From: Nitrospirota bacterium
GTDB taxonomy: Bacteria > Nitrospirota > UBA9217
DNA: 36,740 bases
Direction: 5' to 3'
NCBI GenBank assembly: GCA_035623825.1
Contig: DASPSR010000059.1
Span: 1-36,740 of the forward strand
Below are positions 1-36,740 of this stretch, in pieces. Within the stretch, counting starts at the first letter, position 1, and the number at the start of each line of letters is the position of its first letter. The notes under the pieces are model-generated. The model searched no databases, had not been told where the DNA came from, and saw only the letters and a program-made list of their open reading frames with translations. The translations under genes and the position numbers were made by a program.

Positions 1-338
1 ACATAGGGTGCGAAGATGATTCCGAGGCCCGTCATGACGATGAGGATCATCAGGAGCCGGGCAAATACTGCGTTGGCCAGGTGGCGTGCGCTCTCTCTGG
101 AATCCTTGGTGAGCGTCTCGGTGAAGACCGGGATGAACGCCGCCGACATGGAGCCTTCTGCCAAAAGTTCGCGCAGGAGGTTCGGGATGCGGTATGCCAC
201 ATAGAAGGCGTCCGCAGCCAGACCCGTGCCGAAAGCCCAGGACATGACCATGTCCCGAATGTATCCCATGACGCGGCTTGTCAGCGTCGCGAAGCCAACG
301 ACCCCTGCCGCCTTTGCTACCTTGACATTTTCAGACAT
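1..338 (-). CDS. murJ: Lipid II flippase MurJ (MviN), N-terminal part; runs off the window start
   Basis: Not in the ORF track. Manual translation from ATG at 338 gives MSENVKVAKAAGVVGFATLTSRVMGYIRDMVMSWAFGTGLAADAFYVAYRIPNLLRELLAEGSMSAAFIPVF, the typical MurJ N-terminus. It is divergent from rpsT, a common arrangement. Confidence 0.95.
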   Translation of the reverse strand, partial: MSENVKVAKAAGVVGFATLTSRVMGYIRDMVMSWAFGTGLAADAFYVAYRIPNLLRELLAEGSMSAAFIPVFTETLTKDSRESARHLANAVFARLLMILIVMTGLGIIFAPY

Positions 339-479
339 ACCCCATCACCAAGGAAATCATCAAAAATAAGTGGTACCTATAACAGAAAACAGGCGGGAAG
401 AAAAGGTTTTTTTTCTTGACACCCATCGACCCTTTATGTTACAAGATTAGTCTGTTTTTAACACAAAAGGAGGCACGAG

Positions 480-749
480 GTGGCAACGCACAAGTCAGCA
501 ATCAAAAGGCAGAAGCAGGCAGAGAAAAAGCACGAGATCAACAAATCCAAAAAATCCATGCTCAAAACTCTGGCCAAGAAGGTGGAGCAGGCCGTAGAGG
601 CAAAGAACGCTGCCGCGGCGAAAGAAGCCATGGTGAAGGCCATGAAGGCCTATGACAAGGCTGCGTCGCAGGGCATCCTTCACAAGAGCACTGCTTCCCG
701 CAAGATATCCCGCCTTTCAATCAAGGTAAGCAAGATTTCCGCCGCGTAA
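480..749 (+). CDS. rpsT: 30S ribosomal protein S20
   Basis: MATHKSAIKR...DKAASQGILHKSTASRKISRL is the S20 signature. GTG start with AGGAGG upstream. Confidence 0.97.
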   Translation: MATHKSAIKRQKQAEKKHEINKSKKSMLKTLAKKVEQAVEAKNAAAAKEAMVKAMKAYDKAASQGILHKSTASRKISRLSIKVSKISAA

Positions 750-757
750 TCAATGTA

Positions 758-805
758 TCTCGCAAAGGTCCTTTAGAAGTCAATAAGCTTTGGGTCTTTG
801 CGAGA
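758..805. terminator. Hairpin between convergent rpsT and holA, probable terminator
   Basis: TCTCGCAAAGGTCC pairs with GGGTCTTTGCGAGA (14 bp with two G-U pairs), followed on + by a pyrimidine-rich tract. Confidence 0.55.
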
Positions 806-840
806 GACCTTCTTTCTCCCTCTCCTCTCTCTCACGAAAG

Positions 841-1842
841 CTAAGCAGAACCGCACAACTTCAGGATCATCCGCTCCAGCACAAGCCTGCCCGGGAGGCC
901 GCTCGATTTGAGCGCTTTGTCGGCCGAAAGCATGACGTCGAAATCATCGCGCAGTTCGTCCACGCTGAAACGCCGCATCTGCTCCTGAAATAATTCTGAC
1001 TGATGAAAGATCACGTTCAGTTTCCTCTTTATCTCTTCATACCCGATTCCTGCCGACTGCATGCACTTAGCACGGATGAGACGCCGGAAGTTCCATGCGA
1101 TCGAGCCGAGCAGGGCCACCGGCTGTTCGCCTTCCTGGAGAAGTCGTGAGAGAATCAGAAGCGCCTTTTCCCGGTTCTTTAATCCGAGGGCCGCCGCGAG
1201 GTCAAACGTAGTGTACTCCCTGAAATCCCCCACCACCGCCTTCACGTCGTCGAAAGTGATAGCCCGTCGATCCCTTATGTAGATCTCTATCTTCTCAAGC
1301 TCGCTGCTGATCTTCGCCAGATCGTTGCCGATGGTCTGCCCCAGATACTGCGCTGCATCGCGCGACAGGGACAGGCCCCGTTCCTTCGCCCATGCCTCGA
1401 TCCAAGACACAATCTCGCGATCCAAAAGCGGGAAGAACCGGGTCACGGCGCCACGGGCCTCTACCGCCGCAACCACCGATTTTTTATCATACTTTCCCTG
1501 GTTCGAGACCATCACGAGGCATGTGCTCGGTGAAGGTTCGTTGAGATAGGCAATAAGCTCCTCGAGGTCGGCAGCCTTGAGTGCGTCAAAGTCCTTGGCA
1601 ATCACAAGCCGCTTCTCGGTCATGAACGGGAGGGTCAGGGCAAGATTCACGATATCCGAGGCCTGAGTGTCGCGGCAATAGAGGGTGTTGAAGTTGAAAT
1701 CCCGCGAGCCGGGCTCCACGACCTTTTTGATAATAAGATCGAGCGCCTCCGAAATGAGAAACTCCTCTTCGCCGTAAAACAAATAGAGGGGAAGGATGTC
1801 CCCATGTCTCAGGCTGGCTATGAGGTCATGATATTTGAGCAT
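841..1842 (-). CDS. holA: DNA polymerase III subunit delta
   Basis: LYLFYGEEEFL, FNFNTLY, TLPFMTEKRLVI and ELEKI motifs; leuS-lptE-holA synteny. Confidence 0.95.
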   Translation of the reverse strand: MLKYHDLIASLRHGDILPLYLFYGEEEFLISEALDLIIKKVVEPGSRDFNFNTLYCRDTQASDIVNLALTLPFMTEKRLVIAKDFDALKAADLEELIAYLNEPSPSTCLVMVSNQGKYDKKSVVAAVEARGAVTRFFPLLDREIVSWIEAWAKERGLSLSRDAAQYLGQTIGNDLAKISSELEKIEIYIRDRRAITFDDVKAVVGDFREYTTFDLAAALGLKNREKALLILSRLLQEGEQPVALLGSIAWNFRRLIRAKCMQSAGIGYEEIKRKLNVIFHQSELFQEQMRRFSVDELRDDFDVMLSADKALKSSGLPGRLVLERMILKLCGSA

Positions 1843-1961
1843 ATGATTAAAAGTTCAGATGGTAAAAACTAAGTGTCAAATCAGTTTCCACCGACGAGGC
1901 ATGCAATCGACGTTGTCTGATTTAGCCTGGGAATTTCATTCGAGCATGTCCAGACTCCCCA

Positions 1962-2513
1962 TCAAAATGCTTCCAGTACCTTGCTCCGCAGCGTCTGGGC
2001 AATGTCCTGGCTCGATTTTTTGATGGCCGCATCCTTCGAGATCTTTGTTGCCGTGATCTCGACTTGCCCCGCGGAGTTGTATGAAACGGGATATTCCGAG
2101 ATGAGGCTGGATTCGATATGCTTCTCCTGCCACAGGATCTTTTTTGACCTGAGGTCTTCCAGGGCCGCGTCTACCACCATATGGACAAGGTACTGCTGAA
2201 CATAGGACTGGGCATTGTAGGCCACGGGAATCGCTTCGTATTTGACGATTTTCCCCCGGAGTGCGAGGTCGGCGTCTTCGAGGCTCACGACCTTTAACCT
2301 GCCGTCGGTAAGGAATTCCTCCACAACGGCCTGCGTCACATCCACGTCCACATAGGGTTCGTTCGTCGCGTTGAAGAATACAGGGATAGAGATTGTCTTC
2401 GTCCCCTCGGGCACGATGCCGCCGGTCCCGGAAAAATGGTAACCGCAACCCGGCGCTATCGCAATCAGAGCCAGAGAGATGACTGCAATGATGTTTTTGA
2501 CTTTCTTTTGCAT
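1962..2513 (-). CDS. lptE: LptE-family (LPS assembly) lipoprotein
   Basis: Signal peptide with lipobox IAPG-C followed by GYHFSG, then IxIPVFFNAT; lies between leuS and holA. Confidence 0.85.
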   Translation of the reverse strand: MQKKVKNIIAVISLALIAIAPGCGYHFSGTGGIVPEGTKTISIPVFFNATNEPYVDVDVTQAVVEEFLTDGRLKVVSLEDADLALRGKIVKYEAIPVAYNAQSYVQQYLVHMVVDAALEDLRSKKILWQEKHIESSLISEYPVSYNSAGQVEITATKISKDAAIKKSSQDIAQTLRSKVLEAF

Positions 2514-2532
2514 AACGTTCTCTGACCGATTC

Positions 2533-2641
2533 CAAATCGCACTTCAAAATCCCAGATAGCGATCAATTATCAAATTTTGAAATTCAAACCCTTACAGATC
2601 CAAGTGCGTGGTTTTGGACAGTATCTGGAATTTGCGATTTG
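2533..2641. repeat. Imperfect inverted repeat spanning the leuS-lptE spacer
   Basis: CAAATCGCA (2533-2541) pairs with TGCGATTTG (2633-2641), and CCAGATA (2552-2558) with TATCTGG (2622-2628). Confidence 0.45.
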
Positions 2642-2652
2642 AATCTTTTCCT

Positions 2653-5124
2653 TTACAGCACCACGTTCACTAGCTTCCCCTGGACAACGATCACCTTCTT
2701 CGGCGGTTTGTTGTCCGTGAATTCCTTAACCTTGGCATCCGCGAGAGCAGCTGCCTCGATATCCTTATCAGAGGTGCCGGCGGGCAGCGTGAGCTTGCTC
2801 CGAACCTTGCCGTTCACCTGCACCACGACGGTGATCTCAAGCGCTATGACAGCCTCAGGATCGTACTGAGGCCACGGGGCGTTCGCGATCCCGTTCCTGT
2901 TACCGAGCGACTCCCAGAGCTCTTCAGCGAAGTGCGGCGCAAAGGGCGCAATGAGCAGAGTAAGCGCATCGATTGCCGACCGCAGCACGGGGAGTTGCCC
3001 GTCGTTTAGACCACCTGACGCATAATCGTACATCTCGTTCACCATTTCCATCAGCGCCGCGACAGCCGTGTTGAAATGGAACTCCCTCTCTATATCCTCG
3101 GTTACTTTCTTGATGGTGATATGGGTCTTCCGGTACAGCGGATCTCCTTTCGCTTCTCTTCCTGCCGGTTTTACCTTCATGATCGCCTGATGATGTTTAT
3201 ATATCAGTGTCCAGATGCGATGCAGGAAGCGATAGGTACCCTCTACGCCCTGGTCACTCCACTCTAGATCGCGCTCCGGCGGAGCAGCGAACATGGAAAA
3301 GAGTCTTGCTGTATCGGCGCCATATTTTGAAATGATCATGTCGGGTGGCACAACGTTCCCCTTGGACTTGCTCATTTTAGCCCCGTCCTTGACCACCATC
3401 CCCTGGGTCAGAAGCCGCTGGAAAGGTTCATCGCCATCGTAGAGCCCCAAATCGCGAATCACCTTTGTGAAAAACCGGGCATAGAGCAGGTGCAGCACGG
3501 CGTGCTCAATGCCGCCAATGTACTGGTCCACGTTCATCCAATACGAGGCCTCTTTTGTGTCGAACGGCGCTGTGCCCTCCTTTGGCGAGCAGTATCGTAG
3601 GAAATACCACGACGAGTCCACGAAGGTATCCATGGTGTCCGTTTCCCGCCGCGCACTGCCGCCGCACTGCGGGCACGTCGTTTCTTTAAAGGACTTGGAC
3701 TCGGCCAGCGGTGAGAGGCCCTTGCCGGTGAACTCAACATCCATCGGCAACCGCACCGGCAGGTCTTTTTCAGGAACCGGGATGGTCCCGCATTTTTCGC
3801 AATAGATGATCGGAATCGGCGTGCCCCAATAACGCTGGCGTGATACCCCCCAATCCCGCAGCCGCCAGTTCACGGCCCGTTTGCCGATCTTGCCCTGCTC
3901 GATATGGTCGGCTATCTTTTCCTTGGCAGCGGTATTTGAGATGCCGTTGAACTGGCCGGAGTTCGTCATGATGCCGTCCTCCACGTAGGCCTGTTTCATC
4001 GTCTCAGGAACAAGCGTCTTTTCAAGATTCTGGATCACGACAACGATCGGCAGTGCGTACTTCTTTGCGAATTCGAAGTCGCGCTGGTCATGGGCCGGTA
4101 CTGACATGATCGCCCCGGTCCCGTACTCCATAAGCACGAAGTTCCCGACCCAGATCGGCACTTTACCGCCGTTCAGTGGATTGATCGCATAGGCACCGGT
4201 AAAGATACCCTCCTTTTCATGCTTCTCATCGGTGCGCGCGGCCTTATCCTCGCGCATTGCGCGCTGGACAAAGGAACGGACCTCGTCAGCCTGTTTCGTG
4301 TCCGTAATGAGTGACTCAAGCATGGGATGCTCAGGCGCAATGCTCATGAAAGTGACACCGAAGAGCGTGTCCTGCCGTGTAGTGAAGATGGTGAGTTTCT
4401 CGCCGCTTCCCTCGACCCGGAAGTCCACCTCCACACCGATAGATTTCCCGATCCAGTTCCGCTGCATTGTGAGCACACGCTCGGGCCATTCCGTAAGACT
4501 GTCGCAACTCGAAAGCAGCTCTTCGGCATAGGCTGTGATCTTAAAGAACCACTGATCGAGCTCTTTGTGAGTCACGACCGAACTGCAGCGCCAGCAAAGG
4601 CCGTTCTCCACTTGCTCGTTGGCAAGGACCGTGCTGCAGGAAGGGCACCAGTTCACGTACGAGAGTTTCTTGTACGCCAGACCGCGCTCGTACATCTTGA
4701 CGAAGAACCACTGGTTCCAACGGTAGTAGTCTTCAAAGCACGTGGTAACCTCTCTGTCCCAGTCATAAGAAAGGCCCATGCGCTTAAGCTGGCTGTCCCG
4801 CATGTAAGCGATGTTCTCGATCGTCCATTTTGAAGGATGGATTCCATGCTTAATGGCTGCATTCTCAGCCGGCAAGCCGAAGGCGTCCCACCCCATTGGA
4901 TGAAGAACGTTGAAGCCGCGCATTCGCTTGTATCGTGCGATCACATCGCCAATCACGTACACGCGCGTGTGTCCAACGTGAATCCTGCCGGACGGGTAGG
5001 GAAACATCTCAAGGCAATAGTACTTCGGCTTCGAGGCATCCTCGAACACCTTAAAGGTCTTCTGCTCCTCCCAAAGGCGCTGCCACCGCTCTTCAAATTT
5101 CTTGAAATCGTACCGTTCTTCCAA
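2653..5124 (-). CDS. leuS: Leucine--tRNA ligase
   Basis: MFPYPSG-HVGH (HIGH), KMSKSKGN and [15 protein letters not shown]. Start reassigned to TTG at 5124, which has AGGAGG 5 nt upstream, instead of 5286. Confidence 0.98.
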
Positions 5125-5371
5125 CAAATCCTCCTGCGCACGCAACCAGAACAGCGCTTTTTCGCTCGGCGCCCTCCTCGAATGGAATGAAAATAAAAAA
5201 TAACACAAATGGCATGGCTTCGCAAGGTTTTTTCTTGAATTGTCGTGTGTAAAAATGATATAAGAACAAAATGAAGTAATGATCATGGAATCCTAACCCC
5301 TGGACGGGAACCGTCAAAATCGGGGATGTTTCGGATTTAGACATTTAAATTCAGGGATTGTCGTAAACCCC

Positions 5372-6757
5372 ATGCCCAAGCCAATTGTCGCCATAGTCGG
5401 CCGGCCGAACGTCGGCAAGTCCACCCTATTTAACCGGATCATCGGCAGGAAGCTCGCTATTGTCGAGGACGTCCCGGGTGTTACTCGTGACCGGAACTAC
5501 GCAGAAGCGGAATGGGAAGGCAATCGCTTTCTGCTCGTGGACACCGGCGGGTTCGAGCCCGAGTCTGATGATCCCATGTACACCAAAATGAGAGATCAGA
5601 CCACGCTCGCCATAGAAGAGGCTGACTATATCATCTTCCTCATGGACGGCCAGCAGGGGCTGCTGCCGTCTGACATCGAGGTGTCTCACCGTCTCCGGGC
5701 CTCGGGCAAACCAGTGATCTATGCCATCAATAAAGTTGACGGAGCACGGCATGAAGCGCTCCTCCCGGACTTCTACCGCCTGGGCATCGATACTCTTTTC
5801 CCCCTGTCTGCACGCCATGGCCCGGGGTTTTCCGAACTCATGGATGGACTCTGCGGCATGCTGCCGGAGACCGGTGAACTGGTCCGGGATGATGAGACGG
5901 CCGCTATACCTCGGATCGCGATTATCGGAAGGCCTAACGTGGGGAAGTCGTCCTTCGTGAATGCGCTCATCGGCGAGGATAGGATGATCGTGAGCCCTGT
6001 CGCAGGCACGACGAGGGACGCCGTCGACAGCGTCTACCAGTACTACGGCAGAAAGTATGTTCTCGTGGACACCGCGGGCATCCGAAGCCGAGGCAGGATC
6101 AGCCAGGGAGTCGAACAATACAGCGTGATGCGCGCCATGAAGAGCATATCACACGCGGATATCGCCCTCGTGCTGATTGACGCATCGGAGGGCATTACGG
6201 AGCAGGATGAAAGGATCGTAGGCCTCGCACATGAGGCAGGTAAGGGCATCATCATCGCGCTCAACAAATGGGACCTGGTCCCTGACAAAGAACAAGCGTT
6301 CAAGCGGATCATGGAGGACGTTCAACAGAGACTCAAGTTCGCCGATTATGCTCCCGTCCTCACCATCTCAGCTGTCAGCCGCCAGCGGGTCACCAAGGTC
6401 TTTGAAGAGATCGATAGGGTGATCACGGAACGAGAGAAACGCGTTCCCACAGCTGATCTGAACAGGGTTTTCGAGAGGCTGGCCGCTGGTCACGAACCTC
6501 CACTCTACCGGGGAAAACGGGTGAAATACTACTATATCACCCAAGTGGGCATCAAACCTCCAACGTTCGTCGTATTCGTCAACTACCCCGAGGGAGTCCA
6601 CTTCTCGTACATCCGCTATATCGAGAACAACCTGCGGGAGTCATTCGGGTTCCGCGGCACACCCATTCGGATCTTCGCTAAGAGGCGCAGACCGGGAAAT
6701 TCGCCCTCAATAAAAAGACGGCCGAGGTCGAGAACCGCGGCTCACCGATACAGCTAA
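5372..6757 (+). CDS. der: Ribosome biogenesis GTPase Der (EngA)
   Basis: Two GTPase domains (GRPNVGKS twice, DTGG/DTAG, NKVD/NKWD) and a C-terminal KH-like region ending FGFRGTPIRI. Confidence 0.98.
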   Translation: MPKPIVAIVGRPNVGKSTLFNRIIGRKLAIVEDVPGVTRDRNYAEAEWEGNRFLLVDTGGFEPESDDPMYTKMRDQTTLAIEEADYIIFLMDGQQGLLPSDIEVSHRLRASGKPVIYAINKVDGARHEALLPDFYRLGIDTLFPLSARHGPGFSELMDGLCGMLPETGELVRDDETAAIPRIAIIGRPNVGKSSFVNALIGEDRMIVSPVAGTTRDAVDSVYQYYGRKYVLVDTAGIRSRGRISQGVEQYSVMRAMKSISHADIALVLIDASEGITEQDERIVGLAHEAGKGIIIALNKWDLVPDKEQAFKRIMEDVQQRLKFADYAPVLTISAVSRQRVTKVFEEIDRVITEREKRVPTADLNRVFERLAAGHEPPLYRGKRVKYYYITQVGIKPPTFVVFVNYPEGVHFSYIRYIENNLRESFGFRGTPIRIFAKRRRPGNSPSIKRRPRSRTAAHRYS

Positions 6758-6775
6758 AAAAACAGAAGAAATAGA

Positions 6776-6804
6776 TTGACTTATACCTCGACACGGGTTA
6801 TGAT
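6776..6804 (+). promoter_or_regulatory. sigma70-type promoter upstream of the csp-RRM-rpsU cluster
   Basis: TTGACT, 17-nt spacer, TATGAT. Confidence 0.65.
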
Positions 6805-6848
6805 TGTTATGGTAAATAGGAGATTGTGTGAGTTTTTGTTAACTGTCT

Positions 6849-6889
6849 GGCTGCAAAAACTACATTGTAGGTTTGCAGTCTTTTTTTTT
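6849..6889 (+). terminator. Intrinsic terminator-like hairpin with T9 tail
   Basis: GGCTGCAAA pairs with TTTGCAGTC, with an inner CTAC/GTAG helix, followed by nine Ts. Confidence 0.75.
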
Positions 6890-6930
6890 GTGCATCGGTC
6901 GTTTTTCACCTCACGGAGTTCGAGCGACAG

Positions 6931-7125
6931 ACGTCAAACGGCTCGGGAGGGTGGTAAACGATGCAAAATGACTCGGCTTCATCACGGACGATGATGAGAT
7001 AGATGTTTTTGTTCACTGCTCCGCAATCCGGGAGATGGTTTCAGTTGCCTTGTGGACGGGACGCGGTAAGGTTTGAAATGGCAAAAGACCCGGAAGGCCT
7101 TCAAGCGGTCAATGTCGTGAGGCTC
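6931..7125 (+). pseudogene. Decayed cold-shock protein (CspA family) gene
   Basis: Reconstruction across frames: (ACG)SNGSGGW / NDAK*LGFITDDDEIDVFVHCSAIR / DGFSCLVD / DAVRFEMAKDPEGLQAVNVVRL. RNP1 (GFI) and RNP2 (VFVH) are recognisable. Lesions: ATG lost, TGA at 6969-6971 and three single-base frameshifts. Confidence 0.85.
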
Positions 7126-7220
7126 TCCAAACTTATCAACCTCCATCGGGAAAACAGTTCATACATAATTAAAACAACAGTACATGAAACGGGCATTCAA
7201 CATTACACAGGAGGTGGAGT

Positions 7221-7550
7221 ATGGCAAAGAAGTTATATGTGGGTAATCTGTCGTATAAAATGACTGAAGAGGGACTGAAGGAGATATTTGTTCCCATCGG
7301 GGAGGTCCTCTCCGCAAAAATCATAACGGATCCGTCAACAGGTCGGTCCAAGGGATTCGGCTTTGTGGAAATGGCAAATGATGAAGACGGCGAAAAGGCG
7401 ATTTCCAGCCTGAACGGCACGACCGTCCAGGAAAGAACAATTACAGTGAGCGAAGCTCGACCACAGAAAGAGCGGGGCAGGTCTGGGGGTGGCAGGGGCG
7501 GCCAGCGGGGATTCGACCGGGGTGGAAGGAATCAGAATAATTGGAGATAA
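7221..7550 (+). CDS. RRM-domain RNA-binding protein with Gly/Arg-rich tail
   Basis: RNP2 LYVGNL, RNP1 KGFGFVEM, VSEARP and an RGG-rich C-terminus; AGGAGG RBS. Confidence 0.95.
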   Translation: MAKKLYVGNLSYKMTEEGLKEIFVPIGEVLSAKIITDPSTGRSKGFGFVEMANDEDGEKAISSLNGTTVQERTITVSEARPQKERGRSGGGRGGQRGFDRGGRNQNNWR

Positions 7551-7728
7551 GGGTATACGAGAGGGACATTGAAAAAGCATACGCCTTCTCAAACGGAATA
7601 TGCAGCATGATGGCCTTTTCCGGGAATTAAAAAACAGACGTTTTTACGAGAAGCCCTCTCTGAAAAAGAAGCGGAAGCGGCGGGAATCTCAGAAAAGAAC
7701 TATGAAGAATCTCAGGGTAGGCAGGTAG
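7541..7728 (+). pseudogene. rpsU: 30S ribosomal protein S21 with a single-base frameshift (pseudogene or sequence error)
   Basis: TTG at 7541 gives MEIRVYERDIEK; the -1 frame continues IRLLKRNMQHDGLFRELKNRRFYEKPSLKKKRKRRESQKR to TAG at 7726-7728. RRFYEKPS is the S21 signature. The span is 188 nt, one base short of an intact 62-aa gene. Confidence 0.85.
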
Positions 7729-7930
7729 CTTAGATTATAACCACCGCAGAATGATGTTTTTGGATTAGAGTGTGATCCCGACCACGGGCAACTCGAATCC
7801 TCTCGCAATCTTCCATAGCTATAACCACACCATTGGCAGGGCAGGCCGCGTTCCTCGTTCAATTGTCCATGTAACTGCACGAAGAGAATATCAGGCCCTG
7901 CTGTAAGCTCAACCTGTCACGGAGTATATC

Positions 7931-8716
7931 TTATTTTTCCTCCTTCTTTATCTTTTTCCGCTCCTTTTCCATCTTTACATCGACCAGGGTCAGGTCACGG
8001 AGGTTTTTCTCGAGCTTTTGCTTTGCAAGCGTCAATGCTTCTCTATCCTTGCTGAGCGCATCAATTTTTTTTGTCAGCCCCTCCTGCTCTCTGATGAACG
8101 CCGCCTTCTCTTTGAGCAGGCTGTCCTTATCGTTCAGGAGGTCATCCACTTTTTTCAAAAGCTTGAGCCGCTCTATCATGAGACTATCCCGCTCTTTACT
8201 CACCTCTTCTCGTTCCGCCTGTGTTTCCTGAAGCGCCATCGTAAGATCTTCCACTCTCTTGGTGAGGTCATCTACCCTGCGCAGGAGCTCGTTCGTCTTG
8301 GACCGGTCGAATTGACTCAGAATCTCGAACCATGAACCTGCCTCCCCGGCAAGAGAACTCTTCGGATAACGGATCAGAAACTCCTCGAATTCCCGCGCGG
8401 CAAGGGTGTAATTTTTATCAGGATTGCGGTGGTCGACAAGGACGTACGCTGCTTCGAATTTTGACCGTTCTGCCCAACGGGGGTCCCTGCCACTTTCAGC
8501 AAGGGATCGGTACTCATTGTAGGCCTCTTTGAATTTCCCCTGCTCAGAGGCGGCTTTTGCCCGCTGATATTTCTTTGCGTCCTCCCCGCCCGAGAGGTTC
8601 TGCATGAACGGGGCGCATCCAGCCAGGACGACGACCAGGAGCAGTGTGAGGCTTTTGAGAACAAGTATCTCTTTTTGCCTTTTGAGCGCTTGAGTGAGTG
8701 TGAAATGTCCGTTCAC
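7931..8716 (-). CDS. Lipoprotein with TPR/BamD-like helical repeats and long C-terminal coiled coil
   Basis: Lipobox VVLAG-C, then AAREFEEFLIRYPKSSLAGEA (YfiO/TPR-like), then heptad-rich K/E/L sequence. Start overlaps the upstream stop (GTGA). Confidence 0.75.
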   Translation of the reverse strand: MNGHFTLTQALKRQKEILVLKSLTLLLVVVLAGCAPFMQNLSGGEDAKKYQRAKAASEQGKFKEAYNEYRSLAESGRDPRWAERSKFEAAYVLVDHRNPDKNYTLAAREFEEFLIRYPKSSLAGEAGSWFEILSQFDRSKTNELLRRVDDLTKRVEDLTMALQETQAEREEVSKERDSLMIERLKLLKKVDDLLNDKDSLLKEKAAFIREQEGLTKKIDALSKDREALTLAKQKLEKNLRDLTLVDVKMEKERKKIKKEEK

Positions 8717-10095
8717 GCCGTTCTCCGTTTATCCACCACGTAAACGCTCTTCGCGATCGTCTTGGCGTAATCTTTGAGCTCTGCAGCAATCTCCGACGCC
8801 TCCAAAGGATTCGTCAATGCACGCTGCTCGTTCGTCACGATTGCTATAGAGATGGTCATGAGCGGATACGTCATCTCTTCGCCCTGCCTGTTTTTTCCAA
8901 AAATAAAACCATTTTTTCTGTCTTCCTCATCGTAGAAATAAGGGACGCGTTCATCGAATTGTTGTATGATTTCGGAACTGATCATTCGCATATACTCCGG
9001 AGTCGTGATCACCACGAAGTCATCGCCGCCCACATGCCCGATAAAATCTTCGGGCAAGCCCTTTGCTTTCGCAGCGACCTCTATGATTCTAGCTGTTTCT
9101 TTGATAACTTCGTTTCCATGCGCGTAGCCATAATGGTCATTGAATGCCTTAAAGTTATCAAGGTCGATCACGCAGAACGCAAATGGCTGTCTGGATTCAA
9201 ACCGTCGCTTAAGGGCATTTTCGATTGCGATGCCTCCGGGCAAACGCGTAAGTGGGCTGGCATCTAGATACATCTCTTCGAGCTTTGCAAGCCTTTTGCC
9301 CATGGCAAGAAACGCCGCCGACAGGTTTCCGATTTCGTCTTTCGTGTCTATCTGAGGATCATAATTAAAGTTTCCTTCAGCTATGTGGTTAGTAGCCTCC
9401 CTGAGCTTGTTGATAGATGAGGATATATGGCGCGTCACAACCAGGCCGGCCAAAACACCCAGGACTATGTCGAGAATGCACAGGACTGCTGTGGTGGTAA
9501 AAGCGGAGCTGCTGAGATGGCTCATGCTCTTCATCTTGCGGTTCTGAGACTGTTTTGCCCCGGCAGACATGGATCTAAGGTCGGACAGCAATTGTTCGAA
9601 GTTTTTCTTGAGCTCACCGTTTGAAATGACCGCCGCTTCGGCGATATTGCCTCTGGCGATCAACTTCATCTCCGTCGTGAAGATGTCGCTGTACTGCCTG
9701 TGGAGCTTCTCCAATTTCCCAAGCTGAAGATCTTCTTGACCCGGAAGCGACTTGAGATCGGTGATCATGGCATCCAATTCTTCCGATCGCTTCCAGAACA
9801 GATCGCGGATATCTTCTCTTCTGAGTATCAGGTACCGTTTCTCGTAGGTATCTTGGGCGAGAAGTGCATCAAGCATCTTGTCGGCGGACTCCTGAACCTG
9901 GACATCAATCTTTACCACGTCCCTGTTCATGCTGTTGAGCCGCTGAAGACTGATCAGAACATACACCACCACGACAATGGTGAACACCACGAGTATCGTG
10001 TATCCAAGGAGCATCTTGCTGGCTATGTTCAGCCTGGCAAAAATTCTGTGCGGAGTCAATGCATCCAGTATGACCTGCGGGAAAGAAGATTTCAT
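8713..10095 (-). CDS. Membrane-bound diguanylate cyclase (2 TM, helical periplasmic sensor, HAMP, GGDEF)
   Basis: Two hydrophobic helices, HAMP motif (DEIGNLSAAFLAM), DLDNFKAFNDHYG and GHVGGDDF. Confidence 0.9.
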   Translation of the reverse strand: MKSSFPQVILDALTPHRIFARLNIASKMLLGYTILVVFTIVVVVYVLISLQRLNSMNRDVVKIDVQVQESADKMLDALLAQDTYEKRYLILRREDIRDLFWKRSEELDAMITDLKSLPGQEDLQLGKLEKLHRQYSDIFTTEMKLIARGNIAEAAVISNGELKKNFEQLLSDLRSMSAGAKQSQNRKMKSMSHLSSSAFTTTAVLCILDIVLGVLAGLVVTRHISSSINKLREATNHIAEGNFNYDPQIDTKDEIGNLSAAFLAMGKRLAKLEEMYLDASPLTRLPGGIAIENALKRRFESRQPFAFCVIDLDNFKAFNDHYGYAHGNEVIKETARIIEVAAKAKGLPEDFIGHVGGDDFVVITTPEYMRMISSEIIQQFDERVPYFYDEEDRKNGFIFGKNRQGEEMTYPLMTISIAIVTNEQRALTNPLEASEIAAELKDYAKTIAKSVYVVDKRRTA

Positions 10096-10267
10096 AAGGA
10101 ATTCGAGAAGAACTGGACGTGTGAACCGTCACCGCCTGTCCACACACTATGATATTGTGACAATAGAGGCAGGCGTATGAACAATTTGATTGACAAAGGG
10201 TTTTCAAAAAGGCCGCTATATTCTCTCCGCTCGGCCCAAGGGGATCGACCTCAGAGACATTTGCTCA

Positions 10268-10296
10268 ATATTATCGAACAAATACGGCATTGTCAA
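10268..10296 (-). promoter_or_regulatory. Putative sigma70 promoter for the diguanylate cyclase operon
   Basis: Minus strand TTGACA, 17-nt spacer, TAATAT, about 170 nt upstream of the start. Confidence 0.5.
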
Positions 10297-10448
10297 ATGC
10301 ATTGTGGATAGGGTGCGGCGCACATCAGTAAACGATCAAGCGTCTCCCCCGACCCAATTCTATGCCAGTGAGGAGTTATCCAGGACTATATCAGAAAACG
10401 GACAAGATGTCCGTCAGCGCGATCATGAGACTCGAACATGGCGGGAAA

Positions 10449-11027
10449 TCATACGATGGCATCAAGGACGACAAAGAGGATATTCTCTCCAATCAGGACC
10501 ACAAGTGCCAGAATCATGAATACCTTGCACACCTTGTCTGGTGATACCCTGATGGCCGCAAGGAGACCGAAACTGGCCACGAACCAGAATATGGAGACCC
10601 ACATGAGGTTAAAGGGAGCCACCCAAAGAATGAGGGCAGAAATGAAGACACCGAGCACCAGGTACGGAACCCATACGGAAAGAAGCGGGGCCTTTCCGGA
10701 ATCCGCCGCTCGTCTTGCCCTGAGCGCAGTGATCAGGAACACCTGCCACCATGATCCGAGGAAAAAGAACATGACACCATAGCGGTCGAATCGATGAAGC
10801 ACCTGAACAAGGAGCGGAAACCGGTGATACTCGAGGCTGAAGATGGTAAAAAGGAAGACCGCCGGGATAAACCCTATGAACGCATAACCGCAGGCATCCA
10901 TCGTGACGGCCCTCGCCGATTCCCCACCTGTCTTTTTTCGTACAGTCCGTGCACATCGGAAAAACTCAACTCCGGTCAGCAGCGGTATAATCAAGTATGC
11001 GAGCTGTTGATACCGGTAGCCTTCCAT
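10449..11027 (-). CDS. Hypothetical polytopic membrane protein (about 6 TM)
   Basis: Successive hydrophobic segments. ATG at 11027 (MEGYRYQQ) follows GGGGAGAG; the track start at 11051 is the alternative. No family recognised. Confidence 0.7.
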   Translation of the reverse strand: MEGYRYQQLAYLIIPLLTGVEFFRCARTVRKKTGGESARAVTMDACGYAFIGFIPAVFLFTIFSLEYHRFPLLVQVLHRFDRYGVMFFFLGSWWQVFLITALRARRAADSGKAPLLSVWVPYLVLGVFISALILWVAPFNLMWVSIFWFVASFGLLAAIRVSPDKVCKVFMILALVVLIGENILFVVLDAIV

Positions 11028-11429
11028 AGTATTTTTCTCTCCCCGGAGCATCGGGCCGCAAAAAACCCGCAGTAATGTCTCCGTCCTCTGCTACCTCATG
11101 GAATCATACGCCGCTGATGCCTAGAAGCGACATCGTTCCACTCATTGACATCACCCTCGCATCCAAGCAGGCAAACAAAAGAGTCATCCGCGGGTTGTAC
11201 CGCGCGTGATGAAATTCTGAGATGCAGACTAACAAAGCAACAAGGTCTTGTCAACGTAAACTTACAATTTGAGGGGAGGAGTCCGGCTTTGGACAACAAT
11301 ACAATTGTCAATTCATCTACATTCACATCTTTCACGCGACGAATCATTGCCCAGCCTGCCTTCTTGGCCTTTTTTCTCCGTGTCGTGGATGCTCGTCGTC
11401 CTTGAGCCGTAGCCAGTTCAGCCCTATTC

Positions 11430-11438
11430 TGCTATAAT
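11430..11438 (+). promoter_or_regulatory. Extended -10 promoter element upstream of the giant ORF
   Basis: TG-C-TATAAT, with weak -35 TAGCCA 17 nt upstream of the hexamer; AAGGAG RBS before ATG 11518. Confidence 0.55.
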
Positions 11439-11517
11439 CTGTTCAGAACATTCTGACATAGACCTGCCCCTTCTCAACTTCAATCTTTCCACCGCGTCAT
11501 CTCCCAAAGGAGCGGCC

Positions 11518-14500
11518 ATGCACCAGTATAAATTCGATGTTATCATAATCGGAGCTGGCCCCGCCGGCGTGACCGCAGCAGGCGCACTTGCCGGGACGGA
11601 CTTATCCGTTGCCTTGCTCGAGGCCGGTGTTTACGCCGGGGCCGAGAACTGGTCCGGCTGTGTCTATTTTGCCGAAAGCCTCGCTGAGAAGGACTGTTTC
11701 GGACCCGAAGCCGTCGAATCGGCCCCGTTCGAGCGACGCGTGGTCAGGCGGGGCACGCTCATGCACAATGGTCTGGATGTGGTGGGCGTGGAGATTTCTG
11801 ATGCCCATACGTTCAAGAACTGCTATACGGTCCTCAGGCCGGTATACGACCCCTATTTCGCAAATCTTGCCAGTTCGAAGGGCGCCATTCATATCACCGG
11901 GACCACCATCACTTCGCTCATACGCAAAGACGGCAGGGTAATCGGGGTAGACACGAACCGCGGGCCGCTTTACGCAGACATGACCTTCATCGCTGAAGGT
12001 GACGCCTCTCACCTCGTCCGCTCCGAACGGCTCGAGCGCATCCCGGAGCCGCACTACCTCCAGGGCGTAAAGGCCGTGCTTTCGCTCAGGCCTGAAGAAA
12101 TAGAGAGAAGGTTCATGCTCAAGCCGGGCGAGGGTTCAGCGTACGAGTTGCTTATCCGGAACGCGTCTATTGCGGGCAGGACTGCAAAGCTGAACATCGG
12201 CGGCTTTCTCTATACGAACCGTGACAGCCTCTCCGTGGGCTACGTGGTCCCCCTCGAAAATGTGAGAAACAACTACCGCGGCAACCACGACGACCTCTTC
12301 GAGTGGATGAGGGGCCTCCCCTATATAAAGGAGCTGGCCGAAGGAGCAACGCTTTCGGCCTACGGCACGAAAATCATCAGGAGCGGCGGATGGAACGAGA
12401 GTCCGGTGCTCATCGAAGACGGACTTGCGGTCGGTGGCGCATCGGTCGGGCTTGGAGTGGATATCCCCTTCCCGAACTACACGGGCCCGGCGTCTGCGAC
12501 AGGGCTTTACTTCGCCCGGGCTGCACGAGCAATCCTCCTACACGGTCGTGCACCGGAAGCAAAAAATCTCGCGAAGGAATATCTCGCGCCGCTTTGCAAA
12601 AGCGTCTACGGCGAGAACGCAGAGTATCTGTCGGCATGGCCAAGCTACTTTAGCGAATCCAAGGCGCTTTTCGGCAGGACCGCGGACATGGCCTGCGGCG
12701 CTGTCCACTTTCTTGCAAGCGGGAGTGTCAGAAAGACCGGCAGGTTCCTGAGAAGTCATATTCTTTCGTTCCGCGGTCTCAAGGAATCGATTACGGACAC
12801 GATGAGAGCGATTGGAGCGCTCAAGCTGTGGAAGCCGCTCGTAACAGCGGCGATAAATCCGGTAACTATCTCGCACTGGGTACTGAATTTAATCAAGAAA
12901 GCCCCTGCCGACGAGACAAAACTCGGCGTAATTCTGCATATCGCCGGCAGGAATGTTGACGCCGCAGCGCTTCCCTGGCCCGTGGGCCGGCTGGTTAAAA
13001 GACTTTCTCCCGCACTCCGGCGAGCCCTCGAACAGGTCTACGCCAATAACGAGCAGTCGGTACAGAAAAAATTCGAAAACGCCCTACGTACCTTAGTGCG
13101 CGGCATGATGCTGACCGACCTCGTGATCGTTCCTGCTTTCGCCATTGAACTCTTCTTCATCGCCCTCGGCACGGCCATATGGGATGCCTATCGCTTCTAC
13201 GTACTCAAGACGCCGGTAGAGAAACTCCTTGCCGAGCCAGTGATGTCATACAATGAAGCGCAAAAACAAGCGCGGGACCTGGGCTCCGTCAAACCAACAA
13301 CCACCCTGGAGGGCAAGCTCGCCTCGAACACCTATAGGGTCGGAACGACATCGCACATAAGAACGCTCTGGCCCGAATCCATCGCGGCCCATCCCGACAT
13401 GGCGCGGGCCGGCCTCTGGTGGGTCTGCCCGGCGAGAGTGTACGTTTATGACGCGCCGGTCCTCGGCCGCGGCAGAGTGACTATAAACTTTGAGAACTGC
13501 ATAAAGTGCGAATCCTGCTGGAGGGCAGAGCCGTTGCGCGTGATGTGGGGCAGGCATACGGACCACAAGCTCATCTATCGGCCGGAAAGCGCGGCGATTA
13601 ACCACCTTCTTGAATCGCTGCAAGCCGTACCGGTTTTCGAAACGCAGGCAGTAAAGCTCCCTGGGACTGTCGACGGGGATCTCTCCCGCCTGAGCGCTGA
13701 CATCGTGGAAGCCTGCCGCACTGCGCTGCAGGCATCGGCTGCCTTCAGAGACTCGATAGCGAAACTTCCGGCGTCTGCTGATGCGGGAAGAAGGGAATGG
13801 CCGCTCAGGCTCGGCCAAAGGCTTGGAGACAAGCTTGCCAAGCTCGAGACCGCCCTCTTCAGCACCGGGGCAAATGGACCTGCCCAGCAGATTCAATCTG
13901 CCGGAAAGGATATCGCGATAAGGATCGCGGAAGGTGGATTCTACCATGCACTCTACTGCGCGCGAAGGCTTGAACAGCAGCTCAAAGCATGGCTACGCGG
14001 ATATGGCGAAGGAGGAAGCTCGATCCCTGCTTGTCCAGGAACAGGTATTAGCGGCTATCTTTCATACGAAGCGGTTGCAAAGGTATTCCCCGATAGTGTC
14101 GTGAAGCAGTGGGAGGAGAAGCCCATGTCCGAAGACTGGGCTGAAACGCTCCGGCAGTTCATTGTCGAACATCGAGATGCCGCTCAAGGGACATTGCGTG
14201 CCCTTTCGTCTGTAAGTCCGGCGCTCGGCTTAATCGCAGCACATCAGTTCTCTGCGATCAGTGCGATGGCGAGATCAGGGGTCACCCCGAAACCCGGCGT
14301 CTGCGCCGTCAACTCAGACCGTCTCGAAGTCCAGGAGAGCATCGACAGCACCCGGATAAAGGGCGTTCTCACTTTTGTCCCCTGCGCCGCGATCCATGCG
14401 CTTCTCGTCATCTCACGCGGCAAGGGACATATCGTGCCGCTTGAAGCGCCAGGCGTGCTCGTAACTCCGACGCCCTCGATAGGGTTTAGGGCTGCGGGGC

Positions 14501-17500
14501 TTTGTGACATAGCGCTTGATTGCACGGTGAAGAAGCAGGCGATCATCGCACGAGAGGGGGAAGGCGTACCGGATTCGGCTTCCTATCTCGCAATAGCGCT
14601 CGGCGCGGGAGACTACCTCTGCAGGAGAATAAAGGAACACGCCGCTGGCCGGTTACAGTTCCCCGGCCAGATGCTGGACACCGAGGGTCGTGACGGAATT
14701 GCGAAGCTCGGCGCGGTCAAAGGCATGATCGCCCGCACCGAAGCGTGGCGGCTCTTGCTCGAAACGCTGTACTGCGCAATCGAAAATCACGGTGGCTGTC
14801 CCGATTTCGATACGCTCTGCCTGCTCTGCGCAACCGTGTCATCCGTTGCATTCAGTCCTGAGCCCCACGCCATGGGATACGACGCAGGCCAGGTCTTCGG
14901 CGGGTTCGTCTATTCCGAGGATGATCTTCTTTCGCGATTTTACCGCGACAGTTCTCTGTTCAGGTTCCTGTCTCCCGGACTTAATGCTTCCTCGAGATTA
15001 TACGCAGCGCTCGGATCAGATGAGCTCGATCGTATGATTCCCTCTCTTGGCAGTCTGGACATTATTCGAGGAGAACCACTAGGGCCGCTTGCGTCACGTT
15101 TGACGGCAATAACAAGGCAGTGCATGTCGATCTCGGATCATGCCGACTTAGCCCTCAGCGGAGAGTCCAAGGCCATCGTTCTCGCCATTCGCGGACTGCT
15201 CGTTTCGATCGAAGACGGACTGAAGGAGGGCAGAAGCATGGAGGCCGCGGCCGCGGCGGCCGATGTCCTGCTGGACCTGGCAGAAGAAGCCATAGCGAAG
15301 GCCGAAATCTCATCGGGCCGCGGCAGCGTGTCGCCGTCAGCCGTTTTCCCCATCGAGCCCGCGGGCAACCGGATGGCCCTTGATGAGAATTATGAAACCT
15401 TCTGCACCGCGCCGGGTGCGCCTCACAGGTCCGGAAGCTTCCTCACGACCGTTTTCGACCGTTCGCCGCGATTCGTGCCCGAGATCCAGCTCCACGACAC
15501 AAGGCTCAGAACTAGGTGGAGCGAGCTCGCCGGATGGTTCAAGGAGAACTGCCGCGACAAAAAATTCGATGACCTTGGTATCGAACGCTACATCGAGAAG
15601 ATTCACCGTCTGCCCGACGATATCCTGAATACGGTGAAAGAGAGCAAGTGGCTCGCGACCTATATCCCGGAATCGCTTGACGGACTCGGCTGGCGTAAAG
15701 CAGAGTACTACATTTTGAACGCCGCGGCCGGGAGTTTCGGTGACGCGGCTATCGACCTCTTGATCATGGCAAGTACCAGCATCGGCACCACTCCGATCCT
15801 GCTTGGTCTCCAGGACGAGCTCCCGCGAGTGCGGGAAGAGCTTGTCCCGCTTGTTCGCGAAGCATCAAAGCTTGGTGAAATCGGCGCACGCATCGATAAG
15901 ATCATCCAATCCTTTGCCAATCCCGACCCGGCCTGGATCAGGAAAGAATACGAGGCAGTGACAAGGCTTGTCGACGAGCGTATCCGCCGAACACGCGTAG
16001 TCAAATACCTTGCCGCAAACTTCCTTCGGGCTTTCTTCGGCGCCGGCATCGCCGGCAAACGCGGAGCATTTGGAGACTTCATGGCGAACCTCAAGCACGC
16101 CGGAAAGCTCTTTGCGAAGCTCACGCCCGACGTACGCGCAGCGCTCGACGAGCTACCGCGACGAGAACGGTGCCACAGGCTCTTCCTTCGCTACCTTGGC
16201 CACAACGCGGTGAGTGCTTTTGCTTTGACCGAACCGACAGCTGGCTCTGACTCGGGTGGCGTCAAGACAACGGCAAAGTTACTGAGTGCAAGACTCACCC
16301 CTCTCGACGACGGCAGATACTCATTCAATCTTCCTGAGGGCGATGGATCGGGCGTGCGGTATCTGATCGATGCGGACAGGATCACTTTCACTGATCTCGG
16401 TGTTGCCTATCAAACGACCGACGGTCAGTCGGCAGTGATCAGGTATGACAAATATGATTATGCGGCTGACCAGGGGGTGCGCTATTACACGCACAACGGC
16501 AGGGAGTGTATATTCCATGACATTGGCCAGGTTCGGCAATCTGACGCCGGACCTCTCTACGAGTACTACAGCCTGACCGGCGCCAAGATGTGGATCACGA
16601 ACGGAAGCATCGCGACCCAATTCTGTCTGTACGCCCAGACGCCGGAAGGCGTCACCGGTTTCATGGTCGATCGACATGCCGAGGGGCTCAAGGTCGGCGC
16701 CGATGAGAAGAAAACCGGCCAGCGCGGATCTCCTACGAACGAGATATCGATCGACGCCGTGCGTGTCCCGCGCGAGGCCGTGATTGGTTACGAGGGCCAT
16801 GGTCAGGTGAACGCTCTTGAAACCTTGAACGTCGGCCGATGCGGTCTTGCCGTCGTCTCCAGCGCTCTCATGCGCAAGCTCTTGCATGAGGCAGCCGCGG
16901 GCGTTCCTCCCTCTCCCGAGCGAGACGACCTTCTCGGCGAGGCCGCGGCGGTTCTCTTTGGCAGCGAATCCCTTGCCTATTACCTCGTAGGGCTCTTCGA
17001 CCGCACGCACGAATCAGTCCGCATGGAGTCAGCGATTGCCAAATACATCTGCTCCGAGGACATCCATGAGCTTATCACGCTCGTTGAACGTGCCTACGGT
17101 CCCCCAGGCCAGACTGAAAAGTTCCTCCTCGAGAAGGCGAGGCGCGACAGCCGCATCCTTACGATTTATGAAGGAACGAACGAAGTCCAACGGTTCCTCA
17201 TCTTGAAAGATTTGATAGCCAAAGCTGCTGACTGGCCAGAGCTTTCGGGCATGCATCACGATCCAGCGTCACAGGCGCTTGTGGAATGGAAGGACAGGCT
17301 ACGGACGCGCGTCAAGGATGCCGCTTCCCTGCTGGGCGACACGTGCTGGTCCGATGCCATGCTCCAACCCGCAATGTTCCTGCTTGCGGAAATGGCCGGC
17401 GAGATCCTAAGGCTTGAATGCGTCTTGTACCGACTGGAATGGATCACTACGCGAAGTTCGATGCTTGCTCAGAGTTCACCGGACTATTCCCCTCTGATGC

Positions 17501-19446
17501 TCTCTGCAGCCAAGCGCTCAGCTGAGCGCACCATCTCCAGGATCGCGCATCTTGACCGCTCATATGTATCATCATGGGAACGGATCAGAAATAATAGAAG
17601 CACCTTCGACGTTCTGGCTGCAGATGCTGCTCTCGACAGGATGACGGAAACACCTGTACCGACGGGGGAAATGGCGGGAATATTAAACACACCGATCCGC
17701 ATCCTTTCGATCGTCCGGCCCGTGGCCGACCTCTCTCCGCGTCCGAGGATTATTGATGGCGTTCTCAGCGAGCTCGTCTGGCGGCTTGACCCGTCTGACC
17801 TCGCCGGTCTCACGCGGGCATTGGCGCTTAAGGCAGCCAATAATGCCCAAGTCAGCGTCGATGTACTAATGCCCGGAGCGGCCAAGCATGAGTCGCTCCT
17901 CAGAATGGCTGCTGGTGTTCGCGCCAACAACCTGTACCGGCTGCCTATTGATCCTTTCGAAGGACCCGAAGTTTACGGACCGAGTATAAGGGATCTTGAG
18001 ATCCTGCAGCAGTATGATTGCATCATAACCGGCGCCGTTTGTTTGAACGGTGACCAGAGCCTCGGAGCCTATCTTGCCGGCAGTTTGAGGCGGCTCCACT
18101 ATCTGCAAGAACATATCATAACCAGACCGGACGGCGCCGGGTTGCGCAATGTGGCCTTGCCTGCGGTGGTCAGTGTCGCTGCTGCCGCTGCGGAGCCGAT
18201 TTTGAGCATGACCGAGGCTGTGGGTTCCACCTTCTCCCACATACGGGTAATGGAACCTGCCTACAAACCGGTTGCTCCGCCCTCTCGCTTCGAACTGCCT
18301 ACAGGGACTGAGGATGTCACGCGGACGGTCACCAACGCCGCTCAAGCTGCAGAATTTCTCAAAGCCTATGCGGCATCAGCAAGCGCAGCCGCTGTGGCGC
18401 AGGAATACAAGGGAGAACTCGTGCCGGGGGCCCTGTCATCCGGTAGCGCGGTCTGGGCAGTACTTGAACCGCAGGAGCTGAAGTCAAACCTGGCCGTTCT
18501 CCGCGCCTCAAAGCTCGCGGCGGACCTGACCAACAGGAAGGCGAATGCTGTAATCCCGGCGCCCCGAAAGACGTGGTCCATGCTTCTGGGGCTCGCTCAG
18601 GCACAGGGCAGCGAGCAGGCGTTCTGCATCGATACGCAGAACGGCAGGCTTTCGGACGATGGAAAGCACGAGTTAATCCGCACAGTGATGAAGGCATCGC
18701 ATTCAGCTGTCATCTTCGCGGGGACGGAGTGGTCAAAAGGTTTCGCCTACGCAGCGGGGGAATCAGATGCCACTGGCGCAAGACATCTGCTCTGCTCTGG
18801 AGCGATATCCGTGACAAAGAACACGGGTGGCTCGCTTGCTTTTTCGCTGCCGGCGTATGAGGGCAAGCTTGTGCGGCAACGCGTGCTGGACGGTGGATAC
18901 GGCTTCATCACCGTGGCCCCTGAGGCGGACTTTCCGGCGGCGACCGCAAGAAACGTCTTCATTGCGACGATGCTTGATTTCGCGATCAAAAAAGATTGGA
19001 TCATGCCTCTGCCGCCAATTGCGGCGCCGACGCTTCCACAAGCCGACGTGATCATCGATCTCGGTTACGGCATCAAGGACCGTTTGGGACTCGAGCTCGC
19101 GCAGGAACTTAAAAGAAAGCTGGAGGCACGCGGGCTCGCGCCGCTATTCGGCGCAACGCGCAAGGTGACCCAGGACCTGAAGCTCCTGCCGATCGAGATG
19201 CAGATAGGCCAGACCGGTGTCAGGGTAAATCCGAGGCTTATCATAGCACTCGGCATTTCCGGGGCTCCACAGCACATCGACTACATCGGCACGCGAGCCG
19301 AGATCCTCTGCTTCAACAAGGACACCGAAGCGCCGCTCATGAATTTGAACCAGACCCGCCTCGCGCCGCGAGTACACCCCATCGCGGGAGACCTGTTCGT
19401 GACCGTAAGAGAGCTCATCAGCAATCTTTCGCCGGCTGTGAGATAA
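11518..19446 (+). CDS. 2642-aa multidomain flavoprotein: FixC-like oxidoreductase, FixX-like ferredoxin, degenerate ACAD, ACAD, ETF-beta and ETF-alpha
   Basis: FixC-like: DVIIIGAGPAG, SAPFERRV, YTVLRPVYD, GGFLYTNRDSLSVG. FixX-like: CPARVY and CIKCESC. ACAD-1: RLQF, QVFGGFVY, RFYRD. ACAD-2: AFALTEPTAGSD, GAKMWITNG, GQRGSPT, RILTIYEGTNEVQR. ETF-beta-like: ILSIVRPVAD, LPAVVSV. ETF-alpha: GATR, QIGQTG, GISGAPQH, NKDTEAP, GDL. Confidence 0.9.
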   Translation: MHQYKFDVIIIGAGPAGVTAAGALAGTDLSVALLEAGVYAGAENWSGCVYFAESLAEKDCFGPEAVESAPFERRVVRRGTLMHNGLDVVGVEISDAHTFKNCYTVLRPVYDPYFANLASSKGAIHITGTTITSLIRKDGRVIGVDTNRGPLYADMTFIAEGDASHLVRSERLERIPEPHYLQGVKAVLSLRPEEIERRFMLKPGEGSAYELLIRNASIAGRTAKLNIGGFLYTNRDSLSVGYVVPLENVRNNYRGNHDDLFEWMRGLPYIKELAEGATLSAYGTKIIRSGGWNESPVLIEDGLAVGGASVGLGVDIPFPNYTGPASATGLYFARAARAILLHGRAPEAKNLAKEYLAPLCKSVYGENAEYLSAWPSYFSESKALFGRTADMACGAVHFLASGSVRKTGRFLRSHILSFRGLKESITDTMRAIGALKLWKPLVTAAINPVTISHWVLNLIKKAPADETKLGVILHIAGRNVDAAALPWPVGRLVKRLSPALRRALEQVYANNEQSVQKKFENALRTLVRGMMLTDLVIVPAFAIELFFIALGTAIWDAYRFYVLKTPVEKLLAEPVMSYNEAQKQARDLGSVKPTTTLEGKLASNTYRVGTTSHIRTLWPESIAAHPDMARAGLWWVCPARVYVYDAPVLGRGRVTINFENCIKCESCWRAEPLRVMWGRHTDHKLIYRPESAAINHLLESLQAVPVFETQAVKLPGTVDGDLSRLSADIVEACRTALQASAAFRDSIAKLPASADAGRREWPLRLGQRLGDKLAKLETALFSTGANGPAQQIQSAGKDIAIRIAEGGFYHALYCARRLEQQLKAWLRGYGEGGSSIPACPGTGISGYLSYEAVAKVFPDSVVKQWEEKPMSEDWAETLRQFIVEHRDAAQGTLRALSSVSPALGLIAAHQFSAISAMARSGVTPKPGVCAVNSDRLEVQESIDSTRIKGVLTFVPCAAIHALLVISRGKGHIVPLEAPGVLVTPTPSIGFRAAGLCDIALDCTVKKQAIIAREGEGVPDSASYLAIALGAGDYLCRRIKEHAAGRLQFPGQMLDTEGRDGIAKLGAVKGMIARTEAWRLLLETLYCAIENHGGCPDFDTLCLLCATVSSVAFSPEPHAMGYDAGQVFGGFVYSEDDLLSRFYRDSSLFRFLSPGLNASSRLYAALGSDELDRMIPSLGSLDIIRGEPLGPLASRLTAITRQCMSISDHADLALSGESKAIVLAIRGLLVSIEDGLKEGRSMEAAAAAADVLLDLAEEAIAKAEISSGRGSVSPSAVFPIEPAGNRMALDENYETFCTAPGAPHRSGSFLTTVFDRSPRFVPEIQLHDTRLRTRWSELAGWFKENCRDKKFDDLGIERYIEKIHRLPDDILNTVKESKWLATYIPESLDGLGWRKAEYYILNAAAGSFGDAAIDLLIMASTSIGTTPILLGLQDELPRVREELVPLVREASKLGEIGARIDKIIQSFANPDPAWIRKEYEAVTRLVDERIRRTRVVKYLAANFLRAFFGAGIAGKRGAFGDFMANLKHAGKLFAKLTPDVRAALDELPRRERCHRLFLRYLGHNAVSAFALTEPTAGSDSGGVKTTAKLLSARLTPLDDGRYSFNLPEGDGSGVRYLIDADRITFTDLGVAYQTTDGQSAVIRYDKYDYAADQGVRYYTHNGRECIFHDIGQVRQSDAGPLYEYYSLTGAKMWITNGSIATQFCLYAQTPEGVTGFMVDRHAEGLKVGADEKKTGQRGSPTNEISIDAVRVPREAVIGYEGHGQVNALETLNVGRCGLAVVSSALMRKLLHEAAAGVPPSPERDDLLGEAAAVLFGSESLAYYLVGLFDRTHESVRMESAIAKYICSEDIHELITLVERAYGPPGQTEKFLLEKARRDSRILTIYEGTNEVQRFLILKDLIAKAADWPELSGMHHDPASQALVEWKDRLRTRVKDAASLLGDTCWSDAMLQPAMFLLAEMAGEILRLECVLYRLEWITTRSSMLAQSSPDYSPLMLSAAKRSAERTISRIAHLDRSYVSSWERIRNNRSTFDVLAADAALDRMTETPVPTGEMAGILNTPIRILSIVRPVADLSPRPRIIDGVLSELVWRLDPSDLAGLTRALALKAANNAQVSVDVLMPGAAKHESLLRMAAGVRANNLYRLPIDPFEGPEVYGPSIRDLEILQQYDCIITGAVCLNGDQSLGAYLAGSLRRLHYLQEHIITRPDGAGLRNVALPAVVSVAAAAAEPILSMTEAVGSTFSHIRVMEPAYKPVAPPSRFELPTGTEDVTRTVTNAAQAAEFLKAYAASASAAAVAQEYKGELVPGALSSGSAVWAVLEPQELKSNLAVLRASKLAADLTNRKANAVIPAPRKTWSMLLGLAQAQGSEQAFCIDTQNGRLSDDGKHELIRTVMKASHSAVIFAGTEWSKGFAYAAGESDATGARHLLCSGAISVTKNTGGSLAFSLPAYEGKLVRQRVLDGGYGFITVAPEADFPAATARNVFIATMLDFAIKKDWIMPLPPIAAPTLPQADVIIDLGYGIKDRLGLELAQELKRKLEARGLAPLFGATRKVTQDLKLLPIEMQIGQTGVRVNPRLIIALGISGAPQHIDYIGTRAEILCFNKDTEAPLMNLNQTRLAPRVHPIAGDLFVTVRELISNLSPAVR

Positions 19447-19683
19447 GATATGCTCCAGATGAGAGATGGCGTGCTCAAGAATTCATTATGGATCACTTGG
19501 GCGCTTTCACCACTGCACGCCCGCTCTCCATGAAACAAAAAAATGTTAACATGTTCACAAAGGATAATGTTACCGCGTGCATCGATCTGACATAAATATT
19601 TGCAAGGGAAGTCAGGCGATTGAACAGTAGAGGCAATGCTGGGGCTATGGAATCAGCACGAAATATCGATTGAATGGAGACGG

Positions 19684-19860
19684 TTACGCCCGGTTGCAGG
19701 AACGGCGCGAAATCTTTTCCCACATCTCCTCGTTCATCTCATCTATGTAGTCCTTCACCGAAAAATCTTTGCCGCACGCCGTGCAGCGTAACGTCACCGT
19801 GCGTCAGCCGATTCGCAGCTCGACTTTCTTGCCGCATATCTTGCATTTCATCTTTTGCAT
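19684..19860 (-). CDS. Small dual-CxxC putative selenoprotein (in-frame TGA read as Sec19), 58 aa
   Basis: MQKMKCKICGKKVELRIG-TGA-RTVTLRCTACGKDFSVKDYIDEMNEEMWEKISRRSCNRA-TAA, with the TGA at 19806-19804 between two CxxC motifs. Not in the ORF track. The frame is also open up to GTG 19950, so the start is uncertain. Confidence 0.8.
19773..19803 (-). promoter_or_regulatory. Candidate bacterial SECIS stem-loop directly after the in-frame TGA
   Basis: CGCACG-GTG-ACGTTACGCTG-CAC-GG-CGTGCG: a perfect 6-bp outer stem plus an inner GTG/CAC helix. Confidence 0.5.
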
Positions 19861-19946
19861 AGGGCATGGAACAGAGGGTCGGGGCCCCCGGAGGAGTACT
19901 GATGAAAATCGATCAAGGCACCCTGACGTCTCGTCTGTGAGATGTA

Positions 19947-21719
19947 TCACTCCACAATATCCAGCTTGATCGACAACTCTCGGAGTTGCGCCAGGGTAAC
20001 GCGCGACGGGGCCTCGGTCATCAGGCAGACGGCTTTCTGCGTCTTCGGGAAAGCGATGACGTCGCGAATGGACTGAGCACCCGTCAGGATTGCCGTTAGC
20101 CGATCGAGTCCAAAGGCCAGCCCACCGTGCGGAGGTGCGCCAAACTCAAGCGCCTCGAGCAGGAACCCGAATTTCTTCCGCGCTTCCTCTTCGGCTATGT
20201 TCAGCAGGCCGAACATCTTGGACTGTATATCGGAACGGTGGATACGGATGCTTCCGCCGCCGATCTCCGAGCCATTCAACACGATATCATAGGCCCTGGC
20301 TCTGACTTTGAGGGGCTCCGTTTCCATGAATTGAAGGTCTTCTTCCTTGGGTGCGGTAAACGGATGGTGCATTGCGTCGTAACGCTTCTCATCGGGATTC
20401 CACTCCACGAGCGGGAAATCGGTGACCCAGAGAAAATTGAATTTACTTTCGTCAATGAGGTTCAGCTGCCTGGCAATGAGCAATCGCATGTAGCCGAGCG
20501 TTTCAGCGACGATCCTGGCGCTGTCAGCGATGAAAATCATAAGATCTCCCGGCTTTGCGCCGAGGCGCTCGGCAATAGTCTTGAGCTGGCCGTCCTTGAA
20601 GAACTTGGCGATTGGGGATTCGAAACCGGCGTCAGTGACCTTTATCCAAGCTAGGCCCTTTGCGCCGAAGACCTTTGCCTCGCTGGTGAGGCCATCCACA
20701 TCCTTGCGCGACAGGCGGGCCATGCCCGGCGCAGCGAAGCCCTTGACCTGGCCACCGAGTTCAACAGTCTGGAGGAAGACCTTGAAGTCCGATGCCTTCG
20801 CGATATCCGAGATGTCCTTAAGCTCAAGCCCGAAGCGCGTGTCCGGCTTGTCGGACCCGTACCGCTCCATAACGTCCTGATACGAATACCGAGGGAAAGG
20901 GAGGCTGAGATCTATCCCCTTGACTTCTTTCACGATGGCGGCGAGGAGCCGCTCCATAAGCGAGATGACGTCATCTTCTTCCACGAAGGACATCTCAAGG
21001 TCTATTTGGGTGAACTCAGGCTGGCGGTCGGCGCGAAGGTCTTCATCACGGAAACATTTGACGATCTGGTAATAGCGCTCGAACCCGGCAACCATGAGGA
21101 TCTGCTTAAAGAGCTGGGGCGATTGCGGGAGCGCGAAGAATAGGCCTGGATTCACCCTGCTCGGAACCAGATAGTCTCGCGCCCCTTCTGGCGTACTTTT
21201 GGTAAGGAAAGGGGTTTCCACATCGATGAAACCGTGGCTGTCGAGAAACCGCCGTACGGTCTGCGTAATCTTGTGACGAGTAATGAGGGTCTTTTGGAGA
21301 CTCGGGCGGCGCAGGTCCAGATACCGGTACTTGAGCCGCAAGTTCTCGGCCACGTCCGTCTCGTCCTCAATCATGAACGGCGGCGTCTTGGACTGGTTCA
21401 GGATCTCAAGGGCATTCACGAGAACTTCTATCTCTCCTGTGGGAAGATTGGGATTCACCGTATTGCCCGGTCGAGGGGCAACCTTTCCAGTGACCGCCAG
21501 CACGAACTCGCTCCGGATCTCACGCGCCTGCTTGTGTGCATCGGCTGACGATTCGGGATTAAAGACCACCTGCGTGATGCCGTCGCGGTCCCGAAGGTCG
21601 ACGAAAATGAGTCCACCGTGGTCTCTTCTCGTGTGCGCCCATCCCATTAAGGTCACGGTCGTGCCCACGTCCTTCTTAGTCAATGCACCGCACGTATGCG
21701 ACTTTTTGATTGGTCTCAC
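19947..21719 (-). CDS. aspS: Aspartate--tRNA ligase
   Basis: RRDHGGLIFVDLRD, LKYRYLDLRRP, STPEGARDYLVPSR, FRDEDLRADRQPEFTQID and GAPPHGGLAFGLDR. Confidence 0.98.
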   Translation of the reverse strand: MRPIKKSHTCGALTKKDVGTTVTLMGWAHTRRDHGGLIFVDLRDRDGITQVVFNPESSADAHKQAREIRSEFVLAVTGKVAPRPGNTVNPNLPTGEIEVLVNALEILNQSKTPPFMIEDETDVAENLRLKYRYLDLRRPSLQKTLITRHKITQTVRRFLDSHGFIDVETPFLTKSTPEGARDYLVPSRVNPGLFFALPQSPQLFKQILMVAGFERYYQIVKCFRDEDLRADRQPEFTQIDLEMSFVEEDDVISLMERLLAAIVKEVKGIDLSLPFPRYSYQDVMERYGSDKPDTRFGLELKDISDIAKASDFKVFLQTVELGGQVKGFAAPGMARLSRKDVDGLTSEAKVFGAKGLAWIKVTDAGFESPIAKFFKDGQLKTIAERLGAKPGDLMIFIADSARIVAETLGYMRLLIARQLNLIDESKFNFLWVTDFPLVEWNPDEKRYDAMHHPFTAPKEEDLQFMETEPLKVRARAYDIVLNGSEIGGGSIRIHRSDIQSKMFGLLNIAEEEARKKFGFLLEALEFGAPPHGGLAFGLDRLTAILTGAQSIRDVIAFPKTQKAVCLMTEAPSRVTLAQLRELSIKLDIVE

Positions 21720-21761
21720 GGGCTCCCTATCCCTTCTTGATCATGCCACAAAACAGGCTGG

Positions 21762-21791
21762 ATAATAGCACCTCGCACTGCATAAAGTCAA
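21762..21791 (-). promoter_or_regulatory. Putative sigma70 promoter of aspS
   Basis: TTGACT, 18-nt spacer, TATTAT with an extended TG. Confidence 0.55.
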
Positions 21792-22198
21792 GCGGCGGAT
21801 AAAATTTTGGCTAGAGTTTTATGATGAATACAGCCTCCTTTCCCGGGCTCGAAGAAGAATTCGACGACTTAACCAGCGCCGTAAAACTCGCTTCACGTCG
21901 AAAAATTACGGCTGCTTCATATAGGATGAATAATTCGCATCATCATTTCGATATGATCTCATAGGCGCGTCAGGTGGGAGCACAGACGAGGAGTAGGCAA
22001 AAGCGAAGATAAAAGTGAACCACAATAAAGGTGAAAATTTCGTTGCAGGATAGTCAAACGTCTTACCGTCTCTTCGGCGAGATGAAAGAAAGGCCACACG
22101 AAAGATATTTTAAGTCCGATCAGGAGGACCGTCCGGCGGAAAAATAAGGCGGTGCACATCCACAGCCCTTTCGGTTGCATCGGCCAGGAAAAACCGCC

Positions 22199-22372
22199 TT
22201 ATATAGCTTTCTCTTTCCAGCACTTGTCACACAACCACATCATGCCGCGAACCCTGCCTGTTGTGGTCATCATTTTCGCTGCCTGCATGGGCTTGCCGCA
22301 GCACTGCGGCACGTTGAGATTAACAGCGGTTTTCTTCGTGGCTGCCTTTGCGGTTTTGCTCAATTCTGCCAT
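22199..22372 (-). CDS. 57-aa small protein with CCGKPM...CDKC metal-binding-like motif
   Basis: MAELSKTAKAATKKTAVNLNVPQCCGKPMQAAKMMTTTGRVRGMMWLCDKCWKEKAI-TAA. GGGGGTG RBS and a promoter lie upstream. Below the ORF-track size cutoff. Confidence 0.7.
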   Translation of the reverse strand: MAELSKTAKAATKKTAVNLNVPQCCGKPMQAAKMMTTTGRVRGMMWLCDKCWKEKAI

Positions 22373-22411
22373 TATTTGTCACCCCCGTATCAAAATCAAG
22401 AAAACCCGTGC

Positions 22412-22439
22412 ATTTTAACCATAAATATGAAAATGTCAA
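22412..22439 (-). promoter_or_regulatory. Putative sigma70 promoter of the 57-aa ORF
   Basis: TTGACA, 16-nt spacer, TAAAAT. Confidence 0.55.
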
Positions 22440-22577
22440 GAAATTTTTCAAAAGAATCCCCTTGTTTGCACGGAACAGACGCATTCGGAGACCCCATCGA
22501 GGTGTGAAATGATCAAACGTTTATTATTTAAAATTGAAATTTTAGAATAATTCAATCGGGAAATAATAAAGATTATC

Positions 22578-22607
22578 TTGACTCCATTTGTTGACCTTTG
22601 GTATTAT
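22578..22607 (+). promoter_or_regulatory. Putative promoter of ccdA-merR
   Basis: TTGACT, 18-nt spacer, TATTAT with an extended TG. Confidence 0.5.
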
Positions 22608-22637
22608 ATCCCTTGAATTTCAGGGGGATTCAGTTTC

Positions 22638-23354
22638 ATGGACCTTTCTCAGGGCTTGACGCCTTATATTCTGTTTTACTCGCTCGCCATGGGCTTCATC
22701 TCATTCGCTTCTCCCTGCATTTTGCCCCTCATACCGTCCTATGTTTCATACATAACTGGGATAAGCTACGATGAATTAGTGAATCGTGAGTCATACAGAA
22801 AGAATTTGAACATTACCCTGCTCCACTCCCTGGCCTTTGTTTCCGGTTTTTCAATCATATTCGTTCTGCTGGGAGCAACGGCGAGCTTGGCGGGCGGTTT
22901 CCTGTCGCAGCATCTGGGCATCATTCGGGTCGTTGGCGGCGTGCTTATCATCATAATGGGCATTTTTGTCATGGATGCCGTGAACATCCCCTTCCTCCAG
23001 CGGGAGGCAAAGCTCCATCTCAAGATGCGGCCGGCGGGATATGCGGGTACAATTCTTGTCGGAATGATCTTCGGCGCGGGATGGACACCCTGTACCGGGC
23101 CGTTCCTTGGTTCGGTGTTGACGATAGCTATGACGACCGACACCCTTGGCAAGGGGATGGCACTGCTGTCGTTCTACTCGCTCGGACTCGGCATCCCCTT
23201 TATTCTGTCGGCGATAGCGATCAGCGCGTTCCTTTCTTCCTTCAGCAAGCTGCAAAGGCATTTCAAGGCCATCAAGATGGTGAGCGGGATCATACTGATC
23301 ATCATGGGTATTCTACTAATTACGGATAAGATGACGATGCTGATAATTCGGTAG
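22638..23354 (+). CDS. ccdA: Cytochrome c biogenesis / thiol-disulfide transporter CcdA
   Basis: SFASPCILPLIPSY and FGAGWTPCTGPFLG redox Cys motifs in a polytopic membrane protein. Confidence 0.93.
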   Translation: MDLSQGLTPYILFYSLAMGFISFASPCILPLIPSYVSYITGISYDELVNRESYRKNLNITLLHSLAFVSGFSIIFVLLGATASLAGGFLSQHLGIIRVVGGVLIIIMGIFVMDAVNIPFLQREAKLHLKMRPAGYAGTILVGMIFGAGWTPCTGPFLGSVLTIAMTTDTLGKGMALLSFYSLGLGIPFILSAIAISAFLSSFSKLQRHFKAIKMVSGIILIIMGILLITDKMTMLIIR

Positions 23355-23378
23355 ATTCCGAGGAGAATAATAAAACGT

Positions 23379-23798
23379 ATGATAGCAGATAGCCTGGATG
23401 TACTTAAAGACAAGGATGCGCCCCTCTACACGATGGGGGTTGCGGCAAAACTGGTCGGGACAACTGCACAGACATTGCGGTTGTACGAAAAGCATGGTTT
23501 GATTCTCCCGACTCGGGAGCGCAGGAACAGGCTGTATACTGAGAATGACATCAAATGGCTTCGCTGTATACGGGAGCTGATCCACACAAAAAAAATCAGT
23601 ATCGAAGGGATCAAAAAGCTCCTCGACTATGCTCCCTGCTGGGAAATCAAAGACTGCCCTGATGAGCGGAGGATGAATTGTACAGCCTTTACGGATAAAG
23701 GGAAACCGTGCTGGGAACTCACCCGATGCCGCAAGGATGAGGATTGCACGACTTGTGTGGTTTTCTTGAGAAACGGCAAAAAGGCAGCGAAGAAATAG
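23379..23798 (+). CDS. MerR-family (HspR-like) transcriptional regulator with Cys-rich C-terminal domain
   Basis: YTMGVAAKLVGTTAQTLRLYEKHGLILPTR...RLYT HTH, then PCWEIKDC...C...PCWELTRC....CTTC. Confidence 0.9.
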   Translation: MIADSLDVLKDKDAPLYTMGVAAKLVGTTAQTLRLYEKHGLILPTRERRNRLYTENDIKWLRCIRELIHTKKISIEGIKKLLDYAPCWEIKDCPDERRMNCTAFTDKGKPCWELTRCRKDEDCTTCVVFLRNGKKAAKK

Positions 23799-23854
23799 CA
23801 AGCACGAACAGCATGACAGTATCGATTTTAAGCATGCAAAATTGTCGTTGTTCC

Positions 23855-24529
23855 CTACGGATGTCCCTCCACCCACACCTCCCCATCGGGAGTTGTTTCC
23901 TTTTTCCATATTGGAGTGACTCTTTTTAATTCGTCGATGCAGAAACGGCAGGCTCGGAACGCCTCGTCACGATGCGTAGCCGCGACTGCGATCATCACGA
24001 TGTCTTCACTCACCGGCAAAGTCCCGATTCGGTGAATGATCGTCACCTCGATGACCCCAAAATCCCTGACGGCCTGCTCCCTGATCTCTTCCAGCGTCTT
24101 CTCTGCCATGCCGGGATAGTGTTCGAACTCGAGCTTTGCCACCCGCTTCCCCTGCGAGATATCCCGCGTTGTCCCTACGAATGTGACGATCGCACCGATG
24201 GAGGACGATGATTGTTTCAGCCTCTCTATCTCCCGATCAAGAGAGAATGGTCCTGTCTGTACTCGTATATTGCCGTGCGATTCATCCCCTCCGGAGAACG
24301 GCGGCATGATCGCCACCTCATCGCCATCGTGCAGGCGCGAATCCAGTTTAACGAACTCATGGTTTACCGAGACAATCACCCTTCCTGCGGACAGCATGTC
24401 CTCGAGCACAGGGTACTCTGCCGCAATGCCCGTGAGCAGTTCCGACACGGTCCCATGACCGGAGTTGATGAGCAGTTCGTCCCGGCCCGCCTTGTCCTTT
24501 AATATGGCGAAGAGTTTAACAGTGATCAT
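23855..24529 (-). CDS. Fused molybdopterin synthase MoaD-MoaE
   Basis: N-terminal ubiquitin-like MoaD (VKLFA...GDEVAIMPPFSGG), then MoaE (GAIVTFVGTTR, HRIG, HRDEAF, PIWKKE). Confidence 0.93.
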   Translation of the reverse strand: MITVKLFAILKDKAGRDELLINSGHGTVSELLTGIAAEYPVLEDMLSAGRVIVSVNHEFVKLDSRLHDGDEVAIMPPFSGGDESHGNIRVQTGPFSLDREIERLKQSSSSIGAIVTFVGTTRDISQGKRVAKLEFEHYPGMAEKTLEEIREQAVRDFGVIEVTIIHRIGTLPVSEDIVMIAVAATHRDEAFRACRFCIDELKRVTPIWKKETTPDGEVWVEGHP

Positions 24530-24619
24530 AATAGACGCCTCTTGAGTTCATGATGCCCCGTGAGTCCTTGAATGCACTGAGGCACGCATGAGTCCGCTGC
24601 TTGCAAAGCGTTGTGATGG

Positions 24620-26230
24620 TCAGACGCTCGACCCCTCAGACCCTGGACTCGAAGTGTCTCCCGATTCAATCAGGCACTGCAGCATTTCGAGCTCGTCCTG
24701 GTCGAACCAGGTGAGGCCGCAGAAGCTGCACCGATCGATCTCGATCAGGTAAGCAAGGCTGTAGAATCCTCGAGACATCGGGTTTTTGCACTTGGCACAT
24801 CCATGGTGCTGGGCGGGGCTCTTGCCGCGCTTGTCCAGGTTCTGCTGTGCCATATGAAGCTGGTTCTCTTTAACCACCGTCTTCGCGAGCGCAATTATCC
24901 GTTCGGAGCAGGGATGATCCCTTCCGGTTCGAGCAAGTACACGCGGGATTCTACTGTTTTCAACGAGCGTGCCGGCGCAAAAACGGCACCGATAGACCTG
25001 CGTGCCCTCGTACGATTCCGTCACGAGCGGTTGTTGGCAGGACGGGCAGGCGAAGTCTGTGGCAATGCCTTCATGCTGAGAGAGCCGTGCTGTAAATATG
25101 GCATTGAGGAGCGGGTCCTTCCAGGAGCGTTCAACGGTCTTTTTGTCGCCCGTTGTGACCCAGGAAAGAGGCGAGAGCCACGGCAGCGCGCCAAGTTCGG
25201 CAATGGAGAATGGCCCCTGCCACTGCTGTTGGGGGTTCATGGCATAATACGTCGGTTGGGGAGGCTGCTGTGTGTCAACCGCCCCCGTCCCTGCTTTCTT
25301 GTCCAGCTCGGTTATGCTCACCCGCGCCATCTTGAGCAGAACATCTATCCTCTTGTCAATCGGCGGATGGGTCGAAAGCAGGTCGGCCCAGAAGCCCTCT
25401 GTTTCGTCCCGTGCCATCGTCCGGGGGTTCACGATGCAGAGCATCTCGAAACCGCTCCCGATGAACCCCGCGCCTCGCCATCTCCGCGAGAGCAGGTGCA
25501 GGGTCTCTGCAAGGGCTATCGGGTTTCTCGTCATGCGCACCGCGGCTGCGTCGGCGCGATACTCCCGCTCTCGCGAGATGAACATGGTCAGCAGATTGCT
25601 GAGCTTCAGCAGTCCCCAGGCCAACAGGAACGCTGGAGAAGAGTACGTCCTTTCCCTCGATGTCCCTTCCAGATTCTCCAGAGCCGCTGCATAGGCGCCA
25701 AAAAGGCTCGTGGCGACCGTTGCCTCAAGGCAGTCGCCGGAGAGAATGTGGTGAGCCTCATGCGCAATCACCGTTTCGAGCTGCGGACGACTCAGCCGGG
25801 ATAGCAGGCCCTCGGTGATGCCGATGACCGCCTCTCCCTTGAGGTCCTCTGCGGCCAGCGCGTTCAGGGAGAGCGACGGGATGACCGCGGACTGTATCTT
25901 TCTCTTGTTCCCGGTGACCACGCGGATCTCCTCCAGGATGTCCGTGAGCATCTTATGGACGTCGTCCTTTGGGTCCGGAGGCTGAGCGTTGAGACCGCGT
26001 ATAACGGTATTGACCGTATCGTACGCCGAGAACCAGAAATGGACGCCTGAGACAAAAAAAGCGAAAATCCCGGCAAAGATCCAGAAATGGGTGGTGGTAT
26101 GCACCAATACCGGGAGGAAGATCAACGCGACTATTCCCGTGGCGGCAAAGTAAACAAGCATGAGGATCAGGAAAAACACCCAGATGAGCCTGCTCTTTTG
26201 CCGTTCAATATCGATAAAGGTCAGGGGCAT
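24620..26230 (-). CDS. M48 (HtpX-like) zinc metalloprotease with C-terminal GYF_2-like and two Zn-ribbon domains
   Basis: HEAHH (HExxH), SREREYRADA and STHPP, then QWQGPFSIAEL, CPSC...CRFC and CAKC...CSFCGLTWFDQDEL. Confidence 0.88.
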   Translation of the reverse strand: MPLTFIDIERQKSRLIWVFFLILMLVYFAATGIVALIFLPVLVHTTTHFWIFAGIFAFFVSGVHFWFSAYDTVNTVIRGLNAQPPDPKDDVHKMLTDILEEIRVVTGNKRKIQSAVIPSLSLNALAAEDLKGEAVIGITEGLLSRLSRPQLETVIAHEAHHILSGDCLEATVATSLFGAYAAALENLEGTSRERTYSSPAFLLAWGLLKLSNLLTMFISREREYRADAAAVRMTRNPIALAETLHLLSRRWRGAGFIGSGFEMLCIVNPRTMARDETEGFWADLLSTHPPIDKRIDVLLKMARVSITELDKKAGTGAVDTQQPPQPTYYAMNPQQQWQGPFSIAELGALPWLSPLSWVTTGDKKTVERSWKDPLLNAIFTARLSQHEGIATDFACPSCQQPLVTESYEGTQVYRCRFCAGTLVENSRIPRVLARTGRDHPCSERIIALAKTVVKENQLHMAQQNLDKRGKSPAQHHGCAKCKNPMSRGFYSLAYLIEIDRCSFCGLTWFDQDELEMLQCLIESGDTSSPGSEGSSV

Positions 26231-26341
26231 GGCAAAAATCGGAAGACCGATGACACAACACAGAAAGCAGACTGGATCGAATCATTGGCACGACGAATGA
26301 ACTTCTCCGTCTGCTCTCTCGTCTGTTTTTCGCTATCTGCT

Positions 26342-26902
26342 TTACTTCCTCAGGCTCAGGTTCACGCTCGGGGTGGCGCGGTCTGCCTCTTCGGCCTCGA
26401 AGTACTCCTCGGGACGGAAGTTGAGCATGGATGAGATGATGTTGTTCGGGAACACCTGGAGCCTTGTTCGATAGTTTGCTACGAGGTCGTTGTAGAGCTG
26501 ACGAGCGAAGGAGATCCGGTTTTCTGTTGATGTCAGTTCCTCCTGCAGCTGCATGACGTTCTGGTTGCTCTTCAGGGCGGGGTAGTTCTCCATTACGGCG
26601 AAGAGCTTTCCCAGTGCTTGGGTAAGCGTGTTCTCGGCCTCTGCCTTGGCTGCGGGAGTCCCTGCGGACACGGCCTTCGCCCTGGCCGAAATCACCTTCT
26701 CGAGCGTATCCTGCTCGAACTCCATTGCACCCTTGACCGTGGAAACAAGGTTCGGGATCAGGTCATGCCTCCGCTTGAGCTGAACGTCAATCTGGTTCCA
26801 GGAGCCCTGAACATCGTTTCTGAGCGATACGAGACCGTTGTAAATCAAGATGATCCACACCAGAATCAAGCCGAGCACTGCGAGGACAATCCATCCACCC
26901 AT
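26342..26902 (-). CDS. lemA: LemA family protein
   Basis: YNGLV, WNQIDVQLKRRHDLIPNLV, ENYPALKS, TENRISFARQLYN and FPNNII. Start set at ATG 26902, which follows GGGAGG. Confidence 0.95.
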   Translation of the reverse strand: MGGWIVLAVLGLILVWIILIYNGLVSLRNDVQGSWNQIDVQLKRRHDLIPNLVSTVKGAMEFEQDTLEKVISARAKAVSAGTPAAKAEAENTLTQALGKLFAVMENYPALKSNQNVMQLQEELTSTENRISFARQLYNDLVANYRTRLQVFPNNIISSMLNFRPEEYFEAEEADRATPSVNLSLRK

Positions 26903-27003
26903 ACCAACCTCCCTGCGGACAATATTCAAGCTTCGCTTTGACGATGATAAAAACGATGTTTTTCGAATTATACCATATGTCCATTCCCAAGAGATCAGAA
27001 TTT

Positions 27004-27846
27004 TTAAGCCTCTTCCGCCAGAAGAGGCATGGCCGAGTGAGGGAGTATCCCGTGAGCTTCAGCTTCACTTAAAAGCCTGCGGACCGCTGCGAGACCTTCC
27101 TGTCCCAGGTCTAGAGAGAAGTCGTTCACATAAAGATCGATGTGTTTTCTCATGACGATCTCATCCATCTCCTGGCTGTGCGCTCTGCAGTATTCCATGA
27201 CCTCATCCGGATGACGCTGTGCATAGACAAGGCTCTGTCGGATGCCTTCTTCTACAAGGAGCAGTACGTCGTGACCAAGCGTTCGTTTCCCGAGTATTCC
27301 TCCCAGCGGTATCGGCAGTCCTGAGAACTGTTCCCACCATTCTCCGAGGTCGAGCAGCTTCTTGAGGTCATAGAGTGGATACGTGAAGCGGCTCTCGTGA
27401 ATGATGAGCCCAGCGGTTACGCTTCCCTTCGAAACCGCATCCATGATGCGGTTAAAAGCCATCTCCTGGACGTTCTCGATCGAGGGATCGAAGAGTCGAA
27501 GCAGAAGGTATGCCGTAGTGAGTTTGCCGGGAATCGCAACCAAGCCTCTTTTCAGATCGCTGGCGGTTGTCCCGGCCTTAGCAACAATGAGCGGGCCGCA
27601 TCCGCGTCCGAGCGCCCCCCCCGTGCGAAGCAGAGCATAGATCTCCCGGAGATGGCCAATGGTATGGTACGATATCTTTGTGATGTCGAGCCCACCGTTG
27701 AGCGCCATTCGGTTCAGTGTCTCGACATCTTCCAGTTGCTCCCGAAACACGATGCCGGGAACGCGGACTCTTCCGTGGATGAGGGCATAGAAGATGAACG
27801 TATCATTCGGACAGGGAGAGTAGCCGATGGTAAGGGTTTTCGTCAT
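27004..27846 (-). CDS. mqnD: 1,4-dihydroxy-6-naphthoate synthase
   Basis: GYSPCPNDTFIF, GGALGRGCGPL, IIHESRFTY, DLGEWWE and HIDLYVN. Confidence 0.95.
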   Translation of the reverse strand: MTKTLTIGYSPCPNDTFIFYALIHGRVRVPGIVFREQLEDVETLNRMALNGGLDITKISYHTIGHLREIYALLRTGGALGRGCGPLIVAKAGTTASDLKRGLVAIPGKLTTAYLLLRLFDPSIENVQEMAFNRIMDAVSKGSVTAGLIIHESRFTYPLYDLKKLLDLGEWWEQFSGLPIPLGGILGKRTLGHDVLLLVEEGIRQSLVYAQRHPDEVMEYCRAHSQEMDEIVMRKHIDLYVNDFSLDLGQEGLAAVRRLLSEAEAHGILPHSAMPLLAEEA

Positions 27847-28568
27847 GGTTCCCAGCCCTCCAGGATCTGCTGGACCGCTGTCTGCACAGATTCAGCTGCC
27901 GTCTGGATGTCCCATTTTGTCAGGTCACGGGCTTCAACGATGTTGGAAATCCCGCGCACCTCAAGCCATGGCAAGCCGTGCAGTTCAGCAACCTGCGCCA
28001 CAGCAGCGCCTTCCATGTTCTCACAGAGGCCGTGATAGCGCTCTTCCAGCTCCTTCGCGCGAAGAGAGGTCCCCGTGCACATGGAGACCGTGATGAACGT
28101 TCCTGTGTGAATTGTGGCATGCGTCTTGGTGTGCAAGAGGGCCTGCTGTGCTTTCCTGAGATGGCCGGCGGAGACGGGAAACCGGTTGTAGCGTTGCTCG
28201 TGGTCAGATCGGACAAGTGCTATTCCGATATATTCTGTGTCCTTGAATCCATCCGACGTCAGAACACCTTCGTCGCCTGCGATCTCTTCCGATGCAAGGG
28301 CGATATCGCCGACCGTTGCGCCCGATGAATGGTATGCCCCGCCCACGCCGAAAACGATGAATGCGCGTGGATCGAAATTCGAAATCAGGAGCGTGGCAGC
28401 GTGGGCCGCGTTGACCTTGCCCACCCCCCCGACGCAAAGGAGGATTTGCTGATTCGACAGTACGCCCTCAATGATCTGTTTGGCACCAAGCGTCCTCGTT
28501 CCTGTCACCGATGTTTTTGACAGGAGCAGTTCTGCTTCAGCCGATACAGAACACAGCAGGGCGATCAT
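27843..28568 (-). CDS. mqnB: Futalosine hydrolase
   Basis: PNP/MTAN fold motifs GVGKVNAA, FGVGGAY, ENMEGAAVA, EVRGISNIVEARD..W; directly upstream of mqnD. Start set at ATG 28568 after GAGGA. Confidence 0.9.
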   Translation of the reverse strand: MIALLCSVSAEAELLLSKTSVTGTRTLGAKQIIEGVLSNQQILLCVGGVGKVNAAHAATLLISNFDPRAFIVFGVGGAYHSSGATVGDIALASEEIAGDEGVLTSDGFKDTEYIGIALVRSDHEQRYNRFPVSAGHLRKAQQALLHTKTHATIHTGTFITVSMCTGTSLRAKELEERYHGLCENMEGAAVAQVAELHGLPWLEVRGISNIVEARDLTKWDIQTAAESVQTAVQQILEGWEP

Positions 28569-28575
28569 AAGGTCC

Positions 28576-29010
28576 TCATAATTCAAGCATTACAAGCCCT
28601 GTCCTGTCGTTCAGGGCCTTATGTGCATCGATGCCCAGGATCTCGGTGAGAACCGCCTCGATGACCAGAAACACTGTGCTGTCCTTGCGAATGCATCCCG
28701 TAAACGTCTCTTTCTCCCGACCGATGGCACCGTGGAGGTGGATGATCGGTTCTTCACCCTTCCAGAATAGTGTACCTATTCCAAGGACCTCGCGACCATC
28801 GCTGAAGTTCACCCAGAGGGGGTCCGGCGGTATGACCGCCTCTTTCGGGCCTGAAACAATCCCGGCAGAGCGCATTCCGCCCAGGAGCATGATGGTTCCG
28901 ACCATGATCCTTTCCTTGGTTGCCACTTTTTTCATCTCCTCGAGGATTTCGTCTTTGTCCTCGAATTTGAGCACAAATACCCTTCCGAATGACCCCTGTT
29001 TATATTTCAT
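28576..29010 (-). CDS. PPC/DUF296 domain protein
   Basis: GRVFVLKFE, EVLGIGTL and IHLHGAIGR motifs; 144 aa. Confidence 0.8.
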   Translation of the reverse strand: MKYKQGSFGRVFVLKFEDKDEILEEMKKVATKERIMVGTIMLLGGMRSAGIVSGPKEAVIPPDPLWVNFSDGREVLGIGTLFWKGEEPIIHLHGAIGREKETFTGCIRKDSTVFLVIEAVLTEILGIDAHKALNDRTGLVMLEL

Positions 29011-29121
29011 GCGCTCCCCTTTTATGTCCGCCTGATCCGAAAACCTATTCTCCAGGCCTCATTTCTTTGAAAAAAAGAAGATAGAACACCCCGCACGTCC
29101 CGAAATATACCATACTTTTCG

Positions 29122-29150
29122 TTGCACTTCTACCGCAAATTTGCTATTAT
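29122..29150 (+). promoter_or_regulatory. Putative promoter of aroC-aroK-aroB
   Basis: TTGCAC, 17-nt spacer, TATTAT with an extended TG. Confidence 0.55.
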
Positions 29151-29189
29151 GAGCCCTATTTTAGGGACTTTTCAAAAGGGGGGAATGTG

Positions 29190-30380
29190 ATGTTACGGTA
29201 CCTGACGGCAGGGGAATCGCATAGCGAACTGTTGATGGGGATCATCGAGGGGATGCCTTCGGGCCTCCTCATCCGCGTGACGGATATCGACCGTGACCTT
29301 GCCAGGAGGCAGGCAGGCTACGGTCGGGGGGGCCGAATGAAGATCGAGAAGGACACGGTAAAGATATTCACCGGTGTGCGCTGGGGACGAACCATCGGCA
29401 GCCCCGTTGGCCTCATGATCCGCAACAGGGACTGGGAGAACTGGCGGGATAAGATGTCGCCGGACCCCATGTTTCTGAACACCGCCGAACCGGTCACGCG
29501 GCCGCGTCCGGGGCACGCCGACCTTCCCGGATTGCTGAAGTACGGCACGTCCGACATCAGGAACATCCTGGAACGTTCAAGCGCGCGGGAGACAGCCATG
29601 CGCGTGGCGGTAGGCGCGGTGGCAAAAAGGCTCTTGGAGGGGTTCGGCATCGAGGTAATGAGCCATGTGGTCAGCATCGGGGGCGTATTCGCCAAGGTGC
29701 CGCATGTGTCGCCTCAAGAGATCAAGAAGCGAGCCGAGGTATCGGAACTCCGATGCTCTGATGTTGAGGCCGAAAAGAGGATGATGCGAAAGATCGACGA
29801 GATGAAGGCCGCAGGCGATTCCGTGGGCGGTGTTTTCGAACTGATAATCACCGGCGTTCCCGTGGGGCTCGGCAGCCACACACACTGGGACCGGAAACTC
29901 GACGGCAGGCTCGCCGCAGCTATTATGAGCATCCAGGCAATCAAGGGGGTAGAGATAGGTGCCGGCTTCGGTACGTCAAACCGGCCCGGATCTCTTGTGC
30001 ATGATGAGATCCTCTGGAGCAGGAAGACCGGGTTCCACCGCAAAACAAATATGGCTGGCGGCATCGAGGGCGGAATGAGCAACGGGGAGCACATCGTGAT
30101 ACGAGCGGCGATGAAGCCCATCCCCACGCTCATGAAACCGCTCCGATCCGTAGACGTCATGAGCAAGAAGCCTTTCCGGGCTGGTGTGGAGCGTTCCGAC
30201 GTCTGTGCCGTACCTGCGGCGGGGGTTGTGGCAGAGGCTGTGGCCGCGTTCGAAATCGCGTCTGCCATGATCGAAAAATTCGGCGGTGATAGCTTCGACG
30301 AAATGAAGAGGAATTACGACGGTTACATGAAGCACATCCGTTTCAGGATGGGAGTGGAAGAAAACCAAGGGGGGAAGTAG
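29190..30380 (+). CDS. aroC: Chorismate synthase
   Basis: LTAGESH, RPRPGHAD, ERSSARETA, GGIEGGMSNG, MKPIPTL and ERSDVC. Confidence 0.98.
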   Translation: MLRYLTAGESHSELLMGIIEGMPSGLLIRVTDIDRDLARRQAGYGRGGRMKIEKDTVKIFTGVRWGRTIGSPVGLMIRNRDWENWRDKMSPDPMFLNTAEPVTRPRPGHADLPGLLKYGTSDIRNILERSSARETAMRVAVGAVAKRLLEGFGIEVMSHVVSIGGVFAKVPHVSPQEIKKRAEVSELRCSDVEAEKRMMRKIDEMKAAGDSVGGVFELIITGVPVGLGSHTHWDRKLDGRLAAAIMSIQAIKGVEIGAGFGTSNRPGSLVHDEILWSRKTGFHRKTNMAGGIEGGMSNGEHIVIRAAMKPIPTLMKPLRSVDVMSKKPFRAGVERSDVCAVPAAGVVAEAVAAFEIASAMIEKFGGDSFDEMKRNYDGYMKHIRFRMGVEENQGGK

Positions 30381-30456
30381 AGACTGCTCGTAGGACCTTG
30401 CCGATGATCCAATGCAGGACCATGAACTGTCCACCGATCTAACGAGCTGATTTATT

Positions 30457-30972
30457 ATGTTCAAAAACATCATTCTCACCGGTTTTATGGGCGTAGGCAA
30501 GACGAGCATTGGGACACGCCTTGCCCGTGACCTCGGCTACACCTTTGTGGATACCGACGAACTCATCGAGGCTGACCAGAGGATTACTATTACCGAAATC
30601 TTTTCTACCTTCAGCGAACCCTATTTTCGCGACGTCGAGACCCGCATCATCCGGACCGTGCTCGAAGGCGAAAACCAGGTGGTCTCCACGGGGGGCGGTG
30701 CGGTTATCCGCGAAGAGAACCGCAAGGTATTCAAGGAAACCGGCATTGTAATCTGTCTCACAGCTCGTTCCGAAATAATCTATGAGCGGATAAAACATGA
30801 AACACACCGGCCTCTCCTCAAGGTCAACGATCCTATGGCCAGGATCCGAGAACTCCTTGAAAACCGGGCGAATTTTTATAATCAGGCCGATCTCATTATC
30901 GACACCTCGGAGAAATCGGTAGATGAGGCCGTACGAGAAATCAAGGAGAAGGTACGTTATGCACGTTGTTAA
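30457..30972 (+). CDS. aroK: Shikimate kinase
   Basis: GFMGVGKT P-loop, DTD, FRDVE, STGGG and RPLL. Confidence 0.96.
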   Translation: MFKNIILTGFMGVGKTSIGTRLARDLGYTFVDTDELIEADQRITITEIFSTFSEPYFRDVETRIIRTVLEGENQVVSTGGGAVIREENRKVFKETGIVICLTARSEIIYERIKHETHRPLLKVNDPMARIRELLENRANFYNQADLIIDTSEKSVDEAVREIKEKVRYARC

Positions 30973-32041
30973 GGTAAGCCTCGGCGATCGGAGTTATGAC
31001 ATCGAGATCGGAACGAGTCTGGACCATATTGGCGGTCGGCTCCAAGGCCTCGGTTTTGGCCAAAAGCTCGCCCTCGTCACGAACCCAACAATAAAGAATC
31101 TCTACGGACAGCGCGTTGCCGACAGCCTCAAGATGGCAGGGTTTCTAGTCCTCTCGATCGAGATCCCGGACGGCGAGCGGTACAAGACCCTTGACTGGGC
31201 CAATGCCATCTATACGGCGCTCCTCATCAACGGCTTTGACAGAAAATCCGCGCTCGCCGCGCTCGGCGGCGGTGTAATCGGCGACCTAACAGGCTTTGCA
31301 GCGGCCACATTCATGCGAGGTGTGCCCCTTGTGCAGATACCGACTACGCTCCTTGCCATGGTGGACAGCAGTGTGGGTGGCAAGACCGGCGTGAACCACC
31401 CCATGGGCAAGAACATGATCGGCGCCTTCTACCAGGCAAGGAAAGTGCTCATAGACCTTGGCGTGCTCAAAACCCTTCCCAAGGAAGAATTCCTCTCGGG
31501 CATGGCGGAGGTAATCAAGTATGGTGTCATCTGGGACGCAGATCTGTTCGACTACCTCGACAAGAACCGGGAGAAGATCCTTTCTCTCGATTCCAATGCG
31601 CTTATACACATCATACGTCGTTCCTGCGAAATCAAGGCAACCGTAGTGAGCAAGGACGAGCGGGAGGGAGGGCTCCGCTCGATTCTGAACTTCGGCCACA
31701 CCGTCGGCCACTCCCTCGAGACGGCGGAGAACTACACTATGCGCCATGGATATGCCATAGCTATAGGCATGATCTATGCTTCGCGGCTCGCCAATAAATC
31801 CGGCCTTTGCGATTCTTCCGTCCCCAATCGCGTGGAAGGGCTCATCAAATCCTATGGCCTGCCGACAAATCTCGCTGCTCTCAACCGCAAACCGACTTTG
31901 ACTGAGCTTATGGAAACCATGCAAATCGACAAAAAAACCGAAGGCGGCAAGGTGCGGTTCGTCCTGCCGAAAAGGATTGGCGAGGTGGTTACCACCAAGG
32001 ATTGGGACGAGGGTGCGTTGAAAATAGCCTTGAATGAATAA
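30959..32041 (+). CDS. aroB: 3-dehydroquinate synthase
   Basis: GGGVIGDL, PTTLLAMVDSSVGGKTGVN, KNMIGAF and LNFGHTVGH. Start set at ATG 30959 after AAGGAG. Confidence 0.97.
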   Translation: MHVVKVSLGDRSYDIEIGTSLDHIGGRLQGLGFGQKLALVTNPTIKNLYGQRVADSLKMAGFLVLSIEIPDGERYKTLDWANAIYTALLINGFDRKSALAALGGGVIGDLTGFAAATFMRGVPLVQIPTTLLAMVDSSVGGKTGVNHPMGKNMIGAFYQARKVLIDLGVLKTLPKEEFLSGMAEVIKYGVIWDADLFDYLDKNREKILSLDSNALIHIIRRSCEIKATVVSKDEREGGLRSILNFGHTVGHSLETAENYTMRHGYAIAIGMIYASRLANKSGLCDSSVPNRVEGLIKSYGLPTNLAALNRKPTLTELMETMQIDKKTEGGKVRFVLPKRIGEVVTTKDWDEGALKIALNE

Positions 32042-32116
32042 TCATATGTGTGCGCGTTTCTTGCCTAACAATATTCGCACCATATCCTCTCCCTGAAGCG
32101 GCAGTGTTTACGGTGC

Positions 32117-33556
32117 ATGGAGACAATTATTGACAGCATGAATCCTCCCACGTTGACATATCTTTCCCAGCTTATTTCACTCTCATATAACACAATCTAT
32201 CTCGTCGGCGGATCGGTCCGTGACCTCCTGTTAGGGGAACCGGGAATCAAAGATATAGACCTTCTGATGACCTCGGGTTCGGAAGCTGTGGCGCGGTCTT
32301 TTGCCGATAAAATTGACGGGAGCTTTTTCTTTCTCGATCAAGAGCGGAAGATCACACGCGTGGTGAAACATGCGGATGGAGGGCCGCTTCAGTTCGACTT
32401 CACCAACTTCGACGGAGCGGACCTTGAGGCGGATCTGGCAAGACGCGATTTCACGATCAACGCCATGGCGCTCGATTTGAGGGAGTTCGTCAATAACCAA
32501 TCCCTCGAAAAGGTCATCGACCCGTTCCACGGGAAAGATGACATAAAAAACAGGCTCATCCGCGTGGTGAAAGCCGAGGCCTTGGATGAAGACCCTCTGC
32601 GACTTTTGCGTGCTGTGCGTTTTGCGGCTACTCTGCGTTTTACCATTGATCACGCCACTGCTGAATATATCCGGCATCGCTCGAAACTGATTACGGTACC
32701 CTCCCCCGAACGTCAGAGGGACGAACTCTTTTTGCTCCTTTCGGAAAGAGATGCGAAAAAGCATCTCCAACTTATGGACTCCCTCGGCCTCCTCTCCCCG
32801 CTGCTGCCGGAGCTCGATCCGCTCCGAGGATTTTTCCCGGGCAAGTACCATGCTCACGATGTACTTTCGCATTCCATCAGGACCGCAGGATACATTGACA
32901 GTGTGCTGGATGACCTGCCGAAGATATCACCAGATCACGCTGCGAGACTGCTCGGCCATCTCGAAGAATCAATTGAGCTCCTGGTACCGCGGAAGGCGGC
33001 GCTCCGCTTTGCCTGCCTGCTGCATGACATGGCAAAGCCGGAAACATACACCACCACTGACGGCCATGTGAGGTTTCACGGGCATGACAATCTCGGCGCG
33101 GAAAAGGCAGCGCTGGTGTGCAGGCGGTTCCGGCTCTCGCGTGATTCAGAAAAAGCGGTCACCAAGGTCGTCAAACAGCACATGCGTCTCTTCAATCTCT
33201 CAGCCGCCGGAGGGCCGAGCAAAAATGCCATGTACCGGTACTGTCGCGATCTCGGGGACGTCTTGCCGGAAAGTCTCATCCTGGCCCAAGCTGACGCCCG
33301 TGCGACTTACGAGATCATGCCCAAAGAGAAGTTTACGGACACAGGAGAAACCATGGCCGCGGTCCTGGACTATTACTATGAGAAATTCCTCAAGACCGAG
33401 TCCGGACCGCTCGTGACCGGACAGGATCTAATCGAACTGGGGTTCAAGCCCGGCCCGCATTTCCGGGAGATCTTAGAGGACGTCAAAGAGCGGCAGGCCG
33501 AGGGCACGCTCAAAGACCGCCGGGAAGCCCTTTCATATATAAAAACCCTCCGGTGA
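32117..33556 (+). CDS. Class II tRNA nucleotidyltransferase with HD domain (possibly CC-adding)
   Basis: LVGGSVRD, DID, RRDFTINAMA, EDPLRLLRAVRF, ERQRDE and LLHDMAKP. The start may instead be ATG 32138. Confidence 0.9.
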   Translation: METIIDSMNPPTLTYLSQLISLSYNTIYLVGGSVRDLLLGEPGIKDIDLLMTSGSEAVARSFADKIDGSFFFLDQERKITRVVKHADGGPLQFDFTNFDGADLEADLARRDFTINAMALDLREFVNNQSLEKVIDPFHGKDDIKNRLIRVVKAEALDEDPLRLLRAVRFAATLRFTIDHATAEYIRHRSKLITVPSPERQRDELFLLLSERDAKKHLQLMDSLGLLSPLLPELDPLRGFFPGKYHAHDVLSHSIRTAGYIDSVLDDLPKISPDHAARLLGHLEESIELLVPRKAALRFACLLHDMAKPETYTTTDGHVRFHGHDNLGAEKAALVCRRFRLSRDSEKAVTKVVKQHMRLFNLSAAGGPSKNAMYRYCRDLGDVLPESLILAQADARATYEIMPKEKFTDTGETMAAVLDYYYEKFLKTESGPLVTGQDLIELGFKPGPHFREILEDVKERQAEGTLKDRREALSYIKTLR

Positions 33557-33897
33557 CATCCCCGCCTGAGGGTAGGTGCTTCCCGAAACAGGCCTTTTAA
33601 CCCCCGGCTGCAGATTCCGAGTGCAGTGCGGCAGGGATGTTCGGCATGTCGACGTTCATCAGTATTGATCACGGAGAGGGGCCCTGGAGAACGCGGTCAG
33701 TTTTCGCCTTTCATGGCACATACGCATCAGGCCTGGCTCGCGTAGCCCGCGGCATCATGAGGGACGCTGAGCCTCTGAGGATTGACAAACTCCTTGACAA
33801 CAATTATTGATTGATTTATATATATAATTTAGCGGACTAGTCGTTCAAGAATTCGCAAAAAATCCCAAACCATGCCGCAACTGCCATCTCTTCACTT

Positions 33898-34806
33898 ATG
33901 GAAGACCATAAACTGAGAGTTTTCTGTGCCGTCGCAGAAACCAAAAGCTTTTCAAAGGCCTCCGAGCTCATACACCTCACTCAGCCTGCGGTGAGTCTCC
34001 AGGTTCAGGCCATGGAGGAGCTTTACGAGACACGCCTGTTCGACCGGTCCGGCAACACCATCAATCTGACGCCGGCGGGCGAAATTCTCTACAGGCGAGC
34101 AAAGGAAATCCTCGCGCTGTATGCCGAGGCGCAGAAGAACATCAGCGAGATAACCGGTGCAATCAAAGGATCGCTCTCCATCGGCGCCAGCTCGACCATC
34201 GGCAACTATCTCCTCCCCTCCATCGTTTCCGCGTTCAAGAAAAAAGTCCCCCAGGTCAACATATCGCTCGTGGTCGGCAACACGAAGACAATCACCGAAA
34301 AACTGAACGCCGGCGAGATTGACATTGCACTTGTGGAGGGCGACGTGAACAAACAGCGTTTTAGCGTTGACATCCTGCTCTCGGACGAGCTTGTGATAAT
34401 TATGTCCCCGGCACACCCCTGGGCCGAGCGTCGCAATATCCCAGGCATGGACCTGATCAAGGAGCCGCTCATACTTCGCGAAGAGGGGTCAGGCACCCGC
34501 CAGATCATCCTGAAGCACCTGGAAGAGCACGGGATCAAGCTTGACAGCCTCAAGATTGCGCTCGTGCTGGGCAGCACCGAGTCCATCAAGAGTGCGGTGG
34601 AGGAAGGCATGGGCGTGTCTATTGTGTCAGCCTGGGCAGCGCGTCAGGCGATCAAGCACGGCGTGCTCAAAGCCACCACGTTCAAGGACGTCAAGTTCCA
34701 CAGGAATTTCAGTATCATCTCGCCCAAGCGTAATTACTGCACTCATACTGCCAAGGAGTTCCTGAGCTTCCTGAAGGTATACCCCATCAAGACGCCGTTA
34801 CCTTGA
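33898..34806 (+). CDS. LysR-family transcriptional regulator (CysL-like)
   Basis: SFSKASELIHLTQPAVSLQV HTH, GASSTIGNYLLP and REEGSGTR. Confidence 0.93.
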   Translation: MEDHKLRVFCAVAETKSFSKASELIHLTQPAVSLQVQAMEELYETRLFDRSGNTINLTPAGEILYRRAKEILALYAEAQKNISEITGAIKGSLSIGASSTIGNYLLPSIVSAFKKKVPQVNISLVVGNTKTITEKLNAGEIDIALVEGDVNKQRFSVDILLSDELVIIMSPAHPWAERRNIPGMDLIKEPLILREEGSGTRQIILKHLEEHGIKLDSLKIALVLGSTESIKSAVEEGMGVSIVSAWAARQAIKHGVLKATTFKDVKFHRNFSIISPKRNYCTHTAKEFLSFLKVYPIKTPLP

Positions 34807-34936
34807 CCTCGAGCCTGTTCGCGGCGGACTACAGGCGGCAACCACTGTTTGCCGCAAGCAAGCGGAACCTGAATCTCGGCTGACCGGCCCCGAACAGACT
34901 TGTCTGATTTAAAAAACAGCGTGGTCGCTGCTCTCT

Positions 34937-36286
34937 CTACCCAAGTTTCTCTTTGATGATCCCGGTAAGATCATCGGCAAGCTTACGAATCTCTTGCTGG
35001 TCTTCGCCTTCGATCATGACGCGGACCTTGGGTTCGGTGCCGGAATAGCGCACGATGAGTCGCCCGTTACGGCCCAGTTTCTTCTCGACCTCAGCCATTC
35101 GTTGGGCGACCTCCGGAATCAATGCGAGATCGCGCCGCTCCTTCACGTTCACGTTCACGAGCGTTTGGGGATAGGTTTTCATGCAGGCGGCGAGTTCCGA
35201 GAGCTTTCTGCCGGCCTGTTTCATGATCACAAGAATCTGGAGCGCCGATATAAGCCCGTCGCCAGTCGTGTTGTGGTCTAGGAAGATTACATGGCCGGAC
35301 TGTTCGCCGCCGAGATTGTAGCCGCCTTCAAGCATTTTTTCCATTACGTAACGGTCTCCGACAGCAGCCCGGACGAGCTTGCCCCCCGCATTCTGCATCG
35401 CGAGTTCGAGGCCGAGATTGCTCATGACCGTTGCAACAAGCGTCTTCTGTTTGAGCCTGCCCTCTTTCATCATCTGGAGCGCGCAGATGGCCATCACCTT
35501 GTCGCCGTCTACGACGGCACCCTTCTCATCGCACATCATGACGCGGTCTGCGTCGCCGTCGAAAGCGATGCCGATCTGCGCGTTGTTCGCCACCACCGCA
35601 TGGGAGACTACTTCAGGGTAGAGCGATCCGCAGCCCTGGTTGATATTCATCCCGTCCGGTTCGTCATAAAGCGAGATAACGTCCGCTCCGAGCTCGATAA
35701 GAATGCGCGGTCCTATCTTATAAGCGGCGCCGTTTGCCGAATCTACGACGATGCGAAGGCCCGAAAGGTCCATGCCGCGCGGAATCGACGATTTTACGAA
35801 CTCGTTGTACCGGCCGATCGCATCGTCGATCCTGAAGGCCTTTCCAATCTCCGCAGCCGTCGGTCGAATCGAATCGATTGCGCCTGAAAAAATCAGGTCT
35901 TCCATCTTCTTTTCGACGTCGTCCGGAAGCTTGAACCCATCTCGTCCGAAGAACTTGATGCCATTGTCCTCATAAGGATTGTGCGATGCCGAAATCACGA
36001 CTCCCGCATCGGCCCTGAGGCTTCTCGTAAGAAATGCGATACCGGGCGTGGGAACCGGGCCGACGAGGAGAACGTCCACGCCCATGGAGCAAAGTCCCGA
36101 GGTGAGTGCGCTTTCAATCATGTATCCGGAGAGCCTTGTGTCCTTGCCGATGACGATCCGGTGACGGCGCGAAGAATCGCGGAACACGTGCGCTGCTGCC
36201 CGTCCGATGCGCAGCGCCATCTCCGAGGTCATGGGGTCCTGGTTCGCCACTCCCCGTACACCGTCTGTCCCAAACAATTTTTTCAT
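34937..36286 (-). CDS. glmM: Phosphoglucosamine mutase
   Basis: [29 protein letters not shown] and RYSGTEP. Confidence 0.98.
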
Positions 36287-36740
36287 TTGTTCACCCTTTC
36301 AATATGCAACTGCACGATGATGGTCTTATCAAGAATCTTTACTGACTTTCCCTGGTAGTCGATCTTGGGTTCCACCGCCGCGCTTTCCTGAGCACCCTTA
36401 ATATCGATGGGCATGGTCTGGAGTCCTTCCAAGGTCGATATCACGCCCGACGGACCCTCGACCATGATCTTTGGCGGTGTCACCGTTGCCCCCGTCAGGC
36501 GGTAACCCGGGGCTGGAACTCCGCGCAGAACAGGTTGCAATTTGATGATCTTTCGTATGAGCGGTTCGAGCTTTACTATGATATCCGTGGGCGACATATA
36601 CGATACCGTGACCCCTGCAGGGCACCTGATATCGTCGGGAGAGATGCGAACGTGGTTCTCACCGATCTTAGTCATCGAAAGGTCAAGGATCCCGATTATC
36701 TTTTTCCCGATCGTAGCGTCCCCGAGCACCCGCTCCTGTC
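36283..36740 (-). CDS. CdaR/YbbR-like domain protein, C-terminal part; frame continues beyond the window
   Basis: GVPAPGYRL...[11 protein letters not shown] YbbR-repeat pattern; the stop overlaps the glmM start (ATGA), as in cdaA-cdaR-glmM operons. Confidence 0.8.

What the first reader, a model, noticed from the sequence alone, without database searches (positions are those of the whole stretch)
11518..19446. A whole acyl-CoA to ETF to quinone electron chain fused into one 2642-aa polypeptide
Seen: one uninterrupted frame carries a FixC-like FAD oxidoreductase (about 11518-12830), a FixX-like ferredoxin (about 13306-13590), a degenerate ACAD (about 14070-15010), a second ACAD with a C-terminal helical extension (about 15480-17640), ETF-beta (about 17695-18370) and ETF-alpha (about 18445-19430). 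Established: FixABCX/EtfABCX, Bcd-EtfAB and CarCDE are multi-subunit complexes encoded by separate genes. Inference: this could be a self-contained acyl-CoA:menaquinone oxidoreductase (or the reverse reductase) with a tethered ETF shuttle. I know partial fusions, but not a characterised protein with all six modules.
Basis: partly seen in the sequence, partly recalled or inferred. Interest (0 to 1): 0.93.

Follow-up and report, generated by a model that had tools for sequence, protein, structure and literature searches.

The report
Single-chain acyl-CoA-to-quinone electron chain
One real, conserved 2642-residue bacterial gene joins an acyl-CoA dehydrogenase, its electron-transfer flavoprotein and the quinone reductase that normally work as separate proteins, giving a natural one-piece model of the route from fat oxidation to the respiratory chain.

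Summary
Window 11518-19446 (+) is one open frame of 2642 aa (287 kDa). It is not an assembly artefact. Contigs of four runs cover it without indels or joints. 215 proteins of at least 2400 aa from Nitrospirota, Acidobacteriota, Planctomycetota and Verrucomicrobiae share the motif order.

The most likely function is a self-contained, non-bifurcating acyl-CoA:(mena)quinone oxidoreductase. The ACAD catalytic Glu, the ET-FAD site and the four cluster cysteines are conserved. The two hallmarks of the second nucleotide site of ETFs (AMP or bifurcating FAD) are not. The dead ACAD keeps the motifs that, as I recall them, bind the partner subunit's FAD, and the live ACAD has lost them, which suggests an intramolecular one-FAD pseudo-dimer.

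The genome makes menaquinone by the futalosine route. No other FixC/ETF-QO homologue was found in it. The gene co-occurs with a FadB-like gene in its family.

Nine full-text searches found no paper on this architecture. The function is inferred, not shown. I rate it a new variant of a known kind.

The parts
11410..11438 (+). sigma-70-like promoter match (TAGCCA-17-TATAAT with TG) about 80 bp upstream of the start codon
   Evidence: 10 of 12 hexamer positions match. This is a consensus match only; 6 sites were found in the region against 3.7 +/- 2.0 in shuffles.
11518..19446 (+). whole ORF, 2642 aa, 287.3 kDa, stop codon included
   Evidence: M1 is invariant in 17 of 17 aligned homologues.
11518..12897 (+). 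FixC/EtfC-like FAD quinone-reductase module (residues 1-460), with GxGxxG at residues 12-17
   Evidence: PRK10015 E 4e-43, FixC PRK10157 E 2e-35, both below the curated cut-offs; 7koe_C E 1e-26. AF2 pLDDT about 80-90; best Foldseek hit 7koe_C at E 1e-21, TM (target) 0.77; second hit ETF-QO 2gmh.
13117..13203 (+). conserved hydrophobic helix (residues 534-562) in a helical insert between the FixC and FixX parts; candidate membrane anchor
   Evidence: family-mean Kyte-Doolittle hydropathy of 2.11 over residues 536-554, the only such peak outside Rossmann and core segments; modelled as helix 534-562 at pLDDT of about 90. Its topology is unexplained.
13306..13590 (+). FixX/ETF-QO-like [4Fe-4S] module (residues 597-691); ligands C637, C661, C664 and C667 (codons 13426-13428 and 13498-13518)
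   Evidence: the four Cys are invariant; the CP...CxxCxxC pattern occurs in 215 of 215 full-length members. ETF-QO 2gmh E 8e-4, EtfX 7koe_D E 3e-3. Fer4_ETF_QO 21.5 bits, below the cut-off of 24. The AF2 model is poor here, pLDDT 30-40.
13591..14064 (+). helical linker (residues 692-849) with no family match
   Evidence: no Pfam hit; helices at 727-827.
14065..15012 (+). pseudo-ACAD (residues 850-1165): ACAD fold without a catalytic Glu; keeps the R-x-Q-F-x-G and G-Q-x-F-G-G motifs
   Evidence: profile against ACAD 4m9a, E 0.0033; alpha (850-919), beta (928-1005), alpha (1020-1165) at pLDDT of about 90. FYRDSxxFRFL stands in place of YRDxRIxxIYEGT in 20 of 20 sequences. Against: hhalign against the second ACAD gives probability 0.11.
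15082..15318 (+). helical extension after the pseudo-ACAD (residues 1189-1267)
   Evidence: helices 345-423 of the model.
15481..17232 (+). catalytic ACAD (residues 1322-1905) with an enlarged N-terminal helical domain and an insert of about 95 residues in the beta domain; catalytic Glu E1885 (codon 17170-17172)
   Evidence: Acyl-CoA_dh_M 59.9 bits and _C 62.2 bits, both above cut-off.: _N 24.7 bits when scanned alone; the _M match is split, 1-20 and 27-97. CarC E 2e-43, VLCAD E 5e-43. YEG[TAS]N[ED] in 215 of 215, TEPxxGSD in 212 of 215, MW[IV][TS]N in 212 of 215.
17263..17634 (+). C-terminal helical extension of the ACAD (residues 1916-2039), VLCAD-like
   Evidence: helices 1072-1195 of the model; the best Foldseek hits are VLCAD 7s7g, 2uxw, 3b96 and 8ca1, then ACAD9.
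17689..18372 (+). EtfB-like module (residues 2058-2285); its 'zipper' loop (residues 2173-2182, window 18034-18063) is degenerate
   Evidence: EtfB 4kpu_B E 3e-15. PF01012 27.4 bits. Searches cover the zipper.
18445..19443 (+). EtfA-like module (residues 2310-2642). Domain I is weakly conserved, with Leu at the Arg-165 column (L2444, codon 18847-18849). Domain II (residues 2501-2642) carries an intact ET-FAD site (R2548, QIGQTG, SGAPQH).
   Evidence: PF00766 63.1 bits. CarE E 9e-24, human ETF-alpha E 2e-22..

Best explanation
The gene encodes a single-polypeptide, membrane-associated, non-bifurcating acyl-CoA:(mena)quinone oxidoreductase. It is the whole route from beta-oxidation into the respiratory chain in one chain.

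Inferred path: an acyl-CoA is oxidised at the FAD of the catalytic ACAD (base E1885). That FAD site is completed by the neighbouring dead ACAD fold, so the two folds make an intramolecular one-FAD pseudo-dimer. Single electrons pass to the FAD of the EtfA domain II, the tethered swinging domain, then to one [4Fe-4S] cluster in the FixX/ETF-QO-like part, then to the FixC FAD, and finally to menaquinone in the membrane. The EtfB-like domain and EtfA domain I serve only as a scaffold, because their AMP / bifurcating-FAD site has decayed.

Shown: the ORF, its modules, their conservation, and which motifs are kept or lost.

Inferred: the cofactor content (expected 3 FAD plus one 4Fe-4S, no AMP), the direction of electron flow, the substrate, the quinone, the pseudo-dimer and the membrane anchoring.
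For: (1) All modules are present and colinear. Two AF2 models support this (pTM 0.74 and 0.73), with Foldseek best hits VLCAD and EtfC 7koe_C.

(2) Among 215 family proteins of at least 2400 aa:
- ACAD catalytic motif, 215 of 215;
- TEPxxGSD, 212 of 215;
- CP...CxxCxxC, 215 of 215;
- SGAxQH of the ET-FAD site, 212 of 215;
- Q[IV]GQTG, 185 of 215.
R2548, the ET-FAD arginine, is present in 20 of 20 aligned sequences.

(3) The second nucleotide site is not kept. The EtfB 'zipper' is DGDTAQ in 216 bifurcating ETFs and DDD[S]NQ in 449 canonical ETFs. EtfA Arg-165 is kept in 447 of 449 canonical ETFs (PMC8958531, passages read). Here the loop reads LNGDQS and is one residue shorter. The Arg column, located through 'tRPaFGGN' in five solved EtfA chains, holds Leu. 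Family-wide, Arg stands there in 8 of 215 sequences, and the zipper loop is deleted in 42 of 215.

(4) Complementary decay. The pseudo-ACAD keeps R-x-Q-F-x-G and G-Q-x-F-G-G (GQxFGG in 205 of 215). The catalytic ACAD has lost both, as its alignment to CarC shows. In ACAD dimers these motifs contact the partner subunit's FAD; that point is recalled from MCAD structures and comes from no call.

(5) Genome context:
- FadB-like gene and thiolase on contig C37;
- two MqnA/MqnD-family genes, one of them in the window;
- no other FixC or ETF-QO homologue in this 89.65%-complete genome.

(6) Co-occurrence in family f1, 64 genomes including G000:
- both genes present, 40;
- neither present, 15;
- giant gene only, 5, all in genomes 74-89% complete;
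- FadB-like only, 4.
In family f5, 5 of 5 genomes tested have a FadB-like gene.

A paper reports that beta-oxidation genes are patchy among Nitrospira strains (PMC5596200, passage read).
Against: - There is no biochemical or expression evidence; no RNA run was listed.
- The pseudo-ACAD assignment rests on a weak profile hit (E 0.0033) and an AF2 model. hhalign against the catalytic ACAD gives probability 0.11, and Pfam gives only 13.8 bits.
- The FixX region is modelled at pLDDT 30-40, so flavin-cluster distances are unknown.
- With menaquinone (E0' -74 mV, abstract of PMC10734219) and an acyl-CoA/enoyl-CoA couple near -10 mV (recalled), the forward reaction is uphill under standard conditions.
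- The gene does not lie beside beta-oxidation genes. No neighbour is shared by all 10 loci compared, and the two neighbour clusters found in 3 loci each do not include the window.
- The genome also has a conventional ACAD plus EtfB/EtfA.
- Co-occurrence counts come from related genomes and are not independent.
- The uniformly hydrophobic helix at 534-562 would, as a true transmembrane helix, put FixC and FixX on opposite sides of the membrane.
Confidence: 0.6

Rival explanations
1. The electron path is the same, but the substrate is not an ordinary fatty acyl-CoA. The one-site pseudo-dimer, the enlarged N-terminal domain and the insert in the beta domain could serve a bulky or unusual thioester, such as a branched, isoprenoid-derived or very-long-chain acyl-CoA, or an amino-acid-derived CoA ester.
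For: The ACAD has an insert of about 95 residues that splits the middle-domain match and an N-terminal helical domain of about 240 residues. Only one of the two ACAD folds has a catalytic Glu. The genome also has a conventional ACAD with EtfB/EtfA that could handle ordinary substrates. One-FAD heteromeric ACADs of mycobacteria act on steroid side chains; this is recalled and comes from no call.
Against: The best solved relatives are VLCAD, ACAD9, CarC and FadE-type enzymes. The gene co-occurs with a FadB-like gene. Nothing in the sequence points to a particular substrate.
Confidence: 0.2
2. The enzyme runs in reverse as a menaquinol:enoyl-CoA reductase. It would act as an electron sink, or as a reductive step in lipid metabolism, driven by a reduced menaquinone pool.
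For: The genome has futalosine-route genes for the low-potential quinone menaquinone. With menaquinol as donor, enoyl-CoA reduction would be slightly downhill (E0' -74 mV from the abstract of PMC10734219; about -10 mV for the CoA couple is recalled). The conventional ACAD/EtfB set lies beside plsX and fabH.
Against: The gene co-occurs with a FadB-like catabolic gene. The other named hosts are Acidobacteriota, Planctomycetota and Verrucomicrobiae. No reductase-specific feature was found.
Confidence: 0.1
3. It is a flavin-based bifurcating or confurcating enzyme, a fused hybrid of Bcd-EtfAB and FixABCX. It would link NADH, ferredoxin, acyl-CoA and quinone, and supply reduced ferredoxin to the reverse TCA cycle of aerobic autotrophs.
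For: The best solved relatives of the EtfB, EtfA and FixC parts belong to bifurcating complexes: 4kpu_B, CarE 6fah_A and 7koe_C. Within the phylum sample the gene was found only in families f1 and f5. ETF-based ferredoxin reduction has been proposed for Nitrospina (PMC3578206, passage read). Some distant members keep a D-T-G-Q zipper.
Against: The zipper motif is not met in the window protein. The Arg-165 equivalent is Leu here, and is Arg in only 8 of 215 members. No NAD(H)-binding or extra ferredoxin domain was detected. The same architecture occurs in Acidobacteriota, Planctomycetota and Verrucomicrobiae.
Confidence: 0.05
4. It is an artefact: a chimeric assembly or a read-through of separate genes.
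For: The window comes from a metagenome-assembled genome. One relative appears split (G099).
Against: Contigs of four runs cover the stretch without indels or joints, and pieces from runs other than the possible source bridge the junctions. 106 of the 120 listed hits and 105 of the 108 new proteins have at least 2400 aa. 25 of the first 25 places listed span the query from residue 1-5 to residue 2296-2640. The G099 'split' is a run of N in a scaffold.
Confidence: 0.01

Closest known systems
Canonical ACAD -> ETF -> ETF:quinone oxidoreductase chain (mitochondria and many bacteria)
   Same: The same three functions and cofactor types. The ETF-QO-like half has one FAD and one [4Fe-4S] bound by a CP...CxxCxxC pattern; the alignment to pig ETF-QO 2gmh is and the Foldseek hit. 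The ET-FAD site of EtfA is intact.
   Different: Here everything lies in one 2642-aa chain. The FixC and FeS parts are separated by a helical insert of about 140 residues that contains a hydrophobic helix. The AMP site of the ETF is not conserved. The ACAD is a heterologous pseudo-dimer rather than a homotetramer or homodimer (inferred).
EtfABCX / FixABCX (Thermotoga maritima 7koe; Azotobacter vinelandii)
   Same: EtfC is the best solved relative of the N-terminal module by sequence and by fold. EtfX, EtfA and EtfB are all hit by the family profiles. Menaquinone is the acceptor in T. maritima (abstract of PMC10734219).
   Different: EtfABCX consists of four subunits. It has two [4Fe-4S] clusters in EtfX and a bifurcating FAD fed by NADH (PMC10734219, passages read). 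Here only four Cys, enough for one cluster, are conserved. The hallmarks of the bifurcating site are missing, and an ACAD pair is inserted.
Bcd-EtfAB and CarCDE (caffeyl-CoA reductase-Etf) complexes
   Same: CarC is the best solved relative of the catalytic ACAD at E 2e-43, and CarE of the EtfA part at E 9e-24. An ACAD docks directly on an ETF.
   Different: Those are soluble, multi-subunit, bifurcating enzymes that use NADH and ferredoxin. They have no quinone-reductase module.
Fused EtfB-EtfA of Sulfolobus acidocaldarius (SaETF; PMC12042025)
   Same: A single polypeptide with EtfB followed by EtfA, the same order as here (passages read).
   Different: SaETF is about 600 aa, holds two FADs and is described as bifurcating. 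Its ACAD and FixCX/ETF-QO partners are separate genes in the neighbourhood.
VLCAD / ACAD9 / bacterial FadE-type long ACADs
   Same: The best fold and sequence relatives of the catalytic ACAD with its C-terminal helical extension.
   Different: Those are homodimers in which both subunits are active. Here the partner fold is a dead ACAD in the same chain (inferred).
Heteromeric one-FAD ACADs of mycobacteria, and the Fusobacterium ACAD fused to EtfA domain II
   Same: An active ACAD subunit paired with an inactive one (recalled). A partial fusion of an ACAD with EtfA domain II; I saw this only as a sentence and reference 74 in PMC12042025 and did not read the paper itself.
   Different: Neither carries a complete ETF or a quinone-reductase module. 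I made no sequence comparison with either.

Membership tests
FixC/EtfC - ETF-QO flavoprotein family | N-terminal FAD Rossmann fold with GxGxxG | tested here: met
   G12, G14 and G17 are invariant. GxGxxG lies in the first 60 residues in 206 of 215 members.
FixC/EtfC - ETF-QO flavoprotein family | Overall fold and sequence likeness to solved EtfC / ETF-QO | tested here: met
   7koe_C scores E 1e-26 over residues 4-310. Foldseek ranks 7koe_C first (TM target 0.77, rmsd 3.4, 413 columns), with 2gmh second and third.
FixC/EtfC - ETF-QO flavoprotein family | Score above NCBIfam's curated cut-off for FixC (PRK10157) or PRK10015 | tested here: not met
   147.6 bits against a cut-off of 466, and 122.1 bits against 610. 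The match covers only 312 of about 429 profile positions.
FixC/EtfC - ETF-QO flavoprotein family | Quinone-binding pocket and quinone reduction | not testable with these tools
   No model coordinates or ligand docking were available.
FixX/EtfX ferredoxin-like subunit | Two [4Fe-4S] clusters (eight Cys ligands), as in T. maritima EtfX | tested here: not met
   Only C637, C661, C664 and C667 are conserved. The EtfX distal-cluster Cys region aligns to 'aalWWvCP'. The two-cluster content of EtfX is taken from PMC10734219.
ETF-QO 4Fe-4S domain (PF05187) | CP(A/G)xVY ... NCxxCxxC pattern and a Pfam match | tested here: inconclusive
   The pattern is present in 215 of 215 members and aligns to 2gmh at E 8e-4. 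The Pfam score is 21.5 bits, below the cut-off of 24.
Acyl-CoA dehydrogenase (catalytic module, residues 1322-1905) | Pfam middle and C-terminal domains above cut-off; catalytic Glu in YEGT; FAD motifs TEPxxGSD and WITN | tested here: met
   59.9 bits against a cut-off of 33.3, and 62.2 bits against 22.4. E1885 is present in 20 of 20 sequences. Motif counts are 215, 212 and 212 of 215.
Acyl-CoA dehydrogenase (pseudo-ACAD, residues 850-1165) | ACAD fold | tested here: inconclusive
   The profile hits 4m9a at E 0.0033. The AF2 secondary-structure order is alpha/beta/alpha at pLDDT of about 90. Against: Pfam gives 13.8 bits and hhalign against ACAD2 gives probability 0.11. The domain was not folded or searched on its own.
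Acyl-CoA dehydrogenase (pseudo-ACAD, residues 850-1165) | Catalytic Glu and its own FAD motifs | tested here: not met
   FYRDSxxFRFL replaces the YEGT stretch in 20 of 20 sequences. The regex search of nine members located TEPxxGSD and MWITN only in the second ACAD (first matches at residues 1409-1847).
ETF alpha subunit | PF00766 above cut-off; ET-FAD residues (Arg of GAxR, QxGQTG, SGAxQH) | tested here: met
   63.1 bits against a cut-off of 27. R2548 is present in 20 of 20 sequences. SGAxQH is in 212 of 215 and Q[IV]GQTG in 185 of 215.
ETF beta subunit | PF01012 match and likeness to solved EtfB | tested here: met
   27.4 bits against a cut-off of 26.7 when the segment is scanned alone; 24.9 bits within the whole protein. 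The profile hits 4kpu_B at E 3e-15, and ten EtfB-type chain sequences at E <= 1e-7.
ETF (any kind): nucleotide site between domains I and III | EtfB 'zipper' hexapeptide (D-G-D-T-A-Q or D-D-D-x-N-Q) and EtfA Arg-165 | tested here: not met
   The definition comes from PMC8958531. The window protein has LNGDQS with a one-residue deletion, and Leu at the Arg column. Arg stands there in 8 of 215 members, and the loop is deleted in 42 of 215.
Bifurcating ETF (FixAB/EtfAB group 2) | Second (bifurcating) FAD and an NADH site | tested here: not met
   Same evidence as the row above. No further nucleotide-binding domain was found by Pfam. Actual cofactor content cannot be tested here.

The most novel reading that the evidence does not exclude
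This family is a natural single-chain beta-oxidation 'metabolon'. It would be a monomeric enzyme of about 290 kDa in which a one-FAD ACAD pseudo-dimer, an ETF that has dispensed with AMP, and a one-cluster ETF-QO are wired together. EtfA domain II would swing between donor and acceptor inside one polypeptide. No other ETF:quinone module was found in the genome, so the enzyme may also be the entry port for the cell's free EtfAB. In Nitrospira-type and Leptospirillum-type chemolithoautotrophs it would be the step that commits lipid-derived electrons to the menaquinone pool, and so a marker of hidden mixotrophy.
Probability: 0.4. Interest if true: 0.75.

Novelty: new variant of a known kind. Interest (0 to 1): 0.66.

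Why it matters
Each module and the overall electron route are textbook. What is new is a conserved protein that carries donor dehydrogenase, shuttle and quinone reductase in one chain.

If the inferred function holds, three things follow:
- The family gives structural biology a stoichiometric, self-assembling object in which the ETF shuttle could be seen in both its donor and its acceptor poses.
- It shows that the AMP or second-FAD site, otherwise nearly universal in ETFs, can be dispensed with once the subunits are covalently joined.
- It gives a simple genomic marker for fatty-acid catabolism in Nitrospirota that are usually treated as strict chemolithoautotrophs.

The family is also a compact candidate part for engineering acyl-CoA-to-quinone electron flow.

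Tried and rejected
Expression. The look-up of sequencing runs listed 13 runs holding the stretch or part of it, none on record as RNA ('no RNA holder listed'). Expression is therefore untested.

Split forms. A search for shorter proteins matching residues 700-1300 gave 37 hits. By the source names marked 'partial' and the short contigs they come from, they look mostly like fragments at contig ends, and no populated free-standing family appeared. The apparent split in G099 is a run of N. G239 has two adjacent ORFs with an in-frame TAG, in a genome with 7% contamination; I did not pursue it.

Internal duplication. hhalign of the pseudo-ACAD profile against the catalytic ACAD profile gave probability 0.11. 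I therefore do not claim a recent duplication.

Conserved neighbours. No neighbour cluster is shared by all 10 loci compared. Two clusters occur in 3 loci each, and neither includes the window. A fixed partner gene is rejected.

Genome-contig scan. The scan was swamped by ordinary ACADs because one pattern was G[AS]KMWITN. It gave only one full-length relative (L004). L012, L033 and L050 matched across several separate ORFs. I looked at ORF sizes for L012 and L050 and did not scan them.

In-frame TGA. I considered selenocysteine for the single TGA reported inside some matches. I dropped it because the open frames are longer than the matches, so the TGA is most simply the relative's own stop near the C-terminus. 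I did not check this codon by codon.

Literature. Nine full-text searches found no paper describing this fusion. Garcia Costas et al. 2017 could not be read.

Full report
OBSERVATION

The window has one ORF at 11518..19446 on the + strand, with an ATG start and 2642 codons. The next longest of the 41 ORFs of at least 150 aa has 877 aa. The translation has no internal stop. The predicted mass is 287.3 kDa.

Whole-protein scans support these parts:
- an N-terminal FixC-like flavoprotein: NCBIfam PRK10015 over residues 1-318 at E 4e-43, and FixC PRK10157 at E 2e-35, both far below the curated cut-offs;
- an ACAD: Acyl-CoA_dh_M 59.9 bits and Acyl-CoA_dh_1 62.2 bits, both above cut-off;
- an ETF-alpha FAD domain: PF00766, 63.1 bits.

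Weaker matches are Fer4_ETF_QO at residues 636-668 and ETF (PF01012) at 2087-2191. Scanned piece by piece, PF01012 reaches 27.4 bits (cut-off 26.7), Acyl-CoA_dh_N reaches 24.7 bits (cut-off 22.9), and Fer4_ETF_QO reaches 21.5 bits (cut-off 24).

THE FRAME IS REAL

The window comes from a peat-metagenome genome bin. Logan contigs of four runs cover all 30 bins of 11000-19900 with no indel and no joint. One run may be the source of the window, so it is not independent. Pieces from other runs bridge every module junction: X4 at 12683-14993, 15046-16813 and 17809-19303, and X6 at 17372-18709.

Homologues give independent support. A search restricted to proteins of 1453-4624 aa found 468 hits at E <= 0.001. 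Of the 120 listed, 106 have at least 2400 aa, and they align over the whole query down to 33% identity. A second search, from a distant member, added 108 proteins, of which 105 have at least 2400 aa. Source names for these include Acidobacteriota, Planctomycetes/Gemmataceae and Verrucomicrobiae; about 48 of them form a shorter variant of 2400-2600 aa. Nine members taken from these groups all show the same order of landmark motifs.

In a sample of 301 genomes of the window's phylum, 52 have a match at E <= 1e-50. These are 44 of 63 genomes in the window's own family (f1), 7 of 7 in one other family (f5), and G000 itself. None of the remaining 230 genomes, in the other families, has a match. Source names for close relatives read Nitrospirota, Nitrospiria and Leptospirillia.

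WEAKLY SUPPORTED MODULES

I built sub-alignments from 17 genomic homologues (29-81% identity to the window protein, depending on the segment) and searched them against the sequences of solved structures.

The FixX-like piece hits pig ETF-QO (2gmh, E 8e-4) and T. maritima EtfX (7koe_D, E 3e-3). The CPAxVY and NCxxCxxC stretches line up. Only four Cys are conserved: C637, C661, C664 and C667. The pattern occurs in 215 of 215 full-length members. T. maritima EtfX holds two clusters (PMC10734219, passages read). This module is therefore a one-cluster domain, like ETF-QO.

The EtfB-like piece hits ten EtfB-type chain sequences at E <= 1e-7, the best being 4kpu_B at 3e-15. The EtfA-like piece hits CarE at 9e-24 and human ETF-alpha at 2e-22.

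The stretch 700-1300 hits ACADs only weakly. 4m9a scores E 0.0033, aligned over the end of the beta domain and the C-terminal domain.

An AF2 model of residues 845-2040 has mean pLDDT 77.6 and pTM 0.74. It shows two successive alpha/beta/alpha units. The first is compact and confident, with pLDDT of about 90. The second has an enlarged helical N-domain and a disordered insert in its beta domain. Each is followed by a helical extension. The best Foldseek hits are VLCAD, ACAD9 and bacterial long ACADs.

A profile-profile comparison of the two ACAD units gave probability 0.11. The first unit is thus an ACAD by fold and by a marginal profile hit, not by clear sequence homology to the second.

An AF2 model of residues 1-850 has pLDDT 74.7 and pTM 0.73. 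Its best Foldseek hits are EtfC 7koe_C (TM 0.77 on the target, rmsd 3.4 over 413 columns) and then ETF-QO. The FixX part is modelled poorly, at pLDDT 30-40, so no distances can be read.

WHAT IS KEPT AND WHAT IS LOST

Kept:
- The catalytic ACAD keeps IYEGTNEVQRF, with E1885, in 20 of 20 diverse members and in 215 of 215 full-length ones.
- TEPxxGSD and MW[IV][TS]N are each present in 212 of 215.
- The EtfA domain II keeps the ET-FAD arginine (R2548, 20 of 20), Q[IV]GQTG (185 of 215) and SGAxQH (212 of 215).

Lost:
- The first ACAD unit has FYRDSxxFRFL where the catalytic Glu stretch should be (20 of 20).
- The nucleotide site at the EtfA-domain-I/EtfB interface is not kept. [quoted passage not shown] A paper defines two hallmarks. 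One is an EtfB 'zipper': D-G-D-T-A-Q in 216 bifurcating ETFs and D-D-D-x-N-Q in 449 canonical ETFs. The other is EtfA Arg-165, kept in 447 of 449 canonical ETFs as well (PMC8958531, passages read).
- In the window protein the zipper reads L-N-G-D-Q-S and is one residue shorter.
- The Arg column was located through the 'tRPaFGGN' stretch of five solved EtfA chains. It holds Leu in the window protein.
- Across 215 members, Arg stands there in 8 and Lys in 9, and the zipper loop is deleted outright in 42.
- Some distant members keep D-T-G-Q, which hints at a bifurcating-type ancestor.

From this I infer a one-FAD ETF module whose base is only a scaffold. Covalent linkage would replace AMP's assembly role.

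A second pattern concerns the ACAD pair. The dead ACAD keeps R-x-Q-F-x-G (R1045, Q1047, F1048) and G-Q-x-F-G-G (Q1125, G1128, G1129), aligned to the same motifs of 4m9a (GQxFGG in 205 of 215). The live ACAD has lost both, as its alignment to CarC shows. In ACAD dimers these motifs reach across to the FAD of the partner subunit. That statement is recalled from MCAD structures and comes from no call. Complementary decay of this kind is what an obligate one-FAD heterodimer would show.

CONTEXT

The neighbours are housekeeping genes: LeuRS, Der, an RRM protein, a GGDEF protein, AspRS, DsbD, MoaD-MoaE and an M48 peptidase. No neighbour cluster is shared by all 10 loci compared, and the two clusters found in 3 loci each do not include the window. 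The gene stands alone, with a promoter-like site 80 bp upstream (a consensus match only).

Elsewhere the genome, which is 89.65% complete, has:
- a FadB-like 728-aa frame next to a thiolase;
- a conventional ACAD and EtfB at the start of contig C7, beside fabH and plsX, with an EtfA at the end of C27;
- two MqnA/MqnD-family genes, one of them in the window at 27004-27846;
- no other FixC or ETF-QO homologue.

In family f1 (64 genomes including G000), the giant gene and the FadB-like gene are both present in 40 genomes and both missing in 15. Five genomes have only the giant gene, and all five are 74-89% complete. Four have only the FadB-like gene. In family f5, 5 of 5 genomes tested have a FadB-like gene. 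These genomes are related to one another, so the counts overstate independence. The pattern does agree with a report that beta-oxidation genes are patchy among Nitrospira strains (PMC5596200, passage read).

MECHANISM AND RIVALS

The best-supported reading is a self-contained, non-bifurcating acyl-CoA:(mena)quinone oxidoreductase (confidence 0.6).

A variant with an unusual substrate gets 0.2, on the strength of the enlarged, one-site ACAD.

The reverse reaction gets 0.1. It cannot be excluded because menaquinone is a low-potential quinone.

A bifurcating role in ferredoxin supply gets 0.05. It is attractive because within the phylum sample the gene was found only in families f1 and f5, and because ETF-based ferredoxin reduction was once proposed for Nitrospina (PMC3578206). 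It is disfavoured by the missing bifurcating-site hallmarks and by the presence of the family in Acidobacteriota, Planctomycetota and Verrucomicrobiae.

One point stays unexplained. The helix at 534-562, between the FixC and FixX parts, is uniformly hydrophobic and conserved. It looks like a membrane anchor. As a true transmembrane helix, however, it would separate two modules that must touch.

COMPARISON AND NOVELTY

The closest known systems are:
- the three-protein ACAD/ETF/ETF-QO chain;
- EtfABCX/FixABCX;
- Bcd-EtfAB and CarCDE;
- the fused EtfB-EtfA of Sulfolobus (PMC12042025);
- VLCAD-type ACADs.

A Fusobacterium ACAD fused to EtfA domain II is known to me only from one sentence and a reference entry.

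Nine full-text searches found no description of the six-module protein. Supplements and subscription journals were not searchable. Database entries carry only automatic names ('acyl-CoA dehydrogenase family protein', 'ETF-quinone oxidoreductase', 'FAD-binding protein').

I rate it a new variant of a known kind, with interest 0.66. The parts and the route are familiar. The complete fusion, the AMP-less ETF base and the likely one-FAD ACAD pseudo-dimer are not, and the protein would be an unusually convenient object for seeing an ETF work between its two partners.

Noticed in passing
window 27004-27846 (-); also G000:C1:15484-16248: Two MqnA/MqnD-family (PF02621) genes, E 7e-77 and 9e-70. They indicate the futalosine route to menaquinone. 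One lies 7.5 kb downstream of the giant gene.
   Followed up: partly
window 13117-13203 (residues 534-562): A conserved, uniformly hydrophobic helix between the FixC-like and FixX-like parts, flanked by conserved D534, D556 and R559. As a true transmembrane helix it would place the two redox partners on opposite sides of the membrane, so its topology is unexplained.
   Followed up: partly
G000:C7:1-4915 and the end of G000:C27 (loci L107, L108, L113, L114): A conventional ACAD and EtfB lie directly beside fabH (ACP_syn_III) and plsX (FA_synthesis), which are fatty-acid synthesis genes. The EtfA sits at the end of another contig and probably continues the cluster. This is an odd neighbourhood for a catabolic ACAD/ETF set.
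   Followed up: partly
family-wide (proteins P0001-P0235): 42 of 215 full-length members lack the EtfB 'zipper' loop altogether. About 48 members form a shorter variant of 2400-2600 aa, with Verrucomicrobiae among the source names, and keep the same motif order. Some distant members keep a bifurcating-like D-T-G-Q.
   Followed up: partly
window 23855-24529 (-): One ORF of 224 aa carries both a ThiS/MoaD domain and a MoaE domain, a fusion of the small and large subunits of molybdopterin synthase.
   Followed up: no
window 7931-8716 (-) and 10449-11051 (-): Two ORFs of 261 and 200 aa have no Pfam match above threshold. Both are kept in the same position upstream of the giant gene in the closest relative (L004), but not in more distant loci.
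   Followed up: partly
window 12001-20000 against 8001-12000: The giant gene has G+C of 0.57-0.58, against 0.50-0.52 just upstream and 0.48 at 22001-24000. Other parts of the window also reach 0.58, so this is not clearly foreign DNA.
   Followed up: no
L012 5387-13509 and L050 (loci from other phyla): In a Balneolaceae-type genome the query matched across separate neighbouring ORFs of 304, 257, 324, 441, 393 and 405 aa. This looks like an unfused cluster of the same modules. I looked at ORF sizes only.
   Followed up: no
L118 (G099:C15) 3787-3796: The apparent two-gene version of the protein in this relative is caused by a run of N in the scaffold, not by a real split.
   Followed up: yes
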